Part shown: positions 1 through 64,000 of the stretch, one piece after another | Layout of the letters: the number at the start of each line of letters is the position of its first letter | Position numbering within the stretch: position 1 is the first letter of the stretch | Assembly (NCBI GenBank): GCA_039809265.1 | Contig: JBDHUR010000001.1 | Span: forward strand, 5,914 to 69,913 | Reading direction: 5' to 3' | Length of the DNA stretch: 64,000 nt | Origin: Minisyncoccia bacterium | Lineage (GTDB): Bacteria > Patescibacteriota > Minisyncoccia > Phycocordibacterales > UBA9973 | Position numbers and translations under genes: made by a program | The notes under the pieces: generated by a model | What the model saw: the letters and a program-made list of their open reading frames with translations, nothing else | The model's database searches: none | Told to the model about the DNA's origin: nothing

Positions 1-669
1 ACTTTTACTCAAAAGCGGTGCTACGGGTATGCCAGTTGGATTTACTGATGTCTGAAATGTCTCCACACAACCACCAGCATCAGTTATTGTTACTGAATTT
101 ACTGGAGTAAATGTCTGAATTGAACCACCTGTAGTAACCAAAATACCATTTTTATACCATTCAGCTGTAAAATCTAAATTAGCAAACTGTGGAAAAAGTT
201 CTATTTCTGCATAAGCAGAACCATCCGCTGTTGGTGTTGGTGTATTTATTGCCATTTTAGAGGCAACACCCGATCCAAAAAAGAATTCTACCGGCACCAA
301 AGTCATATGGCTTTGGAGTGTACCACATCCGTAAGCAACATCAATATTATAAGTACCAGTTAAATCATACGAATCATACCTGCTTACCGAACCTACATTT
401 AATACAACATTACCGTTATAATTCGTAAACTTCGTAAAAATTTGTCCGTCAGGTCTTGTTACCGTAAATGCAGTTGTGCAATTCGGATCAAATCCGCTTG
501 TTTGTAGCATAATTTCAATTGGAACACCAGATGCTACATTGGAAACACAAGCTGTATTGGTGCTTTGACCGTTAACCATGGTTCCAGTAACTGTTACTGT
601 TTGGGCATTGTTCGTAAGCGGGAGCGATAGCGCTACAACCGCCAGCATAGTAATAGCTGTTTTTCTCAT
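1..669 (-). CDS. Secreted protein, N-terminal part only (gene runs off the window start); signal peptide MRKTAITMLAVVALSLPLTNNAQ
   Basis: Manual reverse translation from ATG (cat at 667-669); hydrophobic signal peptide, then Thr/Gly/Asn-rich beta-type sequence; open to position 1. Confidence 0.5.
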   Translation of the reverse strand, partial: MRKTAITMLAVVALSLPLTNNAQTVTVTGTMVNGQSTNTACVSNVASGVPIEIMLQTSGFDPNCTTAFTVTRPDGQIFTKFTNYNGNVVLNVGSVSRYDSYDLTGTYNIDVAYGCGTLQSHMTLVPVEFFFGSGVASKMAINTPTPTADGSAYAEIELFPQFANLDFTAEWYKNGILVTTGGSIQTFTPVNSVTITDAGGCVETFQTSVNPTGIPVAPLLSKS

Positions 670-739
670 TTATATATGTATTTTTTAAGATTTCCAACAG
701 TCTAACCTATTTTTAGGAAAAAGTCAAGTGTATTGAGAT

Positions 740-2437
740 TTAAACTATGTTTTCTATGCGCAAACGAAGTTCCTCTCTGCCTGCAAAATTTGAAAGCTCA
801 AAAGAACCAAAAAGATTTATGGACACACCTTTCTCCAAAACTTTGGTATATGAAGCTCGTGTCTTGAAAAAAGCTATAGCTCGCAAGGGTTTTCCGGAAT
901 TATTCTCAAAGCAAAGCTCCAAATGATTGCCTTCCTTACCAAACTCTTTGGCGCTTTGGATCACGATATTTTCAAAAAGAAATACAGGTTTTGGATTGCC
1001 AGTACCAAAAGGTGCTAGTCTAGCAATATCTCTGTAATTTTTCATATTTACATCATCTATGGTCAGCTTCATATCAAAATATCCTTGTTTTTCAAGGTTT
1101 TCATCACTTTCTTTGCGCAAATCCTTATAGCTGGCAATAAGCTTTTCCTCTAAAAAATGAACTCTTTCGTGGCTTACAGCGAAACCGCCAGCCAGTTCAT
1201 GTCCGCCAAATTCCAAAAATGTTTGATTTTCTATATGAGACATAAGAGAAACTAGGTTTACAGTACCATCTGATCGGCAAGAACCCTTTATAGTCTCCGA
1301 GCCTTCCAAACCCCAGACAAATACTGGCTTTTTATATTCTTCCATAACCCGCGCCGCCACAAGACCAAGTACGCCTACCCGCCACTTTGGATTACCTATA
1401 ACTATAAGCTCTTTTTCTTCTCTTTCTTTTAGTGTTGTGTGGGCTTCACGCATTATTGTCGCGACCAAGGTCTTCCTTTCATCGTTTATTTTAGATAAAT
1501 GTCCTGCCAAAGCGCCAGACTCAGCCGCGTCGCGCGTAGCCAAAAGCTCAAAGGCTCGCATAGGGTTGTCCATGCGCGACGCGGCATTTATCCTTGGTGT
1601 CAGCATAAAGCCTATATCGTCTTCCGATATGGTTCGCTGGTCTACTTTCATCATACGCAGAAGCTTTTGCAGCCCAGGCCTAGGACTTTTCCGCAAAACT
1701 AGCATTCCGTAGTAGGACAAAACTCTGTTTTCTTTCACCAGCGGAACCATGTCAGAGAGTGTTGCCAGTCCAGCCATATCCAGCAGCCACTTCTCCCATC
1801 CGTCTTGTACTTTGTAGTACTGCCTGTATTTTTGTAAAAATGCCTGCACCAAACGGAACACTACTCCTGATCCGCAAAGCATAGTGTCGTTATACTCTAC
1901 CGAAAGTTTTGGGTTGACTATAGCGTAGGCATGGGGCAAATCTTCCTTTGGCAAATGGTGATCTGTGACTATCACATCCATCCCCGCGGCCTGTGCTTCT
2001 GTTACTTCCGCCACATTTGAAGTACCTAGATCTATGGTTATGATAAGTTTTACTCCGTCATCCTTGAATTTTTGAATAGAAGCCATATTTAGTCCATAAC
2101 CTTCGGTATGTCTGTCTGGTATGTAAACGAAAAAATTCTTGAAACCGATTTTTTGGAAAAAGTCGTGTAATATGACCGCCCCAGGAATACCGTCGCAGTC
2201 ATAATCGGCAAAAACTACAATCTTCTCGCCGGATTCTATTGCGTCATATAGGCGAAGCACCGCTTTTTCCATGTCGTGCATACAAAAAGGGTCTGACAAA
2301 TCGCGCTCAAAAGACGGGTTTAGGAAATGTTCTGCCTCTTTGAAAGTATATATGCCTCTACTCTCCAGAAGCTTTGCTAAAATTGGCGAATATGTAGAAA
2401 GTTCGTTCATAACGTGCGAATTTACACATTCTATCAT
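740..2437 (-). CDS. recJ: Single-stranded-DNA-specific exonuclease RecJ (DHH/DHHA1 family)
   Basis: 565 aa; DHH motif 'VIVTDHHLP', 'DYDCDGI' motif, RecJ-like domain order. Confidence 0.85.
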   Translation of the reverse strand: MIECVNSHVMNELSTYSPILAKLLESRGIYTFKEAEHFLNPSFERDLSDPFCMHDMEKAVLRLYDAIESGEKIVVFADYDCDGIPGAVILHDFFQKIGFKNFFVYIPDRHTEGYGLNMASIQKFKDDGVKLIITIDLGTSNVAEVTEAQAAGMDVIVTDHHLPKEDLPHAYAIVNPKLSVEYNDTMLCGSGVVFRLVQAFLQKYRQYYKVQDGWEKWLLDMAGLATLSDMVPLVKENRVLSYYGMLVLRKSPRPGLQKLLRMMKVDQRTISEDDIGFMLTPRINAASRMDNPMRAFELLATRDAAESGALAGHLSKINDERKTLVATIMREAHTTLKEREEKELIVIGNPKWRVGVLGLVAARVMEEYKKPVFVWGLEGSETIKGSCRSDGTVNLVSLMSHIENQTFLEFGGHELAGGFAVSHERVHFLEEKLIASYKDLRKESDENLEKQGYFDMKLTIDDVNMKNYRDIARLAPFGTGNPKPVFLFENIVIQSAKEFGKEGNHLELCFENNSGKPLRAIAFFKTRASYTKVLEKGVSINLFGSFELSNFAGREELRLRIENIV

Positions 2438-2450
2438 ACAATGTATTGGT

Positions 2451-2846
2451 ATGAATAAAACAATTTTTGAGAAAATAATAAACCGCGAAATACCGGCAGC
2501 TATAGCTTACGAGGATGAAAACATGATTGCAATAATGGACATACATCCTGTAGCTTTTGGCCATACGTTGCTTATATCCAAAAAGCCATACCAATGGCTG
2601 CAAGATGTAGACGACCAAGTTCTTTCTGCTATGTTTCTGAAAGTAAAGAGGATGATACCTGCCATGAAAGAAGCCTTTGATGCCGACTATGTGCAAGTTT
2701 CTGTTGTCGGCAAAGATGTGCCTCACTTCCACATACATCTTATGCCCCGCAAGCTTAACGACGCACTTCACGGCTGGCCAACCAAAGAATATTCTTCTGT
2801 TGAAGAAATGCAAAACTATGCGGACAAACTAAAATCTCGCCTTTAG
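2451..2846 (+). CDS. HIT (histidine triad) family hydrolase
   Basis: Internal ATG at 2451 of ORF 2271..2846; 'HFHIHLMPR' histidine-triad motif; the longer ORF would overlap recJ. Confidence 0.8.
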   Translation: MNKTIFEKIINREIPAAIAYEDENMIAIMDIHPVAFGHTLLISKKPYQWLQDVDDQVLSAMFLKVKRMIPAMKEAFDADYVQVSVVGKDVPHFHIHLMPRKLNDALHGWPTKEYSSVEEMQNYADKLKSRL

Positions 2847-2860
2847 GCGAGATCTGTATT

Positions 2861-3985
2861 TTATTTCTTCAGGATTTCAAGCGCCGGTAACGATCCGTCT
2901 GCCAAGAAGTCTATGGTAGCTCCGCCCCCCGTGGAAACAAAGCCGACTTTGTCCATGAGTTTCAGCCTTGAGATTACCTCTACTGTATCCCCGCCGCCTA
3001 CTATACGCACCGCTTTGCTTCTCGCCAGCATTTTTAGCAACGCTTTTGTTGCAGCAATATTTTCTCCTTTGCCAAGCGGGCCGTTCCAGACTATCATTTT
3101 TGCTTTTTTTACATAAGTTTCAAGCAAAGCTAAACTCATATGGCCCATGTCTACTATCGTATCGTCTTTCTTTACTTCGTCGAGCCCGATTTCTCTTTTG
3201 CTGTTTTTATTTTCTACCAGCAAGTCTACCGGCAAGAGCAAGTTTGGCTTCTTTGCTATTTTTTCCAAGCCTTTTACATCTTCGTCTATCAAAGACTTTC
3301 CTATCTCGTATCCTTCTATCCTGAAAAAGTTGTGTGCCAGCGCACCACCGACAAAGACTTGGTCTGCGATTACTATAAAGCGTTTCAGCAGCGGCAGCTT
3401 CGTATCAAACTTTGCTCCGCCTAGGATGAAAAGAAAAGGATGCCGTACTTTTTCATATGCCTTGGAAAGTTCGGAAACTTCCGCCTCGCATTGCAAGCCA
3501 AGCAGGGCGGGCAGAAACTTTGGCACACCAACCAAAGACGCGTGTTTTCTGTGCGAAACAGAAAAAGCTTCGTTCACATACACATCTGCCAAGTTTGCCA
3601 GGGCTTTTGCAAAGTTTTTGTCATTTGCCATTTCACCTTTTTCTCTGCGGACATTTTCCAACAAAAGCGCATCACCATTTTTCATCTTTGCTACTTTTTC
3701 TGTAACACTCGCGCCAATAACTTCTTTTGAAAAATCTATTTTGAACTTCTTGTTTAAATATTTGCGCACAACAGCCAAGCTCTCTTTCCCATCTGTACCC
3801 ATATGCGACACAACTACTATTTTTGCACCTTTTTTCCGCAAATACTCAAGGGTGGGCAGTGTTGCATCTATCCGAAATGTGTCTTTTATTTTTCCATTTG
3901 CATCAACAGGCACGTTGAAATCCGCGCGCACCAAGACACGTTTGCCCTTCCAGCCTTTCATGCTCTTCAATGTCTTATACTTCAT
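2861..3985 (-). CDS. pgk: Phosphoglycerate kinase
   Basis: 374 aa; N-term 'RADFNVPVD' and C-terminal 'GGGD' PGK signatures. Confidence 0.9.
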   Translation of the reverse strand: MKYKTLKSMKGWKGKRVLVRADFNVPVDANGKIKDTFRIDATLPTLEYLRKKGAKIVVVSHMGTDGKESLAVVRKYLNKKFKIDFSKEVIGASVTEKVAKMKNGDALLLENVRREKGEMANDKNFAKALANLADVYVNEAFSVSHRKHASLVGVPKFLPALLGLQCEAEVSELSKAYEKVRHPFLFILGGAKFDTKLPLLKRFIVIADQVFVGGALAHNFFRIEGYEIGKSLIDEDVKGLEKIAKKPNLLLPVDLLVENKNSKREIGLDEVKKDDTIVDMGHMSLALLETYVKKAKMIVWNGPLGKGENIAATKALLKMLARSKAVRIVGGGDTVEVISRLKLMDKVGFVSTGGGATIDFLADGSLPALEILKK

Positions 3986-3987
3986 AT

Positions 3988-4743
3988 CTATTTTATTTTG
4001 TTTGCGATTTGCAAAATCTTTGCAAACTCCTTCGCATTTAAACTTGCTTTGCCGACCAGAAGCCCAGACACATTGCCTTTCTCTAAAATATCTTCTACAT
4101 TTTTCGCATTTACTGAACCACCATATACCACCCTGACTTTTGCAGACTCTTTGCGGTCGTACATATCTGCCAAAACTTTGCGTATATACAAAACAGCTTC
4201 GTGTATTTCCTCAGGCATTACATTCTTCCTGTTCTCACTTGTACTTATAGCCCAGACTGGCTCGTAAGCAATAACTATCTCCTTCAGCCAAGATTTCTGA
4301 ACTCCAGCAAAAGTTTCTCTAATTTGAGCACCAAGAGCATGCCAAAATGTACCTTTTTCATCTCTGGCATCTTCACCCACACATACTACCGGCACTATAT
4401 GCGACTTCCATGCTTGCTTTATCTTTGTGGAGACATCGGCATTTGTCTCGCCTTTTGCCCGCCTCTCAGAGTGTCCAACAATGACATACCGCACACCTAC
4501 ATCGCGAAGCATAAGACCCGTGACTTCCCCTGTATGCGCACCCTCACTTTGCAAAGAAATATCTTGCGCTGAAAGCATGGATTTATATTTTTTCAAACCA
4601 GAAATAAAGATAGACGGAGCAGCAAGCAGCGCTTCCACTGTCCGCATCTTGCTGGAAACATTTCTTGTGCTTTTGAAAAGCGCTTCCACTTGTGCAAATT
4701 TTGCCGGATTTGCTTTCAGATTCCCAATTACAATTTTTTTCAT
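3988..4743 (-). CDS. tpiA: Triosephosphate isomerase
   Basis: Start at MKKIVIGNLKAN; 'VIVGHSERR' and 'AYEPVWAI' TIM motifs; immediately downstream of pgk. Confidence 0.85.
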   Translation of the reverse strand: MKKIVIGNLKANPAKFAQVEALFKSTRNVSSKMRTVEALLAAPSIFISGLKKYKSMLSAQDISLQSEGAHTGEVTGLMLRDVGVRYVIVGHSERRAKGETNADVSTKIKQAWKSHIVPVVCVGEDARDEKGTFWHALGAQIRETFAGVQKSWLKEIVIAYEPVWAISTSENRKNVMPEEIHEAVLYIRKVLADMYDRKESAKVRVVYGGSVNAKNVEDILEKGNVSGLLVGKASLNAKEFAKILQIANKIK

Positions 4744-4759
4744 GCAAATATTATAGCAT

Positions 4760-4796
4760 GCACTAAAAAACACCCGAAAGGGTGTTTTTTAGTGCT
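4760..4796. terminator. Bidirectional rho-independent terminator hairpin between tpiA(-) and membrane protein gene(-)/upstream
   Basis: gcactaaaaaacaccc-gaaa-gggtgttttttagtgc perfect inverted repeat with flanking A/T runs. Confidence 0.6.
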
Positions 4797-4810
4797 AAGT
4801 GCGTTTGAGA

Positions 4811-5503
4811 TTACTCTCGTGTCGCAGACATATCTCCGCGAACTTTCTCTATACCGCGAGCTGCTGCTTCCTTGCCGCCAAGACCAAATGCAAGACCGCC
4901 AGCGATGGCAAGCATTGCAATGATACCAGTGAAAAGAATTTGCATAAACTGTGGAGCTACGCCAAGCTGTGAAAGCGCGATGATAAGCGCAAATATCCAG
5001 ATAGCGTAGTAAGAGATGGAACCAAGCATGCGAGCAGAGTGCACGTTTGCAGCCTTTGCTGAGCCTGTTACCAACTTGCGAACAAAGTCCGCAACCACAG
5101 TAGCCACGATAAGTATAAGCGCAGCCACTATCACCTGAGGCAAGTAGTTAAGCACAACTTCGCGCAGGAACTGTGTTACTTGCGTAAGCTTCAAAAGATC
5201 AAGAGCGGTGATAAGGAAAAGCACAATTATAAACCACTTTACGATCGCACCAATGATCGCTCCAGTAGAGAACTTCCATCCCGCCTTGTTAAACACACGT
5301 TCAAGACCTGCACTTTGGAAAAAGCGGTCAATCTTGATAGCGTTCATCACTTGGCGTATAGCCTTGTCAACAACGGAAGCTATGACCCATCCGATGATGA
5401 AGATGATGATCGCAATGATAAGATTTGGCACGAAGCTTATAAAGCCTACCCACAGTGCCTGAAGAGACGTAGTGAAAACTTCGCCCCATGTTTGTATCAA
5501 CAT
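4811..5503 (-). CDS. Integral membrane protein (multi-TM, conserved-TM-helix type; function unknown)
   Basis: 230 aa, 4-5 hydrophobic helices, no catalytic motif recognised. Confidence 0.5.
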   Translation of the reverse strand: MLIQTWGEVFTTSLQALWVGFISFVPNLIIAIIIFIIGWVIASVVDKAIRQVMNAIKIDRFFQSAGLERVFNKAGWKFSTGAIIGAIVKWFIIVLFLITALDLLKLTQVTQFLREVVLNYLPQVIVAALILIVATVVADFVRKLVTGSAKAANVHSARMLGSISYYAIWIFALIIALSQLGVAPQFMQILFTGIIAMLAIAGGLAFGLGGKEAAARGIEKVRGDMSATRE

Positions 5504-5583
5504 AATACTTATTGAAAACCTTACTAATAAAGACTTTAAAAGTTCGACCTTATAAAGTGCTACAAAAGTAATTATACCAAGTT

Positions 5584-6222
5584 CTAGAATTTCTTTAAGA
5601 GGTATGTGGATAACTGGCCATTGTCTATAACCTTGTCGTATGGAAAGTCAAGTATGTCGCGTACCAGCTTGTCATACATGTTGAGCCTATATATAAAGTC
5701 CTCTGTGGTAAAAACGGCGTATGCAAGCTCTTTACCGATCTCTGCTTCCAGGCTTTTTATCGTCTGCTCTAGGTAACCGCGTTTCAAATTGTCGCCAACC
5801 AGTAAAAAGTCTACTCTGCTTTCTTCATCCTTGCGGAAAACTCCGGATGTGAGCAAGAGCTTCACTTTGCCTGCCGGCTTAAACCTGTCTACCAAGTCTT
5901 CCCTTTTCATAAAGTCTGCATCTATGAGGAAGTTTTTCATTTGCGAAAGGTATTCAAAATTTGGATTTAGCATCCAGCCAGAAACTTTCTTTGCGCGAAC
6001 TTTTTTGGAACGAGAATTTGAGATTTCTTTCATGAAAGACTTGCGTTTGATAAAACCAAAGGATGCAAGGCCTGCTACTTCTTTGCGCGCAGCTGCGCCA
6101 GAGACGCGGCTGCGCGCCGTCACATCCTTGACTTCAAAACCACGGTCCGGATTTAGTAAGAAAAGACGCATGATCCTGACTTTTGCCACTCCGCCAAAAA
6201 GTTTTCCAAGTATCTCTACCAT
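5584..6222 (-). CDS. Hypothetical basic cytoplasmic protein
   Basis: 212 aa intact ORF, Lys/Arg-rich, no recognised motif. Confidence 0.45.
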   Translation of the reverse strand: MVEILGKLFGGVAKVRIMRLFLLNPDRGFEVKDVTARSRVSGAAARKEVAGLASFGFIKRKSFMKEISNSRSKKVRAKKVSGWMLNPNFEYLSQMKNFLIDADFMKREDLVDRFKPAGKVKLLLTSGVFRKDEESRVDFLLVGDNLKRGYLEQTIKSLEAEIGKELAYAVFTTEDFIYRLNMYDKLVRDILDFPYDKVIDNGQLSTYLLKKF

Positions 6223-6254
6223 GGGGGTATTTTAGCATTTTTAGGGAAATAACA

Positions 6255-6292
6255 AAGCCCGCCCGGCTGACGTACGCCAGCCGGGCGGGCTT
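6255..6292 (-). terminator. Hairpin terminator downstream of rplL
   Basis: aagcccgcccggctg-acgtacg-ccagccgggcgggctt GC-rich inverted repeat. Confidence 0.5.
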
Positions 6293-6316
6293 CTTTTCTG
6301 CCTTAGGAAAACAAGC

Positions 6317-6685
6317 TTATTTTAGCTCTACTTTTCCGCCAGCTTCTTCTATTTTCTTCTTTATATCTTCTGCTTCTGCTTTCTTCATACCGTCTTTCAA
6401 AGTAGCCGGAGCGCCATCCACAAGGTCCTTTGCCTCTTTCAAGCCAAGACCTAGAGCCTCTTTAACCACCTTCATAACGCCTATCTTGCTTTCACCTGCG
6501 GACGCAAGCACAACTGTAAAGCTGTCCTTTTCTTCTGCGCCACCCGCCGCAGCACCAGCTGCAGGAGCAGCAGCCACAGCTGCCGCAGAAACACCAAACT
6601 TTTCTTCTATCGCCTTTACTAGGTCATTAAGCTCAAGCACTGAAGCACCTTCAAGCTCTGTCAAAAATGAATCAAATTTTGCCAT
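6317..6685 (-). CDS. rplL: 50S ribosomal protein L7/L12
   Basis: 122 aa; Ala-rich hinge then '[22 protein letters not shown]' C-terminal domain. Confidence 0.9.
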
Positions 6686-6738
6686 AAATAATTTAATTAA
6701 GAATTAATAATCAACAATTTAGAATTGGGAACACAAAG

Positions 6739-7224
6739 CTACTTTGTTTTTGCTACTTCGCCGACTGCAATAGCCAAGCGCTGCATCGGAGATTTGAGTA
6801 AGTATGCAATCTGCGAAAGCAAGACTTCTCTTGGAGGGATGTTTGCTATCTCTAGCATTTTTGTTGCATCCATGTATTTTCCTTCGAAAACTCCGCCGAC
6901 TATGCGCAAACTGTCTTTGTGGTCTTTAGCAAAAGACTGTACCCCGCGTGCAGGAGCCAAAAGGTCCGCCGCGTATGCTATAGCTATCTCGCCATCAAGC
7001 ACAGGCATCTCTCCTTCTATCTTCTTTGCATCCAGAGCTCTTTTTAGCAATGTCTTCTTTGTAACCTTGTAAAGCACATTGTCTTTTTGGAGTTCGCGCC
7101 TCAAAGTGTTGGAGTCCTTCACTGTCAGTCTGTTAAAAGCAACAAAGACTATAGACTCTGCACCCTTCACTGCTTCGCCGAATTCTTTTACCAATTCAAC
7201 TTTCTTTTCTTTTTTAAGTGCCAT
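6739..7224 (-). CDS. rplJ: 50S ribosomal protein L10
   Basis: Start at MALKKEKKVELV (internal to ORF 6739..7383); L10 family, immediately upstream of rplL. Confidence 0.85.
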   Translation of the reverse strand: MALKKEKKVELVKEFGEAVKGAESIVFVAFNRLTVKDSNTLRRELQKDNVLYKVTKKTLLKRALDAKKIEGEMPVLDGEIAIAYAADLLAPARGVQSFAKDHKDSLRIVGGVFEGKYMDATKMLEIANIPPREVLLSQIAYLLKSPMQRLAIAVGEVAKTK

Positions 7225-7383
7225 AACTATGTATGTATGTGTAAAAATAAAATCGACCCAAAGGCCGACAAAAAGATGAAACCGCAAAATACGGTTTTCG
7301 CCTCGTGAGGATTTGTGCGTATCCGCTACCCCATTTCTACAGCCTTGCGGGAATATATTAGCAGAATGAAAGAGCCTTGTCAA
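7225..7383 (-). promoter_or_regulatory. Possible rplJL leader / L10 autoregulatory region
   Basis: Untranslated region in-frame with rplJ ORF extension; established L10(L12)4 leader regulation in other bacteria; not verified structurally. Confidence 0.3.
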
Positions 7384-7596
7384 ACACTATTGCACAGCGT
7401 CCAGCTGGCTTTGCTGAGTTTTACCTGTCGGAGATTTTTCCACTTCACCGCTGACGAAAAGAAGCGCAATGCCAAGCATAATCATGACTATAAACATAGT
7501 GATAACTTTGAAAAAATGCTGGTTGAACATACAAACATCTTACCATAAAACAAAACCGCTTGGCACATGCAAGCGGTTTTGTTAGATTATGCTTTA

Positions 7597-9072
7597 TTAC
7601 TGTATCACATCCCAAGTTATTTCTACACGTCCAGGTTGTCCATCTTCTCCTGAGTAATAAGGTAATTGTCCTATGCAAGGGGCTGGGGTTGTTCCGCCGC
7701 CACCTCCAGTGTTACCGCCACCTCCAGTGTTACCGCCACCTCCAGTAGTCCCTCCACTACTACCACCATCTCCACCATCTCCATCTTCTCCAGGATTATT
7801 ACCCGTAGCCACAATTACAGAAGTAAGTTGCGAGCTCTTTCCATTATTTTTAATAGCTTGTGTATTAGTGTAACCCCCGCCCCCACCACCAATACCGCCT
7901 TTTCCATATATATTTCCACTACCTCCAAGACCTGCCGAACCTCTAGGACCAAAGATAACACAAGAATTAAGTATACTTCCATAAACATTAATCATAGAAC
8001 CAGAACTTCCAGAAAGTCCAGCACTTTGACCTGCAATACCGGCTCCTGCAATACCAGCATTACTACCACTTGTACATGGACTAGAATTTGATATTATCCC
8101 ACCATAAGTGTATGTGTAACATAAATATTTTACCTTGCTATTGGGTTGAGTTGCTATAAAATGTAAATCCCCACCCCTACCACCACCACCACCAGAAACA
8201 CTTTTATTTCCAACACTCGTGCTACCTCCGTCAGCTCCATTTTGACCTAAATAGAAATTAGCATTTCCTCCACCCGCACCAGCCAGAAAGTCTTGTATAA
8301 TTTTTCCACCTGCTCCTGGGCTACCAACAACGATAGAAATTGGACCTGAATTGTTTGGTATAGAAAATTGCTCATATGCGCCACCACCACCGCCGCCGCC
8401 TGAAGGGAAGGAAGTACCATCAGCATACCAAGCACTCCAAGTTTTTATATTACCATTATCAACGTTGGGATATGATGGAGCTGCATAATTTCCACCTCCA
8501 CCTCCAGCACCCCACATCTTAACTACAATATTTTTCGCATTTACAGGTGGAGTAAAATTATTTGGTGAAGAATTTCCAAGCGAACCGGAAGTAACCTGTA
8601 CACCATTTGCTATAGTATATATTTGTGTCTGTGGAGTTGCAGTAGGATCAGGTGGTGTTTGCTGACACAATACAAGTTTACCACTACTATCAGCACAGAC
8701 TTGATTACTTTCACTGTTAGTCAAAGTACTGACGTATGTGTTGCCATTTATTCGTAAATCAGAAGTGATATTTGGCAAACCTGTACCGGTTCCACCAGCA
8801 GCCAAACCTACAAATGTATTACCTAAAAGATAAGAATTTCTCCAAGACATAAATACACCAGAAGATCCCGCCACTGCTAGGCCTCCATACTTTGTTTGGT
8901 TTATAGGGCTGACATTTAGCGGAGCTTGTGGATTACAAGAAGAAGGGTTTGTACAACCAGATGGCGGTGGTGCCCACGAACCAGTAGATTGCGCAGAAAC
9001 AAATAGTGTTCCCGCTCCAACAAGTATTGCTACTGTTAAAACTTTTACTGCTTGGATAAATTCTTTTTTCAT
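7597..9072 (-). CDS. Secreted glycine-rich repeat protein (signal peptide; poly-Gly blocks; C-terminal GGGGNT repeats)
   Basis: 491 aa; N-terminal 'MKKEFIQAVKVLTVAILVGAGTLFVSAQS'; many GGGGG tracts; low complexity. Confidence 0.6.
   Translation of the reverse strand: MKKEFIQAVKVLTVAILVGAGTLFVSAQSTGSWAPPPSGCTNPSSCNPQAPLNVSPINQTKYGGLAVAGSSGVFMSWRNSYLLGNTFVGLAAGGTGTGLPNITSDLRINGNTYVSTLTNSESNQVCADSSGKLVLCQQTPPDPTATPQTQIYTIANGVQVTSGSLGNSSPNNFTPPVNAKNIVVKMWGAGGGGGNYAAPSYPNVDNGNIKTWSAWYADGTSFPSGGGGGGGAYEQFSIPNNSGPISIVVGSPGAGGKIIQDFLAGAGGGNANFYLGQNGADGGSTSVGNKSVSGGGGGRGGDLHFIATQPNSKVKYLCYTYTYGGIISNSSPCTSGSNAGIAGAGIAGQSAGLSGSSGSMINVYGSILNSCVIFGPRGSAGLGGSGNIYGKGGIGGGGGGYTNTQAIKNNGKSSQLTSVIVATGNNPGEDGDGGDGGSSGGTTGGGGNTGGGGNTGGGGGTTPAPCIGQLPYYSGEDGQPGRVEITWDVIQ
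7694..7750. repeat. 18-bp tandem repeat (~2.7 copies) ccgccacctccagtgtta inside the Gly-rich gene
   Basis: Direct reading: two perfect and one diverged unit, encoding GGGGNT x3 on the minus strand. Confidence 0.8.
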
Positions 9073-9114
9073 AATAATGATAATATTACTTGATAAATTT
9101 TTAATAATAATTTA

Positions 9115-9462
9115 CTAACAAGAGAAAAGCTTACCGTTACCATCTGCACAGACTCCTCTTTCGCCTGTGCCAGAAAGACTATTCACATACATATTGCCGT
9201 TTACTCGAAGCTCCGCAGATGGACCGCCCAATGAAGAAGATCCGATATATGTAGAACCCCCAAAAAGATACGATTGTCCGAATGTTACAAACTGACTTGT
9301 ATTTTTTGCCACCTCTAAACCTCCTGCCTTTATTTGTGAGTTTGATCCTGTATTTATAAGTGCAGACTGTGCAGTAGAAAACTGTGCTTGCAGGTATTTT
9401 GCGCCAAAACCGATAAATAATCCGAGTGCAATAAGTATGGTTGTAGATAATGCTTTTTTCAT
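9115..9462 (-). CDS. Small secreted protein, paralog of the N-terminal domain of the Gly-rich protein
   Basis: 115 aa, signal peptide; shared motifs 'LRVNGNMYV...VCADGNGKL' vs 'LRINGNTYV...VCADSSGKL'. Confidence 0.5.
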   Translation of the reverse strand: MKKALSTTILIALGLFIGFGAKYLQAQFSTAQSALINTGSNSQIKAGGLEVAKNTSQFVTFGQSYLFGGSTYIGSSSLGGPSAELRVNGNMYVNSLSGTGERGVCADGNGKLFSC

Positions 9463-9478
9463 AATAATAATTTTACGA

Positions 9479-11239
9479 TTAAAACTCTATAAATATCGGC
9501 TTTTTAGGTCCAGATGGGCCAGGTGGCCATGGAGTATCATCTCCAATAACTTTAACATATACCCTGTCTGTAAGATATCCACCAGAAGTTGTGCCAGATG
9601 TACCTGTAGGACAGTCTATTTGAAATATTGTGTTACCTGTTATGGCGAAAGGTCCTTCTGTGCCGCTCGGATTTCTTGTACCAGACCAAGTGTTATTGGA
9701 AGAATAAACAGTACACATGCTAAATATGTCTGTGGTATTCCATTGTAAATCAACACTTCCTCCACCCAGTGGGAGCTGGATAGCTGTTGTGAATGTATGA
9801 GCACCCACAAAACTACTTGTTCCGGTTTTCTTCCCTTCTAAGTTTAATGCTGGATGTAAATCTTGCGACGCGCGTATTGCAATAACTGTATTTGAAAATA
9901 CATCTATATGGTTATCAGGATCAACACATTTCATCTGATAAGTCGTTGTGCTTGAAACGGACCCAGCGAGTAAATAGAAACTCTTTGGTGTAGAATAGGT
10001 TGTTGTAGGATTTGGTTGAAGAAAAGCACCGTTATCCCAATCTTGTGTTGTTCCAGTACCAGAAACAGCTTCACAACCAACAAGACCGTTTGCTCCGGTA
10101 ATATTTGATTTCCATGCTAATTTTGCATATGTAGAATTATAAGGATATGTTTGAGAAACAGTACCTCCTGATCCACAACTAGGAGAAAGTAGTCCCGTTG
10201 AATCTGTTATACAAAGCTCAAGTGTCTTATCTGTTTGTGGCCAAGAAACAAAAGTATCTGCATGCATAGTGTTGCCATCAGCATCAAAACAATCTACACG
10301 GAAATGGGTGTCTTGATACGGAACAAAGACTGAGCCGACAGTGCGAGTTATGTTTGCTCCGGAAAGAGTAAGCAGGTTTCCCGTCCAGTTTGGTACTGCT
10401 TGTGAAGCACCTGTAATATTGTCTACAGCCATTCCTCCAGCACACGAAGTATAGTTCACTCCCGGGTCAGTAGAATACGTAAGCGACGTATAGTGGCTTG
10501 TACTTGCACCAGTGTTATTCAGATAAAGTGTAAGCGGTACATCTTGTGGATCTTCTGGCTCAGGATCGCCTTCGTACTTCACACCAGACATGTCTATCCA
10601 TCCAGGACCAACGTATTTATCTATACCAAGAGCTGACTCACCCACAGTTCCCACGACATCTGCACTCCAAGCATATCCAGAAAATGGATAGTTAGTAGAG
10701 CCAGCTGGAGATGGAGTAGTGGACATTACCACATTTCTGCTTGTGCCATCAAAGGAAACCCAGCCATCCCAGCCGCCAGAGTTTGTGCCTGTGGCACCAG
10801 CACAGCCTGTCGGAGTTACAGCAGGAGCACAGAACCTTGCCCAGCCTATTATCCTTTGGTTTCCGGGGTTGCCGACTATGCGAGCATTTATTGCTGTAGC
10901 TGTCGGGTCCGTAGTTGGGAAGCCGGATAGTCCGCCAAACTTCAGCCAGCCCACATTGTCCGTACCAGCCACAGAGTCCCGAGGGTTTGCCCAAGCGTAG
11001 CCGTGCAGGAAACCATTACTGTCCACAGTAACTTTGTAGTTTGATCCGGTGCAACCGCTAGCGGTTTTGCAGTTGAAGCTGATAGTGCCAAAGTTCGCCG
11101 AGTACGCACTGCCAGAGAGTTCTGGTATAGCAGCCACAGTTATCTGCGCGTCTGCCACCTTTGTGTATCTTGAAAGACCGATGCCAGAGACAGCAAGCGC
11201 GAGAAGTGCAAATATGATGTATCCTTTCTTGATCTTCAT
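9479..11239 (-). CDS. Large secreted protein of unknown function (Thr/Gly/Ser-rich, likely beta-rich surface protein)
   Basis: 586 aa; signal peptide 'MKIKKGYIIFALLALAVSGIGL'; no enzymatic motif. Confidence 0.6.
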   Translation of the reverse strand: MKIKKGYIIFALLALAVSGIGLSRYTKVADAQITVAAIPELSGSAYSANFGTISFNCKTASGCTGSNYKVTVDSNGFLHGYAWANPRDSVAGTDNVGWLKFGGLSGFPTTDPTATAINARIVGNPGNQRIIGWARFCAPAVTPTGCAGATGTNSGGWDGWVSFDGTSRNVVMSTTPSPAGSTNYPFSGYAWSADVVGTVGESALGIDKYVGPGWIDMSGVKYEGDPEPEDPQDVPLTLYLNNTGASTSHYTSLTYSTDPGVNYTSCAGGMAVDNITGASQAVPNWTGNLLTLSGANITRTVGSVFVPYQDTHFRVDCFDADGNTMHADTFVSWPQTDKTLELCITDSTGLLSPSCGSGGTVSQTYPYNSTYAKLAWKSNITGANGLVGCEAVSGTGTTQDWDNGAFLQPNPTTTYSTPKSFYLLAGSVSSTTTYQMKCVDPDNHIDVFSNTVIAIRASQDLHPALNLEGKKTGTSSFVGAHTFTTAIQLPLGGGSVDLQWNTTDIFSMCTVYSSNNTWSGTRNPSGTEGPFAITGNTIFQIDCPTGTSGTTSGGYLTDRVYVKVIGDDTPWPPGPSGPKKPIFIEF

Positions 11240-11240
11240 T

Positions 11241-11564
11241 TTAACGAGAATTTAACTTATTAAAAATGTCGGTCTTTTGCTCGTCTGTAAGATTGTTGCC
11301 AGACCATTGCTCTTCTTGTGAATGTTGTATCACGGCTTGCTGGTCTGCCTCTGAGTATTCTGGCGCTGGATACATAGCTTCTGCCTGCTCTATGACTTGC
11401 TGCTTTTGCTCGTCTGTAAGTTCTTGGCCGGAGTTTACACCGCGAGAAACTTTCTGATGTTCATATCTGTACCAAAAAACGCCAAGCAAGACCACAAGCA
11501 CCAGCACAAAAAGTGAAATGGCTAGGTTACGTGAAGCATGCGGATGTGAAGGAATAGGTTCCAT
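11241..11564 (-). CDS. Small single-TM protein with repeated 'LTDEQK' motif
   Basis: Start at MEPIPSHP; one hydrophobic helix; Gln/Glu-rich tail with internal repeats. Confidence 0.45.
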   Translation of the reverse strand: MEPIPSHPHASRNLAISLFVLVLVVLLGVFWYRYEHQKVSRGVNSGQELTDEQKQQVIEQAEAMYPAPEYSEADQQAVIQHSQEEQWSGNNLTDEQKTDIFNKLNSR

Positions 11565-11747
11565 ACAAATATATAGTATCATTTCTTTTGGGCAGAGGAA
11601 GAAAAACATTGTGGATAAATGCGCGAGAAAAAGTTTTTGACTTTTCTGCGTTTTTTTGATAGCATAGTGAACATCAAGTCGGTCGCGAACCCGACTTTTT
11701 TTAATAAAATTTAATACTGCCTGCCTACGCAGGAAACAATAAAATAT

Positions 11748-13043
11748 ATGTTAGACCTAAAAACAATGAAATCTGCTCTTGAACAGCTTGAAGAAGAGCG
11801 AAAAATACCAAAAGAAAAGATCATAGAAGCCATAGAACAAGCACTTGCTGCTGCCTACAAGAAAGACTACGGTAAAAAAGGCCAGATAATCCGCGCAAAA
11901 TTTGATACAGATACAGGAAAAACAGACTTCTACCAAGTAAAGATAGTGGTAGACGACACTACTGCACGCATACCTAAAGACGGCGAAAGCGAGGAAGAAA
12001 TGCCAGAGGAGGTAGAGGGAGACGACCGTGTACGCTTCAATCCAGAGCACCATATACTGCTGGAAGATGCGAAGATAATGAAAAAGGACGCCGAAGTAGA
12101 AGACGAAATGATATTCCCTCTTGAAGGCAAAGACGATTACGGCCGCATTGCTGCCCAGACGGCAAAGCAAGTTATCATACAGCGTATCCGCGAAGCAGAA
12201 CGCGGCGCAGTGATAGACGAATACGGCACAAAGGAGGGCGAGATAATAAACGGTATAGTATCAAAAGTAGAGAGAGGCAATATATATGTAGACTTCAACC
12301 GAGCTTCAGGCGTAATACCTTTTGAAGAGCAAATCCCGGGCGAACACTACCGTCGAGGCGACAGAATAAAGGCTTATCTCTACGCAGTAGAGGAATCTCC
12401 TCGTGGAGTAAACTTGCGCCTGTCCCGCAGCCACCCGAAACTTATAGAAAAACTTTTTGCAATGGAAGCACCAGAAATAGCCAGCGGCGTGGTAGAGATA
12501 AGGTCCATAGCTCGCGAAGCTGGTTCCAGAAGCAAAATAGCAGTTGCCACCAACGACGAACACATAGACCCAGTCGGCGCATGTGTGGGACAAAAAGGTG
12601 TCAGAGTAACAACAGTTATGAATGAGTTAAACGGAGAAAAGATAGACATCATACCTTGGTCTGAAGACCCGATGACATTTGTAGCCAACTCTCTGTCCCC
12701 AGCAAAAGCTCTTGATATAGAGATAAACGAAGACGAACGCAAAGCATCTATAGAAGTGGCAGACGACCAGCTTTCCCTAGCTATCGGCAAAGGCGGACAA
12801 AATGTACGACTTGCAGCAAAGCTAACTGGCTGGAGAATAGACATCAAAGGCATAAAGGGAGAAGAAATGGATAGCGATGAAGACATAGCAGACGATGACG
12901 AAGGATTTGTAAAGCTCTCTGACCTGAAAGAAGATGCGGGAGAAAACGTCGCGGACGAAGATAACACGGAAACAGAAGCTATCGCGGACGAGATGATGGC
13001 AAGCGAGCCAGAAGTAGAAGTAACAGAGGAAAAAGAAGAATAA
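11748..13043 (+). CDS. nusA: Transcription termination/antitermination factor NusA
   Basis: 431 aa; N-terminal domain, S1, two KH motifs (GxxG: 'GQKGVRV', 'IGKGGQNVRLA'), acidic C-terminal tail. Confidence 0.85.
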   Translation: MLDLKTMKSALEQLEEERKIPKEKIIEAIEQALAAAYKKDYGKKGQIIRAKFDTDTGKTDFYQVKIVVDDTTARIPKDGESEEEMPEEVEGDDRVRFNPEHHILLEDAKIMKKDAEVEDEMIFPLEGKDDYGRIAAQTAKQVIIQRIREAERGAVIDEYGTKEGEIINGIVSKVERGNIYVDFNRASGVIPFEEQIPGEHYRRGDRIKAYLYAVEESPRGVNLRLSRSHPKLIEKLFAMEAPEIASGVVEIRSIAREAGSRSKIAVATNDEHIDPVGACVGQKGVRVTTVMNELNGEKIDIIPWSEDPMTFVANSLSPAKALDIEINEDERKASIEVADDQLSLAIGKGGQNVRLAAKLTGWRIDIKGIKGEEMDSDEDIADDDEGFVKLSDLKEDAGENVADEDNTETEAIADEMMASEPEVEVTEEKEE

Positions 13044-13052
13044 CAGAGCAGA

Positions 13053-13086
13053 AAAAAACGCCGCTTTTCAGCGGCGTTTTTTTCTG
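13053..13086 (+). terminator. Rho-independent terminator after nusA
   Basis: aaaaaacgccgc-tttt-cagcggcgttttttt. Confidence 0.6.
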
Positions 13087-13099
13087 CTACCATGAAACC

Positions 13100-13687
13100 A
13101 TGGCAAACATAAATCATAAACCTTCAAAGTACATGCTAAACCTTCTGCATGTACTTCCGTCTTTTGCAGATGAAACAAATGCTATTGCGAACACGATAAT
13201 AGAAGTATCTGCCGGCTCAATAAACAAATACGAGCTCATAACAGAGAGCGGGCAACTAAAGCTGGACAGAGTTGGCTACTCTTCTCTTGCCTATCCGTTC
13301 ACATACGGAGCTATACCTCAGACTTGGGACCTAGATGGAGACCCTCTGGATGTAGAGATAGTAAACATCACCGAACCATTGGTTCCAGGGTCTGTGGCAG
13401 AAATACGTATTATAGGTGCAATGAAGTTCGTAGATGGAGGCGAAGTGGACGACAAAATTATTGCTGTTTTGGCTAGCGACAAACGCTCTGACCATATAAA
13501 AGAGTACACAGACCTTGGCGAATACTTCTTAAAGGAAACGAAATACTATTGGGAGAACTACAAAGCCCTGAAAAAGCCTGGCACAGGCGCAGTCGGAGAA
13601 TTCCTCGGCAAAGATGAAGCTGTGAAGATAGTAAAAGAATGCACGGAACGCTACCAGAGTGAATATGCACCAAAGCTAGCGGAATAA
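13100..13687 (+). CDS. ppa: Inorganic pyrophosphatase (family I)
   Basis: 'IIEVSAGSINKYE', 'DGDPLDV' family I PPase motifs; true start may be the ATG at ~13133. Confidence 0.85.
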   Translation: MANINHKPSKYMLNLLHVLPSFADETNAIANTIIEVSAGSINKYELITESGQLKLDRVGYSSLAYPFTYGAIPQTWDLDGDPLDVEIVNITEPLVPGSVAEIRIIGAMKFVDGGEVDDKIIAVLASDKRSDHIKEYTDLGEYFLKETKYYWENYKALKKPGTGAVGEFLGKDEAVKIVKECTERYQSEYAPKLAE

Positions 13688-13783
13688 AAGATGTGGAACT
13701 TGTCAAATGTACCGCCGTCACGGCGGTATTTTGATATGCGTTATATATGATGTGCTTAGATTATAAACTTAATCCAAAATTTT

Positions 13784-14419
13784 ATGAAAAAATATCTTAT
13801 TGTTGTCCTGTGTGCCTTAGCTCTTTCGCCGATAGCTACGTCTGCACATTACAATACAACAGGCGAAAAAAATAAAAATGGGGAAAGCAGATTAAACATT
13901 GGTTTATTTGTAAAGAAAGATGACGACACAAAGAAAGACGACAAGCGTAAAAACAAAGGTGAAGTAAAGACAAACGTAAATGTGAACATGGGCAAGAGGT
14001 TCTTTAATAATTTTAACAACAGTGGCAAGTTTATGGACTGGAAAATCAGATTTGATGCACATAAAAAGTTCGGCATGGCGCTTGAGAACTTTGACAACAT
14101 CATCGCTCGCATAGACACTCGTGTGGCAAAGATGAAGACAGATGGCAAGAACACTGCTACTGCAGACACATTCATAGCAACAGCAAAGACAAACCTTGCT
14201 GACGCGAAAAACTTCCAAGCTCAGATAAAGGCTATAGTAGACGCTCACCCAGCCAACACAGATGTAACAGATGCCGAGAAAACACAGATCAAAGATTTGG
14301 CAACAAAGGAAAAGACTTCCCTAAAAGCAGTTTGGGAAAACTTGGTAAATGCTATGAAAGAGCTGCACAAGATAGATATGGCAGCAAAAACTAGCGCAAC
14401 TACAACAACCACAAATTAG
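13784..14419 (+). CDS. Secreted Lys-rich protein of unknown function
   Basis: 211 aa; signal peptide 'MKKYLIVVLCALALSPIATSA'. Confidence 0.5.
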   Translation: MKKYLIVVLCALALSPIATSAHYNTTGEKNKNGESRLNIGLFVKKDDDTKKDDKRKNKGEVKTNVNVNMGKRFFNNFNNSGKFMDWKIRFDAHKKFGMALENFDNIIARIDTRVAKMKTDGKNTATADTFIATAKTNLADAKNFQAQIKAIVDAHPANTDVTDAEKTQIKDLATKEKTSLKAVWENLVNAMKELHKIDMAAKTSATTTTTN

Positions 14420-14457
14420 TAGTATAATGTACGCATTATAAGTTAGCTGTAAATCAA

Positions 14458-14772
14458 ATGGAAAATGAAGTAAACAATTCTGCAGATGTTTCAAGGCAAG
14501 GTTCTGGTTCTGTTATTGGCTTGGTTATACTTATCATCATATTGGCTTTCGGCGGTGTATACCTGTACAACCGCTCCAAGAACGCTCCTGTGAACGACAC
14601 AACTGTACAAGAAGATATGGTAAACGATGGCACTATGCCGACAGGAGACACAGGTACGAGTGTGGATGCGTCTATGTCTTCCGAGCAGAACATGCAAAGC
14701 TCTGATGACCTGAACAGCATAGACCAAGACTTGAATTCTACAGATGTAAACTCTTTGGATGCAGGACTTTAA
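14458..14772 (+). CDS. Small single-pass membrane protein with acidic/Ser-rich extracellular tail
   Basis: 104 aa; one TM 'VIGLVILIIILAFGGVYLY'. Confidence 0.45.
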   Translation: MENEVNNSADVSRQGSGSVIGLVILIIILAFGGVYLYNRSKNAPVNDTTVQEDMVNDGTMPTGDTGTSVDASMSSEQNMQSSDDLNSIDQDLNSTDVNSLDAGL

Positions 14773-14796
14773 AATGCGTTAGTTAGGAAAAATACA

Positions 14797-14836
14797 CAGC
14801 CCCGCGCGGCTCTGCCGCGCGGGGCTGTGTTGCTGT
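14797..14836. terminator. GC-rich hairpin terminator
   Basis: acacagccccgcgcggc-tctg-ccgcgcggggctgtgt. Confidence 0.6.
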
Positions 14837-14884
14837 CTTTACGATTTTGGATTTTTCGGCATTTTCTGCTAAAGTACTTTTACT

Positions 14885-15925
14885 ATGAAAATAGACATAA
14901 AGAAACTAGAAAAAAGCCAGGTAGAAATAACTGGAGAGATTGGGGCAGAAAAATTCGCTTTGTACCGCCCACAAGCTGTAGAGATAATAGGCAAAGACAT
15001 AGAAGTAGACGGCTTCCGCAAAGGCAAAGCTCCAGCGGAAATCATAGAAAAGAAAATACTCCCTTCTGCAATACTAGAGGAAATGGCCGAGCTTGCCATT
15101 AGCGAAGCATATCCAAAGATATTGAAAGAGAACAAGATAGACGCCATCGGCAGACCGGAAGTACTCATAACAAAGCTTGCTCTGGACAACCCTTTGGGCT
15201 TCAAGATAGTAACCGCTGTCATGCCGGAAGTTAAACTTGGCGACTACAAAAATGCTTGGAAAAAAGTAAAACAAGAAAATGCTGAGCCGGCTACCGACAA
15301 AGAAGTAGAAGATGCGATACTTGAAGTCCGCCATATGCGCGCACACAACGAACTTCATAAAAATGATAAACCGGGCGAGCACACTCCGCACGACCCAATA
15401 AAAGACGAAGACTTGCCAGAGCTGACAGACGAATATGTACAAAGCTTTGGCCCATTTAAAACGGTAGACGAATTTCGGGCAAAGATGAAAGAAAATCTTA
15501 CTTTAGAAAAAGCCGACAGAGCAAAAAGCAAATCTCGCGCAGAACTTGTAGAGGAACTTTTGAAAGATGCCGAGCTTGATGTACCGCAAGTCATCATTGA
15601 CTCTGAGATAGATAAAACTATATTCAAAGTGAAAACTGATGTAGAACAAGCTGGCATAAAATACGAGGACTACCTAAAACAAATAAACAAAAAGGATGAG
15701 GAAATCCGCACAGAAATCGCTCCTGATGCTGAAAAACGAGCAAAGCTAGAAATAGTTTTGCAAGCTATTGCAGAAAAGGAAAACCTAAAGCCAGATGAGA
15801 AAGCAGTAGAAGAGCAAGTCTCACATCTGCTAGAACACTACAAAGGCGCAGACCCAATTCGTACCAAAGTTTACATAGAGACGATAATGAAAAACGAGCT
15901 GGTCTTCAACTTCTTGGAGAAGTAA
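14885..15925 (+). CDS. tig: Trigger factor, short form lacking the FKBP/PPIase domain
   Basis: 346 aa; N-terminal ribosome-binding signature 'VDGFRKGKAP'; upstream of clpP as in tig-clpP operons; too short for a PPIase domain. Confidence 0.75.
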   Translation: MKIDIKKLEKSQVEITGEIGAEKFALYRPQAVEIIGKDIEVDGFRKGKAPAEIIEKKILPSAILEEMAELAISEAYPKILKENKIDAIGRPEVLITKLALDNPLGFKIVTAVMPEVKLGDYKNAWKKVKQENAEPATDKEVEDAILEVRHMRAHNELHKNDKPGEHTPHDPIKDEDLPELTDEYVQSFGPFKTVDEFRAKMKENLTLEKADRAKSKSRAELVEELLKDAELDVPQVIIDSEIDKTIFKVKTDVEQAGIKYEDYLKQINKKDEEIRTEIAPDAEKRAKLEIVLQAIAEKENLKPDEKAVEEQVSHLLEHYKGADPIRTKVYIETIMKNELVFNFLEK

Positions 15926-16000
15926 AACGGCAAACAAAAAACAGCCAGACAACATCTGGCTGTTTTTAAATTCAAACCAACTGAAATACACTTAAAAAAT

Positions 16001-16399
16001 TCAATAATAATTCCCTCCGCCTGTTGTGTTGCGTTTTTCTTCTACGACAACATTGTTGCTTATGTTATTACCACCGGATTTCCAGTAAACATCGTCCACA
16101 TAGTTACCATTGTTGTGGTACCTGTTTCGTGTTGGTCTTCTTGGTGCCTGTACACATCTTTGCTGTTCGCATGGACGTCTTACTGTGCGATAGCACCCAT
16201 TGCTAAAATACGTATAAGTAGTGTAACAAGCTGGAGCTGGTGTGTAGTACACTACTGGCTGTGGCAGTGGTGCGCAATATGTTACCGGAGTAACAACACC
16301 AAACGAAACTCCCGCGGAAAAGGAAACTTGTCCTTTTGTCTGTCTTGTAGAAACCACAATCCCTGTGATTAACGCGAAAATAATAACCAATTTCTTCAT
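16001..16399 (-). CDS. Small secreted Cys/Tyr/Pro-rich protein
   Basis: 132 aa; signal peptide 'MKKLVIIFALITGIVVS'. Confidence 0.45.
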   Translation of the reverse strand: MKKLVIIFALITGIVVSTRQTKGQVSFSAGVSFGVVTPVTYCAPLPQPVVYYTPAPACYTTYTYFSNGCYRTVRRPCEQQRCVQAPRRPTRNRYHNNGNYVDDVYWKSGGNNISNNVVVEEKRNTTGGGNYY

Positions 16400-16530
16400 T
16401 TTTATTGTGTTTTAATTTTTAACCATTATATCAGCTTGCACAATAAAAGTCAAGCACTAACAACACCATATTTTCCATGCTATACTATAGATCCAAACCT
16501 TTATAAACCTTATCAAATATACAAATTTTT

Positions 16531-17115
16531 ATGCTAATACCCACAGTTATAGAAAAATCACAATTCGGCGAAAGAGCTTATGACATATACTCTCGCCTTT
16601 TGAACGAACGCATAGTATTCCTAGGTGGGCCGATAGATGACAACATGGCAAACATAATCATAGCCCAGCTATTACACCTAGAACACGAAGACCCGAAGAA
16701 AGACATCATGCTTTACATAAACTCTCCAGGTGGATCTGTTACTTCGGCTATGGCAATATATGACACCATGCAACACATAAAGCCCGATATTCAGACTATA
16801 TGCGTAGGAATAGCAGCATCAGCAGCGGCAGTACTTCTCTCTTCCGGCACAAAAGGCAAACGTTTTGCTCTGCCAAATGCTGAGGTCATGATCCACCAAG
16901 TTATGGGCGGAGCAGAAGGACAAGCTTCAGATATTGAAATAGTCGCAAAGCATATATTAAAGACAAAAGAAAAACTGAACAAACTGCTTGCAAAAAATAC
17001 CGGCAAAACTTCCGAACAAGTAGAAAAAGATTCCGATAGAGACTATTACATGAGCTCTGATGAAGCTAAAAAATACGGACTAATAGATGAAATCCTGAAT
17101 AACAAGAAAAAATAG
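16531..17115 (+). CDS. clpP: ATP-dependent Clp protease proteolytic subunit
   Basis: 194 aa; '[18 protein letters not shown]', catalytic Ser/His/Asp context. Confidence 0.9.
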
Positions 17116-17120
17116 TAAAT

Positions 17121-17148
17121 AAAAAAACCGGAGAATACTCCGGTTTTT
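17121..17148. terminator. Bidirectional terminator between clpP(+) and small membrane gene(-)
   Basis: aaaaaaaccggagaatactccggttttt. Confidence 0.6.
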
Positions 17149-17161
17149 AAAAGCATAAATC

Positions 17162-17401
17162 TTAATGCCCCCTACCTTTTCCGTTTCCTTTCAACATTAT
17201 CTTAAAACCCAGCCACACAAGGAAGATAGTTATGATAAGGTTACGAATCTGAATACAAAGATCTATAAATCTATTCCAACCATCACGCAGGCTGTCTGGA
17301 TTAAAAGTAGCCCACAAAAAAAAGAATAATACAGTAACAACAGCCAGTGTTCCTACAAACCATTTATGGTTGTGCATAAATAATTGAAAGAAATTCCTCA
17401 T
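17162..17401 (-). CDS. Small two-TM membrane protein
   Basis: 79 aa, two hydrophobic helices. Confidence 0.4.
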   Translation of the reverse strand: MRNFFQLFMHNHKWFVGTLAVVTVLFFFLWATFNPDSLRDGWNRFIDLCIQIRNLIITIFLVWLGFKIMLKGNGKGRGH

Positions 17402-17654
17402 ATATTTTATTGTTTAAGTTTCTGTTCACATGATAGCATATTTTATATATATTGTCAAGCATTCCATTATAGAAGTTTCTCTGTTATTATAAAGTTGTCA
17501 GATTTTATTATTTTAGTTTGGTTTGACCGAAAGATTCACCCGACACATAGACTTCTGTATGACTTCCCTTCCCATCAAAATCTTGTTTACACTATTCTCC
17601 AGAGAAATGTCTTCATAAAGACGGTATTTTCTTTCGTTCAAACCGCAAAGTTTT

Positions 17655-19181
17655 ATGAATTTATTATTACTTTTGTGCATAGCCGGAGCTCTCGCCGTAG
17701 GTGTGGGTGTCGGGTACTATATGCGCATCATCATCTCGCAAGGCAAGCGCGGTTCAATGGAGCTTGAAATAAAGCAGATGATGATAGGCGCCAAAGAAGA
17801 AGCTCAGAGAATCTTGGATGAATCCAAGAAAAAGTCCGACGAGCGTGTAGAAGAGCTGAAAGAAGAGGAAAAGAAAAAAGAGCAAGAATATAAAAAGACC
17901 GAGGAACGCCTCATAAAAAAAGAGGAGCTTTTGGATGCTCGCCAAGTAGAAATAGACAAGGAAGTGGAAAATATAAAGCTGAAAGTAGAGGAAGTAAAAA
18001 AAGCCCGCGACAAAGTCGGCGCGATGGAAGAAGAAAAAATGAAAGAGCTTGAAAAAGTCTCAAGACTTTCTGAAGCAGATGCTCGCGCTCTTTTGAACGC
18101 AAGCATTGAGAACAAATATGAAGAAGATTTGCTGGTGCGCATCCAAAAGCTGGAGAACTCCGGCAAGGAAAAGCTGGAGAACCGCGCAAAGGAAATCCTT
18201 GCCACATCCATACAACGCCTAGCATCTTCTACTGCCAGCGATATGATGTCTACAAGTGTTACCATCCCTTCAGACGATATCAAAGGAAAAATTATCGGAA
18301 AAGAAGGACGCAATATTCGCGCTTTTGAAAAATCGGCCGGTGTGGAGCTTATCGTAGACGACACTCCAGGAACTATCATCATTTCATCTTTTGATCCTGT
18401 ACGCAGACAGATAGCACGGGTAGCGCTGGAAAACTTGATACTAGATGGTCGTATACAGCCAGCAAAGATAGAAGAGATAGTGGAAAAAGCAAAGGATGAC
18501 ATAAACAAAATTATAAAAGAAAAAGGCGAGCAGGCGGTATATGAAGCAGGTATCTTCAACTTTGATCCGAGACTTATTGCCATCTTGGGCAGACTATACT
18601 TCCGCACAAGCTACGGACAAAACGTCTTGCAACACTCCCTGGAAATGGCACATATTGCTGGCATGATAGCTGAAGAGCTTGGGGCAGATGTGTACGTGGC
18701 CAAGGCCGGCGCACTGGTACACGACATAGGCAAAGCGCTAGACCATGAAGTGCAAGGTACGCACATAGACATAGGCATACGCATCTTGCAAAAGTTTGGC
18801 GCAGATGAACGCGTGATCACAGCTATGAAGTCCCACCATGACGACTGTCCGCATGAAACGATAGAAGCTGTGATTGTGCAAACAGCGGACTACATATCTG
18901 GAGGCCGCCCTGGAGCAAGGAGCGACAGCGTAGAAAACTATTTGAAACGACTGCAAGACCTTGAAGCGCTCGTAAATAACTTTGATGGTGTAGAGAAATC
19001 TTATGCATTGTCAGCAGGAAGAGAAATACGCATCTTTGTTACCCCAGACAAAGTGTCCGACATTGAGGCCAAGAACATGGCAAGAGATATAGCACAAAAG
19101 ATAGAACAGGAGTTGAAATATCCGGGGGAAATAAAAGTAACTATGATCCGCGAAACCAGGATAATAGACTACGCAAGATAA
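17655..19181 (+). CDS. rny: Ribonuclease Y
   Basis: 508 aa; N-terminal TM, coiled-coil, KH domain 'GKIIGKEGRNIR', HD domain 'HSLEMAHIAG...VHDIGK'. Confidence 0.85.
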   Translation: MNLLLLLCIAGALAVGVGVGYYMRIIISQGKRGSMELEIKQMMIGAKEEAQRILDESKKKSDERVEELKEEEKKKEQEYKKTEERLIKKEELLDARQVEIDKEVENIKLKVEEVKKARDKVGAMEEEKMKELEKVSRLSEADARALLNASIENKYEEDLLVRIQKLENSGKEKLENRAKEILATSIQRLASSTASDMMSTSVTIPSDDIKGKIIGKEGRNIRAFEKSAGVELIVDDTPGTIIISSFDPVRRQIARVALENLILDGRIQPAKIEEIVEKAKDDINKIIKEKGEQAVYEAGIFNFDPRLIAILGRLYFRTSYGQNVLQHSLEMAHIAGMIAEELGADVYVAKAGALVHDIGKALDHEVQGTHIDIGIRILQKFGADERVITAMKSHHDDCPHETIEAVIVQTADYISGGRPGARSDSVENYLKRLQDLEALVNNFDGVEKSYALSAGREIRIFVTPDKVSDIEAKNMARDIAQKIEQELKYPGEIKVTMIRETRIIDYAR

Positions 19182-19190
19182 GACAAAACC

Positions 19191-19233
19191 TAAAAAGAAG
19201 CGCAGATGTGTGAAACACATCTGCGCTTCTTTT
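19191..19233. terminator. Bidirectional terminator between rny(+) and SIMPL gene(-)
   Basis: aaaaagaagcgcagatgtgtgaaacacatctgcgcttcttttt. Confidence 0.65.
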
Positions 19234-19248
19234 TAATTGAATATTTTT

Positions 19249-20007
19249 CTATCTCAACCTAAACTGTGCTTTGACTGTAACCATTACATCTTTAGAGACA
19301 GTAGAAGTATCGTACGATCCGTAGTCTTCTACATCTACAGAGTCTGGGGCTAGAAGCTGCACAACACCAGAAGATGCGCCGACAAGCTTTGAAACGTTGT
19401 TCCTGCCTGAACCTTTTGCTATAACGTCCGCACGAGCTTTTGCATCTTCTATTGCTTTACCAAGCAGCGTTACACGCAAAGACGCCAGCTTCTCTTGAGA
19501 ATACAAAAACTGCGGTGCTTGCATTTGCACAAAGATTCCTTTGTCTGCAAACAAACTAGCTTTGTCTGAAATATTTTTTATCTTTGCAATATCAGAAGAA
19601 GAGACAGAGAAAGATTGGTTTAGCACCGTCCTTTCTGTGCCCTGTATCCTGTTTCCATTTTGGTCGTAGTCAGAAATTTCATAAGAAGATACAGGGTCTA
19701 TGGTAAGCTCTTCGTCAGACACACCCAAACTTTTCAAAATAGTTACAATAGCATCTTTGTCTGTATTTATCTGCTTGTACCCAGAAGCTAAAGCCCCACT
19801 GACAACCCTGCGCTCGAAAGTACCGCGCACCTTGCCGACATCGGACTCCACGCGCTCTTTGGCAGAGCCGGTCACATTTACAGTCTGCTCTCCCGCTCGC
19901 AAAGAACGCACAGCAGAGCCTACAAAAATAAACGCAAGCACAAATGCAATACCAAGAACTAAAGCGGGTATCACATATGGCCTGTTAAAAAATGAATAGT
20001 TGTTCAT
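19249..20007 (-). CDS. SIMPL-domain (DUF541) membrane-anchored periplasmic protein
   Basis: Start at MNNYSFF; N-terminal TM; SIMPL-like pattern; start site uncertain. Confidence 0.65.
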   Translation of the reverse strand: MNNYSFFNRPYVIPALVLGIAFVLAFIFVGSAVRSLRAGEQTVNVTGSAKERVESDVGKVRGTFERRVVSGALASGYKQINTDKDAIVTILKSLGVSDEELTIDPVSSYEISDYDQNGNRIQGTERTVLNQSFSVSSSDIAKIKNISDKASLFADKGIFVQMQAPQFLYSQEKLASLRVTLLGKAIEDAKARADVIAKGSGRNNVSKLVGASSGVVQLLAPDSVDVEDYGSYDTSTVSKDVMVTVKAQFRLR

Positions 20008-20088
20008 ACATAGAGTATAACACACTATGAAGCAACTCTGTGACATACAAAGAAAAAGCCCCGCCGATAATACGGCTGGGCTTTTTGA

Positions 20089-21303
20089 CTATAAGTCATA
20101 AAGAATACCTTCATAACCTTTACTATATTGCTGTGCTATTTCAACAGCCTTCTTTTCATTTGGAAAATCTCCGTACTGACCAAAGACAACCGCATGTTTA
20201 TACTCCACATTATTTAATTGTGTTTTTGTAATATAGTAAAATATCGGATCATTATCAGCTGATTTTTCGTGCTCGGACAAGTATCTCTCAAGTTCCCCAA
20301 CTTCTAAAAGAGAACCATGTTTTTTAAGAATCCTCTCATAGACTTCTATCCAAATAGGCAAAACAGATTCTTTTGAATGCTGCCGCAAATCTTCTCCATT
20401 TTTCATGCTTATAGTAAATGCGTTGGCCGTTGCTGCTGTATAAAGTTTCCAGTGCGGCAATTCTTCGTGAACACGAAGAAGCATTTCTTTTATATCATCC
20501 GGCATCTTAGGAAATAAAACGCTTATCTTCCCATTTGATATTGACAAACCACTGTCTTCCGGAGCCTTAATGAGATATTGCGAAATTATCTTATAGAACA
20601 AATTATCATCAATATAGCTTTTTACCAGGTCGCCAAAGGTCTCACTCGGCGGCTTTGTAATACTACGATGACGATATTTCCCTATAGCAAAAGAATCAAT
20701 TGAATACGGCATGGAGAATTTATAACTGAATCCCGCTCCCTCCGACAGCCGCACAAGAACATGAAAATCATCCACACTTCTTCCGTAGTCCAATATTTTT
20801 CCTTTAACTATTTCATTATGACATCCAATAAAACTAAGACTTATGGACATGTCTGGTGTAATAATGCAACTTTTTGGATTACCATCTTTGTAAAATACAA
20901 CATACGGACAGAAAGATATGGCCCCAAGAAGCTTGGCGAACGGCAAATGAAGATAGTTATAATCAAACATTTGAGTACCATTTTCATCCAGAGATTCAAA
21001 GCGTACCAGATTACATTGATCTAAAATATCAAAAAATATATCGGCAGGTAAAACTGCCATCGGAATAATATTAACCCTTTTCAACTCTTTCAAAAGATTC
21101 TCCTTTGCAACAATATAATCTCTTATGAAAGATTTTTGCCTATTTAATATGATTTCTGTTATCTGGTTTGGCTTAACCTCAAGCTTATGACCACCAATTG
21201 AATATTGTGTATCTGTAGACTCCAAGGATAAATCAGTTTTGTTTTGCAAGCTGGCAAAAGCATTATTGGGTGCTTGATCCAATATTTCTAATAGTTTTTT
21301 CAT
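20089..21303 (-). CDS. Hypothetical cytoplasmic protein (404 aa), no recognisable domain
   Basis: Long intact ORF with typical codon usage; no signal peptide. Confidence 0.5.
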   Translation of the reverse strand: MKKLLEILDQAPNNAFASLQNKTDLSLESTDTQYSIGGHKLEVKPNQITEIILNRQKSFIRDYIVAKENLLKELKRVNIIPMAVLPADIFFDILDQCNLVRFESLDENGTQMFDYNYLHLPFAKLLGAISFCPYVVFYKDGNPKSCIITPDMSISLSFIGCHNEIVKGKILDYGRSVDDFHVLVRLSEGAGFSYKFSMPYSIDSFAIGKYRHRSITKPPSETFGDLVKSYIDDNLFYKIISQYLIKAPEDSGLSISNGKISVLFPKMPDDIKEMLLRVHEELPHWKLYTAATANAFTISMKNGEDLRQHSKESVLPIWIEVYERILKKHGSLLEVGELERYLSEHEKSADNDPIFYYITKTQLNNVEYKHAVVFGQYGDFPNEKKAVEIAQQYSKGYEGILYDL

Positions 21304-21483
21304 TTTTTATAGAATTTTTTCTAAAAACTAACATTTTACGCAATTTTTGTCAAACTTTTGACTGCTATTGCGCTTCATTTTCAGGACGGTATAATGGGGG
21401 CATAGGTTTTAAAGGCTTTTGGATAAGCCAATAGCCTTGCGGTCGAATGTTTTTATTGGCAATTTTATCCCATAAAATAAGTT

Positions 21484-21756
21484 ATGAACAAACAAGACTT
21501 GATAGAATGGGTTCACGGCAAGATCGGTGGCACAAAAGTGCAGGCTGAAGAAGTCGTATCCGGCATAGTTGACTCCATCGTTGATACTTTGAAAAAAGGA
21601 GACGAGGTGTCTATAGCGGGGCTTGGCATCTTTTCTGTAAAGCAACGCGCCGCAAGGATGGCTCGCAACCCAAAAACTGGTGAGCAAGTAAAGGTTGCAG
21701 CTACAAAAGTTCCAAAATTCCGCGCCGCAAAGGCACTCAAGGACGCAGTAAAATAA
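21484..21756 (+). CDS. hup: DNA-binding protein HU
   Basis: 90 aa; 'GLGIFSVKQRAARMARNPKTGE' HU/IHF arm signature. Confidence 0.85.
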   Translation: MNKQDLIEWVHGKIGGTKVQAEEVVSGIVDSIVDTLKKGDEVSIAGLGIFSVKQRAARMARNPKTGEQVKVAATKVPKFRAAKALKDAVK

Positions 21757-21770
21757 AGCGTCACCCACTT

Positions 21771-21801
21771 ACACAAAACCCGCCATTGGCGGGTTTTGTG
21801 T
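21771..21801. terminator. Bidirectional terminator between hup(+) and ZIP gene(-)
   Basis: acacaaaacccgcc-attg-gcgggttttgtgt. Confidence 0.65.
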
Positions 21802-22530
21802 TTATGAATGAATCGCAGAAGTCACCAGGAGAATAAATACAACTCCCAATACTGTCATAGCTACAGTTTTCCAAGACGAATGTTTTGAATGAGCCTCTGG
21901 CAAAATATCTGACACACCTATGTATAGCAAGAATCCTGCGAAGAATCCTAGATATATAAGTAGCGCTTTCTCTGGTAATGTAAAAAGTAAAGTGGATAAT
22001 CCACCCAAAACAGGAGCAATAGCGTCTACATAAAGAAATTGCCTCGCTCTTTTTTCTGTATTCTTGTGACGCAACATCAAAGAAACGGTATTCAGTCCGT
22101 CTGAGAAGTCGTGAGCGATCACTGCCAAAGCTACCAGCACACCGACAGCAGTATCTACTTGAAAACCAAGTCCGATACCAATTCCATCCAAAAATGAATG
22201 GCCAGCAAGAGCAAGTGCTTGAAACTTTCCTACAATTGGATGCGAATGCTCCTTGTACTCGTCTTCATGTGAATGATGTATCAAGAGCATCTTTTCCGCA
22301 ATATGAAAAAGCAAAAAAGCACCCACAAGAGCAAGCATGGGATATATAGGATCAAGCCCTGTCTTCCCCGTCAGCTCCACAATTTCAGGAAAAATATCAA
22401 AAGCTATAACAGCCAAGATAACTCCTGCAGTAAAGCCCAGTACCAAGTGAAGTTTATTTTTATACTTCAGCCCAACCAGCCCGCCAGCAAAAGTAGAAAA
22501 GAATGTCAAAAAAATAAAAAGTAGCGCCAT
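21802..22530 (-). CDS. ZIP-family divalent metal (Zn) transporter
   Basis: 242 aa; His-rich loop 'HHSHEDEYKEHSH', 'HDFSDGL' ZIP signature, ~8 TM. Confidence 0.8.
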   Translation of the reverse strand: MALLFIFLTFFSTFAGGLVGLKYKNKLHLVLGFTAGVILAVIAFDIFPEIVELTGKTGLDPIYPMLALVGAFLLFHIAEKMLLIHHSHEDEYKEHSHPIVGKFQALALAGHSFLDGIGIGLGFQVDTAVGVLVALAVIAHDFSDGLNTVSLMLRHKNTEKRARQFLYVDAIAPVLGGLSTLLFTLPEKALLIYLGFFAGFLLYIGVSDILPEAHSKHSSWKTVAMTVLGVVFILLVTSAIHS

Positions 22531-22632
22531 GTGTACGCCATTCTATCAAAACAAAAATGCTTTGCAAGTATTTTAAAGAAAAACAGCCTACACATATATG
22601 CAGGCTGAGAATTCCAACAATGAAAAAAATAA

Positions 22633-22935
22633 TTACATTTTGAACAACAAAATCCTTAAGTCAAGATTGTGTGTTTGGGTTACACTTAATATAAGTGCAA
22701 AAAACAACACACCTGCTAATGACAATAAAATGCCCATAATCTTGAAAGAAAGCTCGCGGGACTTCAACAAAATAAATATACCGAGAGTAAGGAATACTAA
22801 AGAAATACAGGTTACGATCTTTGTTTGAGAAGAAATATTGTCCATGTCTCCACCGTGTATATAAGCAAGACGAAACAATAACAAAGTAAGCACCAGAGCA
22901 ATTATGCCCATAGTTATAGCAATAACATTTTTCAT
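22633..22935 (-). CDS. Small multi-TM membrane protein
   Basis: 100 aa, three hydrophobic segments. Confidence 0.4.
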   Translation of the reverse strand: MKNVIAITMGIIALVLTLLLFRLAYIHGGDMDNISSQTKIVTCISLVFLTLGIFILLKSRELSFKIMGILLSLAGVLFFALILSVTQTHNLDLRILLFKM

Positions 22936-23007
22936 TTTTATTAATTTTTTAAGTCAAACACAATTATATCTAGATAGATGATATAATATTTTCACTTAAA
23001 CGTCAAG

Positions 23008-23078
23008 TGCGAGTAGGGGGAATCGAACCCCCGTCCCCTGCTTGGAAGGCAGGTATTCTACCACTAAACCATACTCGC
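23008..23078 (-). tRNA. tRNA-Gly (anticodon UCC), CCA not encoded
   Basis: Manual cloverleaf: acceptor gcgagta/tactcgc, anticodon stem cctgc/gcagg, loop cttccaa, T-arm ggggg-ttcgatt-ccccc. Confidence 0.75.
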
Positions 23079-23090
23079 AAAACGATCTCT

Positions 23091-23165
23091 TGGTCGGGGT
23101 GCCGAGAATCGAACTCGGCCCTCTTGTTCCCAAAACAAGTATACTACCGATATACTACACCCCGA
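23091..23165 (-). tRNA. tRNA-Pro (anticodon UGG), CCA encoded
   Basis: Acceptor cggggtg/caccccg + a + cca; anticodon stem cttgt/acaag, loop tttggga; T-loop ttcgatt. Confidence 0.8.
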
Positions 23166-23279
23166 CAAAAAGATCGTTAAGGCTTCTCTATATTATCATA
23201 TTTTAGCTTTTAGACAATAAAAAAGGCCTGCCTCATGTATGAAAAACCGGCAGACCTTCACTCTAAGAGAAAATAAAAT

Positions 23280-24002
23280 TTAACTCATAGCATCATAGTA
23301 TTCACATATATGCCTAGTGGCGAAATACCGTTTGCGTACACCTTGAACGATGACCTCTTTCAGCTTCTTGTCTATATCCCATTTATTCTCGTCATTGAAC
23401 CAAAGCATGTGCGTTACTTCCCTTTTTAGACAAAGAAAAAATTTGTTGCTATCTTTCGGTCGAACATTCTTTGAGATAAAAATAGAATACTTCTTAAGCT
23501 TAACGCTGTCATCGTCTATGTGCATAGAGTACAGCTTTATCGGCTTGCGGCCTTGCTCTTCCCAATAAGGCATGGAAACAGTAAATGGATGATGCGATGA
23601 GAGCAAAGACTTCACCTCATAATTATTTGGCACAGCAATATCGCTTACAAAGTAGTACCCTCGGCCGTCTCGCAAGAAATAATACTTTGAAAAATTCCTT
23701 GAGTTTTCATTCACTAAGCTGAAAATAATGTTTAGCTTCTTATCCTTCGGCATCTCATAATAATGTTTGTACTTGTTGAGGATGCCACCGTAGCTGGATT
23801 TCTCCAAGTTTAGCAGTATCTTTGCGGGAGCTTTAGAGATAAGGACTTTGTTTTTCATGTAAAGTTCCGGGTGAATGGACTGCGGTATCTCTATACAAGT
23901 AGAAGGAACAGTACTTGTTGTGTCTGGTTCTACCAGCGACAAGTTTTGGTAAGGATTTGACAGGTCATTTATGCTGACGAGGCAAGCTTGAATTTGTATC
24001 AT
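23280..24002 (-). CDS. Hypothetical protein (240 aa)
   Basis: Intact ORF between tRNA genes; Lys/Tyr-rich; no recognised motif. Confidence 0.5.
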   Translation of the reverse strand: MIQIQACLVSINDLSNPYQNLSLVEPDTTSTVPSTCIEIPQSIHPELYMKNKVLISKAPAKILLNLEKSSYGGILNKYKHYYEMPKDKKLNIIFSLVNENSRNFSKYYFLRDGRGYYFVSDIAVPNNYEVKSLLSSHHPFTVSMPYWEEQGRKPIKLYSMHIDDDSVKLKKYSIFISKNVRPKDSNKFFLCLKREVTHMLWFNDENKWDIDKKLKEVIVQGVRKRYFATRHICEYYDAMS

Positions 24003-24059
24003 AATTATGTGGTTTTTTAGAATTATTCACTCAAAGTATATAACTTTTATAGCTTAAAG

Positions 24060-24500
24060 TCAATATGTTATATTTGGGATCAATTTTACCCTAGCGGTAC
24101 GAGTAGGTATATGGATATACACACAATACAAATCTGCTTGCCACTCCCCCTCTATGGCTTTTTGGATTAAGTACGTTTGTATTGTCCTTAAGAACTTACG
24201 GACTTTTATTGAGTGCATATTTTCCTCTGGACGAAAATATGTCTGTTTTGATTTTTCCGTAAATTCAACGCTGCTACCACCCGTTTCATATGAAACGGGT
24301 GGTAGCGTTACACATGAAACAGCTTTAACTTCTATAAAATATATCTTTCTGTCTTTTGAAGCGACAATATCAATCTCACCCCATTTCTTTGTATAGTTAC
24401 GCTCTATAACCTTGAAACCTTTTGAAATAAGATATTTGCAAGCAATATCCTCGCCTAGTTCCCCTATTCTTTGAGTTTTTGATGTAAATACCTTTGGCAT
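24060..24500 (-). CDS. yraN: YraN/UPF0102-family (PD-(D/E)xK-type) endonuclease-like protein carrying an in-frame palindromic insertion
   Basis: 146 aa; 'GEDIACKYLISKGFKVIERNY...GEIDIVA...IYFIEVKA' matches UPF0102; ~25-aa loop insertion coincides with the 34-bp palindrome. Confidence 0.65.
   Translation of the reverse strand: MPKVFTSKTQRIGELGEDIACKYLISKGFKVIERNYTKKWGEIDIVASKDRKIYFIEVKAVSCVTLPPVSYETGGSSVEFTEKSKQTYFRPEENMHSIKVRKFLRTIQTYLIQKAIEGEWQADLYCVYIHIPTRTARVKLIPNITY
24273..24306. repeat. 34-bp perfect palindrome gctaccacccgtttcat|atgaaacgggtggtagc inside the yraN-like coding sequence
   Basis: Read directly; 17-bp arms with zero mismatches; core gtttcatatgaaac. Confidence 0.85.
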
Positions 24501-24518
24501 ATTATTTAAATATTACCT

Positions 24519-24547
24519 GTTTCATATGAAACTGTTTCACGTGAAAC
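24519..24547. promoter_or_regulatory. Two adjacent palindromic sites (gtttcatatgaaac and tgtttcacgtgaaaca) in the yraN-like promoter: candidate operator
   Basis: 14- and 16-bp perfect palindromes, centres 15 bp apart, 19-47 bp upstream of the minus-strand start codon; same core as the intragenic palindrome. Confidence 0.4.
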
Positions 24548-24812
24548 AATTTGTATATAAAAACTGTTAATTTTAAGTGTCCTAGAGATATATTCTGAAA
24601 AATGCTTATTTTGTAAGGGTATTTTAGTTTTAGACTTTTATAAACATTTCTTAAAAGTCATTTTGTAAAGGAAATTATGTGTCTTTTATGCACAAAGTAC
24701 ACAGAGTTATCCACAGTTTGTTGGTAAATATGGGTAAAAATGTGGATTAAAGGACACTTGCATATGCAAAGTTTTAATAGAATGCTGTCACAAGCTGTAC
24801 AAAAGGTCGTTG

Positions 24813-24883
24813 TGCGGCTAGGGAGAATCGAACTCCCGTCTCATCCTTGGCAAGGACGTGTTCTACCACTAAACCATAGCCGC
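24813..24883 (-). tRNA. tRNA-Gly (anticodon GCC), CCA not encoded
   Basis: Acceptor gcggcta/tagccgc; anticodon stem cgtcc/ggatg, loop ttgccaa; T-arm gggag-ttcgatt-ctccc. Confidence 0.75.
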
Positions 24884-24994
24884 AAAAATACAACAGCTGA
24901 ATTGTACTATTTTTCTAAAATAAACGCAATTATTTCTTGTTATATTTACACAATTTGATAAATAACATATAATTAAACACATTAAAAAATAATC

Positions 24995-25066
24995 GCACCC
25001 GTGGTGAAATGGATATCATACCGGTCTTCGGAACCGTTGTTGGGGGTTCGAATCCCTCCGGGTGCA
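24995..25066 (+). tRNA. tRNA-Arg (anticodon UCG), CCA not encoded
   Basis: Acceptor gcacccg/cgggtgc; D-stem gtga/tcat; anticodon loop cttcgga (U33, anticodon tcg); T-arm ggggg-ttcgaat-ccctc; 72 nt. Confidence 0.6.
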
Positions 25067-25081
25067 CAAAACTTTGGCTTT

Positions 25082-26587
25082 ATGAGCCACGACATAACAA
25101 AACCAATAAATAATAAACTTATACCCAGAGAAGTGCTCGGGGTAGTGGAGACGCTAGAGAAAGCGGGATTTGAAGCGTACTTGATCGGCGGATGCGTACG
25201 AGATCTTATTCTAGGCAGCACACCAAAGGACTGGGACGTAACAACCAACGCTGTCCCTGAGCAGATAGTTTCTTTGTTTTCAAAGACAGTTTACGAAAAT
25301 GACTTTGGGACAGTGGCCGTTATAGACGAATCATTGGACGTTAACCCAAAATTAAAGGCCATAGAAGTAACGCCTTATAGAACAGAAGGGAAATATAGTG
25401 ATTTTCGTCATCCAGATAAAGTATCTTTTAGTAAAGACATAAAGGACGACCTGCAAAGACGAGACTTCACGGTCAATGCGCTAGCCTACAACCCATCTAA
25501 AGGACATTTATTGGACTTATACGACGGTATAAAGGACATAAAAGACAGAAGGCTACGAACTGTGGGGGAAGCCTCTTTGCGCTTCACAGAGGACGCTTTA
25601 CGCATGATGCGTGCTATTCGCTTCTCCTGCCAGCTTGGCTTCACCATATCTTCCGAAACCATAGTAGGCATAACAGAAAATGCACCCCTCTTGAAGAATA
25701 TCTCCATGGAACGTATCCGGGACGAATTTATAAAAATAATAAATTCACCAGAACCTATGGTTGGGGTGGGAATGCTTGCCAAACTTGAACTTTTGCATTA
25801 CTTCGTGCCAGAGCTTGAAGAGGGTATAGGCTGCGAACAAAAAGGTGAGCACATATACGACGTTTTTGAACACATGCTTCACGCGCTAGAACATGCAAAG
25901 GAAAAAGGCTGGGATTTTGACATACGTTTGGCTGCGCTCTTGCACGACATAGGCAAGCCACGCACCAGACGCTGGGACGGCACAAAAGCAGGCGGAAGAG
26001 GGAAGTACACTTTCTATGGACACGAAGTAGTCGGAGCACGAATGGTAAAAAAAATATTAGAACGCTTACGCTTACCAAAAGATATTTCAGAGAAAGTAGA
26101 GAAACTTGTGCGATACCACATGTTTTTCTCTGATACAGAGACCATTACTTTGTCTGCTGTACGCCGTACCATAGTAAATGTCGGAAGGGAAAATATCTGG
26201 GAACTTATGAAGGTTCGTGAATGCGATAGAGCAGGGATGAGAAAGCCGGAAGCCCCATACCGCCTTCGTAAATACCACGCTATGATAGAGGAGGCTTTGC
26301 GGGCACCAACTTCTGTAGCAATGCTAAAGATAAAAGGAGAAACGCTGAAAGAGCTTGGCATAGAGCCAGGGCCAAGAATGGGCTTCATCCTGCACGCTTT
26401 GCTTGAAGAGTGTCTGGAAGATGATGCGAAAAATGGAATAGCATATTTGGAATCCCGTGCACTTGAACTAAATACTTTGCCAGATGCAGACTTGCGCAAA
26501 CTCGGCGAGAAGGGGAAGGAGAAGAAAGAGGAAGTAAACGAATCAGAGATAACCAAACTACACGAGAGACATAAGGTTAGAAAATAA
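25082..26587 (+). CDS. cca: CCA-adding tRNA nucleotidyltransferase with C-terminal HD domain
   Basis: Start at MSHDITKP (ORF-track start lies inside the tRNA); 'GGCVRDLILG...DWDVTT' pol-beta head, 'RRDFTVNALA', HD motif 'LLHDIGK'. Confidence 0.8.
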   Translation: MSHDITKPINNKLIPREVLGVVETLEKAGFEAYLIGGCVRDLILGSTPKDWDVTTNAVPEQIVSLFSKTVYENDFGTVAVIDESLDVNPKLKAIEVTPYRTEGKYSDFRHPDKVSFSKDIKDDLQRRDFTVNALAYNPSKGHLLDLYDGIKDIKDRRLRTVGEASLRFTEDALRMMRAIRFSCQLGFTISSETIVGITENAPLLKNISMERIRDEFIKIINSPEPMVGVGMLAKLELLHYFVPELEEGIGCEQKGEHIYDVFEHMLHALEHAKEKGWDFDIRLAALLHDIGKPRTRRWDGTKAGGRGKYTFYGHEVVGARMVKKILERLRLPKDISEKVEKLVRYHMFFSDTETITLSAVRRTIVNVGRENIWELMKVRECDRAGMRKPEAPYRLRKYHAMIEEALRAPTSVAMLKIKGETLKELGIEPGPRMGFILHALLEECLEDDAKNGIAYLESRALELNTLPDADLRKLGEKGKEKKEEVNESEITKLHERHKVRK

Positions 26588-26590
26588 AAA

Positions 26591-26857
26591 ATGAAAACAA
26601 TACATAAATCATTCACACAAAAAGTACTAGAGGTGGTTCGGAAAATTCCGAAAGGAGAAGTACTGAGCTATGCAGATGTGGCGCGGCGAGCGGGTTCTCC
26701 GCGAGCCGCGCGGGCCGTTGGAAGCATAATGAAAGCAAACTTTCGTCCTGACGTGCCATGCCATAGAGTTATAAAAAGTGATGGAACACTTGGAAACTAT
26801 AATCGCGGAGCGAAAAAGAAATTTGCATTATTAAAAGCAGAAGGATATATAAAATAA
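26591..26857 (+). CDS. Minimal methylated-DNA-protein-cysteine methyltransferase (MGMT C-terminal domain only)
   Basis: 88 aa; active-site 'PCHRV' motif retained, plus 'YADVA...G..RAVG' helix-turn-helix. Confidence 0.7.
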   Translation: MKTIHKSFTQKVLEVVRKIPKGEVLSYADVARRAGSPRAARAVGSIMKANFRPDVPCHRVIKSDGTLGNYNRGAKKKFALLKAEGYIK

Positions 26858-26888
26858 AACTCCCTGCACGCTAGCTTGCAGGGAGTTG
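26857..26888. terminator. Bidirectional terminator hairpin
   Basis: aactccctgca-cgctagc-ttgcagggagtt. Confidence 0.6.
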
Positions 26889-26898
26889 ATTTTTCGCC

Positions 26899-28230
26899 TT
26901 AATTCTTGGCGAATTTTTTAGAAAGTGTTTTACTTTTATCTTCTATAAGAAGTGTATAAACTCCGGGTAGCAGGTCACTCACATTCAAACTATTTACTGC
27001 AACAGACTTCTTAATAAAAGAACCCTTTGCATCATAAACAGTAAGAGAAGCCTTGTCGGAAATACCTGACACATACAATACATCTGTGGTCGGATTCGGA
27101 TATACCAACACTTGGGGCAGAGCGTTTTGTAATTGCGTAAGACTTGTAGTAGAAGACAAAGACAGGAGCAGATTTATCCCAGACTGAGCAGGGAAATAGT
27201 TTGCTATTGGGCAAGCAATATCTTGCTTGCCGTCACCATTGTAGTCCGCGATGCAAAGCGAATGCACCGGCAAGACAAATGAGTACTGAGAAGCGAACAA
27301 AGTCCCATTACCAGACTTATCTGCAATAGTTATACCGCTGTTACTGACAAATACAAACTCTTTTGTGCCGTCTGCATCCAAATCTACTACGGAAATATCG
27401 TTTGCATCGTAAGCAGTGGATGGTAAGGGACTTATGTTGGGAGTAGTATTTTGTCCCAAACTGAACTCGTACAAACTTCCAGATGAAGCAGCATACAACT
27501 TGCCATCACTCACAGTGTAAGACGCTATATTGCCGAGTGAGTAAGCGGTTAAAACATTACCAGCAAAATCTTGCTCTATGATACCGCTTGGCGTCCGCGC
27601 AAATATCTGACTACCATAGAACACAAAGTCGTCTCGCCATTCGGGTGTCACTATCTCTGTGATCGTAAACCCAGCGGCAGAAGGCTCTGCCAGAGAATAC
27701 GATGGTGTATAGATTGGGAGTTGAAAATGAGAGATTAAGATCTTCCCAGTTGCTTCATCTATAGCAAAGTTTTCTGTAGTACGGTTTGCATGGTAAGTAT
27801 TTACTTGCCCAAAAGTTCCATTTGGATTTTGGTAAGAAATACCTATAGAGTCATACAAGTTCAGCACCACATCCTGCAGGCCATCTCCATCGTAATCATG
27901 AAGACCTATGTCGTGGGTTACGCTATTGTACAGCTGGCTCTGAGGAGAAGGTACATATGAATACGATCCCGAAAGAGAGAAGCCGCCTTGGCCATCTCCG
28001 AGTAAAACATTGAAACGAAAATCCGTTGCAAAGTTTATTAGACCCGAGTAGCTGTTGTTGAACACGATGTCCATACGGCCATCGGCATTTATATCTTTAG
28101 CTATCATACCCTCGGGGCGTGTGCCGGAAGATATAAACGTGGTGCCATAAGTCTGCGCAAATGCTTTTGCAAAGAATACAGTGCAAAGATAAAGCGCAAT
28201 AAATAGCAGGAGAAATACTTTCTTTTTCAT
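26899..28230 (-). CDS. Secreted FG-GAP/VCBS-repeat protein with T9SS-type C-terminal sorting domain-like tail
   Basis: 443 aa; signal peptide; repeats 'DINADGRMDIV','HDYDGDGLQDVV','VDLDADGTKEFVF','ADYNGDGKQDIA'; C-term 'VYPNPTTDVLYV...LTVYDAKG...LLPGVYTLLIEDKSKT'. Confidence 0.6.
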   Translation of the reverse strand: MKKKVFLLLFIALYLCTVFFAKAFAQTYGTTFISSGTRPEGMIAKDINADGRMDIVFNNSYSGLINFATDFRFNVLLGDGQGGFSLSGSYSYVPSPQSQLYNSVTHDIGLHDYDGDGLQDVVLNLYDSIGISYQNPNGTFGQVNTYHANRTTENFAIDEATGKILISHFQLPIYTPSYSLAEPSAAGFTITEIVTPEWRDDFVFYGSQIFARTPSGIIEQDFAGNVLTAYSLGNIASYTVSDGKLYAASSGSLYEFSLGQNTTPNISPLPSTAYDANDISVVDLDADGTKEFVFVSNSGITIADKSGNGTLFASQYSFVLPVHSLCIADYNGDGKQDIACPIANYFPAQSGINLLLSLSSTTSLTQLQNALPQVLVYPNPTTDVLYVSGISDKASLTVYDAKGSFIKKSVAVNSLNVSDLLPGVYTLLIEDKSKTLSKKFAKN

Positions 28231-28422
28231 AATTATATGTTTTTGAATTTACTTTTTCCTTGTCATTGTATCAGGAAAAAGTCATTTTGTCAAGGTAAAA
28301 ATGGGGAAAACCAGAGAAGGTTACAGGCGCAGAGAACCACCAACTGCACCTGTGAAAAACAACCAGCCATGAAAAGTCTTGTATTTAAAATAAAGATTTA
28401 ACTTGTACGAAGAGTAACAGCA

Positions 28423-29196
28423 CTAAAGGTCAAAGTCAAGCAAAATAGGGCAGTGATCGCTGCCATAGTAATCTGCGAGTGTTTTGAATTTTTCTACATT
28501 TTTTACAAAAGCAGAATTTACAAAAAAGTAATCTATCCGCCAGCCCACATTTCTGTCGCGAGCCTTAGTCTTTTGATCCCAATAAGTGTATACATCTTTC
28601 GTATTTGGGTACATGTGGCGAAAAACATCTACATACCCATGCGCCACAACTTCGTCGAGCCACGCTCTTTCTTCAGGTAAAAATCCAGTATTCTCTTCAT
28701 TTTCTTTTGGTCTGGCAAGATCTAGAGAAGTGTGTGCAGTATTTACATCTCCACAAAAAATTATATTTTTCTTTTGCTTTTTCAAATTGTCTATAAAAGA
28801 TAAAAATGCATCATAGAAGCGCAGTTTGTAATCCAGCCTGTGCGGCCCTCCACCGCCATTCGGGAAATAGCAATTCAAGAGAACAAAGTTATCATAATGT
28901 GCAACAAGCGTGCGACCTTCATCGTCAAATTCTTTTATGCCTATGCCGTATTCCACCTTCTCCGGCTCATACTTGGAATATATCGCTACGCCGCTATAGC
29001 CCTTTTTTACCACAGAAGAAGAAAAGTATGCGTAGTAATTTTTATAGTGTGCAACATTTTCCGGCAGCTGCTCTTTGTCAGCCTTTGTCTCTTGCAAGCA
29101 AAGTATGTCTGGTTTGTATTTACTGAAAATTGGTTCAAAATTGCCTTGCTTTGCTGTCGCCCGCAAGCCATTGGTATTCCAAGAAATTATCCTCAT
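28423..29196 (-). CDS. xth: Exodeoxyribonuclease III (AP endonuclease)
   Basis: Start at MRIISWNTNGLR; 'LCLQETK', C-terminal 'SDHCPILLDFDL' EEP-family motifs. Confidence 0.85.
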   Translation of the reverse strand: MRIISWNTNGLRATAKQGNFEPIFSKYKPDILCLQETKADKEQLPENVAHYKNYYAYFSSSVVKKGYSGVAIYSKYEPEKVEYGIGIKEFDDEGRTLVAHYDNFVLLNCYFPNGGGGPHRLDYKLRFYDAFLSFIDNLKKQKKNIIFCGDVNTAHTSLDLARPKENEENTGFLPEERAWLDEVVAHGYVDVFRHMYPNTKDVYTYWDQKTKARDRNVGWRIDYFFVNSAFVKNVEKFKTLADYYGSDHCPILLDFDL

Positions 29197-29312
29197 ACCA
29201 TGCCATTTTATCATACATCTGGGTTGCATATAAAATGTTTTTAGATATAATACAAAGTCCAGTTCTTAAATAATAAAAAAATCAACAAAAACAACAAAAA
29301 AAAAGTAAAATT

Positions 29313-30044
29313 ATGAGTTTAACAAATCTTCAAATCATTGCTCACAGTACTATACTGATGGGTGGACTGCTGTCTACGGTAGTTGCAACAAAAAACTTGA
29401 TAAAAATAAAACAACCACCAAAACGAATGCTGTACTACCTAGTACCATTTGCCATCTATCTGTTGGGACTTTGGTTGGTGCCAAACCATCACATAGACAA
29501 TAATGAACGTGCAAATGGATTTATCATAACTACGGCAATTATAATCACGCTCGGAGTTATATCTGTATTCTTAATACTCCTCCGCAAACAAACAGAAGAA
29601 AACTGGAGAAGGATTATTTACCGCGAAGTCATAATACAAAAATGGCTTATAGGTTTTCTTGTTTTGTACTGCTTGTGCGGAGCAATACAGCTCTACAGAT
29701 TTTATGGAACACCAAATTGGATAATGGTCACCCTACAAATCGCGGTTCAATTTTTCTTTGGCATAGCAGTAGAAGGAGAATTTACTACCTACAAAAAATT
29801 ACTTGAAGAAAAATCAAATTTCAGAATCATAAAAGTAGAAAAGAATATCTTAAAATGGCTTGTTATCTCTGTTATTCTGAGTTCAATAGTTACATTTGGA
29901 TTTCTCCAAGCTCATGGTATAAAAAATTTACAAGGTATAGTAACAACATTCCTTACTGCTACTGGTTTTGGACTTTTAATAATACTTTTCATATCTGTAG
30001 TACTCTTTAATCACAAAAATAAAAAAGGAATAATATCTAAATAA
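29313..30044 (+). CDS. Polytopic membrane protein (6-7 TM), unknown function
   Basis: 243 aa, hydrophobic helices throughout. Confidence 0.45.
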   Translation: MSLTNLQIIAHSTILMGGLLSTVVATKNLIKIKQPPKRMLYYLVPFAIYLLGLWLVPNHHIDNNERANGFIITTAIIITLGVISVFLILLRKQTEENWRRIIYREVIIQKWLIGFLVLYCLCGAIQLYRFYGTPNWIMVTLQIAVQFFFGIAVEGEFTTYKKLLEEKSNFRIIKVEKNILKWLVISVILSSIVTFGFLQAHGIKNLQGIVTTFLTATGFGLLIILFISVVLFNHKNKKGIISK

Positions 30045-30099
30045 AAAAGAAGCGCCATACTGACAAAAAGTTTGTATGGCGTTTATATTTGTTTTCATT

Positions 30100-31095
30100 T
30101 TATTTCCTTTTACCATGAAACCTTTTATGTATTTCTCGCAAATGACTATCTGTTACATGTGTATAGACTTGAGTCGTGGAGATATTCGCATGTCCTAACA
30201 TCATTTGCACACTACGTATATCTGCTCCATTGCTCAATAAGTCTGTGGCAAAACTATGACGTATGACGTGTGGTGTAACTTTTTTTGTAATGCCTGCAAT
30301 AGTTGCATAATTCTTTACTATTCTCTCTATCGAGCGACGGGTTAGAGGCGGGAGGTCTAGTGTTTCTTCTTTGCCTTTCTTTTTAGTTTTCTGTGCGCTT
30401 TTATTTTCTGTTTCTTTTTCCTTTTTATTTTTTTCTTTGCGCATCTCTATACCGACCTGCACAAAAAGAGCTTCGGACATATCTTTTCTCGCATTCATAT
30501 ATGCTCGCACCGCCCGTCTAGCATCCTCAGAAAGAAAGACTACCCGTACCTTGCCGCCCTTTCCACGGATAGGAAAATCATCTAAAGACAAATCGAGGTC
30601 GCTTGTCAAAGAACAAAGTTCTGATACACGAAGCCCAGTGGAGAACAGAAGCTCAAGGATAGCTTTATCTCGCAAACTTTTAAGATCATTGCCCTTCGGT
30701 GCAGAAAGCAAACGCGAAAGCTCGGATGGAGAGATAAGATCAAGCGAACGCTCGGTTACTTTTGCCAGCTCTATTTTGTCTTTTTGTAAACTTTTTATAT
30801 CCATTTTTGCCAGAAATTTCAGAAATACCCGCAAGGCTATCATGTAGTAGTTTTGAGTTTTTTTGGAGAGAGTTTTGCCTGTGGCGCGATTGTTGCCGGT
30901 AGACTGGCGATTGAGCCACAAGCGAAAATCCCTCACTGAAGCGTCTGTTATATCCGAAGGGTCTTTTATTTTTGCGAAATTGAAATATCTGTCCAAATAG
31001 TGATCATAATTTTCTACCGTGCGGATACTGGAACCTTTTTCAATCTCCAGATATTCCAGAAATTGGCGTTTCAGATCAAGAATATTGTGCGACAT
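30100..31095 (-). CDS. Tyrosine site-specific recombinase, XerC/XerD family, with Lys-rich insertion
   Basis: 331 aa; 'GLRVSELCSLT', 'HVIRHSFAT', 'LGHANISTTQVYTHV' catalytic R-H-R-Y context; ~35-aa KEKNKKEKETENK insertion. Confidence 0.75.
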   Translation of the reverse strand: MSHNILDLKRQFLEYLEIEKGSSIRTVENYDHYLDRYFNFAKIKDPSDITDASVRDFRLWLNRQSTGNNRATGKTLSKKTQNYYMIALRVFLKFLAKMDIKSLQKDKIELAKVTERSLDLISPSELSRLLSAPKGNDLKSLRDKAILELLFSTGLRVSELCSLTSDLDLSLDDFPIRGKGGKVRVVFLSEDARRAVRAYMNARKDMSEALFVQVGIEMRKEKNKKEKETENKSAQKTKKKGKEETLDLPPLTRRSIERIVKNYATIAGITKKVTPHVIRHSFATDLLSNGADIRSVQMMLGHANISTTQVYTHVTDSHLREIHKRFHGKRK

Positions 31096-31149
31096 GGGTA
31101 CAGTATAGCACTACTTGCACAATTTCCAAGAATATGCTATTATACGCCC

Positions 31150-31413
31150 ATGCTTACGACAAAGAAAAAACAAGCAGTTATCAAGAAGTCCCGAGTGCAC
31201 GACAAAGACACTGGCTCTTCCCAAGTCCAGATAGGCATCTTGACTGAGCGTATAGAGGAGCTTGCAAAGCACCTAAAGACTCACAAGAAGGATAACCACT
31301 CCCGCCGAGGACTTATAAAGATGGTTGCTGACAGACGAACTCATCTGAAATATCTTGAACGCAAGGACAAGAATGCTCACGCGGAAGTCGTCAAAAAGAT
31401 CAAACTTGGCTAA
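31150..31413 (+). CDS. rpsO: 30S ribosomal protein S15
   Basis: Start at MLTTKKKQAV (internal to ORF 31000..31413); 'GSSQVQIGILTERIEELAKHLKTHKKDNHSRRGLIKMV'. Confidence 0.9.
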   Translation: MLTTKKKQAVIKKSRVHDKDTGSSQVQIGILTERIEELAKHLKTHKKDNHSRRGLIKMVADRRTHLKYLERKDKNAHAEVVKKIKLG

Positions 31414-31418
31414 AACAT

Positions 31419-31443
31419 AAACCCGCCATTTGAGCGGGTTTTG
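31419..31443 (+). terminator. Rho-independent terminator after rpsO
   Basis: aaacccgc-catttga-gcgggtttt. Confidence 0.6.
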
Positions 31444-31531
31444 TGTTAGAATTCAAACAGCATAATAATGAATGAAGTAAAAATAAAAAAAATATATTTC
31501 ATGCGTAGTTTTAATAATTTTAATAGTAAAT

Positions 31532-32038
31532 ATGAGCATAATAAAGCATAAAGAACAGCGGGTGGGTATTTTTATAGATACACAAAACCTTTACCACACC
31601 GCAAAGAATTTATACAAAAGAAAGGTAAATTTTGGGCAAATATTAAAAGACGCCCTGGCTGGAAGAAAGCTAGTACGCGCTATAGCGTACGTCATAACAA
31701 GCGAAGCGGGAGACGAAAAGAATTTCTTTGAAGCTCTGACCAAGATGGGCATAGAAACAAAGACGAAAGACCTGCAAGTTTTCTCCAGCGGCGCCAAAAA
31801 AGCCGACTGGGATGTGGGACTCGCGGTAGACGCTGTCAAGATGGCTCTACGGCTAGACACGGTGATAATAGTTTCCGGAGACGGAGACTTTGTACCGCTT
31901 GTGGAATATCTGCAAACCATGACACAAGTAGAAGTAATATCTTTTGGGCAATCAACTTCTCAAAAATTGAAAGAAACAGCAGACGACTTCATGGATCTTT
32001 CCGTAAACCCAAGGAAATATCTGATAGGTATGCGATAA
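31532..32038 (+). CDS. NYN-domain (LabA/DUF88-like) putative RNA nuclease
   Basis: 168 aa; 'VGIFIDTQNLY', 'DVGLAVDAV', 'IIVSGDGDFVPLV' NYN/PIN-like acidic motifs. Confidence 0.7.
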   Translation: MSIIKHKEQRVGIFIDTQNLYHTAKNLYKRKVNFGQILKDALAGRKLVRAIAYVITSEAGDEKNFFEALTKMGIETKTKDLQVFSSGAKKADWDVGLAVDAVKMALRLDTVIIVSGDGDFVPLVEYLQTMTQVEVISFGQSTSQKLKETADDFMDLSVNPRKYLIGMR

Positions 32039-32148
32039 AAAAATAGATTTTTACTGTAAAATATTTTGTAGCTATTTTGTTTTAATAAATAACTTGATAT
32101 TATTTAACTGTGTATGAGAGTATTATTATTATTTTAACAAGAATATTT

Positions 32149-32511
32149 ATGCAAAATAAATCTAGGTATATGTTCATATTAGCAGTCGTTGTAGTTTTTA
32201 TTATAGGAATAATAATTGGCAATAAATTGCTTCCCTCAAATATAAAGTCACAGGGTGCAAGAGCACTAGACTCACAAAAAGATACCGGGGTACCGACAAG
32301 AGCAGAGCAGGGAACACTGGAATATGCTGGCAACAACAACGGAACACAAAACAAACAAAAAGTCACCTGCACGAAGGGCCTTGTGAGTGTAACAATAGAA
32401 TTTGAAACACCCCCAGCTCACACACCAGGGACATACACAGGAACATATTCATCTACAGGGGGATTACTCGGAAGTGGCGCAATGACATGTACATGGAGTG
32501 AAGTCTACTAG
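32149..32511 (+). CDS. Small secreted/anchored protein
   Basis: Start at MQNKSRYM; N-terminal hydrophobic segment 'MFILAVVVVFIIGIIIG'; Thr/Gly-rich. Confidence 0.4.
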   Translation: MQNKSRYMFILAVVVVFIIGIIIGNKLLPSNIKSQGARALDSQKDTGVPTRAEQGTLEYAGNNNGTQNKQKVTCTKGLVSVTIEFETPPAHTPGTYTGTYSSTGGLLGSGAMTCTWSEVY

Positions 32512-32530
32512 ATAGAAAAAATTATTATCG

Positions 32531-32563
32531 TGTAAAACACCCGCAAAATTGCGGGTGTTTTAC
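32531..32563 (+). terminator. Rho-independent terminator
   Basis: gtaaaacacccgc-aaaatt-gcgggtgttttac. Confidence 0.6.
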
Positions 32564-32570
32564 AATCTAC

Positions 32571-33089
32571 TTGACAATAATAAATTATTATGATACGATT
32601 CAAAAAACATTAAAAATAAACAAGATGAAACATTCTCTTTTAATTATCTCACTAAGTATTCACGTTGTGGCAATACTTATCGGAAGTCAAATCATATATA
32701 ATTTAATCAAAGAATTATATATAGGACTGCTCCTAGGTATGCGTTTTGAAAACAATGACACAGTAACAACACAAGTTGTGTTACGCGGTGTTCTTTTTTT
32801 CACCACATATTTATTCTACATAATGGCATATTATTTTTTACTGAGAAAAATCCCGCTGACATTTCCTAAAAAAAGTTTGTATATTGGAATATTTTTATAT
32901 ATAGCAATTGGTATGTTATTAGTAAAATTAATAACCTTTACAACTATTAGCGTGACTACATACAACACCAGCCTTAGTATTTGGGACTTTCTTGTAATAT
33001 ATTCCCTGTTTTTTGTTTCCCTTATTATAGTTGTAATACATGGACTAAAAATGAGAAATTATATTCTACTGAAGAAGAAACGCGAATAA
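32571..33089 (+). CDS. Polytopic membrane protein, unknown function
   Basis: 172 aa, 5 hydrophobic helices. Confidence 0.45.
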   Translation: MTIINYYDTIQKTLKINKMKHSLLIISLSIHVVAILIGSQIIYNLIKELYIGLLLGMRFENNDTVTTQVVLRGVLFFTTYLFYIMAYYFLLRKIPLTFPKKSLYIGIFLYIAIGMLLVKLITFTTISVTTYNTSLSIWDFLVIYSLFFVSLIIVVIHGLKMRNYILLKKKRE

Positions 33090-33158
33090 AAACAAAAATA
33101 AAATTAAACAAAAATCCCCCTAATATGATTAGAGGGATTTTATTTTAATAGTTTCACT

Positions 33159-35381
33159 TTGGCGGTTTTTCGTGATAAAGTGGAGGCTATGAAACAAAAA
33201 GAATACTCTTTAGAAATTGAGGGCAAGAAAATAACAGCTGTATTTTCAGACCTGGCAGACCAGGCCAACGGCTCCGTCATACTAAAGTGCGAAGACACTG
33301 TGGTCATGGCAACAGCAGTCATATCTAAAAGCGCAGAAAAAAGTCTTGGATTTTTCAATCTGACTGTGGAGTATCTGGAAAAATATTATGCTGCTGGACT
33401 GATACTTGGCGGGCAATACAACAAACGCGAAGGCAGACCTTCAGACGAAGCTATACTTTCCTCGCGTATCATAGACCGAACTATACGCCCGCTTTTTGAT
33501 AAACACATAAAGAATGCTGTTCAGGTCATCGTCACTGTTTTATCCGTGGGACAAGCGGACCCTGGAGTGCTCGGCATAAATGCAGCGTCTTTGGCATTAG
33601 CAACTTCAGATATACCTTGGGGTGGACCAGTCGGTGCAGTACATATAGGCAAAGTGAAAGGGACAAATGAGATAAGGTACGACGAGTACGTTCCCCACAA
33701 TGGCGAACCGGTTTACGACCTTGACCTGACCGTTTGCGGAAAAGAAGGCAAGATTATGATGATAGAGGCTATGACGTTTGAAATGAATGAGGAAGAGGTA
33801 GGTCAAGCTTTTGACAAAGCGAACGAACACATAGCACAGATAGAAAATTGGCAAAAACAAATCGCCAGTGAGATAGGCAAGAAAAAATTAGAATTCCCGA
33901 AACCACAAACTCCGGAAGAGATAAAAACAGAGTTTATAAACACTATAGGCCACGAACTCATGGACGGGCTTTTTATGAAAGGCAAGTTTGAAGGCACGCT
34001 TTCTAAAAACAACATCACAGACTTTGAGCTAAAATGGAAGGAAAAGGCAGAAGAAATGTATCCGCCATCTGCCGACTACAAGGCCAACAAAGCAAACGAG
34101 GAACTGCGCAATATAGCCCACGACTACTTCCACCACGAGCTGGACAGAGTACTGCACGAAGGCGCCCTAAAAGAAGGCCACCGCGCGGACGGCAGAGCAA
34201 TGAACGAAGTCCGCGCCTTGTATGCAAAAGCAGGCGGATTTTCTCCTGTACTTCACGGCACAGGCATATTTTACCGCGGAGAAACACATGTCCTTTCTGC
34301 GCTGACTTTGGGCGGACCAGCAGATATGTATGTGTTGGATGGGATGGAAGTGCGAGGAGAAAAAAGGTTTATGCATCACTACAACTTTCCGCCGTACTCT
34401 GCCGGAGAAACTGGCCGTGTGGGCGGACTAAATAGACGCGAAATGGGGCATGGCATGCTGGCAGAAAAAGCTCTTGTGCCGGTACTTCCTTCAAAGATGG
34501 ATTTCCCTTATACCATTCGGCTAGTTTCTGAATCTATGGCATCCAATGGTTCCACTTCACAAGCTTCCATCTGCGCATCATCGCTTGCGCTTATGGACGG
34601 CGGAGTACCTATCAAGTCTCCTGTTGCCGGCATTGCTATGGGTGCAATGATAGACGAAGTAAATCATACAGACTATAAAATATTGACAGACATCCAAGGC
34701 CCAGAAGACCACCATGGAGACATGGACTTCAAGGTCGCAGGCACAAGAAGCGGGATAACTGCTATGCAGCTGGATATAAAAGTCGGCGGTATAGCGCCAG
34801 CAATTTTGAAAGAGGCACTGGTACAGGCAAAAGATGCTAGGCTTAAAATACTAGACACTATAGAAGCCGAAATACAGAAACCGAGAACAGATATCTCATC
34901 AAAAGCACCAAAAATATTGATAATGAAAATAAAGACAGAACAGATAGGACTTGTGATAGGCTCTGGAGGCAAAACCGTAAATGGGATAAAAGACAAAACC
35001 GGAGCAGAGATTACCATAGAAGACGACGGCACAGTATACATTACCGGCAAAAACGGCAGTGCCGAAGAAGCCAAGAAGATAGTGGAAGCACTGACAAAAG
35101 AGTGGAAAGTAGGTGACATTGCCGAAGGGCTTGTGGTGAAAATCCTGGAGATCGGCGCAGTAGTCGCACTTTCAGAATATTCGGACGGACTTGTCCACAT
35201 ATCTGAGATAGCACCATTTCGCGTGCAGAAAGTTACAGATGTGCTGAAAGAAGGACAGAGAATACCGGTAAAAGTTGTCGCCGTAGACAACGAACGTGGG
35301 CGCATAAGTCTCTCCATAAAAGAAGCGGACAAAAACTTTATAAAAAATCCGTACCAGCAAATACCAGCAACACAAGCATAG
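33159..35381 (+). CDS. pnp: Polyribonucleotide nucleotidyltransferase (PNPase)
   Basis: 740 aa; two RNase PH domains, KH 'GLVIGSGGKTVNGI', C-terminal S1 domain; alternative start at ~33189. Confidence 0.9.
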   Translation: MAVFRDKVEAMKQKEYSLEIEGKKITAVFSDLADQANGSVILKCEDTVVMATAVISKSAEKSLGFFNLTVEYLEKYYAAGLILGGQYNKREGRPSDEAILSSRIIDRTIRPLFDKHIKNAVQVIVTVLSVGQADPGVLGINAASLALATSDIPWGGPVGAVHIGKVKGTNEIRYDEYVPHNGEPVYDLDLTVCGKEGKIMMIEAMTFEMNEEEVGQAFDKANEHIAQIENWQKQIASEIGKKKLEFPKPQTPEEIKTEFINTIGHELMDGLFMKGKFEGTLSKNNITDFELKWKEKAEEMYPPSADYKANKANEELRNIAHDYFHHELDRVLHEGALKEGHRADGRAMNEVRALYAKAGGFSPVLHGTGIFYRGETHVLSALTLGGPADMYVLDGMEVRGEKRFMHHYNFPPYSAGETGRVGGLNRREMGHGMLAEKALVPVLPSKMDFPYTIRLVSESMASNGSTSQASICASSLALMDGGVPIKSPVAGIAMGAMIDEVNHTDYKILTDIQGPEDHHGDMDFKVAGTRSGITAMQLDIKVGGIAPAILKEALVQAKDARLKILDTIEAEIQKPRTDISSKAPKILIMKIKTEQIGLVIGSGGKTVNGIKDKTGAEITIEDDGTVYITGKNGSAEEAKKIVEALTKEWKVGDIAEGLVVKILEIGAVVALSEYSDGLVHISEIAPFRVQKVTDVLKEGQRIPVKVVAVDNERGRISLSIKEADKNFIKNPYQQIPATQA

Positions 35382-35392
35382 AAACTTTCTCG

Positions 35393-35424
35393 CAAAAAAT
35401 CGCCGACTTTTCTGGCGATTTTTT
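35393..35424 (+). terminator. Rho-independent terminator after pnp
   Basis: aaaaaatcgccga-cttttc-tggcgatttttt. Confidence 0.55.
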
Positions 35425-35440
35425 GCTATAATACAAAAAC

Positions 35441-36343
35441 ATGGATCCAAATGAAACTCAAAAAAGCACCGAGAAAATAAACTCACAGCCTGTTGTGCTG
35501 CGCACGTTTTCTTCTGACTTGGCAGATGCGATAAAAAGTGGGGAAGCTTCTATGGTAAAGATAGCCATGGCGGAACAAAAGAAAAAAGAAGCCGAGTATG
35601 AAAACTTTTCTCCTCAGTCCAAGAAAAACAAGTTCTTTATTATGGGCAGTTCGGTGCTAGTAGCGCTTGGCATCATAGGCATAGGGTTTTACTTTTTGTA
35701 CGGCAGAAGCCAGCCAGAGCAGGTAGTGAACACAACACCTCAATTCCAGTCTTTGATATACGCAAACCAAAATAAAGGTTACGACCTAACAGACCTAGAG
35801 CGCAACCAGGTGCAAAACATAATCCAAAATGAGATAAAAAATGCTTCCGTAGGCAACAACGAGATATTGAACATGTATTTCATAACTAAAGACAACGTAA
35901 ACGCAACAAAGCTAAACAGCCAGCAATTCTTCACTGCTATAGGAGCAAGTATTCCAGGGAGAGCAGCGCGCACTTTGGCAAACGACTTCATGCTCGGTAT
36001 ACACAAGGGAACTGTTTCAGACAAAAACACTCCTTTTATCTTGTTAAACACTACCGACTACGACAGTATGTATGCGGGCATGCTGGAATGGGAACCAAAA
36101 ATGATGGACGACTTTTTTATAATGTTTAACATATCTGTAGCAGGAGACAAGAACTACTTACTGACAAAGAGTTTCCAAGACGGGACATTTAGAAACATAG
36201 ATATCCGAACACTGCTAGACAAAGACGGCAACACCGTCATCATGTACGGTTTCATAAACCCGCGTACGGTTATCATAACAGCAAGCCAAGAAACATTTGC
36301 CGAGGTGATGAACCGCTACAATGCCAGCCGTCTGGAGAGGTAG
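35441..36343 (+). CDS. Membrane-anchored protein (cytoplasmic N-tail, single TM, extracytoplasmic domain), unknown function
   Basis: 300 aa; TM 'FIMGSSVLVALGIIGIGFYFLY'. Confidence 0.5.
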   Translation: MDPNETQKSTEKINSQPVVLRTFSSDLADAIKSGEASMVKIAMAEQKKKEAEYENFSPQSKKNKFFIMGSSVLVALGIIGIGFYFLYGRSQPEQVVNTTPQFQSLIYANQNKGYDLTDLERNQVQNIIQNEIKNASVGNNEILNMYFITKDNVNATKLNSQQFFTAIGASIPGRAARTLANDFMLGIHKGTVSDKNTPFILLNTTDYDSMYAGMLEWEPKMMDDFFIMFNISVAGDKNYLLTKSFQDGTFRNIDIRTLLDKDGNTVIMYGFINPRTVIITASQETFAEVMNRYNASRLER

Positions 36344-36378
36344 CTTGCCATTTGTGTCTCGGATGCTATGATAAAGCT

Positions 36379-36732
36379 ATGAAAACAGATGTATACAAAG
36401 AAAAATTGTTGGAAGAAAAAGGCATACTAGAAGAAGAACTCCGTGGCTTGGGCAGAGTGGTAAACACTGAAACAGGCGACTGGGAAGCGGTGCCAGAGGA
36501 AAGTCTGCCTGAAGCGGACGAGAATGACCTTGCAGACAAAGCTGAAAACTATGAAGAAAGAACAGCTATGCTAAATACGCTTGAAGCAAGGCTTGTAGAT
36601 GTAAACTTGGCACTCCAGAAAATATCCGACGGCAACTACGGCAAATGCGAAGTCTCCGGCGAGATGATAGAAGAAGACCGGCTCATGGCAAACCCAGCTG
36701 CGCGGACATGCAAAGCTCACATGAATTCTTAA
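36379..36732 (+). CDS. DksA/TraR-family protein with degenerate (C-x2-S-x17-C-x2-H) zinc finger
   Basis: Start at MKTDVYKEKLLEE; coiled-coil then 'GKCEVSGEMIEEDRLMANPAARTCKAH'. Confidence 0.65.
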   Translation: MKTDVYKEKLLEEKGILEEELRGLGRVVNTETGDWEAVPEESLPEADENDLADKAENYEERTAMLNTLEARLVDVNLALQKISDGNYGKCEVSGEMIEEDRLMANPAARTCKAHMNS

Positions 36733-36756
36733 TACTAATTTTCTAAATTAAATAAA

Positions 36757-38310
36757 ATGTCCTTTGGCAGAGTATATAGTGCTCAGACCAACGCCCTGAA
36801 AGGAGCGATAGTCACCATAGAAGCAGACATTACTAAAAACTCGCTTCATGCTTTTACAGTTGTCGGCTTGCCGGACAAAGCAGTGGACGAATCCAAAGAT
36901 CGCGTTTCCGGCGCATTGAAAAATTCCGGTTTCACTTCTCCGAAAAGCCAAAACCAGAAAATAGTTGTCTCTCTTTCGCCAGCAGACCTAAAAAAGGAAG
37001 GCCCGTACTTTGACCTTGCCATTGCACTCGGCTATTTGCTTTCGCTTGGCGATATAGATTTTGATCCGGAAGGGAAACTTTTCTTGGGTGAGCTTTCATT
37101 AAACGGCGAAGTCAAAAGCATAAAAGGGACACTGCCATTGGTACGCGAAGCCCGTGCAAAAGGTTTCAACGAAATATTCGTACCGAGAGAAAATGCCGAA
37201 GAAGCAGCTCTGATAGACGGCGTAGAGATTTATGCTGTCTCAAACTTGAAAGAAATCATTGAGCATTTGGACAAAAGCAAAAAAGGTGCGGATAAAACAG
37301 AGAGGGTTTTGCTTTCCCCAGTGCCAGCTACAAATATAGAATATGCGGAGCAAGAAAACATTGTGGATTTTTCTGACATCCGCGGACAAGAAGGCGCGAA
37401 ACGCGGACTAGAGATAGCAGCCGCAGGCGGACACAACATAGTCATGTCTGGCCCTCCGGGCACCGGCAAGACCATGCTTGCAAAAGCTTTCTCTGGCATA
37501 CTGCCACGGCTGACACTAGAAGAAGTACTAGAGTCTACAGGCATATATTCTGTAGCAGGAGCAACAGGCGGCAATCTTGTCACCGCTGCGCCGTTTCGCT
37601 CGCCGCACCACACAGCGTCTTATGTTTCCATGATCGGCGGCGGAACATTCCCAAAACCAGGAGAGGTAACACTGGCGCACCACGGAGTACTTTTCCTAGA
37701 CGAATTTCCGGAATTCGAAAAAAGAGTGATAGAAAGTTTGCGCCAACCACTGGAAGACAAGATAGTCACAGTCTCCCGCGCAAAAGGCTCGGTAACATTT
37801 CCATCCAAGTTTATACTCGTAGCAGCCATGAACCCTTGTCCATGTGGCAACAGAGGCGCCTTATATAAAGAATGCATTTGTAGAGCAAATGACCTTGCCA
37901 GATACCAACGCAAAATATCTGGCCCGATAATAGACCGCGTGGACATTTGGACAAATGTAGGCGAAGTAGAATATGAAAAACTTTCTACAGACGAACGCGA
38001 AGGAGAAACTTCCGAACAAATAAAAAAGCGCGTAGCCAAAGCTCGTGCACTACAAAGTAAACGCTTCCGCCAGCATCCGCGCGGCATAACAACAAATACA
38101 GAAATGAATACCCGCGACCTTACCAGATACGTTCCTCTTTCCGAAGAAACAAAGAAACTTTTGAATACGACAGCAGAAAAACTTGGACTTTCTGCCCGAG
38201 CGTACCATCGCATCATAAAGCTTGCTCGCACCATTGCCGACCTGGCGGACAGCGAACAAGTAGAAACCTCGCACATCTTGGAAGCTCTGCAATACAGGCC
38301 AAAATCCTGA
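36757..38310 (+). CDS. YifB/ComM-family Mg-chelatase-like AAA+ ATPase
   Basis: 517 aa; Lon-like N domain, Walker A 'GPPGTGKT', 'VLFLDEFPEF' Walker B, C-terminal ChlI/ComM domain. Confidence 0.85.
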   Translation: MSFGRVYSAQTNALKGAIVTIEADITKNSLHAFTVVGLPDKAVDESKDRVSGALKNSGFTSPKSQNQKIVVSLSPADLKKEGPYFDLAIALGYLLSLGDIDFDPEGKLFLGELSLNGEVKSIKGTLPLVREARAKGFNEIFVPRENAEEAALIDGVEIYAVSNLKEIIEHLDKSKKGADKTERVLLSPVPATNIEYAEQENIVDFSDIRGQEGAKRGLEIAAAGGHNIVMSGPPGTGKTMLAKAFSGILPRLTLEEVLESTGIYSVAGATGGNLVTAAPFRSPHHTASYVSMIGGGTFPKPGEVTLAHHGVLFLDEFPEFEKRVIESLRQPLEDKIVTVSRAKGSVTFPSKFILVAAMNPCPCGNRGALYKECICRANDLARYQRKISGPIIDRVDIWTNVGEVEYEKLSTDEREGETSEQIKKRVAKARALQSKRFRQHPRGITTNTEMNTRDLTRYVPLSEETKKLLNTTAEKLGLSARAYHRIIKLARTIADLADSEQVETSHILEALQYRPKS

Positions 38311-38344
38311 GAGACAATAATAATGTAAAGTGGGCAGAAAAATC

Positions 38345-39556
38345 TTATCTCTCCCACACGCCTTTTGTTGCGCCTGGGTTTTTCGCGCCGCGAACTTCAA
38401 AGTGGACATGCGGGCCGGTGGAGCGTCCGGTGGAGCCGACATATCCTATCACTTCTCCCTGGGCTACAGTTGCACCAACTTCGGCTGCTACCCGAGACAT
38501 GTGTGCATACAAAGTCTGTGTGCCGTTTGCGTGCTTTATCACTACATATTTGCCATACCCTCCGTTGTATCCGTCTCCGTCTGCAATGTAAACAGTGCCG
38601 GCAGCAGAAGCCACGATCGGTGTACCGATAGGTGCGGCAAGGTCTATAGCATATTTGTCGTGCAAACCTTGTGACTTCACTCCGCCAACTATAGGGCGGA
38701 TGTAGTACCCGCTTGTTTCTGGCAAGCTAGACTGAGTAGAAGTAGAAACCGCCAGAGATTTTGCCTTGTTGGCAGCGGGCTTAGCTTCAGGCTTTTTCTC
38801 TACAACTGGCGCTGGCACAGAACCGTTGGGCACAATGACAGTAGAGCCGACCTCTAGTACAGTGCCTTCTGTTATGCCGTTGAAAGAAGCAATGTCTGAA
38901 ATATCTGCACCGTATTTTGCGGCAATTTTTTTCAAAGTATCAGACTTTGTTATGGTGTGCTCCACGCCGGACACCGGAAGTATGGTCAGCACTGTGCCTT
39001 CGGATATAGCTTGCCCCGCAACAAGGTCGTTCGCCCAGCGTATAGTGTTCGTGCTTACACCAAACATTTTTGCAATAGAAGAAATGGTGTCGCCAGACTT
39101 CACGACATATAGGCTTATCTGGTCTGTATCCGGATTTACAGCTACATCTGCCACGGTAATAGAAGGACCAGTTTCCGGCACAAGCGCAAGGCCGTCCTCA
39201 GAAACTCCGTCTGTAGCATCTACGTCAGACTGGTCTACTGCGGCAGATGCTTCCAGCAAAGCTATGGTCTGAGAATTTGGCAGATTTTTCGCCGACACAC
39301 CTTCAGCTTCAGCCTTTTCGCCTATTATTGCAGACAAAAAGCTGGCTTGAGAGACCATTGGAGGGAAGACGAGGGCAATACCGGCAAGCAACAAGAAAGA
39401 CGCTTGGAGATATACACCCTTGTAAAATAAAGCTTTTTTCGTCTGTTGCCCATTTGAACCTACTCGTTCGGGACCGTCAGAGTCTTGTGTGTTGTTGAAA
39501 TTCACGATTTTTAAAGGATTTTCTGCCGATTTCCGTAAAAAACCTATATTTTGCAA
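38345..39556 (-). CDS. LysM-domain M23 (lysostaphin-like) peptidoglycan endopeptidase
   Basis: 403 aa; signal anchor; two LysM repeats ('YVVKSGDTISSIAKMFGV', 'HTITKSDTLKKIAAKYGA'); M23 'HMSRVAAEVG...GSTGRSTGPHVHFEV'. Confidence 0.8.
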   Translation of the reverse strand: MQNIGFLRKSAENPLKIVNFNNTQDSDGPERVGSNGQQTKKALFYKGVYLQASFLLLAGIALVFPPMVSQASFLSAIIGEKAEAEGVSAKNLPNSQTIALLEASAAVDQSDVDATDGVSEDGLALVPETGPSITVADVAVNPDTDQISLYVVKSGDTISSIAKMFGVSTNTIRWANDLVAGQAISEGTVLTILPVSGVEHTITKSDTLKKIAAKYGADISDIASFNGITEGTVLEVGSTVIVPNGSVPAPVVEKKPEAKPAANKAKSLAVSTSTQSSLPETSGYYIRPIVGGVKSQGLHDKYAIDLAAPIGTPIVASAAGTVYIADGDGYNGGYGKYVVIKHANGTQTLYAHMSRVAAEVGATVAQGEVIGYVGSTGRSTGPHVHFEVRGAKNPGATKGVWER

Positions 39557-39687
39557 GGTTTTCCAGAAATATCTATCATTTCAAGCGGTACATTAAATGG
39601 TAGCAGATGAGAAATGTAAGTCAACCAAACTGTGGATAACTCAACAATTGGCGAATTTGTCAAAAAATCGTATAATTTACAGAAGAT

Positions 39688-41625
39688 ATGGCTGTAAACC
39701 CAGAAAAATTTGATTCGTATCACAAATACAAAAAAGCAAAAGACAAATCCGAGTCGATGGAACTGGACGAAAAAATAAAAAAACCTTTCAATAAAATGAT
39801 TAAGGTTCTATGGCAAGATGCGGTGGAAAGCAAGCATATTGACCCTACTAAGATAACTAAAGAACACAAAATGAACCCAGAAAATACATGGCGAAGACTG
39901 ACAAAAAACGACAAATTTGTATTTGCTGGCGCGCCAGCAGAGATTATAAATTTGAACAAAACAAAGGGTGAAGTTAGGCTAAAAACTCGCATCGGGGAAA
40001 AGACTTATAAAAAGAGAGATTTCATAGAGTTACTAAGGGGTGAGGAAATTCAAACTCAAGCCGAAAACCTGGAGACAAACAAGAAAACAACTGAAAAGAT
40101 TGCCCAATATATAAAATTCAACGGCATAGACAGAGTAGTTGTTCATGGTGAGCCTAGATACACAGAGAACCCAGACACCGGAGAAGGAGAACCCGTAAAG
40201 AGTGCTGAGCTGGACTTTGACACAGAAGTTGCTCTTTATTTCTTGAACTACAATCAAGACTTTACTTCAAGCGACACTGTATACAATACTGGGGCAAGCA
40301 CGGAGTTTGTCATGAAAGGCGAAAAATCATCTTTTACAAATTCTGAGATGGCTAAAAACGGCAAGGAAAGAAAAACACCGCTTAAAAAAGGCGCTCTTGT
40401 TTTACACATTGATACCGGTGAAAACAACCTTTCCATAGAAAAAGCCGGACAAGCAGTTGCGGCTTACGCAGACCATCACAAAGAGATCGACAATATAAGG
40501 ACATCTGCCGCTGAAATGGTCTTCAACATAATGACGGAAGCAGAAGCATATAAACCAGAGCCGTGGATGAGGCAGGTTGTGAGATTTGTAAATGAAGTAG
40601 ACAATCTATCATATGCGGACAAGAAAAATTTTACTCCTGGATATTTCCAAGAAATATGGCCAAAGACGCTATATGCGCTTCACAAATTCCTGCCGTACAA
40701 ACAAGTTATAAACTGGATAAGAGAGGGCCGAAACCCGGAAAATCCCTTCACCGAAACAGAACTTGATACTCTAACCGTAGAAACCAACGCAACAATAAAA
40801 AACAAAGAAACGGGTAAATACGAAAAGAAGCAGATACCATTGCGCGAGCTTGTAAATGTACGTGGCAAGCATGCTTTTGATTCCATGAAATATTTGAACG
40901 CTGCCACAAGGAACATGGGTGCCCAACACATAAAACAAGAAAGCAAAGAACTTGGTAGGGTTGCATTTGCAACTATGGACAGTGAAGTGGACATAAGAGG
41001 CAACAAAATATCTGGAACGTATCTCAAAGAAGGATACTTGGCGGCAAAAGCCAAAGGGTATGATACTTACGTATCATACAGCCAGAGCAACGACAGATTT
41101 TTCATAAACTCGACAAACAAGGACTTGCGTCCAATAATAAAAGAGGTAAAGAAAATTGTACCGAACGCAAAGCTGATACGAGGGGTTATGATACTGCCGG
41201 GAAAAGATGGCAACGGTGGCAAACTCACAAAAGAAAAGCTTTTAGAAATCTGCGGCCTGATGGATAAAGACACAATGTTATATAAGTATGACCCAAAACC
41301 TAAAATCTTGAGTCCTAAAGCGCAAGCATTTCAAAAAGAGAAGGAGAGAACAAGCCTCGAGAGAGAGATTGCGGACTTGGAAAAAAGAATAAAAGAGAAA
41401 ATGAAGAATATAAAAATTCTGCAGGAAGGCTTGGAGATAAACAAAGCTTATAACGAGGTCCTGGATGAAGAAATAAAAGAAATAGATACAAACAAGCGGG
41501 AAAAAGCGCGCGTTGAAGAAAATGAGGCGATAAAAGAAACTTTGTCCAGAGCTAGGAAGTTACTAAACACAAAAGGAGTAAAGCCAGACGAAGCGCTTAC
41601 CATAAGACCAAGGGAGGAAAAATAA
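39688..41625 (+). CDS. Hypothetical cytoplasmic protein (645 aa) with Lys/Glu-rich coiled-coil C-terminus
   Basis: Intact ORF; no signal peptide; no recognised catalytic motif. Confidence 0.5.
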   Translation: MAVNPEKFDSYHKYKKAKDKSESMELDEKIKKPFNKMIKVLWQDAVESKHIDPTKITKEHKMNPENTWRRLTKNDKFVFAGAPAEIINLNKTKGEVRLKTRIGEKTYKKRDFIELLRGEEIQTQAENLETNKKTTEKIAQYIKFNGIDRVVVHGEPRYTENPDTGEGEPVKSAELDFDTEVALYFLNYNQDFTSSDTVYNTGASTEFVMKGEKSSFTNSEMAKNGKERKTPLKKGALVLHIDTGENNLSIEKAGQAVAAYADHHKEIDNIRTSAAEMVFNIMTEAEAYKPEPWMRQVVRFVNEVDNLSYADKKNFTPGYFQEIWPKTLYALHKFLPYKQVINWIREGRNPENPFTETELDTLTVETNATIKNKETGKYEKKQIPLRELVNVRGKHAFDSMKYLNAATRNMGAQHIKQESKELGRVAFATMDSEVDIRGNKISGTYLKEGYLAAKAKGYDTYVSYSQSNDRFFINSTNKDLRPIIKEVKKIVPNAKLIRGVMILPGKDGNGGKLTKEKLLEICGLMDKDTMLYKYDPKPKILSPKAQAFQKEKERTSLEREIADLEKRIKEKMKNIKILQEGLEINKAYNEVLDEEIKEIDTNKREKARVEENEAIKETLSRARKLLNTKGVKPDEALTIRPREEK

Positions 41626-41666
41626 TCAACACCTTATTTTGCAGATTTTAAGTATAATACAATTAT

Positions 41667-44600
41667 ATGTCATCACCTGAAAACGAGAAAAACATTATAC
41701 AGAAATCATTAAACAAAACCAGTGAGCAGCTCGATACGGAAAAGAAAGAGCTGGAAAAACTGGCCAGGGAACTTGAAGAAAAGAAAAAATTGTTTGAGAA
41801 AAATCACGGATTATTCTCTCAAGAAGAATTCGACAAATTTGTTGATAGTGGTGAAGTTTCCCAGGAAAAACTTGAGCTTCTAGCAGATAAGATAAAAAAC
41901 CGTGAATCGCTTAGCGACTTTGAAAAAGCCATACACGCCGGCGAATACACTGGGGCTGAAATAGCACAGATAATCCAGCATAAATACCCTTCGCCCGAAC
42001 AAAAGAAGAATCTCAAAAAGAAAACACGCGAGAATACCAAGAAGCTGGCAGAAGAAGAGGGAGGGGCGCAGAAGGAACAGGCAGAAAAAAACGGCAAAAA
42101 AGTACAAGAAGACGAGAATAAGAAAGAATCTGAAAAAAAGAACAAGGGAAACAAAGACAGAGAGCTTACCGAGCAAAAAGAGAAAAACGACATAGCGCAA
42201 GAATTCCGCAAAAGCTTTGGCTTTGATCCGAATGAAAACTTGGAAAGCTTTAAGGATTTGGAGCCTGGGGCACAACGCTTGGCATACAAGAGCTTACAAA
42301 ATGTGCAGGCAAGCATGGTACCAAAACTTGCAGAAGAAATATATGAGACCAAGCAAAAAAGTTTCTTAAACTATTTCCGCAAAAGCGCTTTAATAGAAGG
42401 CAACAAAAAGGAAGCTGCCGAACAGTTGTCAAAGGCTGGATACAGCAAATATGAAAAATATCTGAAGCAGATAGTTGGCGGAATAAAGAACACGGGACTT
42501 GAAGGCGTAGCAGACGGCGCCGTCGGCATCCGCATGGAGTACGCGCACGGATTGGAAAATCTGACAGAAGAAGAGAAAAAGGAGCTTGTTTACTTCAACA
42601 GAGCTGCGACAAAGTTTGGAGACATTCCTCGCGAATGGGCATTTGACGATGCAAACAAAGTAGAGAAATTTCTCGCCGGCGAATTTTCTTCCAGAAACAA
42701 CAAGCAAATGTACCAAGAAGCAAAGGAAGCTTACGAAAGAGAAAAGGAAGGCTTGGCCAAAATAGTTTTAGAAAAATTTGGCGGAGATGAAGAACGCGCT
42801 ACAAACTACTTGCGGATGATAGATGCAAACGTGGAGTTCAGCCAGCGTGTTGCCAGCGACCCAAATGCAATGGCAGCACTTGGTGCACTAAGTGCACAAG
42901 GCAATGCAATCAGCAAAAAGTCAGCCATGAGTGCTGCTTCATTTGGAATTGGCTACCTCATGCGTGGCGGAGCAGCCACAGCTGGACTTGCGAACTACGC
43001 AGGACTTGCGGTTGCCCCAGTGCTTGGAGCTTTGCGCGGGTTGTACAAAGGCAGACAGAATATACGTGAAGCAGAGAGGAATGTCCGCACAGGTGAAGAG
43101 TTGAAAGAATCCCAAAAAACAAAGTTTAACACTTTGACCGGCAAGGCAAAAGAGGAAGCTCTAAAAAGAGAGCTGGTGGAAAAAATGCGCGCGACATACA
43201 GGAAAACAGAGGAAACAAAAACTTCAGCAAAAGGCAAAGAGATGCAAGTGGGTCTCCGTCAAAAGCTGGAGAATGCTTTGGACTCGCTGGAGTCAGCCCA
43301 AGGACAGCTAGAAAAAATAGATGCAGAAATAGCAAATGAAAAAGATGCTGTAAGGCTAAATGAGCTACATTTAAACCGCGAGAAAGTAGCTTCTGTGGTA
43401 GAAATGCGCCAGACATTTGTGAACAACCGCTTGGTGCAAGTGCAAAAGCTTCTGGACAGTGGCGACCTAGACTTCGGCATGAAGAGCGAGCGCTTTGCCA
43501 ACGAATACGCCATGCGCGATGTGCTAAACAAAGCCTACGCTGTGGCAATATCCGCACCGCTTGGAGAGAACAATAAAAATTTGAATGCCTTTTATAAAAA
43601 GTTTAATGTATTTTTTGCCGAGCAGCTGGAAGCTGAGCAGGGTATAGCAGCTAGAAAAACAGAAAATGTAAAAGCTGTAAAAGACGCGATGATCCGCCAT
43701 GCTGTAGTAAAAGGTGCTGTGATGAGTTTCATCTTTGCCGGACTTGGCTTTGAAGTACGAGACTTGTACAACAACTCTGAACTTCACAACAAAGTTTCTG
43801 AATTCTTTGGCAGATGGAAAGCGGACAACCTTGAGGCAAACTCTGCGCCAATAAAAGCTGAAGTTGGCGCGGATGATGAAGCCACAGAAAAAGTCCGCGA
43901 GATGGGCAAGAGGTGGGTAGACCTAGACCAATACAAACCAAAGTCACCACTTTCGCATGGAGACATATCAAAAGGTGTAACTGTTGGGCACGAACACTTG
44001 GAACAAGCAACAGAGAAAATAGAAAACATCCGCGGTATCAGCCAAGACTTTGCAGTGACTTTGGGCAAGAACGGCGTGCCAGCCCAACTTGAACGCGTCT
44101 TCCATGAAATATCTTTGGATCACATGGAAGTGCCAAACAATGCCCTGAACGAAGAAGTCGGCGCCAAAAGCCTGAACATGGCAGCAAACCTTGTGCGTTT
44201 GTCTGAGGGACACAACGTACTCGGCGCAAGCACCGAATCTTTCAAAAACTCTTTCTCTTACGACAAAGGGATCGGTACTTTGAAGATAATAAACCACGAA
44301 AAATTCAACAACCTTTTGGATGTACTAAAAACACACTCTGACAAGCTTTGGGACAACGGCACTTTGCAAAAAGGCGCAGCAGGCGAACTTTCAAATATAA
44401 AAACAGAAACTTGGCTCAAGATAGCCCACGCAGACGACCTAGACAAAGCACTTGGGGGAGATGGGCAGGAAGTTGTGACAGGAATACACGGCCACGATGA
44501 AATAACAGAGAAAGATATTACTGATTTCCATAAAAGTGCGATAGTAGAAAAAACTCGTGCCCTGAGAGAAAAACTTGCCGGCAAGCTGGCAGAACATGTA

Positions 44601-45284
44601 GACAAAGCAGCAGATGTTACAACAAACACAAAGACAGAATTTGGCATAGATCCAGATACTAGACAGCAAAGCTGGTGGGATGGCAACGAGGTCAGCAGCA
44701 CATCTGCAACAGAAGACACAATAAATACAGCACCGAGCCAAGATTTGGGTATAGACCCTGACTCCAAACAACAAAGCTGGTATGGCGGAAATGAAGAAAC
44801 CCAAACTCCAAGCGTACCCGCAGAAAGTCCAAAGATAGAAGAAGTTACGGGAGGCAATAGCAGACACGAGGTGATACCAGAAAAAACAAATACTGCAGAA
44901 GAATATAGTAACGAAGTAGCGGAGAAAGCAGTAAAGATACCTGTGGAAACACAAAACCACAGTATACTTTCAAATATCACAGGCAAGGAAGACCTGAGCG
45001 ATAGCCGTTTGTGGCAGCGAGCACATGACATGCCTGTAGCAGATATATTCAAACAAACAGAAACATATATACGAGATGAGGCAAGTGACCGTTCCTACAA
45101 GAAACTTTGGGCATACACGCAGATGCTAAACAGATCAAGCGGGGTTTCTATTTTGAAGAATGAAACCTTGGAAGACTATTTGTCACGCGCCGGAAAAGTT
45201 TTCACGGAAAGAAACCCTGGCAAGTCCCTAGACTACGTCTACGAACTTTCGCAGAAATACTTGATAGAAGTGGAAACAAAGTAG
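41667..45284 (+). CDS. Giant (1205 aa) charged coiled-coil protein with two hydrophobic segments and internal tandem repeat
   Basis: Intact ORF; K/E-rich; hydrophobic 'AASFGIGYLMRGGAATAGLANYAGLAVAPVLGAL' and 'AVVKGAVMSFIFAGLGF'; repeats 'GIDPDTRQQSWWDGNE'/'GIDPDSKQQSWYGGNE'. Confidence 0.55.
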   Translation: MSSPENEKNIIQKSLNKTSEQLDTEKKELEKLARELEEKKKLFEKNHGLFSQEEFDKFVDSGEVSQEKLELLADKIKNRESLSDFEKAIHAGEYTGAEIAQIIQHKYPSPEQKKNLKKKTRENTKKLAEEEGGAQKEQAEKNGKKVQEDENKKESEKKNKGNKDRELTEQKEKNDIAQEFRKSFGFDPNENLESFKDLEPGAQRLAYKSLQNVQASMVPKLAEEIYETKQKSFLNYFRKSALIEGNKKEAAEQLSKAGYSKYEKYLKQIVGGIKNTGLEGVADGAVGIRMEYAHGLENLTEEEKKELVYFNRAATKFGDIPREWAFDDANKVEKFLAGEFSSRNNKQMYQEAKEAYEREKEGLAKIVLEKFGGDEERATNYLRMIDANVEFSQRVASDPNAMAALGALSAQGNAISKKSAMSAASFGIGYLMRGGAATAGLANYAGLAVAPVLGALRGLYKGRQNIREAERNVRTGEELKESQKTKFNTLTGKAKEEALKRELVEKMRATYRKTEETKTSAKGKEMQVGLRQKLENALDSLESAQGQLEKIDAEIANEKDAVRLNELHLNREKVASVVEMRQTFVNNRLVQVQKLLDSGDLDFGMKSERFANEYAMRDVLNKAYAVAISAPLGENNKNLNAFYKKFNVFFAEQLEAEQGIAARKTENVKAVKDAMIRHAVVKGAVMSFIFAGLGFEVRDLYNNSELHNKVSEFFGRWKADNLEANSAPIKAEVGADDEATEKVREMGKRWVDLDQYKPKSPLSHGDISKGVTVGHEHLEQATEKIENIRGISQDFAVTLGKNGVPAQLERVFHEISLDHMEVPNNALNEEVGAKSLNMAANLVRLSEGHNVLGASTESFKNSFSYDKGIGTLKIINHEKFNNLLDVLKTHSDKLWDNGTLQKGAAGELSNIKTETWLKIAHADDLDKALGGDGQEVVTGIHGHDEITEKDITDFHKSAIVEKTRALREKLAGKLAEHVDKAADVTTNTKTEFGIDPDTRQQSWWDGNEVSSTSATEDTINTAPSQDLGIDPDSKQQSWYGGNEETQTPSVPAESPKIEEVTGGNSRHEVIPEKTNTAEEYSNEVAEKAVKIPVETQNHSILSNITGKEDLSDSRLWQRAHDMPVADIFKQTETYIRDEASDRSYKKLWAYTQMLNRSSGVSILKNETLEDYLSRAGKVFTERNPGKSLDYVYELSQKYLIEVETK

Positions 45285-45355
45285 TTAATAAGAAAACCAG
45301 AGCAAAGAAAAAATTCCCCAACAATAGCTGGGGAATTTAATTTTAAAAGAACATT

Positions 45356-46390
45356 TCAATACATACCTTTGGCAAGGGAGTCAGCTCTGGTTAAATGCAA
45401 CCTTGGCACATAAGTACCATTTGGTATATCAACCACAACTTCGCTCGTGTTAACCACATGCAACACGTCTCCGGTCTCACCAAAAGTAACATTTGTCTTG
45501 AAGTTGTTCTTGTCCGCAAGTTGCTCTTTGGCATTTGCGACAGGTTTCAAGATGATGCCTCTAATACTTCTATCGGCATCATTTTCAATGACATCCAGAC
45601 CTACTTCTACAAGCTTCGCTTCCGCTTTCCTTTTCCCATTTCCTTTGCCTGGGGCAGGTTTTGGTTTCAGTGTATCTTCTGCCGCAGGGCAGGGCGCAGG
45701 CAAGAATACTGTGTCAGACTTTGTCTCCAATGACTTCGGGATATATTCCTTGAAATCTTTCACAAAGTAGTTGCCGCAATGGTCGGGCTGATCAGAAACA
45801 ACCAGCTCTACCTGCTTGTCTTCGTGTTCATACATCTTGTTGATGTTCTCCCATAAAGCAGTACCGTTATAATCTTCGGCTATTGCAAGCAAAGAAGTGT
45901 CCTTGCTTATTTCGCCATCGTTTAAACGGAAAGCTTTCACACTTCTCTTTTCTACTATAGAAGTAGCAAGTACGAAATGTAAGTCAACAGGCGCAACTTT
46001 AGTATAAACCTTACAAGGTTTCACAGTATTACAGCCAACAGGCTCACAACCTTGAAACTTGTAAAGAAGTAAAAAAAAGAATAGAGCCAAAAGTAACCAA
46101 AGATACCAAGGTAAGGAAGTTTTCTTGTTATGAAACTCTATCTCCTTGCGACTGTAAACTTCTTGGTTTTGTTGTACTGAGTGAGTCACCGCAGACTGAT
46201 TTGCCATTATATCATCCAGTTTTTTGTGAAGCTCTTTGTTGTCTTCCTGCTGTTTAGAAAACACGTTTTTCATGTTTTCACAGCATTCTTTGATCAGATT
46301 CAGCAATTCTTCAAGCTTTGACAGAACTGCGCGCTGCGATGCAGCAGTTTTTCTGGTTTTTTGGGCACCACCCTTTGTTGTATCACTCAT
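45356..46390 (-). CDS. Single-pass membrane protein with N-terminal coiled-coil and Cys-containing extracellular domain
   Basis: 344 aa; TM 'LPWYLWLLLALFFFLLLY'. Confidence 0.5.
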   Translation of the reverse strand: MSDTTKGGAQKTRKTAASQRAVLSKLEELLNLIKECCENMKNVFSKQQEDNKELHKKLDDIMANQSAVTHSVQQNQEVYSRKEIEFHNKKTSLPWYLWLLLALFFFLLLYKFQGCEPVGCNTVKPCKVYTKVAPVDLHFVLATSIVEKRSVKAFRLNDGEISKDTSLLAIAEDYNGTALWENINKMYEHEDKQVELVVSDQPDHCGNYFVKDFKEYIPKSLETKSDTVFLPAPCPAAEDTLKPKPAPGKGNGKRKAEAKLVEVGLDVIENDADRSIRGIILKPVANAKEQLADKNNFKTNVTFGETGDVLHVVNTSEVVVDIPNGTYVPRLHLTRADSLAKGMY

Positions 46391-46497
46391 TTTTTATTAT
46401 TTTGTAATAGTTTTTGTTCCCCTATATCCTATCATATTATATGGTTTTTGTCAATATGCTGGAAGTTTAGAAAAAGAAGAAATATAAGGCTAAATTT

Positions 46498-48444
46498 ATG
46501 CTATTATACAAACACATGACGGCAGGAATGCACTTAAAAAGCTTAAACAAAGCTCAGCTGGAAGCGGCACTTCACAAAGACGGGCCGCTTCTTATCGTGG
46601 CAGGTGCGGGTGCGGGCAAGACGAAGACAATAACAGAGAGGATAGTAGAGCTGGTGCATTCTGGGGTAGACGGCAGCAACATATTGGCCGTAACATTTAC
46701 AAACAAAGCTGCGAAAGAAATGCGCGAACGTGTTTGGGGTGCAGTACAAGCAGAAGGGCTGGGAGGCGGTTTACCGCTTGTTTCCACGTTCCACTCTCTG
46801 GGAGTAAAAATTTTGAAAGAAAATGCGCGGCATGTCGGCACGATAAAACATTTTGCAATACTAGACGAAGACGATGCAAAGGCTCTTATAAAGCAAGCCA
46901 TAGTTTCCATTGGCCTTGACCCAAAGCAATTTGAGCCGCGCAAATTCAAGCACATCATATCCAAAGCAAAAAACGATTTTCTTTCTGTATCTGAATACGA
47001 AGACCGCGCAGTAACAAATGTAGACAAGATGACTGCCCGCGTCTGGCATCTGTACGAAAGCTTAAAACGCAAAGAAAATGCTTTTGACTTTGACGATCTG
47101 CTTTTAGAAACTGTGCGTCTCTTGAAAAACAATCCAGAAATACTTGAAATGTATCAGGAAAGATGGAAATACATCCACATAGACGAATATCAAGATACCA
47201 ACGAGGTGCAATTCCGTCTTGCGGAATTGCTGGCAAAAAAGTACAGGAATATCTGTGTAGTTGGAGACGGAGACCAAAACATATACGGCTGGCGCGGAGC
47301 AAATGTTAAAAACATTTTGAATTTTGAAAGAGACTATCCTGATGCAAAAGTTGTACTGCTTGAAGAGAACTACCGCTCCACAGGCACGATCCTGGAAGCT
47401 GCAAATGAAGTGATAAAGAAAAACATCTTGCGCAAAGACAAAAACTTGTTTACTTCGCGCGGCAGCGGAGAAAAGATAACTCTGACAGAATGCTTTGATG
47501 AAAACGGGGAAGCAAGATACATAGCAGAGAAAATATACAGTCTGCTCTCGCGAGGCGAAGACCCAAGCGAAGTTGCCGTGCTTTACCGCGCCAACTTCCA
47601 GTCTCGTGTACTAGAAGAGGCATTGCTTATGAAAAATGTGCCGTACCAGGTCCTGGGAGTAAAGTTTTTTGAGAGAAAAGAAATAAGAGATACCTTGGCG
47701 TACTTGCGTGCAGCACTAAACAGGGAAAGCCTGAGCGATATAAAGCGCATCATAAACTTCCCAAAGCGCGGCATAGGCAAAGCAACTATTGCCAAACTTT
47801 TCTCTGCAGGTCTTGCAGACTTGCCAAATGCTATGCAAAAGAAGATAACTTCTTTTTACAATGTTTTAGATACCATAAAAGACTATGCAGGGAGCCACAC
47901 TCCGTCTGAAACCATCATTTACCTTATCAAAGCCTCTGGCATAGAAACAGAGCTTGGCCACAGCAACGAAGAAGATAAAGAAAGATTGGAAAACATAAAA
48001 GAGCTTGCCACTCTTGCCTTGAAGTACGACGCGTTGCCCGAGCAGGAAGGCTTGGAAAAACTGCTAGAAGACGCGGCGCTTGCCTCTGACCAAGATTCGC
48101 TGGATCACAAAGAAGACAAAAAGGGTGTACGGCTGATGACAGTACACGCATCTAAGGGTCTGGAATTCAAATATGTTTTTATTTCCGGCATGGAACAAGA
48201 TCTTTTCCCGCACCAAAGGAATGCTGGCTCGGCAAAGGAAGAAGCGGAGGAAGAGCGAAGACTTTTTTATGTAGCCATAACCCGCGCAAAAGAAAAACTT
48301 TTTCTCTCATACGCATCTATCCGCACAATATTCGGCTCGCGGCAGATAAATGCGCCGTCTGAATTCCTTTACGACGTACCTGAAAATCTGGTAGAAAGGG
48401 AATACGCGCACATGGGCAGAGAACGAAGTGTATATATAGACTAA
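46498..48444 (+). CDS. UvrD/PcrA-family ATP-dependent DNA helicase
   Basis: 648 aa; Walker A 'AGAGAGKTKT', 'DEYQDTN' motif II, later helicase motifs; start may be an internal ATG (~46516/46528). Confidence 0.85.
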   Translation: MLLYKHMTAGMHLKSLNKAQLEAALHKDGPLLIVAGAGAGKTKTITERIVELVHSGVDGSNILAVTFTNKAAKEMRERVWGAVQAEGLGGGLPLVSTFHSLGVKILKENARHVGTIKHFAILDEDDAKALIKQAIVSIGLDPKQFEPRKFKHIISKAKNDFLSVSEYEDRAVTNVDKMTARVWHLYESLKRKENAFDFDDLLLETVRLLKNNPEILEMYQERWKYIHIDEYQDTNEVQFRLAELLAKKYRNICVVGDGDQNIYGWRGANVKNILNFERDYPDAKVVLLEENYRSTGTILEAANEVIKKNILRKDKNLFTSRGSGEKITLTECFDENGEARYIAEKIYSLLSRGEDPSEVAVLYRANFQSRVLEEALLMKNVPYQVLGVKFFERKEIRDTLAYLRAALNRESLSDIKRIINFPKRGIGKATIAKLFSAGLADLPNAMQKKITSFYNVLDTIKDYAGSHTPSETIIYLIKASGIETELGHSNEEDKERLENIKELATLALKYDALPEQEGLEKLLEDAALASDQDSLDHKEDKKGVRLMTVHASKGLEFKYVFISGMEQDLFPHQRNAGSAKEEAEEERRLFYVAITRAKEKLFLSYASIRTIFGSRQINAPSEFLYDVPENLVEREYAHMGRERSVYID

Positions 48445-49245
48445 ATGAAACACGCAGCAAAAAAATCTTTGGGGCAAAATTTCCTGAAATCCAAAAAGGC
48501 ACTTTCGGACATGGTAAATGCGGGCAAAGTAAGCAAGGGTGACACAGTACTAGAAATCGGCCCAGGCAAAGGCGCTCTTACAGAAGTGCTGCTCCAACAT
48601 GCAGGCAAAGTAGTAGCTATAGAAAAAGACAAAAGACTAATCCCTTTGCTTGAAGAAAAGTTTGCAGGAGAAATTACAAATGGGAGACTTGAACTTATCT
48701 ATGGAGATATTTTAGAAGAGAGAATTGAGCTACCAAAAAATTACAAACTCATTGCCAACATTCCTTACTACATCACAGGGGCATTGTTTCGCATGTTTCT
48801 GGAAGCAGAGAACAAGCCGAACACCATAGTTTTCCTAGTGCAAAAAGAAGTTGCCGAGCGAGCAGTAGCCAAAGACGGTAAAGAAAGTTTGTTGTCTCTT
48901 TCCATAAAAGCATACGGCACCCCAAAATACATAAGTAAGGTTTCTAAGCAATATTTTTCTCCAGTGCCAAAAGTAGATTCTGCTATTGTTGCCGTATATG
49001 ATATTTCCAGCGACAATTTCAAAAAGGCTGGAGTATCTGAAAAACAATTTTTCCGTGTTATAAAAACCGGCTTTGCCGCTAAACGTAAAGTGCTTGCAAA
49101 AAACCTTTCAGAAATAGCTCCAAAAGATGTGGTGCATAAAGCTTGCGCGGACTTTGGACTAGACGCCAAAGTCCGCGCCGAAGACCTGCCTATGCCTGCA
49201 TGGCTTGCTCTAACAAAAGCCCTCTCATCATATATCCACAGCTAA
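48445..49245 (+). CDS. rsmA: 16S rRNA (adenine1518/1519-N6)-dimethyltransferase KsgA/RsmA
   Basis: 266 aa; 'LGQNFL', 'VLEIGPGKGALT', 'ANIPYYIT' motifs. Confidence 0.85.
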   Translation: MKHAAKKSLGQNFLKSKKALSDMVNAGKVSKGDTVLEIGPGKGALTEVLLQHAGKVVAIEKDKRLIPLLEEKFAGEITNGRLELIYGDILEERIELPKNYKLIANIPYYITGALFRMFLEAENKPNTIVFLVQKEVAERAVAKDGKESLLSLSIKAYGTPKYISKVSKQYFSPVPKVDSAIVAVYDISSDNFKKAGVSEKQFFRVIKTGFAAKRKVLAKNLSEIAPKDVVHKACADFGLDAKVRAEDLPMPAWLALTKALSSYIHS

Positions 49246-49252
49246 GACGCTC

Positions 49253-49654
49253 TTGATTTATGAAATGGAGTATACTATAGGCATGCGAAGGCTTTTATTT
49301 GTATTATTTTTCTTTGTTTTAGTATTTACTACTATCATCGGTCAAGCAATGGCCGCTGGGGCATCTCTTGGCATCCCGATCGGCGGGCTTATAACGACTA
49401 CTAATGTACCACCCAATGTTATCTGCTCAACGGGTATAGGGCCGATAACTATCAAGGTTGCTGGTAAAGGTAGCACTAGCCCATACCTAGCCACCTTTGC
49501 AGGGAATAGAACACCGCAAAATCAAGCCTCATCTGGCCGTTGGTTCCTTGGTCTTTACCAGCCTGGGTTAGGTTGCGTCCAAGAAAATGGCCCTGAGTCT
49601 CATCCATACCCCACACTAAATTGGATAATATATGGGGTTTCTGGAATGAAATAA
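49253..49654 (+). CDS. Small secreted protein
   Basis: 133 aa; signal peptide 'LLFVLFFFVLVFTTIIGQAMA'. Confidence 0.45.
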   Translation: MIYEMEYTIGMRRLLFVLFFFVLVFTTIIGQAMAAGASLGIPIGGLITTTNVPPNVICSTGIGPITIKVAGKGSTSPYLATFAGNRTPQNQASSGRWFLGLYQPGLGCVQENGPESHPYPTLNWIIYGVSGMK

Positions 49655-49656
49655 AC

Positions 49657-50595
49657 ATGCATTCATATTTGCCCAGTAAAAAATTCGTGCAGACATTCCT
49701 TATTCTTGCAGCTGTTTTTATAATCGGCTACTTTTTGTACCACATAGTTTTCAAAAAAGACGGCAAGATACCTTTCATTTCCGGTAATAAAGATTCTTCG
49801 GCTAAACTGGAGACCAAAGAAATAGTACTGCAAGACTTGATGGAAAAGGACACGGACGGAGATGGTATAAAAGACTGGGAGGAAGCACTCTGGGGCACAG
49901 ACCCAGAAAAATCAGACACGGACGGAGATGGTATTTCCGATTTTGACTATATAGAAAAGCGCCGCGAGGAAGTGCGCCAAGCTTCAGGCACTCCCGACCA
50001 AGAACTCTCAGATACCAATGCTACAGACGTTTTTACCAAGGAATTCTTTGCTGCGATAGTGGCGCTGCAACAGTCCGGCCAGCTGAACAGCCAAACACTT
50101 GCCGACCTTTCCAAACAACTTGCGGGTAACATTGGCCAGCAAAAGAGCTTGCCAGACATTTATAGCATCACGGATATAAAAATTGTATCTAACCCATCGC
50201 GAGCAGATATGCAAATATACGGCCAAGCAGTACAAGCCATGAGCAGCTCGTATTTTGCTAAAGGCATAGGCACAGAGCTGGATGTAACTTCAAATGCGCT
50301 AAGCACTGAAGACCCTGCTGAATATGCCAAGATTGCCAGCATTGCAAATGCTTATGCCGACTTTGCTGGAAAACTTGTCGCGCTCCAAACACCCGAAGAT
50401 ATAAGCGTGGATGTATTGAACCTTGCCAATAACATGCAGAAGTCCGCCAAAGCTTTGCAAAATATTTCCGCCATTCCAACCAATGAGCTGATAGGCATCA
50501 TCGGCATAAGCCAGTACAGCACATATAGCGACGACATGGTTAACTCGTTCACAAGTTTATCTAACTACTTGCAAAATAATGGTATACTGCAATAA
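49657..50595 (+). CDS. Membrane-anchored protein with thrombospondin-type-3-like Ca-binding repeats
   Basis: Start at MHSYLPSKK; TM 'FLILAAVFIIGYFLY'; repeats 'DTDGDGIKDWEE','DTDGDGISDFD'. Confidence 0.5.
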   Translation: MHSYLPSKKFVQTFLILAAVFIIGYFLYHIVFKKDGKIPFISGNKDSSAKLETKEIVLQDLMEKDTDGDGIKDWEEALWGTDPEKSDTDGDGISDFDYIEKRREEVRQASGTPDQELSDTNATDVFTKEFFAAIVALQQSGQLNSQTLADLSKQLAGNIGQQKSLPDIYSITDIKIVSNPSRADMQIYGQAVQAMSSSYFAKGIGTELDVTSNALSTEDPAEYAKIASIANAYADFAGKLVALQTPEDISVDVLNLANNMQKSAKALQNISAIPTNELIGIIGISQYSTYSDDMVNSFTSLSNYLQNNGILQ

Positions 50596-50598
50596 GTA

Positions 50599-53325
50599 AT
50601 GCAAAGATACAAAAGAAAATTACATACTGCGCTATCTCTTGTACTAGGAATATCTGTCTTTGCGCAAAGCTTTATTGCAATCATAACACCACAGACAGCA
50701 TACGCGCAAAATGCTAGTGCGAGCGCCTTTGCTGGACTAGGTTCCATCGCCGGAGCAGGAGTTGGCTGTCTTTTGGGTAATGCTTTCTCAGGAACCGGAC
50801 TCTTTAGCTCTGCTGACGGAAACACAACTGCGGGAATGGAAGTACCTACTGGAGACAAGGGGACTAGAGGAAATACTAGCGCACAGAAACAAAAAGAAAA
50901 CTGCCTAGACGCCATAGCTTATGCTGCAGCAAAAGCTTTACTGAAAAAATTTACTCAAGCTACTATAGTCTGGATAAACAGCGGTTTTAAAGGCGAGCCT
51001 CTGTATATAAAAAATCCTGAGTCATTTTTTAAAAGCATAGCGAACGAACAACTGGGTGGAATTATTTCCACATTAAGCAATACAGACAAGGTTCCATTTG
51101 GTAAAGACTTAGCAAGAAGCATTATCCTCTCCACGCAAGCAACTTTTGCAAAAAAGATTGAATACAATTTAAATAAAATAATAAGTCCAGATAGGGTGTA
51201 TCGTTTTCAAGCAGACTTTTCTGCTGGAGGCTGGGACGGCTGGTTAGGAGCGACCCAATTCCCACAAAACAATACTATCGGGGCACACATCGTAACCGCA
51301 GACGAGGTTACATATAAACTCTCTGGTACAGCTAAAGCGCCCGCCGAATATTTACAAGATGAATTAAGTCAAGGTATGGGATTTCTTGGACTAAAGAAGT
51401 GCGTTCAAACTTCAGATGGAAAAACAGCTGCCGACTATAATTACGAAGAATCAACAAATGAATCAATAGAAGACATAGATCCAAAAAAAATCACATGTAC
51501 TCGTTGGGAAACAATTACCCCTGGAACAGCTATTGCAAACCAAATGAACCTAACATTAGGCACATCTCAGCGACAACTAGAACTTGCAGATGAGCTAAAT
51601 GAAAGTATTGCTGGGGTATTTGATGCTCTTTTTAGTCAACTTTTAAACAAAGGTCTAGCCTCTTTGGGCAACAGCTCTTCTTCTAGTGGATATAATGTGG
51701 GTATCTATGGTGGTTATGGAAACAACTCTAATAACTCTAGCCTAAATAGTAACGGTAACCCATACGGGGTAGAGGATCCAGACCAATGGTATAACCAAAA
51801 CCCTACATTTAATATTTGGCATGACCTACAGACTATTATAGACGTTCAGCAAAAAGTCTACGATGATCTTCAAAAAGAAAATTCTGCATTACAAAATCTT
51901 ACAACTGCAATATATGAACTAGACTTTTGTGTGCCTGGACCAAACCCACTATGGTACGATAACGCGCAACAAACAGTAAACGATTTCTTTGGAGATATCC
52001 CTCAAAAGGCTGATGATCTTGGAGATAAGTTACGAAAAGCAAATAAATGGTTTGACCCAGGGGGTATGGTTATGGCTTCTACAGGCTGGGCAAACGAACT
52101 AGGTTTAAACCCACCAGGGTCAAACGGCTGGTCTCAACAAAGAATACAAGAACTGTATGCAAAATTCCTAAAGCAAGCCATAAACTTCTCTGGCGAAGAT
52201 GACGAAACAATGACCTCAGAACATATATCTTCTTTGGGTAGCATTGTGCTTGAACAATATGCTTCAAAAATAAGCTCAAAATACGGCGTATCTGGCTTAC
52301 ACCAAGCTGGAGAATATATGCCGACAGTGGCAGCAAGCTTGCCAAAGCTATACAACAACATACCTAGATACTTAAACCAAATTGACACCAACAACACAAA
52401 GATGGATGACTTTGAAGGTATTATCCGCCAACTTCAATCTATAAGCGTTGCGGTTAAAGATATCCCAGAGGACCCAGACAACCAAACAAGTGCCGACAAA
52501 ACCGCAATAACTACATATCTAAGAATTATAGGTAGCATGGCACAATATATGGCAAGCGAAAGTGTTATACAAACACTGGAAGACGAACTATTTGCTATAA
52601 ATGGCATATACGACATGGTGGCAAATGGAAATAATAGCTTGATAAATCAATGCAAGACAGAACTACGCACAACAAGTCCGACTGGAATAGACTCTTCTAA
52701 TATAAAAGGTTTACGTTTTGCTTACCCTACAGACTTGTTGCCACAGTCTATACAAGATGCATACACAGGCAACCTTGGTGGATATATGACACATCAAATG
52801 TACAAATTCGGTACTTCATATCTTCCGGGAACTTTCTACAAGAGCAATGTAAAGCAGACTAGCTGGCAGTGGCCTTCCCTAGACTCATTAACACACCAGT
52901 ATGATATGAGATCATATTTTACACCAAGCTTTTCTCAAAAATCTGCATTATACGATCAACGAGCGGGTAAATATAACCCAGATATTCCAGGACTATGGGC
53001 ATGGTGCACGGCAGAAGGATTCCAATACACAACAGTAGTAAATAATGCAGTTCAAGCAACAAATCTTGGAATACAATTAGGGCAATCGTACACATTTACG
53101 ATACCAGCGCCGTCCAATAATTCAGGCTTTGGAACAACTCCAGCTCTTTGTAATCCTAGTTTACCTGACAACAATGGTACGGTGATAAAAAACGACCCTA
53201 ATATTAGTGACTTTACATTAAATAGAGCGCTAGACTTTATAGATGTTACAAGTTCTGGTTTGCAAGTTAATAGACCGGACCAAACTAACCTTGCTGGATT
53301 CGAATCATTCCTTGGAATTTATTGA
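50599..53325 (+). CDS. Large (908 aa) secreted protein, first gene of the T4SS-like block
   Basis: Signal peptide 'LSLVLGISVFAQSFIAIITPQTAYAQNASA'; Asn/Gly/Ser-rich; no enzymatic motif. Confidence 0.55.
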   Translation: MQRYKRKLHTALSLVLGISVFAQSFIAIITPQTAYAQNASASAFAGLGSIAGAGVGCLLGNAFSGTGLFSSADGNTTAGMEVPTGDKGTRGNTSAQKQKENCLDAIAYAAAKALLKKFTQATIVWINSGFKGEPLYIKNPESFFKSIANEQLGGIISTLSNTDKVPFGKDLARSIILSTQATFAKKIEYNLNKIISPDRVYRFQADFSAGGWDGWLGATQFPQNNTIGAHIVTADEVTYKLSGTAKAPAEYLQDELSQGMGFLGLKKCVQTSDGKTAADYNYEESTNESIEDIDPKKITCTRWETITPGTAIANQMNLTLGTSQRQLELADELNESIAGVFDALFSQLLNKGLASLGNSSSSSGYNVGIYGGYGNNSNNSSLNSNGNPYGVEDPDQWYNQNPTFNIWHDLQTIIDVQQKVYDDLQKENSALQNLTTAIYELDFCVPGPNPLWYDNAQQTVNDFFGDIPQKADDLGDKLRKANKWFDPGGMVMASTGWANELGLNPPGSNGWSQQRIQELYAKFLKQAINFSGEDDETMTSEHISSLGSIVLEQYASKISSKYGVSGLHQAGEYMPTVAASLPKLYNNIPRYLNQIDTNNTKMDDFEGIIRQLQSISVAVKDIPEDPDNQTSADKTAITTYLRIIGSMAQYMASESVIQTLEDELFAINGIYDMVANGNNSLINQCKTELRTTSPTGIDSSNIKGLRFAYPTDLLPQSIQDAYTGNLGGYMTHQMYKFGTSYLPGTFYKSNVKQTSWQWPSLDSLTHQYDMRSYFTPSFSQKSALYDQRAGKYNPDIPGLWAWCTAEGFQYTTVVNNAVQATNLGIQLGQSYTFTIPAPSNNSGFGTTPALCNPSLPDNNGTVIKNDPNISDFTLNRALDFIDVTSSGLQVNRPDQTNLAGFESFLGIY

Positions 53326-53459
53326 GCCTTGTGAGAATAAAAATATATAAATGACCTAGGTTTTCCACCTCATAGACGAGTGAAGTATGGAAAGTAGTGT
53401 TATAATTGAAACGTATTTCTTGCTTTGATAGGCAGTTTCTGTGTACACGAAATATTTTC

Positions 53460-56400
53460 ATGTTTAAGAAAATCGTACTAATAGCTACAATATTTGGCAT
53501 CTTCGGCGGCTTATTTACACCAGCGTTTTCTGTGAAAGCGTGGGCAGAGGCTGACTTACAAAAAATAACTATTTCTATTAGTGTTAATACCATACAAGAA
53601 GATAAATCTAATGGTAAATACTCAGCAATCATACCTGTAGTTATTAAATCAAATTTTAAAGAATTTGGAGATCACACTATCCATCTAGATATCTACAGCG
53701 CAGCTCCAGGAGGAAAAGCTGAGAAGAAGGTCAGTAAAGAATTCACTCCTCATATAGACAAACCGAAAGATGAGTTTATAGAACAAACATTTCTAACACA
53801 GACAGATGCGGTTTTAGAAAAAGGTTATGGCTATTCGGCTATTGCTTTCATTTCATTACCACAACTAGCTGGGCAGACTACTCCTGGACAATGGATTATT
53901 GGACCGAACGGTATTCCCGTTGTCTCCTTTCCACCCAAGACAACAAATACTTATACTCCACCAATATCCAACACCTCAATTTTTACAATAAAAACCGACG
54001 GCTCTACAAGCATTGCGAATGAAGATAGTAGTGGTACACAAAATACAGCACAAAACGTAACCTCAAACGAACCTTCTGCTCTTCCAGAATGTAATATTCT
54101 TTACTCCAGCACATGGCCTGGTTGTATTGCTCGAGTTATATATTATATTTTTTTTATACCAACATCTTTTGTGTTTGGACTCAGTGGTCAGTTTTTAGAC
54201 TGGGGAACAAGTTTCACTATAGACTCAAATTCATACAAAGGCAGTGCAGCTACTTTCATTGAATCTGGATGGAAAATAACACGTGATATTGCAAACATAC
54301 TATTCATATTCATACTCCTCTGGGTTGGCATAGGCACAATACTAGGCTCACACAGTGTAGATGCAAAGAAGACAATAGGTATGGTGATAATTATAGCTCT
54401 CCTGTTAAATTTCAGCTTGTTTTTTGCCAGAGTAATAATAGACGCATCTAATATTCTGGCTGGGGTTTTTTATAATCAAATAGACGTGCAAGATGAAGGA
54501 TCCAACAACCAATGGGTATTCAGTGATAAAAATGTAAAAAATATTTCCACGGCTATAGTTAGTAAATTTAACCCACAAAAGCTTTTTGCTCAAGCTGGAA
54601 CACTTAAGATAAACACCGGCACAGGTGTAAAGGATGGATCAACAGATGGTGGAACGAATGGTGAACCAGCCCCCGGACAATTCATAATAATCACACTCAT
54701 AATGTCTGTTATAAACTGTATAGGTATTTGGGTATTTTTCTCTGTTGGCTTCCTATTTCTTTCTCGTGTAGCAGGACTTTGGCTTGCTATGATATTTGCA
54801 CCATTGGCATTCATATCATACATACTTCCTTCTAGTTCTGCGGGAGCGCTGGGAGACATGCATCATAGTAAGTGGTGGGGCAACCTTGTTCGCTTGGCAA
54901 TGATGGTGCCAATGTTTATGTTCTTTATGTATCTCATACTCATGTTCATGAATACAAACTTCATAGCAAATGCAATGGGAGACAAAACCACAACACTTGC
55001 GATACTTGGAGTAGTAATACCGTTGCTCATCATTGTAGTACTTCTACAAAGAGCAAGGAAAATAGTGGTAGACTGGTCTGGAGAACTTGGTAAAATGGCA
55101 GCACAGGCAGGCACAGCTGTGGCTGGATTTAGTGTGGGCGCACTGACAGGCGGAGCAGCGATGCTTGGCCGTGGTACTATTGGCAGACTCGCCAACAAAG
55201 CTGCGAGCAGTGAAGAGTTAAAAGATAGAGCAGCAAAAGGAGACAGGATGGCAAAAATGCAACTAAAAAGCGCAGAATTTCTATCAAAATCAAGTTTTGA
55301 TGCTCGCAACACAACGGTTGGAAATAAAGTTTCTCAAGCAACAGGCATGAACCTGAATAAGGGTTTATCTTTTGCCGGTCTGAATACCAAATCCACAGAA
55401 GGTGGCTGGGTAGGACTACAGGCAAAAAAGGCAGAAAAGGAAGCAAGTAGATGGAAAGACAGTTATGACCACCACGCTTATGAACAAGAAGAAGAAAAAG
55501 TAAACGCCGAAAAAGAAAAGCAATCAAAAAACAAAGATATAAAAGAAGATATACAAAACAAAATACGTGTGGAGAAAGCAGCCATAACAACAATGGCAGA
55601 TGGATCTCAAGAAAAAAAGGACGCACAGCGACGTGTTCAAAAACTAACAGAAAGCTTATCTATAGTTGATACAAACATTAGAGCATATGAGAAAGGTGGT
55701 AAAACATATGCCATAAACTCAAACGGAGAATATGTAGATAAAAACGGTAAAGTTGTGACAGACAAGAAAGACGCACACATGGAAGAGTCTTTGGGTATAC
55801 AAAAGATGGAGAAAAACAAAGAGCGCTTAAAAACAGCGAGACAAAAAAACCACGAATCTGTTTTGCGTCGAAAATCTGGTAAACGATATCTGGATGACGA
55901 AAGAGATGAATTGGGTAATATAAAGAAATTTGGTGAAGAAATAACCCCTGGTTTGGAAAAGAAACTGAGAAAAGAAAAAGACGAAAAAAATAAAGAAAAA
56001 AATGAAGCCCTGCAACACAGGCTTGATATAGGAAAAGATATAAATGATGTAAATCAAAAAATGAAAGAAGCGGCAAAAAAAGTAAGCGAGGCACAAAAAA
56101 AGGGAGATAAAGCACTTATAAAATCTACAAGCGACGCACTTAAAGGTTTAGTAGAACAAAGAAAGCAGCTAGAAAAATCTCAAAATGATGCAAAAGAAAA
56201 ATCTGACACCTTAGTAAAAGAATTTAATAAGGTTTCCAACAAGCTTGGTAAAGTAGAAGTAGCTAATCTTAAAACAAACTATAACGGTGTAAGGCAAGTA
56301 CTAAGAGAACTTGGCGAAGGTGCGGCTAGGGGCGCAGCAGTAGGTGCAGCAGTAGGGACTGCTATTCCTGGAGCAGGCACGTTTGCTGGAGCTGGAGTAG

Positions 56401-56594
56401 GAGCAGTCATGGGTGGACTTAGACAAGTACTTGAATACAGTGGTACCACGAACAGAAGTATTGCAAATGGACACATTCCACACTACCATGGTAGTGGCTC
56501 AACATACAGAGAGCCTAGCGGTGGTGGACAAGACACACCATCGGCATCTTCACACAGTGGAGGAGGTGGAGGAGGGGATCATTCACACCACTAA
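53460..56594 (+). CDS. VirB6/TrbL-like polytopic membrane protein with N-terminal secreted domain and long Lys/Glu coiled-coil C-terminal tail
   Basis: Start at MFKKIVLIATIFG; signal peptide, ~230-aa extracytoplasmic domain, 6-7 TM helices between aa ~245 and 560, ~500-aa hydrophilic tail ending Gly/His-rich. Confidence 0.55.
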   Translation: MFKKIVLIATIFGIFGGLFTPAFSVKAWAEADLQKITISISVNTIQEDKSNGKYSAIIPVVIKSNFKEFGDHTIHLDIYSAAPGGKAEKKVSKEFTPHIDKPKDEFIEQTFLTQTDAVLEKGYGYSAIAFISLPQLAGQTTPGQWIIGPNGIPVVSFPPKTTNTYTPPISNTSIFTIKTDGSTSIANEDSSGTQNTAQNVTSNEPSALPECNILYSSTWPGCIARVIYYIFFIPTSFVFGLSGQFLDWGTSFTIDSNSYKGSAATFIESGWKITRDIANILFIFILLWVGIGTILGSHSVDAKKTIGMVIIIALLLNFSLFFARVIIDASNILAGVFYNQIDVQDEGSNNQWVFSDKNVKNISTAIVSKFNPQKLFAQAGTLKINTGTGVKDGSTDGGTNGEPAPGQFIIITLIMSVINCIGIWVFFSVGFLFLSRVAGLWLAMIFAPLAFISYILPSSSAGALGDMHHSKWWGNLVRLAMMVPMFMFFMYLILMFMNTNFIANAMGDKTTTLAILGVVIPLLIIVVLLQRARKIVVDWSGELGKMAAQAGTAVAGFSVGALTGGAAMLGRGTIGRLANKAASSEELKDRAAKGDRMAKMQLKSAEFLSKSSFDARNTTVGNKVSQATGMNLNKGLSFAGLNTKSTEGGWVGLQAKKAEKEASRWKDSYDHHAYEQEEEKVNAEKEKQSKNKDIKEDIQNKIRVEKAAITTMADGSQEKKDAQRRVQKLTESLSIVDTNIRAYEKGGKTYAINSNGEYVDKNGKVVTDKKDAHMEESLGIQKMEKNKERLKTARQKNHESVLRRKSGKRYLDDERDELGNIKKFGEEITPGLEKKLRKEKDEKNKEKNEALQHRLDIGKDINDVNQKMKEAAKKVSEAQKKGDKALIKSTSDALKGLVEQRKQLEKSQNDAKEKSDTLVKEFNKVSNKLGKVEVANLKTNYNGVRQVLRELGEGAARGAAVGAAVGTAIPGAGTFAGAGVGAVMGGLRQVLEYSGTTNRSIANGHIPHYHGSGSTYREPSGGGQDTPSASSHSGGGGGGDHSHH

Positions 56595-56636
56595 TTCAAC
56601 ACTTGAAAAATGAAAAGTAGGGTATACTAAGAACAT

Positions 56637-57476
56637 ATGGACAATCAAGAAATTATTCAAAAAATACAAGACCTATATGCTAGCGTTCCTGGTGCGCTAC
56701 AAAAAGCTATAGTTTCTTCAGATTATCAAAACAAAATTGTAGATATAGGCAAAAACAACAAACTAACAGTTGCACAGCTTGGGGACTTGGAACTTGTCAC
56801 AACATTTGTCATGCTCGGAGCAACTTCACCTAATAATTATAAAAGTGAGATTGCCGAAAAGCTTGGAATACAGGACGAAGCCGTAGTGAATAAAATAGTG
56901 GATGATGTAAACACACAAATATTTTCTACTATTCGTAATGAGCTAAAGGAAATAAATACACCAATAGAAGAAGAGGATGATGATAGCGAGACTTTTTGGC
57001 ATCACAGCGAGGAAGAGATGGATGCTGCCGGGTTTCAAGCAAACAACACGGCTGAAACAAACACCACATCCATACAGACTGTAAGCGCTAAAGACCAAGC
57101 GGAGCTAGAGAAATCTGGAATAGAGATAGAGAAAACACGCCCAACTTCCGAGGAATATGTGAAGGCAACAGTACTACCAAACTCTGGACTACCAGCATCT
57201 GGACTTCAGACACGCGAAAATATCCTAAATGGCATAGAGCACCCTACGGAAAGCAAGCCTTCATTTATAGACAAGCAATTCTCTGGTGTTTATACCATGC
57301 CAACAAAAGAGACAACATATACACCAAAACCTGTGGCGCCTGCGCAGACAGGCGCCACAGGTAAAGCAGCTGGCCCCGCTCCAATACCTGCACCAAAAGC
57401 GCCATCGACAGACTTGCCAACAAATACAGCAGGCGAGCCACCAGCAAAAATTGATCCTTATAGGGAAATAATATAA
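56637..57476 (+). CDS. Hypothetical acidic, Pro-rich cytoplasmic protein within the T4SS-like block
   Basis: 279 aa, no TM. Confidence 0.45.
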   Translation: MDNQEIIQKIQDLYASVPGALQKAIVSSDYQNKIVDIGKNNKLTVAQLGDLELVTTFVMLGATSPNNYKSEIAEKLGIQDEAVVNKIVDDVNTQIFSTIRNELKEINTPIEEEDDDSETFWHHSEEEMDAAGFQANNTAETNTTSIQTVSAKDQAELEKSGIEIEKTRPTSEEYVKATVLPNSGLPASGLQTRENILNGIEHPTESKPSFIDKQFSGVYTMPTKETTYTPKPVAPAQTGATGKAAGPAPIPAPKAPSTDLPTNTAGEPPAKIDPYREII

Positions 57477-57493
57477 TAGCTGAAAGCTGCCTT

Positions 57494-57910
57494 ATGCAAT
57501 TCAAAGTCCCACAATTTATAGATGTTGAAGACAAAATTTTTGGACCTTTTACGTTCCGACAATTTTTGTATCTGGCTGGAGGAGCGGGGATATGCTTTTT
57601 ACTTTACAAAACTCTGCCCCTCGTTGTAGCTATAATTATAATGTTGCCGGTCATAGCTCTTTCTCTTGCTTTGACTTTCTATAGAGTAAACGAAAAACCT
57701 TTCATATATATACTTGAGGCATATATAGGCTACCTTGGCAAAAACAAGCTGTACGTTTGGAAAAAAGCTCCGCCGGAAAAGAAAAGCACAGACAAGACAG
57801 ACGCTGCACAGAAACCGGCAGCAGAGAGTTACGTGCCAAAGCTTTCTGAAAGCAAGCTAAAAGACATATCTTGGAGTTTGGATGTGCTGGATGTAAATAA
57901 AGGCAATTAA
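57494..57910 (+). CDS. Small two-TM protein, VirB3/PrgI-like
   Basis: 138 aa; 'FTFRQFLYLAGGAGICFLLY' resembles the VirB3 'L(T)RP..FLGVP' region; lies upstream of virB4 as in most T4SS loci. Confidence 0.45.
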   Translation: MQFKVPQFIDVEDKIFGPFTFRQFLYLAGGAGICFLLYKTLPLVVAIIIMLPVIALSLALTFYRVNEKPFIYILEAYIGYLGKNKLYVWKKAPPEKKSTDKTDAAQKPAAESYVPKLSESKLKDISWSLDVLDVNKGN

Positions 57911-57939
57911 CAATTAAAAAACAAAATTGGTGATACAAT

Positions 57940-58605
57940 GTGCCATATATGGCTTTGAATGCTAGAGCAACTCAAGATTTTGTACCGATACAAGAGGTCA
58001 GAGACGGCGTCATAATACTAAAAGACGGCGGGGTACGAGCTGTTTTGCTTGCTTCTTCTATAAACCTCTCTCTCAAGTCCGCGGATGAACAGCAGGCTAC
58101 CCTTTTACAGTTTCAGACTTTTTTGAACTCGTTAGACTTTTCTACACAAATATCTGTCCAGTCCCGAAGGCTAGACATACGTCCATACTTAAACTTGCTG
58201 GAAAACAGGATGAAAGAACAGCTTGAGCCGTTGCTTAAAATACAAACAAGGGAGTACATAGAGTTTATAAGGTCTTTTACAGATAGTGTAAATATAATGA
58301 CAAAAAGCTTTTTCATAACCGTACCGTACACCCAACCTGCACTTTCTGCCGGCGGAGCAGTTAGCGGACTGAAGAATTTGATCCCTGGGCAAAAAAGCCA
58401 GCCGGATAAAAAAAGCACTGAGCAGCTGGACTTTGAAGAGAAAAGGAGTCAACTGGACCAGCGCATAGGGGTAATACAGCAGGGTTTGTCTCGTGTAGGT
58501 ATCCGCACAGTGGAGCTTGGGACAGAAGAGATAGTGGAGCTATTTTACAAAATTTTCAACCCAGGAGAAGTTACACAATCTATAAAACTAGATACGCAAA
58601 GCTAA
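57940..58605 (+). CDS. VirB4/TrbE N-terminal domain encoded as a separate ORF
   Basis: 221 aa; 'VRDGVIILKDGGVRAVLLASSINLSLKSADEQQ' matches the VirB4 N-terminal 'LEDGSIMSIARIDGVAFELEE' region; 'FFITVPY' matches VirB4 'LTLVVYP'. Confidence 0.6.
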   Translation: MPYMALNARATQDFVPIQEVRDGVIILKDGGVRAVLLASSINLSLKSADEQQATLLQFQTFLNSLDFSTQISVQSRRLDIRPYLNLLENRMKEQLEPLLKIQTREYIEFIRSFTDSVNIMTKSFFITVPYTQPALSAGGAVSGLKNLIPGQKSQPDKKSTEQLDFEEKRSQLDQRIGVIQQGLSRVGIRTVELGTEEIVELFYKIFNPGEVTQSIKLDTQS

Positions 58606-58609
58606 CAAC

Positions 58610-60445
58610 ATGGCAATTTTAGACTTCTTAAAAAAGAAAACAGACGCTGGAAATAATAAAAGGGCGGTTTTGCCTGTTTTACCTACAGAAATATACGAAG
58701 CGGCAACATTAGAGTTCAAAGATATTATAGCGCCTTCGGCGCTAAAGATAGAGCCGAAGGCGCTAAACCTTGGAGACAAAATGGCACGCACTTTCTTTGT
58801 CATATCTTATCCAAGGTATTTGTCAGACAACTGGTTCTCTCCGATCATAAATTTGGACAAGATATTTGATGTATCCATCTTCATACACCCCATAGAAACA
58901 GCCAAAATTTTGCGAGACTTCCAGAAAAAGGTAGCGGAAGTGCAAAGCCAGATAAGCATCCGCGAAAGCAAAGGTCTGGTGCGAGACCCGATGCTGGACA
59001 CTGCATACCAAGACCTAGAATCTTTGCGAGACAACCTACAGCAAGCGCAAGAGAAGATATTTGATGTTGGGCTTTATATTACAGTTTACGGCAATAACGA
59101 AAACGACTTGTTCAAGATAGAAAACGAGATAAAGTCTATATTGGAATCAAAGCTGGTATACTTGAAACCTGCCCTTTTCCAGCAAGAGGAAGGCTTTGAC
59201 TCTGTGATACCCATAGGCAATGACATACTGAACGTGCACCAAAAACTAAACTCCGAACCGCTTTCATCCATCTTCCCATTTGTTTCTTTCGACCTAACTT
59301 CCGACAAAGGAATACTTTACGGGGTGAATAGGCACAACTCTTCACTTGTTATATTTGACAGATTTTCTCTTGAAAACTACAACTCTATCATCTTTGCAAA
59401 GTCAGGCTCTGGAAAATCTTATGCTACGAAGCTGGAAATACTTCGTACACTCATGTTTGACACAGAAGTTATTGTCATAGACCCGGAAAGAGAGTATGAG
59501 TATTTAGCTGAAGCAGTGGGTGGAAGATACTTCAACATATCACTGTCTTCGCAACATCACATAAACCCTTTTGACTTGCCGGTGCCGCGAGAAGACGAAA
59601 CCCCGGCAGATGTGCTTCGTTCTAATGTCATAAACCTCGTTGGCCTATTCCGTATCATGCTTGGCGGATTGACCCCAGAAGAAGACTCTATAGTAGACAG
59701 AGCAATAACAGAAACTTACGCAATCAAAGACATAACTGCAGACTCCGACTTCTCCAACATTGAACCGCCGCTTTTGACAGACTTTGAGATGGTGCTTGCT
59801 GGCATGGATGGATCAGAGTCTCTGATACAACGCCTAACCAAGTTCACTAGAGGCTCTTGGTCTACATTTCTAAACCAGCCATCAAACGTAGACATAAATA
59901 AAAAATTCGTAGTGTTCTCCGTGAGAGACATGGAAGATGAGCTGAAGCCGGTAGCAATGTACATAGTCACGCACTTTATCTGGAACGCCGTGAGAAAGAC
60001 ACTGAAAAAACGCCTCTTAGTGGTGGATGAAGCTTGGTGGATGATGAAGTCAGACGACACAGCCTCTTTCCTTTACTCTATAGCCAAGCGAGGCAGAAAG
60101 TACTACTTGGGACTTTGCACCATAACCCAAGACGTGGGAGACTTCATGCGCAGTCCATACGGCGTACCCATCGTTACAAACAGCTCCCTACAACTCCTAT
60201 TGAAACAGTCTCCGTCTTCTATAGACCTGCTGCAAAAAACCTTTAATCTTACAGACGAAGAAAAATATCTGCTACTGGAATCCAATGTCGGGGAAGGGAT
60301 ATTCTTTGCCGGACTAAAGCATGTTGCTATAAAGATAATATCTTCATATACAGAAGACCAAATAATAACTTCCGACCCATCGCAGGTGTTAGCAATAAAG
60401 AAATCAAAGGATGAACTAGAAGCAGCGGAACGCGGTGTAAAGTAA
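58610..60445 (+). CDS. VirB4/TraC/CagE-family T4SS ATPase (middle plus C-terminal ATPase domain)
   Basis: 611 aa; 'FFVISYPRYLSDNWFSPII' (VirB4 'IYSFREYP' region), Walker A 'AKSGSGKS', Walker B 'LLVVDEAWWMM', downstream 'LGLCTITQD' motif. Confidence 0.8.
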   Translation: MAILDFLKKKTDAGNNKRAVLPVLPTEIYEAATLEFKDIIAPSALKIEPKALNLGDKMARTFFVISYPRYLSDNWFSPIINLDKIFDVSIFIHPIETAKILRDFQKKVAEVQSQISIRESKGLVRDPMLDTAYQDLESLRDNLQQAQEKIFDVGLYITVYGNNENDLFKIENEIKSILESKLVYLKPALFQQEEGFDSVIPIGNDILNVHQKLNSEPLSSIFPFVSFDLTSDKGILYGVNRHNSSLVIFDRFSLENYNSIIFAKSGSGKSYATKLEILRTLMFDTEVIVIDPEREYEYLAEAVGGRYFNISLSSQHHINPFDLPVPREDETPADVLRSNVINLVGLFRIMLGGLTPEEDSIVDRAITETYAIKDITADSDFSNIEPPLLTDFEMVLAGMDGSESLIQRLTKFTRGSWSTFLNQPSNVDINKKFVVFSVRDMEDELKPVAMYIVTHFIWNAVRKTLKKRLLVVDEAWWMMKSDDTASFLYSIAKRGRKYYLGLCTITQDVGDFMRSPYGVPIVTNSSLQLLLKQSPSSIDLLQKTFNLTDEEKYLLLESNVGEGIFFAGLKHVAIKIISSYTEDQIITSDPSQVLAIKKSKDELEAAERGVK

Positions 60446-60491
60446 CAGTTTTCCCTCGTTTTTTTGCTCAAAGTATTTTATACTTAGATAG

Positions 60492-61529
60492 ATGAAGATA
60501 AGCATATTTGCAAACTCGTTTAGAAAGTTTGCCTTAAAAGCGGTGTTGGCTTTTGCTTTTTTGTCTATACTTATTTCACCAGCCAACGCTTTGGCTCAAT
60601 CTTTGCTTGATTCTTCTTTTACTGCCAACGATGTATCGGTGGAACTTTCACCGGAAATACCGGCACCGAACCAGACTTTGACGATATCTTTAACAAGCTA
60701 CACGGTAGACCTAGATAAAGCGCGAATGACTTGGACACAAGACGGCAAGATAAAAAACAGTGGGACCGGCATAAAAGAGTTCAGTGTGCAAGTGGGTGAC
60801 GTGGGCTCAACAACAACCATAGATGTATCTATAGTTATAAATGGATTGAATAGATTTGACAAAAGGATAGTTGTCAGCCCCTCAGAAGTAGACATGTTGT
60901 GGGAAGCGGTAGACTCTTATGTTCCACCGTTCTATGAAGGAAAAGCACTGCCTTCATCCGAAGCTGTAATAAAAGTTGTGGCAATACCCAACAACAAGAC
61001 AAACAATACCGACATTCAAACCGGCAACTTTGTTTACAATTGGAAAAAGAACTTTGCAGCAGACCAAAGCGCATCTGGCTTTAGTAAAAATAGCTACGTT
61101 TTCAAGGCAAGCTACCTGAATGCAGAAGAAACAATATCTGCAAATGCAGCCTCAGTATCTGGCAACAGTGGCGGGGAAGGAAGCGTAACCATAGTGACAG
61201 GTAAACCTAAAATAATATTCTATGAAGACGCAGCAGGCATCGGCCCTGTATATGCCAGTGCCTTGAACCAAGGCTATAGACTGACCAACAACGAAGCCAC
61301 GGTCGTAGCCGTGCCGTATTTCTTCTCTGTGAGCAATCCTGCCGCCAAAGACTTGCTTTACAGATGGAGCATAAACAACAACAACATAGACACGCCTTCA
61401 CCGGCAAATACACTTGTCATAAAAAGCGCCGGGGAAACAGGACAAGCAAAAGTTGGCTTGCACTTGGAGTCCGCAAGTAAACTTTTCCAATCCATAGACC
61501 AGACATTTTTTGTAGACATAATAAAGTAA
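60492..61529 (+). CDS. Secreted protein (345 aa) in the T4SS-like block
   Basis: Signal peptide 'ALKAVLAFAFLSILISPANALA'; beta-rich composition. Confidence 0.5.
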   Translation: MKISIFANSFRKFALKAVLAFAFLSILISPANALAQSLLDSSFTANDVSVELSPEIPAPNQTLTISLTSYTVDLDKARMTWTQDGKIKNSGTGIKEFSVQVGDVGSTTTIDVSIVINGLNRFDKRIVVSPSEVDMLWEAVDSYVPPFYEGKALPSSEAVIKVVAIPNNKTNNTDIQTGNFVYNWKKNFAADQSASGFSKNSYVFKASYLNAEETISANAASVSGNSGGEGSVTIVTGKPKIIFYEDAAGIGPVYASALNQGYRLTNNEATVVAVPYFFSVSNPAAKDLLYRWSINNNNIDTPSPANTLVIKSAGETGQAKVGLHLESASKLFQSIDQTFFVDIIK

Positions 61530-61535
61530 AGCAGT

Positions 61536-63365
61536 ATGACTTTCAAAAAGATAATGAAAAATAAGGCGATGATAGCAATGAGGATTTTTATTGTTGCATT
61601 CATCGCATCCTTGCCATTTATCTCTCGTGCAGTATCTGGAACAGAAATGCAGACCAACGAACTGACAGACACTTCTGTACTAATAACCGGACGCATATTA
61701 AACCCAGACAACCAAAGCGTAAAAATAGGCACAGTAGAGCAAAACAACCCGCAAGCTTCATATGTATATACCAACCCGTTTACCTTGCTGGATGATGCCA
61801 GTGTGCCGCCAATAGAGGGTAGGACAGGAAATACTACAGGGTATGGGAACACAAGTGTGGGGGAAAGAACTGGTAAAAACAATACTACAGGATATGGTAA
61901 TACAAGCGTGGGAGAAAAAGGTGTTTACAATAACACTTCAGCTTATGGAAACACTGGTGTTGGAGAAAAAGGCTCCGCATACAACAGTGTGGTGTACCAA
62001 ACCATCTCTGGCCTTGCACCAAATACTACATACTGCTCTGTGGTAGTAGATGCCAGCGATCCTTCCAATACACCTATATATGGCAGTGAGATATGCTACA
62101 CCACACTTGCAACAGGCGCTTCATATAAAAATGGGGAACTGACAAGTGTGGTATTAGACACACAGTCAATGACAGATACTAGTGCAACGATAAAGTTTAT
62201 GGTAAATCCAGACGGAAAAGCACTCGGACTTAGCCTAAAATATGGCGTTGGCAAAAAGGACTTTACAGACAGCGACTATACCAAAGACATAGGGGAATTC
62301 TTCCGCACTGCGACGACCACTTCCAACAGCCTGCCTGCAACAGCAGAGATCAAAAATCTAGAGAAAGATACAACTTACTATTATGAAGTTTACAACACAG
62401 ACACAAAAGAAGTTTACCACGACAACTTATTCACAACAGCTGCTTCTGCCGGCACAGTTATAAACCAAAACAGCAGTAATACCACAACAACAACTACATG
62501 CGTACCAGGGGAGTACTGCTTGCTTGCTCCGCTTCCGGGACTTTCAAAGATAAATGTACAAACGACAGGTATAGGCGGATACCTTGCAATAATATTCAAG
62601 ATAGGTATAGGCCTTGCTGGAGTATTGGCTGTGGTGATGCTGGTAGTTGGAGGCATACAGTACATGTCTACAGATGCGTTTTCTGAAAAAGCAGATGGCA
62701 AGTCTAGAATGATGAATGCAATCATTGGGCTTCTGCTTGTCCTTGGTGCATGGGTTATACTAAATACACTAAATCCAAATTTGCTCATATTCAATCTGGA
62801 TTTACAGAAGGTTTCTATAACAGTTGACCCTTCTCTCATAGATAGTGATGAAGCAGAGACACAACCACCAACTGGTGCTAACTACACATCATATCCATAT
62901 AAAAATCGAGACAAAATAGACGATGTTTTTCCAACACCTAAAACATCTGATATGCTTGGCACACTCAAAACTTTAAATGTCGATGTAAGTGGTTCAAACA
63001 GTTCAAAACCCATCTGTGATACAGTTGGACAAACAGGCTGCACAGCATTGGCTGGCATACCTTCAAAGGTTACTGTTGGGCTGCAAAAAATTAGGACAAA
63101 GTGTCCTAATTGTGAACTTACAATAACTGGCGGAACAGAATTTTGGCTTCATAAATCACATGGTCCTGGAAAAGATAAGATTGACTTAAGAAACAACTCC
63201 CGGGCCTCAAACTTTGTAAAATATGTGACTAGCGGTAAAAAAATAGGGCAGATAACTGGGTGGGGTGTACTGTATGTTACAGATGGAATAGAGTTTGTTG
63301 ATGAGGGAAATCATTACCATGTCTGGGGTTGGAATAATGACCATGCTTCAAGTTATAATAAATAA
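61536..63365 (+). CDS. Composite surface protein: signal peptide, GYGNTSVGE repeats, FN3-like modules, VirB2/TrbC-like double-TM hairpin, C-terminal LAS-metallopeptidase-like domain
   Basis: 609 aa; 'GGYLAIIFKIGIGLAGVLAVVMLVVGGIQYM...GKSRMMNAIIGLLLVLGAWVIL' hydrophobic hairpin; 'HKSHGPGKDKIDL' and 'EGNHYHV' resemble H-x(n)-D / H-x-H zinc motifs. Confidence 0.5.
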   Translation: MTFKKIMKNKAMIAMRIFIVAFIASLPFISRAVSGTEMQTNELTDTSVLITGRILNPDNQSVKIGTVEQNNPQASYVYTNPFTLLDDASVPPIEGRTGNTTGYGNTSVGERTGKNNTTGYGNTSVGEKGVYNNTSAYGNTGVGEKGSAYNSVVYQTISGLAPNTTYCSVVVDASDPSNTPIYGSEICYTTLATGASYKNGELTSVVLDTQSMTDTSATIKFMVNPDGKALGLSLKYGVGKKDFTDSDYTKDIGEFFRTATTTSNSLPATAEIKNLEKDTTYYYEVYNTDTKEVYHDNLFTTAASAGTVINQNSSNTTTTTTCVPGEYCLLAPLPGLSKINVQTTGIGGYLAIIFKIGIGLAGVLAVVMLVVGGIQYMSTDAFSEKADGKSRMMNAIIGLLLVLGAWVILNTLNPNLLIFNLDLQKVSITVDPSLIDSDEAETQPPTGANYTSYPYKNRDKIDDVFPTPKTSDMLGTLKTLNVDVSGSNSSKPICDTVGQTGCTALAGIPSKVTVGLQKIRTKCPNCELTITGGTEFWLHKSHGPGKDKIDLRNNSRASNFVKYVTSGKKIGQITGWGVLYVTDGIEFVDEGNHYHVWGWNNDHASSYNK

Positions 63366-63368
63366 CAG

Positions 63369-64000
63369 ATGAAAAAAGCAATTAAGACATTTCTAATAAT
63401 AGTACTGGTCGGGGCAGCGGTGTTTGGCGGCTTGTGGTACTTGAAGAGCAGAAATGGAGCAGTAAACGAGAACGGCACTACGAACGGAGGAGGTATAACA
63501 CTTCGCGACTTTTTCCCATTTGGATCAGATACTAAAGTTACGGACGAAGAGCCTCTTACTCCGTCAACAGAAACAAAAGATGAGGAACCAGCGGCATCTG
63601 TCGCAAAAGAACAAAACCTTGTACAGATATCCGGTAACCCTGTAGCGGGGTTTGGTTTCGCCATGGTAAATGTAGCACCAGACGGAAATGCTGTGGCAAA
63701 AGAATATGTGACAGTAAAAGCTGGTATTACTTTCACCAAAGATTTGGCTCGCGACAGCAAAGATAACCAAGTGAAGGAACTACAAAAACTTTTCAACCAG
63801 TGTGAAGAACTTCAGCTAGCAGTCTCTGGTGTCGGCTCAGTAGGGAAAGAGACTACGAGCTTTGATGAAAAGACAGAAAATTCTCTGAAGATTTTCCAAA
63901 CAATGTTTAGAAACATAGACCCTGCAACAAACGCTCCACTTGATCCTTCAGGCAAGGTAGATGCACAAACTAGAGCGAAACTGAATACTCCTTTTGACTG
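63369..64000 (+). CDS. Membrane-anchored protein with PG_binding_1-like peptidoglycan-binding domain (gene runs off the window end)
   Basis: N-terminal TM 'FLIIVLVGAAVFGGLWYL'; 'FDEKTENSLKIFQTMFRNIDPATNAPLDPSGKVDAQTRAKL' matches the PG-binding pattern. Confidence 0.5.
   Translation, partial: MKKAIKTFLIIVLVGAAVFGGLWYLKSRNGAVNENGTTNGGGITLRDFFPFGSDTKVTDEEPLTPSTETKDEEPAASVAKEQNLVQISGNPVAGFGFAMVNVAPDGNAVAKEYVTVKAGITFTKDLARDSKDNQVKELQKLFNQCEELQLAVSGVGSVGKETTSFDEKTENSLKIFQTMFRNIDPATNAPLDPSGKVDAQTRAKLNTPFD

Follow-up and report, generated by a model that had tools for sequence, protein, structure and literature searches.

The window analysed here is a stretch of 64,000 nucleotides from a Minisyncoccia bacterium. 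As stated in the initial annotation, it contains four consecutive minus-strand ORFs at positions 7597-11609. These form an operon-like run with intergenic gaps of 42, 16 and 1 nt, have rplJ/rplL and nusA as neighbours and are unremarkable in GC content. The genes and their features are as follows (window positions).

7597-9072, minus strand: g491, ORF of 491 aa
7600-8646, minus strand: C-domain of g491 (aa ~143-491), predicted TNF-like beta-sandwich interleaved with polyglycine (Gly_rich_2 or "TG" type)
7697-7746, minus strand: perfect 18-bp tandem repeat in g491 (ACTGGAGGTGGCGGTAAC, 2.8 copies), coding for (T)GGGGN units
8572-10280, no strand: mosaic (recombination) tract, window versus strains L005-L008, spanning g586 from aa ~320 to 586, the whole of g115 and the first ~167 aa of g491
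8665-9072, minus strand: N-module of g491 (aa 1-136), with a predicted signal peptide (...VSA/QS), conserved motifs and a putative disulfide loop C126-x9-C136
9115-9462, minus strand: g115, ORF of 115 aa, N-module only and predicted to be secreted, with a signal peptide, S-Q-I-K-A-G-G-L, a P-x-x-x-L-x-V-N-G loop and a putative terminal disulfide loop (VCADGNGKLFSC)
9479-11239, minus strand: g586, ORF of 586 aa, predicted secreted multidomain protein with a signal peptide, Trp-rich N-domain, Ig/FnIII-like domains and C-terminal tail
9482-9505, minus strand: C-terminal tail of g586 (KKPIFIEF), with the family terminal motif P-x-Φ-x-E-Φ-COOH
10565-11122, minus strand: N-domain of g586 (aa 40-225), four aromatic beta-hairpin repeats
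11241-11609, minus strand: g122, ORF of 122 aa, predicted bitopic membrane protein whose single TM helix (LAISLFVLVLVVLLGVFWY) separates a short N-tail from a Q/E-rich extracytoplasmic tail

The locus had been described as a cluster of glycine-rich proteins, all with signal peptides. Signal peptides are predicted for g491, g115 and g586 (aa 1-32 in g586, ...VADA/Q), whereas the N-terminus of g122 is a membrane anchor with no obvious cleavable signal. The glycine-rich label does not extend beyond g491, which is the sole truly glycine-rich member of the four (22% glycine overall and 26% after residue 140, versus 15.7% for g115 and 11.9% for g586).

The true start of g122 is probably Met16 (window position 11564), giving a protein of 107 aa, because the L009 orthologue begins with MEPIPS and that of L004 is called at 107 aa. 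The protein is 100% conserved among strains, and its database matches are limited to weak coiled-coil noise. In 30 of 78 related loci, the g586-like gene has a small ORF with a TM-like segment immediately upstream on the same strand, according to a crude test with a few false calls among its results; such an ORF is also found in L014, L097, L098, L099 and L100.

The globular N-domain of g491 had been proposed to be shared with g115 through local duplication. The two regions align with a BLASTP E-value of 2e-13 (30% identity over 137 columns), and with signal peptides removed their Smith-Waterman score is 146, compared with 32.6 +/- 6.4 for shuffled sequences (z = 17.7; none of 2000 shuffles matched the observed score). 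Both motifs named as evidence, LR(V/I)NGN(M/T)YV and VCAD(G/S)(N/S)GKL, are present. On this sequence comparison, the g491 N-domain and g115 are local paralogues. The g491 N-module contains the motifs W-x-P-P-P...C-x5-C, A-P-L-N-V-S...Q-T-K-Y-G-G-L and L-R-I-N-G-N, and residues N47, P51, Q59, K61, C126, G131 and C136 (g491 numbering) are invariant across 18 family members. The complete g491 protein has eight Cys residues in plausible pairs, which, like the signal peptides, fits an extracellular location. AlphaFold2 (AF2) models the N-module with low confidence (pLDDT 51-75). An N-module HMM matches only g491 (E-value: 3e-33) and g115 (E-value: 7e-31, a partly circular value since the model includes P0079 and P0080) in the window. 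An exhaustive phmmer search recovered 40 representatives among 1.84 billion sequences; the N-module is common to all; the C-domain is Gly-rich in some and of another kind in others, and some members are short proteins. Independent short relatives include P0093, P0104, P0105, P0108, P0112 and P0113. The between-allele dN/dS of g115 is 0.12, indicating that this short form is under purifying selection.

The poly-Gly tracts and C-terminal GGGGNT repeat noted previously in g491 are real, the latter corresponding to the 18-bp unit. A Pfam search of g491 itself gave no match above threshold, but 9 of 43 relatives match PF21722 (Gly_rich_2; best E-value: 9.9e-15). L009_g449 also matches the profile (E-value: 2e-4, profile positions 8-224 of 226), and P0081 and P0085 are annotated as Gly_rich_2. 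An HMM built from the C-domains of relatives, with g491 left out, matches g491 residues 143-414 (71 bits; E-value: 8e-24, with heavy glycine/compositional bias). The domain starts with TQIYT...VVKMWGAGGGGG and ends with GRVEITW. The AF2 model of g491 is of medium quality (mean pLDDT 62.5), being confident at aa 141-190, 221-260, 271-300 and 471-491 with dips at ~191-220 and 261-270; aa ~302-440 are taken up by an insertion specific to the lineage and by a Gly/Ser-rich stretch that is modelled poorly. The top Foldseek matches in the PDB are the Bxb1 tail tip (E-value: 2.3e-4), the Pam3 fibre (E-value: 6.5e-3) and the LTK/ALK TG domain, at modest E-values and over ~135 columns. Judging from the homologues and the model, the Gly tracts are most likely part of a folded TNF-like/polyglycine domain rather than low-complexity sequence of an S-layer-like kind.

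The TG domain binds receptors or ligands in phage proteins and ALK/LTK (PMC9608196). In cyanophage Pam3 gp24, a TNF-like and glycine-rich receptor-binding domain is similar to those of S16 gp38 and ALK (PMC9608196). As in these proteins and the mycobacteriophage Bxb1 tail tip (S16 being a Salmonella phage and ALK/LTK metazoan), the predicted beta-sandwich strands of g491 are broken by GGGG(G)xGG-type segments, with an initial beta-strand followed by WGAGGGGG and an end of the form G-x-V-x-I-x-W. In contrast to them, g491 falls below Pfam thresholds, carries the ~140-residue insertion and a polymorphic GGGGNT repeat, and is a chromosomal, predicted Sec-secreted protein rather than a virion protein.

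The 586-aa protein had been called an orphan, yet it has 77 database relatives and at least 241 confirmed genomic loci, which are Patescibacterial. The defining feature of this family is the Trp-rich N-domain. In g586, the repeats of this domain follow the pattern G-Y-A-W-S...(I)G-W-I-x-F (such as GWLKFGGLSGFP and GGWDGWVSF), and tandem Ig/FnIII-like beta-sandwich domains come after it. Among the 77 relatives, the penultimate residue is Glu in 59 and position -6 is Pro in 47. The C-terminal pattern P-x3-E-x matches 60 of 82 genomic g586-family ORFs versus 14 of 1218 background ORFs; in a minority of the family, the motif is followed by a short hydrophobic extension. This tail probably serves in docking or sorting.

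N-module HMM matches occur in 51 of 79 g586-family loci, and the matching ORFs are on the same strand as the g586-like gene in 73 of 73 cases (median gap 323 bp, 57 downstream). Among 46 N-module ORFs, the tips include 13 Peptidase_S74, seven Gly_rich_2 and one each of H_lectin, Collagen and YadA_head. Cassette synteny is kept at 39-47% protein identity in L009, L014, L097, L098 and L100. A pilB gene is present in 24 of the 79 loci, always downstream and on the same strand, with pilC in 19 and pilin-like ORFs with class III leaders in 19 (for example L016, L017 and L099). In L099, pilB-pilC and pilin-like genes lie in the same nusA-tpiA slot as the cassette of the window. Because nusA is also present in 19 of the 24 pilB loci, this adjacency represents largely one ancestral nusA...tpiA block and is not phylogenetically independent. 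Many lineages retain the cassette without adjoining pilus genes. The pairing of g586-family and N-module fibre genes, the pilus-operon link in relatives and the g586-family C-terminal tail all go beyond the initial annotation.

The interpretation that we favour, with confidence slightly better than even, is that the four genes are a chromosomal surface fibre-adhesin cassette, phage-tail-fibre-like and typical of Paceibacteria-type Patescibacteria. The proposed model is as follows. The genes would be expressed as a single operon, divergent from nusA. The adhesin would be g491, in which a Sec signal peptide and a ~110-aa N-module base (with Q-x-K-x-G-x-L and the terminal Cys-x9-Cys loop) are joined by a Thr/Pro linker to the putative TG tip. 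The g115 protein may act as a base-module paralogue without a tip, a short form that recurs in the family. With its beta-hairpin N-domain, Ig-like domains and C-terminal tail, g586 could be a secreted stalk or scaffold, and g122 a small membrane-anchored partner. Since relatives carry interchangeable tips on the N-module, the family appears to behave like the mosaic adhesive fibres of Bdellovibrio, which are trimers. The position of the cassette directly upstream of pilB-pilC-pilin genes in many relatives, within the nusA-tpiA slot, suggests that it acts together with type IV pili when the cell attaches to a host cell or another surface.

The mosaic adhesive trimer (MAT) fibres of Bdellovibrio bacteriovorus start with a signal peptide and a conserved N-domain of ~130 aa and carry tips of the S74, TNF-like or lectin type (PMC10769870). 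Both families share the order of Sec signal peptide, conserved ~100-130-aa N-domain and variable fibre with exchangeable C-terminal tips, and both have several paralogues per genome in a bacterium living by attachment to other bacteria. The likeness is an analogy of architecture, and the Patescibacterial trimer is putative. Unlike the MAT fibres (~1000 aa), the Patescibacterial proteins are 115-600 aa in length, and their genes are paired with those of a member of the g586 family and of a small membrane protein, often with type IV pilus genes as well; the g491 tip is also distinct in fusing a TNF-like domain with polyglycine segments.

It is possible, but unlikely, that the proteins are instead dedicated components of the type IV pilus, for example PilY1-like non-pilin tip adhesins or accessory factors that the pilus displays or that are assembled with it, with the g586 tail or the N-module docking on minor pilins. 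PilY1-type adhesins are likewise Sec-secreted non-pilins. The pilB/pilC/minor-pilin adjacency described above and the adhesive role presumed for these proteins in a lineage of episymbionts fit this proposal. Saccharibacterial type IV pili function in host attachment (PMC12206443, PMC9894109), and a PilY1-like adhesin with "additional close-proximity adhesins" has been discussed for Saccharibacteria (PMC12206443). However, a class III (prepilin) leader is missing from all four proteins, which also lack a beta-propeller or vWA domain and belong to different, unannotated families. There is no pilB or pilC within the 64-kb window, the adjacency elsewhere is phylogenetically non-independent, and tips of the S74, collagen and YadA-head kinds suggest fibres that are trimeric and autonomous.

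The initial annotation compared the proteins to variable surface or S-layer-like proteins. The surface type and the variability hold up, but a structural role, in which g586 (by means of Ig-like arrays and an N-domain that would bind the wall) and the glycine-rich g491 build or decorate an envelope lattice instead of recognising partners, seems doubtful. Ig/FnIII-like domains are common in S-layer proteins, and g586 has them in tandem. The proteins are predicted to be secreted and are rich in Cys and Thr/Gly/Ser, the aromatic hairpin repeats of g586 loosely recall cell-wall-binding repeats (a resemblance only), and the cassette is widely conserved in a housekeeping neighbourhood. Against this, family searches with the cluster proteins gave no SLH or S-layer match, members of the g491 family are rare and have exchangeable tips of adhesin or fibre type (S74, lectin, YadA head), which is atypical of lattice proteins, and the Gly tracts appear to sit in a folded receptor-binding-type domain.

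A prophage remnant, with g491 as a tail fibre or receptor-binding protein and with virion or assembly genes left behind as g115 and g586, is very improbable: the phage tail-tip and fibre matches of the g491 C-domain, the phage-type Peptidase_S74 chaperone in relatives and weak Rz-like spanin matches of g122 (E-value: ~1e-3) are outweighed by the lack of PHROG matches for g491, g115 and g586, of virion, integrase or lysis genes in the rplJ/rplL and nusA flanks, and of any relative of the N-module patterns in 2.9 million IMG/VR viral contigs, as well as by the conserved chromosomal synteny, Sec signal peptides and ordinary GC content.

The proposed fibre-adhesin cassette, which varies between near-identical strains and lies next to type IV pilus genes in relatives, is a candidate host-recognition device of an ultra-small (Patescibacteria/CPR) bacterium. 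The locus is the largest divergent stretch between such near-identical strains (up to ~19 kb compared). The initial annotation had named as refuting outcomes a shared motif that fails to align significantly and a locus that is the same in all strains; the alignment is significant and the locus varies. The mosaic tract at 8572-10280 carries 30-46 differences per 250 bp, a divergence of about 12-18%, versus 0-1 per 250 bp in the rest of a 16-kb comparison, save for an 11-difference patch at 3501-3750. Inside the tract, dS is 0.42-0.75 and omega is 0.08-0.14, giving no direct signal of positive selection there; flanking gene segments have a dS of 0.004-0.008. In L010-L013, another tract of independent origin (~6000-9450) shares 8572-9450 with the first, on g115 and the g491 N-module. 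Under the favoured reading, homologous recombination swaps a cassette centred on these two elements. Slippage of the 18-bp repeat in the g491 tip would add further strain-level diversity: the repeat is polymorphic in copy number, with one unit (6 aa) fewer in P0001/L001-L004 (four assemblies). Three Logan contigs end at position 7717 within it, a break probably due to assembly. Smaller recombination tracts are present elsewhere as well.

Four co-oriented genes, named here by product length in amino acids, lie between positions 7597 and 11609:

11241-11609, minus strand, ORF encoding g122
9479-11239, minus strand, ORF encoding g586
9115-9462, minus strand, ORF encoding g115
7597-9072, minus strand, ORF encoding g491

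The ORFs are separated by 1, 16 and 42 nt (in the order g122, g586, g115, g491) and their GC content (~0.40-0.45) is ordinary for the window. nusA (11748-13043) is divergent from the cluster, which lies upstream of rplJ/rplL (Pfam labels assigned via orthologous neighbours). Judging from gene content and relatives, the organism belongs to the Patescibacteria (CPR), in a Paceibacteria/Parcubacteria-like class. Sec-type signal peptides with A-x-A↓Q sites are present in g491 (…VSA↓QS), g115 (…LQA↓QF) and g586 (…ADA↓QI), while g122 has one N-terminal TM helix instead. The true start of g122 is probably Met16 at 11564, not the annotated ATG at 11609, because its orthologues begin MEPIPS… or, at related locus L004, have an annotated length of 107 aa. 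When searched directly against Pfam, NCBIfam and PHROGs, the four proteins give nothing usable, the sole matches being of g122 to coiled-coil or Rz-like families (weak noise). Structured RNA is absent from the cluster and adjoining sequence according to Rfam, and promoter and terminator scans are uninformative.

The observations in the initial annotation are real, as the four co-oriented genes, the relatedness of g491 to g115 and the GGGGNT repeat are all seen, but its interpretation of them needs revising. The N-terminal region of g491 is homologous to g115 (BLASTP E-value: 2e-13); with the signal peptides removed, the two proteins have a local alignment score of 146 versus 32.6 +/- 6.4 for 2000 shuffles (z = 17.7). 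The GGGGNT repeat corresponds to an exact 18-bp unit present in 2.8 copies (7697-7746). Glycine richness, originally attributed to the whole cluster, is essentially a property of g491 alone (22% Gly, versus 15.7% in g115 and 11.9% in g586).

A word-indexed search with full-length g491 returned only the 98%-identical orthologue, and because glycine words had swamped the query, an exhaustive phmmer search was needed. Among 1.84 billion representatives, this search identified 40 proteins (E-value <= 1e-3), all 40 of which share the N-terminal module of g491 (residues 1-136; hereafter the N-module). The module has a conserved leader (MKK..IQ..K(I/V)..L.L..G.G), usually followed by W-x-x-P-x-x-x-P-P-x-x-N, then a core (A-P-(I/L)-N-V…Q-x-K-x-G-x-L) in which Q59 and K61 are invariant, a variable stretch and, in 34 of the 40 relatives, the terminal loop (V/I)-C-A-D-x-x-G-x-L-(V/I)-x-C. 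Some N-module proteins stop directly after this loop (108-146 aa), as does g115, which is therefore a recurrent module-only type and not debris. The dN/dS of g115 between alleles is 0.12. In the window, g491 and g115 are the only matches to the N-module HMM. A sequence search of the PDB with g491 gives a single insignificant match, and profile searches of PDB sequences with the N-module and with the g586 family give none.

g491 has no Pfam match at E <= 1, falling below the gathering threshold of PF21722 (Gly_rich_2; 24.3 bits), and its 96%-identical orthologue at locus L005 has none at E <= 10. PF21722 is matched by 9 of 43 family members (best E-value: 9.9e-15), and two database relatives, P0081 and P0085, are annotated as Gly_rich_2. 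phmmer alignments of g491 reach residues 284-335 of Gly_rich_2-matching proteins, and the syntenic orthologue at locus L009 matches PF21722 over positions 8-224 of 226 (E-value: 2e-4), just under the gathering threshold. An HMM of the C-domains of relatives, from which g491 was left out, matches g491 residues 143-414 (71 bits, E-value: 8e-24, with high compositional bias). Its non-glycine landmarks in g491 are TQIYT…GVQVTSG…F.PP.N.KNIVVKMWGAGGGGG, GGGGGGGAYEQFS, I.VGSPGAGG, GADGGST and a terminal GRVEITW strand. At the sequence level, homology of the g491 C-domain to Gly_rich_2-matching proteins is demonstrable across the domain.

The AF2 model of g491 (monomer, 43-sequence alignment, mean pLDDT 62.5) is confident at residues 141-190, 221-260, 271-300 and 471-491, but not at 302-436. 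The top six Foldseek matches of this model in the PDB are all TG-type proteins (TNF-like beta-sandwich plus polyglycine domain). The best is the Bxb1 mycobacteriophage tail tip (9d93_Qa; E-value: 2.3e-4), and the others include the cyanophage Pam3 fibre gp24 (7ypx and 7yfw; E-value: 6.5e-3), LTK (7nx1) and ALK (7nx3). These alignments span ~135 columns only, and their target-normalised TM-scores are 0.17-0.32. In the TG fold, which is common to S16 gp38 and ALK, strands of the TNF-like beta-sandwich extend into a glycine-rich lattice that forms the receptor-binding tip (PMC9608196). Based on these structural matches and this description of the fold, the poly-Gly tracts of g491 are predicted to be part of a folded domain of binding type and not of a low-complexity wall protein. 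g491 also has a lineage-specific insertion (residues ~303-338) that contains two Cys, as well as a poorly modelled Gly/Ser-rich stretch.

Far from being an orphan, as first proposed, g586 has 77 database relatives. P0003 and P0004 are related over the full length (39% identity), while most of the others align over the first ~30% only. A pattern from the g586 N-domain, GWDGW[VI][SAN][FL]xG, was searched against one-genome-per-species bacterial and archaeal contigs and identifies 241 loci, confirmed by tblastn. The 79 loci listed are nearly all titled either as lineages of Patescibacteria (Paceibacterota, Nomura-, Kaiser-, Taylor- and Adlerbacteria) or as unclassified bacterium. One locus (L063, JBLHQB010000009.1, titled Patiriisocius sp.) carries Patescibacteria-type g586-family and N-module genes under the name of a Flavobacteriaceae genus, a label that is probably due to bin contamination or mislabelling.

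A distinctive and unexpected feature of the g586 family is its C-terminal tail:

9482-9505, minus strand, C-terminus of g586, KKPIFIEF (family motif P-x-Φ-x-E-Φ-COOH)

Among the 77 relatives (P0002-P0078), 59 have a penultimate Glu and 47 have Pro at position -6. At the genomic level (loci L018-L096), P-x3-E-x$ is found in 60 of 82 family ORFs versus 14 of 1218 other ORFs, and several of these 14 are adjacent large ORFs. The tail is kept whatever the length or domain content of the protein, and in a few members the motif is followed by a short hydrophobic extension (e.g. LPEFKEVPPVGFWQILKKLFAGVWRV). It has the look of a signal for docking or sorting that has not been described before, and could be assigned to no known signal. 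The tail also occurs in certain adjacent proteins without a match to the g586 N-domain HMM (…PLFPGYVEI).

The N-module HMM matches 73 ORFs in 51 of the 79 g586-family loci (1.2 Mb). Each of the 73 shares the strand of the g586-like gene (median gap 323 bp), and 57 are downstream of it. A small bitopic ORF lies directly upstream of the g586-like gene in about a third of the loci by a crude test, and in every closer relative looked at. Among 46 N-module ORFs, the C-terminal domain is Peptidase_S74 in 13, Gly_rich_2 in 7, and H_lectin, Collagen and YadA_head in one each. In phage tail spikes and fibres, Peptidase_S74 acts as an intramolecular chaperone. The mosaic adhesive trimer (MAT) fibres of Bdellovibrio bacteriovorus are trimeric and recognise prey surfaces (PMC10769870). 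Like the MAT fibres, the Patescibacterial family has a signal peptide followed by a constant N-terminal domain common to all paralogues, and variable C-terminal tips, among them S74, putative TNF-like and lectin domains. This likeness is one of architecture, based on the published description (PMC10769870). The MAT fibre is an intertwined trimer.

The best-supported reading of the four genes is a chromosomal fibre-adhesin cassette with a putative phage-RBP-like TG tip. The cassette is paired with the unannotated and widespread g586 family and has a historical link to the type IV pilus operon. Functional statements on the cassette are inferred from sequence, models and synteny. The TG domain type has been described before; in the literature searched, the N-module family, the g586 family together with its tail, and the coupling of the two appear to be undescribed.

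The pilus link comes from gene order. pilB is downstream of the g586-like gene on the same strand in 24 of the 79 loci; 19 loci contain pilC and 19 contain ORFs with a canonical prepilin leader. The order at related locus L099 is nusA, 95-aa TM protein, g586-like (…KKPRFEEF), g491-like, pilB, pilC, pilin-like, …, tpiA, pgk, and cassette and pilus genes are likewise adjacent at L016 and L017. In the window, tblastn with PilB and PilC finds neither gene anywhere in the 64 kb; the nusA…tpiA/pgk frame is kept, with rplJ/rplL and two other genes between g491 and tpiA. Of the 24 pilB loci, 19 have nusA as a divergent neighbour (as do 43 of all 79 loci), and the pilus association is therefore largely one ancestral arrangement and not many independent events, mostly a single syntenic block retained across the class.

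This adjacency makes a dedicated pilus-tip or accessory role for the cassette proteins possible, but the data do not require it. Several lineages hold the cassette without neighbouring pilus genes, and none of the four proteins has a prepilin leader: the class III motif (G/A cleavage site, then F-T-L-I-E and a hydrophobic helix with Glu5) is absent from the N-termini of g491, g115, g586 and g122. Canonical pilins (KGFTLIE leaders) sit elsewhere in related loci. The idea that the N-module is itself a pilin was rejected for lack of this leader. An S-layer role for g586, in line with the initial annotation's comparison of the cluster to S-layer proteins, is possible but has no positive support, as no SLH or other S-layer or anchoring domain is matched in Pfam or NCBIfam, and it fits poorly with the diversity of the tips. 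Prophage origin is unlikely and was rejected, since g491, g115 and g586 have no PHROG matches, a scan of IMG/VR (2.9 million viral contigs) using N-module patterns gave no relative, the chromosomal synteny (flanks rplJ/rplL and nusA) is conserved and the proteins bear Sec leaders.

Assemblies L001-L004 are ~99.6% identical to the window and differ from it in the four-gene locus only by the loss of one 18-bp unit, five substitutions within 8001-9000 and three residue changes in g491. L005-L008 show 0-1 differences from the window per 250 bp across almost the entire 16 kb compared. The exceptions are an 11-difference patch (3501-3750) and, mainly, a sharply bounded tract at 8572-10280 with 30-46 differences per 250 bp (about 12-18%), spanning g586 residues ~320-586, the whole of g115 and g491 residues 1-~167. 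For these three stretches, dS is 0.69, 0.75 and 0.42 and omega is 0.08-0.14; in the segments of g586 and g491 that flank the tract, dS is 0.004-0.008. Positive selection was not detected in the tract and was rejected as the cause of its divergence; dS of 0.4-0.75 with omega of ~0.1 points to an old, functional allele brought in by recombination. L010-L013 represent a third strain type with a tract of their own (~6000-9450), independent of the first; the two overlap on g115 and the g491 N-module. Near-identical strains thus differ chiefly at this locus, which bears out the strain variability that had been suggested for it, and this variability fits a surface or host-interaction determinant.

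The L010-L013 tract also takes in rplL, rplJ and their upstream intergenic region; these ribosomal-protein genes were therefore taken along by a recombination event whose centre lay on the surface-protein genes. Elsewhere, clusters of 11-15 substitutions relative to L001/L005 occur in otherwise identical sequence at 2001-2500, 3501-3750 and 15001-15500, apparently in the region of a recJ-like gene, pgk and the trigger factor gene, and suggest further short recombination patches between strains. Breaks in Logan contigs at 7717 (three assemblies) were considered as heterogeneity but are more likely k-mer repeat artefacts.

Apart from type IV pili, little is known of how Patescibacteria/CPR episymbionts find their hosts and stay attached to them. 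A tentative model, which we consider possible but less probable than its failure, is that the cassette is one instance of an undescribed apparatus, widespread in Patescibacteria and tied to the type IV pilus operon, that sets host-cell binding. Its parts would be a small membrane anchor, a g586-family stalk whose new C-terminal P-x-Φ-x-E-Φ motif would serve for docking or sorting, and N-module fibres bearing exchangeable receptor-binding tips of phage type. The choice of host cells by an episymbiont would depend on it. Swapping of the g586 C-terminus, g115 and the N-module between strains, together with slippage of the tip repeat, could then retune host range or evade host defences. The locus gives concrete, testable candidates for episymbiont-host attachment, namely putative secreted fibres in which a fixed base bears exchangeable binding tips of phage type. 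Their genes go together with those of a further widespread, unannotated family (g586) marked by its C-terminal tail, and in many relatives both are linked to pilus operons. That near-identical strains diverge most at this point is the expectation for a host-interaction determinant. If the model is true, the mosaic fibre strategy of Bdellovibrio would extend to Patescibacteria, and the genes would provide markers for predicting host range from metagenomes.

A few other genes in the window or close to it also stand out. Beyond window coordinate 1, a few genes past recJ, all close relatives (L001, L002, L003 and L014) encode a protein of ~1840-1900 aa that contains Big_7, CARDB and Glucodextran_B-like domains; it is a further giant surface protein close to the cassette. 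A T4SS-like cluster occupies 49253-64000 and a further secreted protein is encoded at 26899-28230:

50599-53325 and 53406-56594, large unannotated secreted/membrane ORFs of the T4SS-like cluster
58610-60445, VirB4/TraG-type P-loop ATPase (PF19044; E-value: 5.5e-26)
61536-63365, 609-aa protein with T4SS_pilin domain
26899-28230, minus strand, 443-aa secreted protein with FG-GAP repeats and Por_Secre_tail (PF18962; E-value: 1e-10)

Por_Secre_tail is a C-terminal sorting domain of type IX secretion, a system expected to be absent in Patescibacteria. Its presence here is unexpected and may reflect horizontal acquisition or a re-used domain.

Follow-up and report, generated by a model that had tools for sequence, protein, structure and literature searches.

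The perfect 34-bp palindrome within the yraN gene of this Minisyncoccia bacterium is probably (we would put the odds at roughly three in four) a parS-type site that is located in frame in the coding sequence and belongs to a cluster of four such sites marking an origin-proximal partition locus, with its full 34-bp length being a secondary, species-specific event. On this reading, the element itself is of a common type and only its location is unusual; it is not an inserted mobile palindrome. Throughout, the window denotes the whole 64-kb stretch of DNA that was analysed.

The palindrome and its host gene

The palindrome and the gene that contains it are positioned in the window as follows.

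24060..24500, minus strand: yraN (UPF0102, PD-(D/E)xK nuclease family), 146 aa, Pfam UPF0102
24273..24306, unstranded: 34-bp palindrome, in which each arm extends a parS-like core by 9 species-specific bp, encoding YraN L66-S76

As the first-pass annotation had it, the 34-mer GCTACCACCCGTTTCATATGAAACGGGTGGTAGC (24273-24306) consists of two 17-bp arms, GCTACCACCCGTTTCAT and ATGAAACGGGTGGTAGC, with zero mismatches. It is the longest spacer-free perfect palindrome of the window; the longest arms in 100 dinucleotide shuffles of the window were 7-12 bp, compared to 17 bp in the real sequence. The palindrome is identical, and located at the same position in yraN, in 10 independent assemblies of the species (SPAdes, MEGAHIT and NCBI MAGs, from different samples); therefore it is real and fixed in the population, and is no assembly artefact. 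Because it is self-complementary, both strands encode the same peptide, LPPVSYETGGS, as had also been noted for its PPVSYETGG part: across the palindrome, the minus-strand ORF (24060-24500) reads ...TLPPVSYETGGSS... and the plus-strand ORF 24154-24396 reads ...LLPPVSYETGGSV....

The location of the palindrome inside a yraN-like coding sequence, in frame in a loop, is borne out as well. The product of the host ORF scores 61.3 bits against Pfam UPF0102 (gathering score cut-off 23.6), its profile matches the solved UPF0102 protein 3FOV, and the catalytic D...E-x-K residues (D44, E57 and K59) are invariant among 34 homologues, all hallmarks of the YraN/UPF0102 PD-(D/E)xK family to which the ORF belongs. 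The homologues come from Patescibacteria/CPR, namely Nomurabacteria, Paceibacterota and Minisyncoccia. In the AlphaFold model, residues 63-90 form a loop without secondary structure that hosts both in-gene sites described below; pLDDT is below 50 for residues 71-88 and ~90 or higher outside the loop. A 240-aa protein encoded downstream of yraN was considered as a partner and rejected: it has no Pfam match, and its location beside yraN is conserved in the closest relatives only.

Four parS-like sites at yraN

The palindrome is centred on a 16-bp core, CGTTTCATATGAAACG, in which a variant form of the canonical parS of chromosomes, TGTTNCACGTGAAACA, can be recognised. This core differs from TGTTTCAYRTGAAACA at the two outermost positions only, which are C/G instead of T/A, and its centre is TA instead of CG. 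The 14-bp core GTTTCAYRTGAAAC, proposed as a search motif in the first-pass annotation, proved to recur: there are four occurrences in 64 kb, compared to 0.05 expected, and all four are at yraN, at 24283 and 24307 (the latter with one mismatch) within the ORF and at 24519 and 24534 upstream of the ATG. The corresponding 16-bp sites are these.

24282..24297, unstranded: parS-like site B, CGTTTCATATGAAACG, 2 mismatches, in frame as (P)-V-S-Y-E-T
24306..24321, unstranded: parS-like site A with 2 mismatches, TGTTTCATGTGTAACG when read on the minus strand, in frame as (A)-V-S-C-V-T
24518..24533, unstranded: upstream parS-like site with 1 mismatch, AGTTTCATATGAAACA when read on the minus strand, non-coding, 33 nt before the yraN ATG
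24533..24548, unstranded: upstream perfect-consensus parS, TGTTTCACGTGAAACA, 48 nt before the yraN ATG

The two upstream sites are tandem and abutting, with one base in common. All four fall inside a stretch of 270 bp, and the rest of the 64 kb contains no site with at most 2 mismatches. The 16-bp inverted repeat expected of a parS is thus represented by one perfect match (24533-24548) and three variants and, judged within the 64-kb window, the putative sites are few, clustered and origin-proximal. Conserved chromosomal parS has been described as 'mainly TGTTNCACGTGAAACA' in Firmicutes, Actinobacteria, Proteobacteria and Deinococci (PMC7022226), and full-text literature matches to TGTTTCACGTGAAACA are to ParB/parS papers only. 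Of the earlier suggestions, the secondary one, an element that binds a protein and is accommodated within an ORF, is supported, as is the choice of core motif.

Conservation of the sites among relatives

For comparison, 80 species-representative loci of Paceibacteria/Nomurabacteria (709 kb in total) were scanned with the 16-mer, with Y/R permitted at the centre. The scan yielded 173 sites with at most 1 mismatch, all confined to the cca-yraN locus, compared to a chance expectation, by our own estimate, of ~0.03 such sites in 709 kb. These sites fall into three zones: 75 are within 200 bp upstream of yraN, ~60 are 0.5-1.5 kb upstream within cca, which is transcribed divergently and contains sites in most relatives, and 29 are inside yraN, between +170 and +450. 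In the downstream flanks of the 80 loci, there are zero sites with at most 1 mismatch beyond +450 of the yraN start. Counted by locus, a site less than 200 bp upstream of yraN is present in 65 of the 80 at the level of 1 mismatch and in 76 at the level of 2 mismatches, and a parS-like site is found in the yraN loop in 60 of the 80 species. The upstream sites are located in non-coding DNA whose surroundings align poorly even among the closest relatives; their retention therefore reflects conservation at the DNA level.

Both in-gene positions of the window have counterparts in the clade. Site A directly follows the catalytic EVK motif at +179, a position conserved throughout the clade and with codons biased toward parS; the position of site B (+203) holds parS-like sites in relatives too. 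All 107 parS-like sites in the loop-coding region share a single frame, xxT GTT TCA YRT GAA ACA, so that they are translated as V-S-(R/H/C/Y)-E-T, with a spacing of 24 or 27 bp. The choice of synonymous codons within these sites is skewed toward parS. Valine is encoded by GTT in 74/80 and 31/32 cases at the sites, compared to 35/84 at the invariant valine of EVK (92-97% vs 42%; p=1.5e-12 and 1e-8), and glutamate by GAA in 67/69 cases compared to 112/168 in the comparison set (97% vs 67%). Among the arginine codons at the sites, CGT accounts for 29/50 (58%, against a background of 20%) and AGA for 2/50 (4%, against 32%). Over all codon-bias tests, p ranges from 1e-4 to 1e-12. This pinning of synonymous codons to parS indicates selection at the DNA level, and the motif is thus conserved as DNA both in non-coding sequence and at synonymous positions. 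An additional site found in relatives at +64 uses the other open frame, K-F-L-M/V-K-H, and is spelled with rare codons (CTC 63% vs 13% background; AAG 81% vs 24%); this site has been lost in the window species. The constraint has its limits: at the +179 site, the serine codon (parS position 7) drifts among TCA, TCT, TCG and TCC, so that constraint acts less strongly on the in-gene sites than on those upstream.

Between EVK and RPEENMH, the loop that hosts these sites exceeds that of 3FOV by ~20 aa, so the loop expansion described in the first-pass annotation is genuine, but the palindrome is not its cause. A long loop (~15-43 aa) is common to all relatives in the clade, including P0002, in which the loop is 29 aa and contains the 16-bp core only. 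Loop length shows no overall correlation with the number of parS units (Spearman 0.12). Arrays of 3-4 units are found solely in loops of 37-43 aa, the longest ones, so tandem parS units account for part of the length variation but not for all of it.

Genomic setting and origin signals

The gene order cca, tRNA-Arg(TCG) and tRNA-Gly(GCC), spacer, yraN, followed by tRNA-Pro and tRNA-Gly(TCC), is syntenic across the clade. The features upstream of yraN in the window are listed below.

24686-24694: DnaA-box-like 9-mer, TTATGCACA, in the spacer between tRNA-Gly and yraN
24707-24715: DnaA-box-like 9-mer, perfect, TTATCCACA, in the same spacer
24741-24749, minus strand: DnaA-box-like 9-mer, TAATCCACA, in the same spacer
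24812-24883, minus strand: tRNA-Gly(GCC), one of the conserved tRNA pair between yraN and cca
24995-25067, plus strand: tRNA-Arg(TCG), the other member of this pair
25001-26587 (ORF as listed), plus strand: cca, divergent from yraN

The trio of boxes at 24686-24749 is a candidate oriC element or DnaA-binding element. The spacer between tRNA-Gly and yraN has a GC content of 29% in the window, and across the clade its AT content averages 70% compared to 63% overall. The perfect DnaA box TTATCCACA is found less than 450 bp upstream of yraN in 73 of 81 species, usually 120-165 bp from the first parS, and its density is 3.4 per kb in the spacer compared to ~0.06 per kb elsewhere. On the yraN-sense strand, GC skew switches sign across the locus, being negative upstream and positive downstream in over 80% of the species. 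The shift persists among genes of the same strand (plus-strand genes, 0.035 upstream vs 0.103 downstream, p=1e-4; minus-strand genes, -0.142 vs -0.027, p=3e-19) and is therefore no coding-strand artefact. In the window itself, the cumulative GC-skew minimum is at ~22.7 kb.

The dnaA-dnaN genes are 43 kb from yraN, just past the right end of the window, after the jag-yidC-rnpA group, and each flank of dnaA also carries three DnaA-box-like 9-mers. The parS-like cluster is origin-proximal on any reading. Given the conserved DnaA box and the GC-skew switch, it is probable that the cca-yraN locus is at or beside oriC; dnaA, whose flanks carry DnaA-box-like 9-mers too, is the other candidate position. 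We consider the cca-yraN locus a candidate origin and centromere for Paceibacteria.

Species-specific growth of the palindrome

The loop DNA was aligned with that of the four closest relatives, which share 61-76% protein identity with the window species. Site A, GCTGTTTCATGTGTAAC, is invariant among all five. The core of site B, GTTTCAYATGAAAC, is common to two of the relatives (P0002 and P0004), where it occupies the same codons between flanks unrelated to those of the window. The left flank of the core corresponds to Thr-Leu-Pro codons that are conserved in all four relatives, and the right flank varies among species. In the window, taking the reverse complement of the left flank gives exactly the 10 nt of the right flank, GGGTGGTAGC (Gly-Gly-Ser; GGT GGT AGC). 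These 10 nt stand in place of unrelated His-Glu-Asn codons of P0002, from which they differ at 8 of 10 positions. The net change in length compared to P0002 is +3 nt, with a loop of 30 aa vs 29 aa, and this relative of near-equal loop length has the 16-bp core only. Among ~85 loop sequences, the next longest arms are 10 bp. Around other parS sites, perfect palindromes reach 36 bp in L015 (upstream parS), 26 bp in L083 and 24 bp in L026 and L096.

From this alignment, the core is ancestral and the arms are derived, the 9-10 bp arm extension being the sole part specific to the window species; the core and the loop expansion are common to the relatives. The first-pass annotation had described the palindrome as inserted in frame and had named orthologues with a same-length loop lacking the symmetry as evidence against an insertion. 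P0002 is such an orthologue, with a loop of nearly the same length and without the extended symmetry, and the core is at the same codons in relatives, the left arm is the coding sequence for T-L-P, and the length is about unchanged, so an insertion is not supported.

A derived right arm that is the reverse complement of the left flank, with little change in length, fits templated quasi-palindrome mutation and not insertion. Template-switch mutagenesis at quasi-palindromes is known from the Ripley model and from hotspots in E. coli thyA and lacZ. The present case combines the expected features, namely an ancestral imperfect palindrome and a clustered change of the flank without a large indel, and the arms likely arose by this route, a conclusion drawn from one comparison with a relative of 76% protein identity. 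On the right side of the ancestral core, 9-10 nt would have been overwritten by the reverse complement of the left flank (the Thr-Leu-Pro codons) through intrastrand template switching at a hairpin, that is, quasi-palindrome correction, and the change would have been tolerated because the loop is unconstrained. Alternatively, selection may have favoured a longer palindrome or a hairpin in the RNA. Most likely, the extension has no separate function; it may affect ParB binding, cruciform formation or the mRNA.

Predicted role in chromosome partition and the search for ParB

In ParABS systems, parS is the nucleation site of ParB dimers, which go on to form closed, CTP-dependent clamps that slide along the DNA; the resulting partition complex organises and segregates origins and recruits SMC. 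By analogy with these systems, we infer that ParB dimers would bind the 16-bp inverted repeats at yraN via their helix-turn-helix domains, close as a CTP-dependent clamp and slide onto the neighbouring DNA, and that the partition complex so formed would position the origins and load SMC. The four parS-like sites would then represent a ParB nucleation cluster, with two tandem sites in the yraN 5' leader and two in the loop-coding region. Placement within the gene would be possible because one of the two stop-free frames of parS reads V-S-(R/H/C/Y)-E-T and because this peptide falls in a disordered surface loop of YraN.

The DNA of the window genome covered by the search for ParB corresponds to ~10% of a genome. 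Within this span, Pfam detected no ParB, ParA or SMC domains in ORFs of at least 150 aa of the 64-kb window, a six-frame search did not find the GERRxRA motif, and the ±10-kb flanks of the window yielded no ParB, ParA or SMC either. A tblastn search with B. subtilis Spo0J gave no match in the window or in loci L001-L090 (the ±5-kb flanks of 80 relatives); Pfam confirms that this query contains ParB_N, HTH_ParB and ParB_C. No report of ParB-parS in Patescibacteria, CPR or Saccharibacteria was found in the literature searched.

Alternative explanations

That ParB was not found in the DNA searched leaves room for another protein, for which the sites would be operators, as in autoregulation by YraN or control by a competence regulator, or for a cruciform that would be a substrate of the YraN nuclease. 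In the window, the sites are specific to yraN and are located between a promoter-like match and the ATG, and YraN is described as a nuclease of the transformation D-loop pathway (bioRxiv 10.1101/2024.02.06.579203). The abstract of that preprint describes YraN as an ssDNA endonuclease and mentions no sequence specificity (bioRxiv 10.1101/2024.02.06.579203). An operator for another protein would also leave the exact agreement with the pan-bacterial parS consensus to chance. Furthermore, the presence of sites inside the neighbouring cca in most relatives and the co-located DnaA box and GC-skew switch fit a chromosome-maintenance locus and not a gene-specific operator. We therefore consider this explanation unlikely.

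A slightly weaker case can be made for an RNA hairpin in the yraN mRNA (15-bp stem) as the functional unit, acting in translation, RNase cleavage or mRNA stability, with the likeness to parS being secondary. When the mRNA region was folded, as the first-pass annotation had proposed, the 101 nt gave -34 kcal/mol (z=-5.3 vs shuffles), and the upstream sites, which are downstream of the promoter-like match (24599-24570), may also be transcribed. Any perfect palindrome, however, folds in this manner, and the long stem is present in 1 of ~85 species; what is conserved is exactly the 16-bp parS consensus, from which only a weak stem of 5-6 bp would form. Conservation in the clade concerns the spacing and the outer positions of parS, and not how strong the stem is, and an Rfam scan of 22.5-25.5 kb (E<=1) returned only tRNAs and sub-threshold noise, with no family above threshold for the hairpin. 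On this evidence, an mRNA element hardly seems a plausible primary function.

The in-frame insertion of a small mobile palindromic element, either resembling the Rickettsia palindromic elements (RPE), as the first-pass annotation had suggested, or a MITE/REP-like hairpin, is very improbable. The palindrome is indeed in frame and within a variable loop, and other short hairpins occur in the same loop of some relatives (for example, TCCTCCCCTTATAAAGGGGAGGA in L097 and CTCTCCTACCTTAGGAGAG in L011). Against mobility, no second copy of the 34-mer is present in the 64-kb window even with 3 mismatches allowed, and it is single-copy in the ~83 kb of the genome searched (the window and its flanks). The arms with any 14-nt core gave 0 matches in 241 M JGI metagenome records. 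Among IMG/VR viral contigs, the arm pair with any core gave one match (L098), a palindrome of 42 bp located between genes of a phage-like contig that is unrelated to the window and otherwise without similarity to it; this match is probably due to chance. The loci of the relatives contain no copy that would point to a dispersed multi-copy family, and orthologues that lack the long palindrome are not correspondingly shorter (29 aa in the nearest relative compared to 30 aa). An ancestral core at its codon position and a left arm that is orthologous coding sequence speak against mobility as well, and 34 bp is far below the length of RPE, which is ~100-150 bp.

Finally, it is scarcely credible that the symmetry arose as a side effect of selection on the protein, favouring a repeated V-S-x-E-T peptide while the DNA itself had no function: the peptide is conserved and the serine third-codon positions do drift at +179, but the synonymous positions are strongly biased to parS compared to invariant residues of yraN, the middle residue (R, H, C or Y) is chemically unrelated among sites and shares nothing except the codon pattern YRT, the loop is predicted to be disordered, and the identical motif is conserved upstream in non-coding DNA.

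Implications

Identification of the palindrome as a candidate parS-type site explains an odd coding-sequence palindrome by a well-understood element and locates a probable centromere, and probably a replication origin, for a large class of uncultivated bacteria. Such a locus could serve as an anchor for origin calling, for peak-to-trough estimates of replication rate and for future genetics of Patescibacteria. It also presents a natural case of overlapping codes, in which an array of DNA sites dictates the amino-acid sequence of a protein loop and probably its length variation. The ParB-parS mechanism itself is textbook knowledge, so the surprise is moderate; what is mildly unusual is the in-frame array that shapes a hypervariable loop and the growth of one palindrome to 34 bp. 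The class-wide co-location of parS, DnaA box and skew switch at cca-yraN may prove more useful than the palindrome.

A more far-reaching scenario, to which we would give a little less than even odds, is that the cca/tRNA pair/yraN spacer is an undescribed origin and centromere of Paceibacteria from which the parS array has spread in frame into both flanking genes, as V-S-x-E-T units with a 24/27-bp period. Centromere sites that are gained, lost or extended as palindromes would then directly generate the hypervariable loops of YraN and of the CCA-adding enzyme, with the 34-mer being a snapshot of hairpin-templated growth of a ParB site within a gene.

Comparison with known systems

Like RPE, the palindrome is translated in frame within a tolerated loop. 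It differs from RPE in being much shorter, in having an ancestral core, and in the lack of a dispersed family or of other copies in the DNA searched.

The resemblance to quasi-palindrome mutagenesis extends to the prior short inverted repeat and to the clustered change that makes the flanks complementary at a nearly constant length, and lengthened arms are also seen around several other parS sites in the clade. In the present case, by contrast, the event is deduced solely from an interspecies comparison, and the product is fixed in a natural population and within a coding sequence.

As with chromosomal parS of ParABS systems (TGTTNCACGTGAAACA), there is a perfect 16-bp copy accompanied by close variants, and the sites are few per region, clustered, located beside origin-type signals and conserved class-wide. 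The differences are that the sites described here are candidates known from sequence, that their central dinucleotide is YR (CG, TG/CA or TA), that one of them has arms extended to 34 bp, and that the cluster is located at cca-yraN, 43 kb from dnaA, and not at parAB/gidAB.

The closest parallel to the in-gene location is the parS of B. subtilis parB (spo0J), which is likewise embedded in an ORF in the same frame; there, TGTTCCACGTGAAACA is read as V-P-R-E-T in Spo0J. The presence of parS TGTTCCACGTGAAACA in the B. subtilis parB gene is documented (PMC4333373). In contrast to that case, the Paceibacteria have 2-5 in-frame sites per gene, arranged in tandem with a 24/27-bp period, which account for a large share of a hypervariable protein loop; the host gene is the nuclease gene yraN and, in relatives, also cca.

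A candidate replication origin between tRNA-Gly and yraN

The spacer between tRNA-Gly and yraN (window 24549-24811), together with the equivalent -450..0 region in the yraN loci of 80 species-level relatives (L011-L090), is a candidate replication origin as judged from sequence features. This AT-rich spacer holds a single perfect DnaA box that is kept in 73 of the 81 species and is located approximately 120-165 bp from the first parS, and GC skew across the locus switches from negative to positive whatever the coding strand. The dnaA-dnaN genes lie 43 kb from the locus in the window genome, with DnaA-box-like 9-mers of their own. A tRNA pair is present between cca and yraN:

24812-25067, divergent tRNA-Arg(TCG)/tRNA-Gly(GCC) pair

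This pair is flipped as one unit in some species (L012, L024, L038 and L054) compared with the other loci.

Palindromic sequences in cca, yraN and a phage-like contig

In most of the 80 relatives, the gene for the CCA-adding enzyme (cca), located approximately 0.5-1.5 kb upstream of yraN, also contains in-frame parS-like sites (read as V-S-x-E-T), which occupy two recurrent positions and are additionally found inside lineage-specific insertions. In the window cca (25001-26587), the homologous spot reads ISSET (ATATCTTCCGAAACC); by this comparison, the parS-like sites are lost from this gene.

Short GC-rich hairpins of other kinds, which are not parS-like, are found in the YraN loop of several relatives, including one of the closest (L097:~515-540), L053 and L011, and translate to S-P-Y-K-G-E-like peptides (e.g., TCCTCCCCTTATAAAGGGGAGGA). 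Similar CTCCTTAxxAAGGAG hairpins occur sporadically at other places in the same loci.

A 42-bp perfect palindrome is present in an intergenic region of an unrelated phage-like contig (IMGVR_UViG_3300003873_000054; L098:3799-3840). Its outer arms (GCTACCACCC...GGGTGGTAGC) and centre (TCATATGA) are identical to those of the window palindrome, its core is non-parS (ACATCATATGATGT), and the contig shows no similarity to the window beyond the palindrome. Although 28 of the 34 positions of the window 34-mer are identical, the match is probably due to chance.

Other neighbouring genes

Immediately downstream of yraN is an ORF without a Pfam match, found beside yraN in the closest relatives only (e.g., L097) and absent from this position in the 80 species-level loci:

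23280-24002, minus strand, 240-aa ORF

The jag-yidC-rnpA-dnaA-dnaN region is directly preceded, on its upstream side, by a cluster of type IV secretion or conjugation-like genes:

56637-63365 and right flank (L093), PrgI, TraC-like, TraG P-loop ATPase and T4SS pilin

The yraN neighbourhood also holds components of the natural-transformation pathway, namely YraN itself and:

740-2437, RecJ
36757-38310, plus strand, ComM (Mg-chelatase-like helicase)
L091:19377-20852 (left flank, just left of the window), ComEC (Competence/DUF4131)

YraN is described in a recent report as the partner nuclease of ComM acting on the transformation D-loop (bioRxiv 10.1101/2024.02.06.579203).

Follow-up and report, generated by a model that had tools for sequence, protein, structure and literature searches.

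Introduction

Chromosomal parS/ParB systems have been described in Bacillus subtilis, Caulobacter crescentus, Thermus, and other bacteria, all of which use the same 16-bp palindrome (TGTTTCACGTGAAACA) in copies clustered near the origin region. In the ParABS model, the CTP-dependent clamp protein ParB recognizes parS as a dimer. TGTTTCACGTGAAACA is the Caulobacter parS oligonucleotide of ParB biochemistry and recurs across ParB-parS studies; chromosomal centromeres typically comprise tandem and clustered sites, and an oriC-proximal location is usual for parS. Lin and Grossman reportedly described, in 1998, a B. subtilis parS site inside spo0J. The Noc-binding site (NBS, TATTTCCCGGGAAATA) of Firmicutes belongs to the same family of 16-bp palindromes and is recognized by a paralogue of ParB; it differs from parS at two positions (parS-type sites have G2 and A7). 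Three other kinds of element are relevant to the locus described below, namely, the oriC of Escherichia coli, which lies about 42 kb from dnaA, the LexA SOS box, which is CGAACATATGTTCG in Gram-positive bacteria, and the palindromic elements of Rickettsia. Our literature searches returned nothing on ParB/parS or chromosome organization in Patescibacteria, the candidate phyla radiation, Saccharibacteria, or Parcubacteria.

Here, we analyzed a group of four palindromes upstream of and within a yraN-like gene, in a 64-kb stretch of patescibacterial DNA referred to below as the window. By sequence, copy number, and location, this group is a known kind of element, a parS cluster. Like chromosomal parS elsewhere, it has copies within coding sequences and implies a dimeric reader. 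Unlike known chromosomal parS, it has no parAB operon nearby and is fused to a module of DnaA boxes; its four sites, two of them abutting and two TA centered, crowd into 265 bp; and, across a whole class of Patescibacteria, the copies are embedded at fixed codons of yraN, as well as of cca in relatives. The lineage, the density of four sites in 265 bp, the embedding in yraN/cca codons, and the fusion to DnaA boxes away from dnaA appear to be undescribed in the literature that we searched. We assign a probability of roughly 85% to the reading that the four palindromes form a parS cluster, i.e., a loading and segregation site for ParB (Spo0J), at or next to oriC.

Results

Four palindromic sites at the yraN locus

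The gene and the palindromes are located as follows.

24060 to 24500, minus strand: yraN-like gene, UPF0102, PD-(D/E)xK nuclease fold, 146 aa (Pfam PF02021, E = 1e-16), which hosts two of the sites
24533 to 24548, no strand: perfect 16-bp parS sequence (TGTTTCACGTGAAACA), 16/16 match to the consensus, 33 to 48 bp upstream of the yraN ATG
24518 to 24533, no strand: abutting parS variant (TGTTTCATATGAAACT), perfect 6-bp arms with TA instead of CG at the center
24282 to 24297, no strand: intragenic parS variant (CGTTTCATATGAAACG), TA center, encoding V69-S-Y-E-T73 of YraN
24306 to 24321, no strand: intragenic degenerate parS (CGTTACACATGAAACA), encoding V60-S-C-V-T64, immediately past the catalytic E57-V-K59 strand
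24273 to 24306, no strand: 34-bp perfect palindrome, an inverted repeat with 17-nt arms that are 100% complementary, whose core is the intragenic parS at 24283 to 24296

Upstream of the yraN-like gene, the 14-bp GTTTCATATGAAAC (24519 to 24532) abuts the 16-bp tGTTTCACGTGAAACa (24533 to 24548). Both are perfect palindromes with centers 15 bp apart, as the original prediction had described, and the pair lies 19 to 48 bp upstream of the minus-strand ATG at 24500. A recurrence of the motif within the gene, announced at a distance of 220 bp, is present at 236 bp, start to start, and what had been taken for a half-site at about 24313 to 24320 is a real copy but a full 14-mer (GTTACACATGAAAC, 24307 to 24320) with one arm mismatch. 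Exact matches to TTTCAYRTGAAA number three in the window (24284, 24520, and 24535), over a span of 265 bp, with a fourth copy carrying one mismatch in the same zone. The expected count of exact matches in dinucleotide shuffles is 0.01, and none of 100 shuffles reached three. An occurrence at random frequency, named with the original prediction as its refutation, is clearly not what was observed.

The 34-bp palindrome corresponds to the intragenic site lengthened by 10 bp on each side and encodes LPPVSYETGGS. Ten independent assemblies of the same species are identical from -520 to +450 of the yraN start except for two single-nucleotide polymorphisms; their agreement shows that the palindromes are not an assembly artifact, and their near identity makes population variation uninformative about selection. 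Rfam searches at permissive thresholds returned only two tRNAs, plus subthreshold hairpin artifacts on the 34-bp palindrome. A structured RNA or a terminator was considered and rejected, as there was no Rfam support and no terminator-like site was found.

Identity of the motif

The site at 24533 to 24548 is the sole perfect match in the window to the parS consensus TGTTNCACGTGAAACA. The four sites have 0, 3, 3, and 4 mismatches to the 16-bp consensus, the four mismatches at 24282 to 24297, as read from the sequence, being both outer bases and the TA center. When up to three mismatches are allowed, there are three matches in the window for 0.38 expected, and all three are at the yraN locus. At the positions that discriminate parS from NBS, the parS-type bases are found in 4/4 window sites (G at position 2 and A at position 7) and in the upstream sites of relatives (66/71 for G2 and 71/71 for A7); the window sites are thus not NBS. 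Judged by its sequence, the 16-mer at 24533 to 24548 is a consensus parS, the centromere recognized by ParB, and the other three sites are parS variants, two of them TA centered and one arm mismatched.

Only one of the four sites fits the consensus exactly, and two have a TA center, which counts against the parS reading. Among relatives, TA-centered sites with perfect arms occur 13 times, at equivalent positions, which makes the TA sites of the window a recurrent variant rather than an oddity. The upstream pair resembles LexA-type tandem operators in being a 14-bp dyad with an ATAT-like center, arranged in tandem upstream of a nuclease-like gene. Unlike LexA boxes, it has GTTTCA arms rather than CGAACA, no conserved placement with respect to the start codon, and copies inside two genes.

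Conservation in relatives

We compared 80 yraN loci of species-representative Patescibacteria (Paceibacteria/Nomurabacteria) with up to 10 kb of flank per side, 1.26 Mb in total. These loci contain 228 16-mers with at most two mismatches to parS, whereas shuffles gave 0.6, and all 228 fall between -2416 and +323 of the yraN ATG. The gene itself contains 69 of them (mostly at +179, +203/206, and +64), 87 lie in the 300 bp upstream of it, and 72 are farther upstream, mostly in cca. A site of this quality is found within 450 bp upstream of yraN in 76/80 relatives. Perfect-arm sites (GTTTCA-NN-TGAAAC) number 99, 98 of which are in the yraN-cca zone, while the same arms at any other spacer length occur zero or one time. 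The 99 centers are CG (56), CA/TG (16), TA (13), or others (14), a variation that fits the TTTCA-YR-TGAAA form initially proposed for the motif. A position weight matrix of the best upstream site in 71 relatives reproduces the universal parS, with positions 2 to 15 nearly invariant. Relatives commonly have an additional, weaker site at a distance of 16 or about 26 bp from the main site, which matches the tandem arrangement of the window. The intragenic sites also have orthologous counterparts: the +203/+204 site for 24282 to 24297 and, for 24306 to 24321, the +179 site, found with at most two mismatches in 33/80 relatives.

The neighborhood on the cca side of yraN comprises the following genes.

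24812 to 24883, minus strand: tRNA-Gly(gcc), transcribed toward the noncoding module described below
24995 to 25067, plus strand: tRNA-Arg(tcg), forming a conserved divergent pair with tRNA-Gly(gcc)
25079 to 26587, plus strand: cca, encoding the CCA-adding enzyme (Pfam PolyA_pol and HD), a conserved divergent neighbor

The conserved gene order is xer, exoIII, cca, tRNA-Arg/tRNA-Gly, the noncoding module, yraN, tRNA-Pro/Gly, ZIP, and HU, and cca-yraN synteny is observed in 69/80 relatives. The cluster belongs to this conserved Paceibacteria locus, in which the order is cca, the tRNAs, the DnaA boxes, parS, and yraN, with cca and yraN divergent. In some relatives (L012, L024, L041, L054, and L085), the tRNA-Gly(gcc)/tRNA-Arg(tcg) pair (24812 to 25067 in the window) is inverted as a unit, and the two genes are divergent in both orientations.

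These comparisons bear on two earlier interpretations of the palindromes. According to the first one, they are operators of a dimeric transcription factor that regulates yraN. The two upstream sites do occupy the interval that must contain a promoter, 19 to 48 bp from the ATG, a weak promoter-like match on the minus strand (24530 to 24501) overlaps one of them, and tandem palindromes are typical of repressor operators. The proposed overlap with -10/-35 elements was not confirmed, however, as promoter matches reach only 9/12 and are no more common than chance, with 5 found for 3.7 expected in shuffles. Moreover, the motif is the universal parS 16-mer, and copies are also present inside yraN and cca, up to 2.4 kb away. 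Among relatives, anything from 16 to 234 bp separates the site from the ATG, while its distance to a DnaA box clusters at 124 to 126 bp. The search for a regulator gene nearby in related genomes gave none that is conserved, the syntenic protein-coding genes being xer, exoIII, cca, yraN, ZIP, and HU. The variable ATG distance, the copies in two genes, the chance-level promoters, and the lack of a conserved regulator make a yraN operator very unlikely. What stands of that interpretation is an array of one dyad motif, far above chance, for a dimeric DNA-binding protein, which is most likely ParB rather than a transcription factor of yraN.

The second interpretation invoked mobile palindromic repeats, i.e., MITE- or REP-like elements or in-frame insertions of the Rickettsia type, in both the promoter and the gene. 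As for Rickettsia palindromic elements and in-frame MITE insertions, palindromic DNA is tolerated here in frame in a protein loop, and the intragenic copy is part of a 34-bp perfect palindrome within a protein insert of variable length. Unlike those elements, the sites are neither dispersed nor mobile and occupy orthologous positions in all relatives. There is no copy in the window or its flanks outside the 265-bp zone and none outside the yraN-cca zone in the 20-kb flanks of the 80 relatives. The sites are at orthologous codons (+179 and +203) even though YraN identity between the genomes is only about 50%, and neither terminal repeats nor target duplications were found. Strict orthology and the lack of dispersed copies effectively exclude mobile repeats.

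Selection on the DNA of intragenic sites

YraN has thousands of homologues, and several of the closest matches are named Nomurabacteria, Paceibacterota, or Patescibacteria. In their alignment, VS[RHYC]ET appears once or twice in an insert of variable length, and spurious N-terminal extensions, "MFHVKH" and "VSRETF" among them, correspond to parS read as protein. The Pfam PF02021 match of the window protein ends at residue 60, exactly at the start of the first intragenic site. An AlphaFold2 model has a mean pLDDT of 78.9 and a confident core, with residues 66 to 87 below 50. This low-confidence loop holds the second intragenic site (24282 to 24297) together with the palindrome extension. YraN probably tolerates the copies because they fall in a variable loop that the model suggests is disordered.

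The intragenic copies might be the by-product of a functional YraN peptide, VSxET, with only the upstream sites acting as DNA signals. To its credit, V-S-x-E-T is widespread in this YraN subfamily, and in the intragenic sites of relatives, parS position 7, which is the last base of the Ser codon, is unconstrained (TCA/TCT/TCG/TCC), which suggests that some of these copies are weak or decaying. Codon usage speaks against it. We compared 52 V[ST][RHYC]ET peptides of yraN genes with the background usage of long open reading frames (ORFs): Val is encoded by GTT in 51/52 (background, 33%), Glu by GAA in 51/52 (background, 75%), and Thr by ACA in 33/52 (background, 38%), whereas Ser is never AGY (background, 29%) and Arg never AGR (background, 45%). 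The central residue can be R, H, Y, or C, amino acids that differ chemically and have only the codon form YRT in common. The second copy is in the variable-length loop of pLDDT below 50, and the same in-frame embedding occurs in the unrelated cca gene. A by-product of peptide function is thus highly unlikely. The bias of synonymous codons toward parS indicates that selection acts on the DNA, and it is this selection that, on the evidence of codon choice, keeps the intragenic copies in yraN and in the cca genes of relatives.

In relatives (L013 to L089), the cca gene contains one to three parS copies at -720 to -1600 of the yraN start; they read in frame as V-S/T-x-E/V-T and are often paired at a distance of 27 bp. 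The cca gene of the window (25079 to 26587) contains none. A third intragenic parS-like site, AGTTTCTCGTGAAACA, is present at +64 in 14 loci, where it encodes K-F-L-V-K-H/Q near the YraN N terminus. The window YraN has KYLISKG at the equivalent of +64 and no parS-like site there.

Context of a probable origin

DnaA boxes were counted at up to one mismatch to TTATCCACA. When the window is divided into 500-bp bins, three boxes occur in just one of them, 24500 to 24999, and are located 140 to 200 bp from parS.

24686 to 24749, no strand: DnaA-box cluster, comprising TTATGCACA at 24686, TTATCCACA at 24707 (perfect), and TGTGGATTA at 24741

Across the 80 loci, the bin from -250 to -1 of yraN contains 116 boxes for a background of 0.11 per bin, an enrichment of about 13-fold, and at least one box is located upstream of yraN in 79/80 relatives. 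In the largest group, 23/72 relatives, the box-to-parS distance is 124 to 126 bp, and the intervening sequence is strongly conserved. The conserved upstream parS is part of a noncoding module of about 150 bp that includes DnaA boxes.

A strongly conserved noncoding segment between the tRNA and yraN (24548 to 24811 in the window; -270 to -15 in relatives L011 to L090) has an ordered composition. Its elements are, in order, TGTGGATAAC, 11 nt, TGTTTATAA, AGGACA, about 14 nt, and TGTCTTTT, followed by AT-rich DNA, TTGTAAAATAAGGATATTTT, TAAAAGACA, and parS. The module is probably oriC, far from dnaA; alternatively, the dyad AAAGGACA...TGTCTTTT could be a tRNA terminator.

Of the 39 relatives with 8 kb available on either side, 36 show GC skew turning from negative to positive at the yraN start. 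When the window is taken together with its left extension, the cumulative G-C curve reaches its minimum at about 23.7 kb, within a plateau spanning 23.2 to 25.7 kb, and has a nearly equal shoulder at 9 to 11 kb; skew remains positive from about 31 kb to 64 kb. The genes jag-yidC-rnpA-dnaA-dnaN follow directly past the right end of the window, which places dnaA about 43 kb to the right of the parS sites. Like oriC clusters such as that of E. coli, the cca-yraN spacer combines TTATCCACA-type boxes, AT-rich DNA alongside, and a skew sign change away from dnaA. Unlike E. coli-type oriC, it has only one to three recognizable boxes and competes with a second cluster flanking dnaA, and neither an unwinding element nor DnaA-trios were identified in the spacer. 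With moderate confidence, we place the replication origin at the cca-yraN spacer or immediately beside it.

Imperfect DnaA boxes also flank dnaA, with three located upstream of the gene and another three in the interval before dnaN (15552 to 15584 and 16984 to 17150 of L094, equivalent to about 67.1 kb and 68.5 to 68.7 kb in window coordinates). Together, they form a candidate second origin or autoregulatory cluster, and the box clusters found there mean that the origin assignment is not exclusive. A gene-strand switch at 11609 to 11748, with minus-strand genes to the left and nusA and others on the plus strand to the right, has a single perfect DnaA box at 11610 and a shoulder in cumulative skew. 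It represents a weaker alternative origin position, or the edge of an inverted block.

Search for the reader of the sites

ParB, ParA, and DnaA were sought near the sites with regular expressions, by Pfam searches of 15 window proteins, and through the Pfam labels of both 10-kb extensions, and a home-built ParB hidden Markov model was run against all stop-free frames of the window and of 96 loci. Neither parB nor parA was found in the window plus 10 kb on each side (about 84 kb) or within 10 kb of yraN in the 80 relatives, a coverage that we estimate, assuming a genome of about 1 Mb, at less than 10% of this genome and about 2% of each relative's genome. A search with a consensus ParB sequence retrieved named proteins that are mostly of the Firmicutes type (Clostridia-like), and none was named as Patescibacteria.

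It is conceivable that parS-like sites are read by a noncanonical protein, such as YraN itself, in a lineage that has lost ParB. In its favor, no ParB was found in any sequence examined and yraN is always adjacent, but an exact 16-bp consensus is expected only if the conserved ParB helix-turn-helix still reads it, and the ParB search was confined to the small genome fractions given above. To our knowledge, YraN is also widely found in bacteria without any known link to parS. We therefore see only a slim chance that the lineage lacks ParB and that another protein reads parS. From the exact retention of the 16-bp consensus, we infer that a canonical ParB, the cognate reader of this lineage, is present.

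A 240-aa ORF without Pfam match (23280 to 24002, minus strand) is located between yraN and the ZIP transporter gene. It is absent from 80/80 relatives, which identifies it as a species-specific insertion adjoining the putative centromere. Its product was considered as a local binder of the sites and rejected because of this absence.

Discussion

By analogy with characterized ParABS systems, the sites would support ParB binding, clamp spreading, and origin function. ParB would nucleate on the perfect site at 24533 to 24548 and more weakly on the three variants, and would then close as a CTP-bound clamp and slide onto neighboring DNA. A partition complex would result, flagging the newly replicated origin region for segregation and SMC loading. 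Repression of yraN, if there is any, would follow incidentally from ParB occupancy. As the identity of the sites points to a well-understood element, they need not be pursued as targets of a new regulator.

A broader arrangement can be proposed tentatively, at odds that we rate slightly below even. In Paceibacteria/Nomurabacteria-type genomes, the origin would not be at dnaA but at the cca-tRNA-[DnaA boxes-parS]-yraN module, where initiator sites and centromere would be fused within about 150 bp. Additional parS copies would be written into the frames of both flanking genes as VS[RHY]ET, and a physical coupling would link replication initiation, ParB/SMC loading, and the expression of a nuclease-fold gene.

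The combination of parS and DnaA boxes is a landmark with which Patescibacteria genomes may be oriented and given a start coordinate, and with which growth rates may be read from coverage as origin-to-terminus ratios. It also guides the choice of DNA for assays of the ParB and DnaA proteins of this lineage. Furthermore, the locus offers a clean natural example of a DNA signal in coding sequence, held by selection on synonymous codons, for which the cost to the protein appears to be a floppy loop.

Other genes of the region deserve mention. A type IV secretion- or conjugation-like set, with PrgI, TraC-like, VirB4/TraG-type ATPase, and type IV secretion system pilin genes, is present between the putative centromere region and dnaA (56637 to 63365, plus strand, and 5096 to 13441 of L094). 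Two large adjacent ORFs of 645 and 1205 aa, at 39688 to 45284 on the plus strand, have no Pfam match at E <= 0.001. The start of the 1205-aa protein looks coiled-coil-like by eye; it was not recognized as SMC.

Finally, perfect palindromes that extend 5 to 11 bp past the parS core on each side occur at 7/102 perfect-arm sites, for about 0.1 expected. They include the one at 24273 to 24306 in the window and those at about -121 in L068, -48 in L015, -72 in L023, and -28 in L083. Such extensions may have arisen by hairpin-templated (template-switch) mutation, or they may provide extra protein contacts.

Follow-up and report, generated by a model that had tools for sequence, protein, structure and literature searches.

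An FG-GAP propeller protein with a T9SS-type C-terminal domain encoded in a Patescibacteria genome

INTRODUCTION

The closest known counterparts of the protein presented here are the T9SS type-A cargo proteins of Bacteroidota, for which solved C-terminal domains (CTDs) include those of NucA and FspA of Flavobacterium johnsoniae (8glk and 8glj), RgpB, PorZ, and mirolase. Genomes of these bacteria encode tens of CTD proteins each. According to the accepted rule, CTD proteins occur together with the T9SS machinery, and both are restricted to the FCB group (PMC11285876). T9SS genes are reported to be absent outside the FCB phyla, species without a T9SS lack CTD proteins, and Bacteroides spp. are a reported exception without T9SS core proteins (PMC11285876). 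Within the CTD, the glycine of the Lbeta3-beta4 motif and the C-terminal motif have been found to be important for secretion (PMC11285876). Structurally similar domains are found in Bacteroides thetaiotaomicron as DUF3244 proteins (PDB 4g5a and 3sd2), which stand alone at ~90 aa.

Two further groups of proteins are related to the remainder of the target protein. Integrin-alpha-type FG-GAP/VCBS propellers (PF13517 and PF01839; e.g., CRTAC1, PDB 9etn) are defined by FG-GAP repeats and DxDxDG loops. Extracellular FG-GAP proteins are also encoded in CPR genomes, where they are strain variable and have been proposed to function in attachment; they include cysteine-rich proteins of ~1,650 aa in Peregrinibacteria (PMC4736985). 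CPR organisms have been placed within a monoderm clade (bioRxiv 10.1101/2021.05.31.446380), and Bacteroidota are among the more frequent gene donors to Patescibacteria, including Paceibacteria (PMC12455944). A search of one literature library for work linking T9SS CTDs with CPR, Patescibacteria, or Parcubacteria returned no relevant paper.

RESULTS AND DISCUSSION

Gene and domain architecture

The target gene was a complete coding sequence of 443 codons plus a stop codon on the minus strand (26899..28230) of the window, the whole 64-kb stretch of DNA that was analyzed. It was taken from the ORF list. Its product, a secreted protein in which an FG-GAP propeller is followed by a T9SS type-A CTD, matched Pfam and NCBIfam models above their curated cutoffs. 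An earlier note on this DNA had given the same coordinates and had described the protein as FG-GAP/VCBS repeats followed by a T9SS tail, a domain call with which the curated thresholds, the homologues of solved structure, and the predicted fold all agreed. Upstream, the gene has its own sigma-70-type promoter (28265..28293, minus strand; TTGACA, 17 nt, TACAAT, and a TG extension), which matched the consensus at 11 of 12 positions. A variant strain and the locus of a probable ortholog (L095) both preserved its -35 hexamer and, within the -10 element, the TGATA-AAT core. Downstream, a bidirectional intrinsic terminator with an 11-bp stem and T runs on both strands (26858..26887, serving either strand) was common to the target gene and a convergent 88-aa MGMT-type gene.

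A signal peptide was predicted at aa 1 to 25 (MKKKVFLLLFIALYLCTVFFAKAFA|QT; 28156..28230, minus strand), with cleavage by signal peptidase I after AFA. Read directly from the sequence, the N terminus (MKKK) consists of a KKK n-region, a hydrophobic core, and an AxA site (AFA|Q), and aa 2 to 25 formed a detached helix in the AF2 model of the protein. Lipoprotein anchoring via Cys16 was considered and rejected, as this residue has no lipobox, is a Tyr in allele P0122, and is missing in homolog P0124.

The region from aa 26 to 357 (27160..28155, minus strand) was assigned to an FG-GAP (VCBS-type) beta-propeller with degenerate middle blades, based on Pfam, AF2, and Foldseek results. Scores exceeded the Pfam cutoffs for both FG-GAP_3 (PF13517; 64.2 bits versus 26.9, in five stretches) and FG-GAP (PF01839; 35.5 bits versus 22.1). 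The four calcium-binding FG-GAP repeats claimed previously were recovered as exactly four D-x-[DN]-x-D-G-x-x-[DE] loops (regular-expression search; mean of 0.001 in shuffled versions of the protein), each of which is predicted from its motif to be of the Ca-binding type. In an alignment of 55 sequences, D46, D50, and D54 of loop 1 (DINADGRMD, aa 46 to 54; 28069..28095, minus strand) were nearly invariant, and D116 and D120 of loop 2 (DYDGDGLQD, aa 112 to 120; 27871..27897, minus strand) were invariant. The D283, D287, and D291 columns of loop 3 (DLDADGTKE, aa 283 to 291; 27358..27384, minus strand) and the D329, D333, and D337 columns of loop 4 (DYNGDGKQD, aa 329 to 337; 27220..27246, minus strand) were nearly invariant in the same alignment. 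In the AF2 model (pTM, 0.71), the region was all beta, with ~25 strands; pLDDT was mostly 75 to 95 and fell below 50 at aa 198 to 235. Foldseek matched this model to PorZ, CRTAC1, and other propellers (TM, 0.35 to 0.51). The target shares FG-GAP repeats, DxDxDG loops, and an all-beta propeller with the integrin-alpha-type proteins. It resembles the extracellular FG-GAP proteins of Peregrinibacteria in its repeats, predicted location, and putative role in attachment but is far shorter (443 aa) than those cysteine-rich giants, for which a T9SS-type tail like that of the target is unreported.

A Ser/Thr/Leu-rich linker (aa 358 to 374, SLSSTTSLTQLQNALPQ; 27109..27159, minus strand), modeled by AF2 as a partly helical segment of low confidence, forms the junction between the propeller and the CTD. 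The CTD itself (aa 375 to 443; 26902..27108, minus strand) was identified as a T9SS type-A domain with a seven-stranded Ig-like beta-sandwich fold by TIGR04183, PF18962, profile searching, and fold modeling. The two HMMs were those that had been proposed earlier as a check, and both matched above their curated cutoffs: TIGR04183 with 42.8 bits (cutoff, 23) over aa 376 to 443 of 443 and model positions 1 to 72 of 72, and PF18962 (Por_Secre_tail) with 42.2 bits (cutoff, 27) over aa 376 to 440 and model positions 1 to 73 of 75. Motifs in the target CTD included VYPNP, G403, G423-x-Y425, and a C-terminal KKFAKN, and residues Y377, P378, N379, P380, G403, G423, and Y425 were invariant across the aligned CTDs. 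Like T9SS type-A cargo, the target combines an N-terminal Sec signal, a passenger, and a C-terminal seven-stranded Ig-like sandwich of ~70 aa, and it keeps the PNP and GxY motifs, the Lbeta3-beta4 Gly, and a basic motif at the C terminus. When the last 107 aa were used as the query of a word-index search, five candidates and no match were obtained.

Relatives and genomic position

The host is a member of Patescibacteria/CPR, class Paceibacteria, and is Nomurabacteria-like. The 80 best relatives of its PNPase were all from Paceibacteria, Nomurabacteria, and other Patescibacteria MAGs, with up to 65% identity over the full length, in keeping with the previous impression that the organism was not Bacteroidota-like. 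The target gene was located between the gene for the CCA-adding enzyme and xth, in a block (CCA-Xth-Xer-NYN-PNPase-hyp300-ComM) that was conserved in dozens of related loci. The gap between the CCA-adding enzyme and Xth genes measured between 21 bp and 6.4 kb, with cargo that differed between lineages. A homologue of the target was present in none of these loci, and the gene was missing from all 80 related loci covering this syntenic neighborhood. The target gene is a lineage-specific insertion at this variable junction.

The target family was a singleton with almost no relatives. The best matches outside the target's lineage were at most 27% identical, and no close donor sequence was recovered. 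A search with P0124 as the query returned P0124 alone, and a metagenome scan with the ortholog alignment relied only on generic patterns (VYPNPTTD and the signal peptide), so that its matches were unrelated CTD proteins. Over the whole architecture, the best relatives outside the target's lineage were encoded on diderm contigs with further CTD proteins. These relatives belong to a diderm FCB-type family of ~450- to 470-aa proteins consisting of a signal peptide, an FG-GAP/VCBS propeller, and a CTD (P0015, P0005, P0006, P0017, and P0105). Members have the same length class and domain order as the target, 22 to 27% identity to it over at least 90% of the length, and a clearly related CTD (e.g., LIVYPNPATNSIFIS...GVYTLL in P0015). 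Alongside P0015, its contig encodes an OMP beta-barrel and a further CTD protein. A ~460-aa architecture like that of the target was found adjoining a second CTD protein on a contig that also carries efflux genes (RND and OEP). The target differs from this family in that the family's first blade is missing and in that its middle blades (aa ~140 to 270) are degenerate in a form common only to P0124; furthermore, the genomic context of the family is diderm, whereas that of the target is CPR.

The same architecture, with a CTD scoring 43.4 bits, was also encoded on a second, unrelated CPR contig (P0072; Nomurabacteria GCA_026396015.1). A CPR-specific clade comprising the target and P0072 was unsupported, as the target was closer to the diderm protein P0015 (79.7 bits) than to P0072 (56 bits) and the similarity between P0124 and P0072 was barely detectable.

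The GC content (0.423), GC3 (0.392), and codon usage (distance, 0.081) of the target gene were all typical of the window and gave no compositional sign of a recent transfer. Given window-typical composition and no close donor, either the transfer is old or its direction is unproven. Of the possible origins listed in the earlier note, horizontal acquisition was the best supported, by the insertion into a conserved syntenic block and by the relatives on diderm contigs, with the amendment that the gene is not merely a fresh import.

The explanation favored here, with a probability of about 0.6, is that a horizontally acquired gene of the Bacteroidota (FCB) type now functions as an accessory surface-protein gene in Patescibacteria/CPR, with export through Sec only and a CTD kept for a role independent of a T9SS. 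The Sec signal peptide alone would carry the protein over the sole membrane; in a monoderm cell without a T9SS, the signal peptide would suffice and an outer-membrane translocon would be needless. Because PorU would be lacking, the CTD would escape cleavage, and the mature protein would retain it as an Ig-like module. Outside the cell, the propeller, loaded with Ca, would mediate binding or adhesion to other cells or polymers, a use proposed for such modules in CPR episymbionts; its fold and family are consistent with this putative role. The CTD, although homologous to the T9SS signal, would not work as such in the present host and could serve as a stabilizing stalk or as a noncovalent retention or binding module. 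It may also have been retained simply for folding or stability of the propeller, in which case the term "CTD function" would be almost empty of content.

A canonical CTD in a CPR genome, in a gene that is under selection and with the domain kept in a probable ortholog, represents an exception to the FCB rule and suggests that a CTD can persist without its secretion system. Accordingly, the label "T9SS type A sorting domain-containing protein" in Patescibacteria MAGs is not evidence for a T9SS or a diderm envelope. The locus also offers a specific case in which host-range-type gene flow into ultrasmall episymbionts from donors resembling Bacteroidota can be tested, and the target is a candidate surface protein for studying the contact of CPR cells with their partners.

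Maintenance of the gene and its CTD

Comparison of the window strain with a variant strain (L092) over 21 kb, which was 99.3% identical overall, revealed a divergent allele tract in the target gene (27586..28207, minus strand), attributed to recombination and purifying selection. All 63 nucleotide differences in the gene fell within this tract, at nucleotides 24 to 645 of the CDS, and comprised 47.5 synonymous and 15.5 nonsynonymous differences (dS, 0.41; dN, 0.031). The target gene is under purifying selection, with a dN/dS of about 0.08 in the recombinant tract; this value is uninformative on the CTD, in which the two strains had zero differences.

The reading frame was intact in four alleles and in homolog P0124 (447 aa), which was 32% identical to the target over its full length (E, 1.7e-51). 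Alignment of the region upstream of P0124 with that of the window gave a score of 39, compared to 18.7 +/- 2.7 in shuffles, and this score was reached by none of 1,000 shuffles and none of 2,000 random Paceibacteria pieces. P0124, encoded on a contig of 1,579 bp, is a probable positional ortholog, as judged from these ~110 aligned upstream bases. Its CTD scored 36.2 bits (cutoff, 23), and identity to the target was 33.8% in the CTD and 32.6% in the propeller. The CTD motifs were strictly conserved, including VYPNPTTD (8/8), G403, GxY, and F-x-K. Selection on the gene, together with a divergent probable ortholog that keeps the CTD, indicates that the gene is not merely a fresh, unprocessed import.

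Conservation of this kind raises the question of whether the CTD was repurposed for a new, specific function in CPR, either as a ligand that docks the epibiont to CTD-binding proteins (PorV and the attachment complex) displayed by a Bacteroidota host or as a tag for a hypothetical monoderm sorting or anchoring route. The CTD has changed at the same rate as the propeller down to 32% identity with its family motifs strictly conserved, and a second CPR lineage holds the same architecture independently. Bacteroidota co-occur and often exchange genes with Patescibacteria (PMC12455944). The fold is also known from DUF3244 proteins of B. thetaiotaomicron, a member of a genus reported to be without the T9SS core (PMC11285876), so it can exist without the secretion system. 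The CTD model had the DUF3244 structures among its best structural matches (E, 3.8e-4; TM, 0.69/0.61), but those proteins stand alone whereas the target CTD is a C-terminal tail, and no sequence-level family match between the two was found. The conserved residues are, however, also those of the structural core, and their conservation therefore does not point specifically to recognition. The examples found in a CPR context numbered only three, and there was no candidate sorting gene nearby. Repurposing of the CTD is therefore considered unlikely, if worth keeping in view, and it is rather doubtful that the CTD is kept in a monoderm CPR organism for a role unrelated to its own secretion, whether docking by mimicry to PorV and the attachment complex on a T9SS-bearing host or recognition by a hypothetical sorting or anchoring route of single-membrane cells. 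If true, such a CTD role, be it in host docking or in a new route of sorting, would pose a new question for CPR cell-surface biology.

The favored reading, an accessory surface protein exported by Sec, was also weighed against that of a functionless passenger, that is, an import that is drifting neutrally or decaying and is unexpressed or useless. Its singleton family, in which relatives are nearly absent, and its location at a variable junction might be expected of such a gene. The low dN/dS over 47.5 synonymous changes, the intact frame in all four alleles and the 32%-identical homolog, the near-consensus promoter and the terminator, and the fully ameliorated composition all argue against it, and a passenger gene is highly unlikely.

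Host envelope and secretion genes

No T9SS components were found by Pfam and NCBIfam scans among window ORFs of at least 150 aa or in 10 kb past each end of the window, a total of ~84 kb; the window had been described before as having no visible T9SS machinery, and the scans bore this out. Outer-membrane and LPS genes were likewise not found across the same ~84 kb. A CTD HMM constructed for this analysis detected no second CTD protein in these ~84 kb of the host genome, and the target stood alone in the window and at loci L107 and L108, while control loci (~20 kb) from diderm metagenomes contained one to two CTDs each. The same HMM found no CTDs in the corresponding ~20-kb syntenic neighborhood of 80 related genomes, a result that describes absence at that one position and not genome-wide CTD frequency. 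The secretion genes that were present in the window were of the Gram-positive/Mycoplasma ICE type (VirB4_plasma, TrsD, CD1110, Mbov_0395 pilin, PrgI, and T4SS_pilin). From these ~84 kb, rather than a complete genome, and from the phylum-level literature, the host is probably monoderm and T9SS free.

These results bear on whether the target could be genuine T9SS cargo, with a T9SS or a minimal derivative of it encoded elsewhere in the organism or in CPR and with the CTD directing secretion and PorU-type processing. The CTD is canonical and well above threshold, it keeps the Lbeta3-beta4 glycine and the C-terminal secretion motif (PMC11285876), it is conserved in the probable ortholog P0124, and the search covered ~84 kb rather than the complete genome. 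Conversely, the host belongs to CPR, for which a monoderm cell plan has been described, and no T9SS genes have been reported from phyla other than FCB (PMC11285876). Across the ~84 kb there was no T9SS, outer-membrane, or LPS gene and a single CTD protein, compared to one to two per 20 kb in diderm loci and tens per genome in Bacteroidota, and the secretion genes were of the monoderm type. The existence of a T9SS elsewhere in the lineage, which the earlier note had left open, is unlikely for these reasons, and true T9SS cargo has very little probability. Given the CPR context, the lack of machinery in 84 kb, and the lone CTD, the target is best filed as a homologue of T9SS substrates only and not as a substrate.

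Structural comparison of the CTD and assembly verification

A CTD profile matched solved CTDs 5jvk (2.6e-13), 7pzj (2.3e-12), and 8glk_D and 8glj_D (both 1.1e-9), followed by those of mirolase (2.5e-6) and PorZ (7e-6). The predicted structure of the CTD alone (AF2; pLDDT, 85) had seven strands and was aligned by Foldseek to 8glk_D with a TM of 0.70/0.80 and an rmsd of 2.4 A; other matches included 8glj_D and the CTDs of PorZ, RgpB, and mirolase. The superposition on solved CTDs of T9SS cargo indicates that the domains are homologous and not convergent. A convergent beta-sandwich tail merely resembling a CTD, the remaining origin considered in the earlier note, was accordingly rejected and has next to no probability: Ig-like sandwiches are common, and CD2 and FN3 domains appeared among the lower-ranked Foldseek matches, but all family motifs were present, two curated HMMs were passed over their full length, profile E values to solved CTDs were 1e-9 to 1e-13, the best structural matches were CTDs of T9SS cargo, and the whole architecture was common to diderm CTD proteins.

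The identical protein was found in 45 collection blocks of the index, with the same gene neighborhood in every place shown from an independent assembly. That a Bacteroidota fragment entered a CPR contig through an assembly or binning error is virtually precluded by the CPR-type genes flanking the target on both sides within one 64-kb window, the repetition of the arrangement in NCBI, ENA, JGI, and Logan assemblies with contigs of up to 413 kb, and the GC content and codon usage that the target shares with its neighbors. A chimeric assembly was rejected on the agreement of the independent assemblies.

In the target and its relatives, the residue at +1 from the predicted signal peptidase cleavage is Gln. 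Use of this Gln (the "Q-rule") as a sign of Bacteroidota origin was dropped, as four other secreted proteins of the window, which are of the CPR type and without a database family, have the same residue.

Domain composition and predicted structure

The ORF at positions 26899 to 28230 (minus strand) encodes 443 residues and, as an earlier note had read from the sequence, combines FG-GAP repeats with a T9SS-type C-terminal sorting domain (CTD). Matches above the cut-offs were found to Pfam families FG-GAP_3 (64.2 bits in five stretches; cut-off, 26.9), FG-GAP (35.5 bits), and Por_Secre_tail (PF18962; residues 376 to 440; 42.2 bits; cut-off, 27). The NCBIfam model TIGR04183 (T9SS type-A sorting domain; 42.8 bits; cut-off, 23), which the note had proposed searching together with PF18962, was matched over its entire length up to the final residue of the protein. 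Four calcium-loop motifs, the number given in the note, began at residues 46, 112, 283, and 329, compared with 0.001 motifs in the shuffled protein. The N terminus (MKKKVFLLLFIALYLCTVFFAKAFA, followed by QT) has the features of a predicted Sec/SPI signal peptide; Cys16 was rejected as a lipoprotein cysteine because another allele carries Tyr at this position.

An AlphaFold2 model built with 55 homologues (pLDDT, 77; pTM, 0.71) comprised a detached N-terminal helix (residues 2 to 25), an all-beta region (residues 28 to 357; ill-defined at residues 198 to 235), a short linker, and seven C-terminal strands (residues 375 to 442; pLDDT, 82 to 94). The top PDB match to the whole model was PorZ, which itself consists of propellers and a CTD; generic propellers and CRTAC1, an FG-GAP protein, ranked next.

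A profile of this tail and nine related tails matched solved T9SS CTD sequences (E values of 1e-13 to 1e-6), including 5jvk, 7pzj, mirolase, PorZ, and the translocon-bound NucA and FspA CTDs of F. johnsoniae. A stand-alone tail model (pLDDT, 85; seven strands) matched the NucA CTD 8glk_D (TM, 0.70/0.80; rmsd, 2.4 Å) as well as the CTDs of FspA, PorZ, RgpB, and mirolase. Because profile and model both match solved CTDs, the tail is homologous to T9SS CTDs, and the merely convergent beta sandwich that had been offered as one explanation is practically negligible. By homology, the tail belongs to TIGR04183/PF18962 in every aspect of sequence and fold, the fold being that of the predicted model. 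Structural matches to this stand-alone model (m85e420f2855e; residues 358 to 443) also included the Bacteroides thetaiotaomicron DUF3244 proteins 4g5a (E = 3.8e-4) and 3sd2; since T9SS core proteins are reported missing from Bacteroides spp. (PMC11285876), these matches hint at T9SS-independent uses of the CTD fold even within Bacteroidota.

Host genome and envelope

The 80 best relatives of the window PNPase (identity of ≤65%, full length) were all from MAGs of Paceibacteria, Nomurabacteria, or other Patescibacteria. The remaining window genes comprised housekeeping genes, many large proteins without a family, and a CPR-style T4SS-like cluster (plus strand; window positions 50599 to 63365 and positions 5959 to 13441 of L108, the extension past the right end). 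The families in this cluster (T4SS_pilin, VirB4_plasma, TrsD, CD1110, and PrgI), for which the nearest families were all of the Gram-positive/Mycoplasma ICE type, are consistent with a single-membrane envelope, and CPR bacteria have been placed within a monoderm clade (bioRxiv 10.1101/2021.05.31.446380). The cluster also includes two large secreted proteins without a family (908 and 1,062 aa), genes resembling PrgI and TraC, an ATPase of the VirB4/TraG type (58610 to 60445), and a T4SS_pilin-domain protein of 609 aa.

No T9SS, outer-membrane, or LPS families were found by Pfam and NCBIfam scans in window ORFs of ≥150 aa, in agreement with the earlier statement that no T9SS machinery was visible there, or among called genes in the 10 kb past each window end. 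A CTD HMM built in this analysis matched solely the FG-GAP protein in the window and extensions, and found one or two CTDs per locus on diderm metagenome contigs. T9SS genes are reported missing outside FCB phyla, and species without T9SS are reported to have no CTD proteins either (PMC11285876). Extrapolating from these searches, which span about 84 kb, we infer that T9SS is missing from the host genome.

The dnaA and dnaN genes lie ~4 kb past the right window end (L108, 15634 to 16983), and the window is therefore near the replication origin. The trigger factor (14885 to 15925, plus strand) has just 346 aa, with matches to Trigger_N and Trigger_C and no PPIase domain match at an E value of ≤0.001. 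Many TPA-assembled MAGs among the 80 related genomes (loci L007 to L086), the PNPases of which group with Paceibacteria/Nomurabacteria, are titled "uncultured Candidatus Saccharibacteria bacterium," which looks like a generic label and not a correct placement.

Insertion site and origin

Among the 80 related loci (one syntenic neighborhood sampled per genome), dozens kept the gene order CCA enzyme-Xth-Xer-NYN-PNPase-hyp300-ComM, and no locus contained a homologue of the FG-GAP/CTD gene. Across 34 genomes, the CCA-Xth gap varied between 21 bp and 6.4 kb, with cargo differing by lineage. The gene therefore represents an insertion specific to its lineage, at a junction that varies. This variable spot of Paceibacteria (window positions 26587 to 28423; loci L008 to L066) contains unrelated cargo, including small predicted lipoproteins and secreted proteins in L008, L025, and L051 and multigene inserts in L013, L014, L018, and L031. 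The listed GTG start of the CCA enzyme ORF (25001 to 26587, plus strand) falls within tRNA-Arg(TCG) (24995 to 25067, plus strand), and the true start is probably a downstream Met (MSHDITK...) at about 25082.

Relatives across the whole architecture were ~450 to 470 aa, with a signal peptide, FG-GAP propeller, and CTD. Two were located, both on contigs of diderm type that carry more CTD proteins alongside genes for the outer membrane or efflux. One of these, P0015, scored 79.7 bits, compared with 56 bits for P0072, the sole other CPR protein with this architecture, which occurs at an unrelated locus in a Nomurabacteria MAG (GCA_026396015.1). Patescibacteria, Paceibacteria among them, are documented to have received genes fairly often from Bacteroidota (PMC12455944). 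Given the insertion, the diderm-contig relatives, and these documented donors, the most economical origin is import of the whole gene from a donor of the FCB type. Horizontal acquisition is thereby the best supported of the earlier explanations, through the insertion and through P0015 being closer than P0072, and its direction is presumed, not proven: no close donor sequence was found and the composition was not distinguishable from that of neighboring genes, so the transfer was not recent.

Transcription and maintenance

The gene is monocistronic, with a promoter (TTGACA-17 nt-TACAAT with an upstream TG; 28293 to 28265, minus strand) matching 11 of 12 consensus positions and a bidirectional hairpin terminator (26858 to 26887) separating it from a convergent 88-aa MGMT-type gene (26591 to 26857, plus strand), which shares the terminator. 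The 88-aa product is confined to the DNA-binding domain from the C terminus of MGMT (PF01035; 103 bits) and has an intact PCHR motif. As for the FG-GAP/CTD gene, no homologue was found in the 80 syntenic loci, so the two may have reached the CCA-Xth junction separately or together.

The identical FG-GAP/CTD protein was listed in the index for 45 collection blocks, with identical neighbors in each assembly examined; an assembly artifact is hardly conceivable. A second strain (L092) was 99.3% identical to the window strain across 21 kb, with differences clustered in two tracts. One, covering the promoter region and first 215 codons of the gene, contained 47.5 synonymous and 15.5 nonsynonymous differences (dN/dS, 0.08); this bounded divergence and ratio indicate recombination with a diverged relative also bearing the gene, and purifying selection. 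The second sharply bounded tract (window positions ~21870 to 22240; L092, 16001 to 16500), in the 3' half of a ZIP metal-transporter gene (21802 to 22530, minus strand), contained 45 nucleotide differences (41 synonymous and 4 nonsynonymous) and looks like a second import by recombination, again subject to purifying selection.

When 1.84 billion representatives were searched exhaustively with HMMER, a single homologue matched over the full length: P0124 (447 aa; E = 1.7e-51; identity, 32%), which is encoded on a contig of 1,579 bp. The 212 bases 5' of P0124 aligned with the window upstream region, hairpin and promoter included, with a local score of 39 (shuffles, 18.7 ± 2.7) that was attained by 0 of 1,000 shuffles and 0 of 2,000 random Paceibacteria pieces. 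Because these upstream regions align, P0124 is probably a related organism's positional ortholog. The P0124 CTD remained above threshold (36.2 bits), CTD identity between the two proteins (33.8%) equaled that of the propeller (32.6%), and VYPNPTTD, G403, GxY, and the C-terminal F-x-K were unchanged, so the CTD has decayed no faster than the remainder of this fast-evolving protein.

Proposed role

The best reading, to which we assign a probability of roughly 0.6, is a Sec-exported extracellular binding protein of a CPR bacterium in which the CTD is kept as an Ig-like module; it draws on the signal peptide, calcium-type-loop propeller, CTD, autonomous transcription signals, selection, and CPR context, each established here. 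Sec would carry the protein across the single membrane, and the CTD would be neither needed for export nor cleaved off, because the inferred envelope has no outer membrane or PorU. Outside the cell, the propeller may act in binding or adhesion, by analogy with extracellular FG-GAP proteins proposed as attachment mediators in other CPR bacteria (PMC4736985), and the CTD would persist as a stabilizing or binding Ig-like module.

A CTD repurposed in other ways, such as for host docking on PorV-type proteins or for an unknown monoderm sorting route, is unlikely. That the protein is a functionless relic is quite improbable. True T9SS cargo, for which the tail itself would speak, is very improbable. 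Unlike T9SS substrates, the protein has neither co-occurring machinery nor numerous further CTDs within ~84 kb of its genome, and phylum-level knowledge of its host contradicts the required envelope; it therefore cannot be classed as such a substrate. The description that fits it best is that of an orphan CTD protein, a variant in a lineage not supposed to have such proteins. None of its domains is unusual, and CPR genomes are already known to import genes; no paper linking CTDs and CPR bacteria was found in the literature searched. An orphan T9SS signal under selection in a probably monoderm episymbiont nonetheless departs from the reported rule that CTD proteins occur together with T9SS, and it raises a testable question.

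Other secreted proteins

Gln occupied position +1 of the predicted signal-peptidase site in 5 of ~8 credible window signal peptides: 7597 to 9072 (minus; VSA-QS), 9479 to 11239 (minus; ADA-QI), 50599 to 53325 (plus; VFA-QS or AYA-QN), 60492 to 61529 (plus; ALA-QS), and the FG-GAP/CTD protein at 26899 to 28230 (minus; AFA-QT). This pattern, likened to the Bacteroidetes "Q-rule" (PMC5837995), accounted for about 10% of sites in the 80 Paceibacteria loci versus 45% in two diderm loci, by a crude home-made predictor on a small sample; no glutaminyl cyclase gene was seen within the window. A 324-aa protein (49621 to 50595, plus strand) with a bacterial TSP3 repeat (PF18884) carries, at nucleotides 49849 and 49915, the sole DxDGDGxxD motifs in the window besides those of the FG-GAP/CTD protein and is probably another calcium-binding surface protein. 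A protein of 1,902 aa bearing Big_7 and CARDB repeats (positions 13072 to 18780 of the left extension, L107), encoded at a contig distance of ~1.4 kb past recJ at the left window end, is likewise probably a surface protein.
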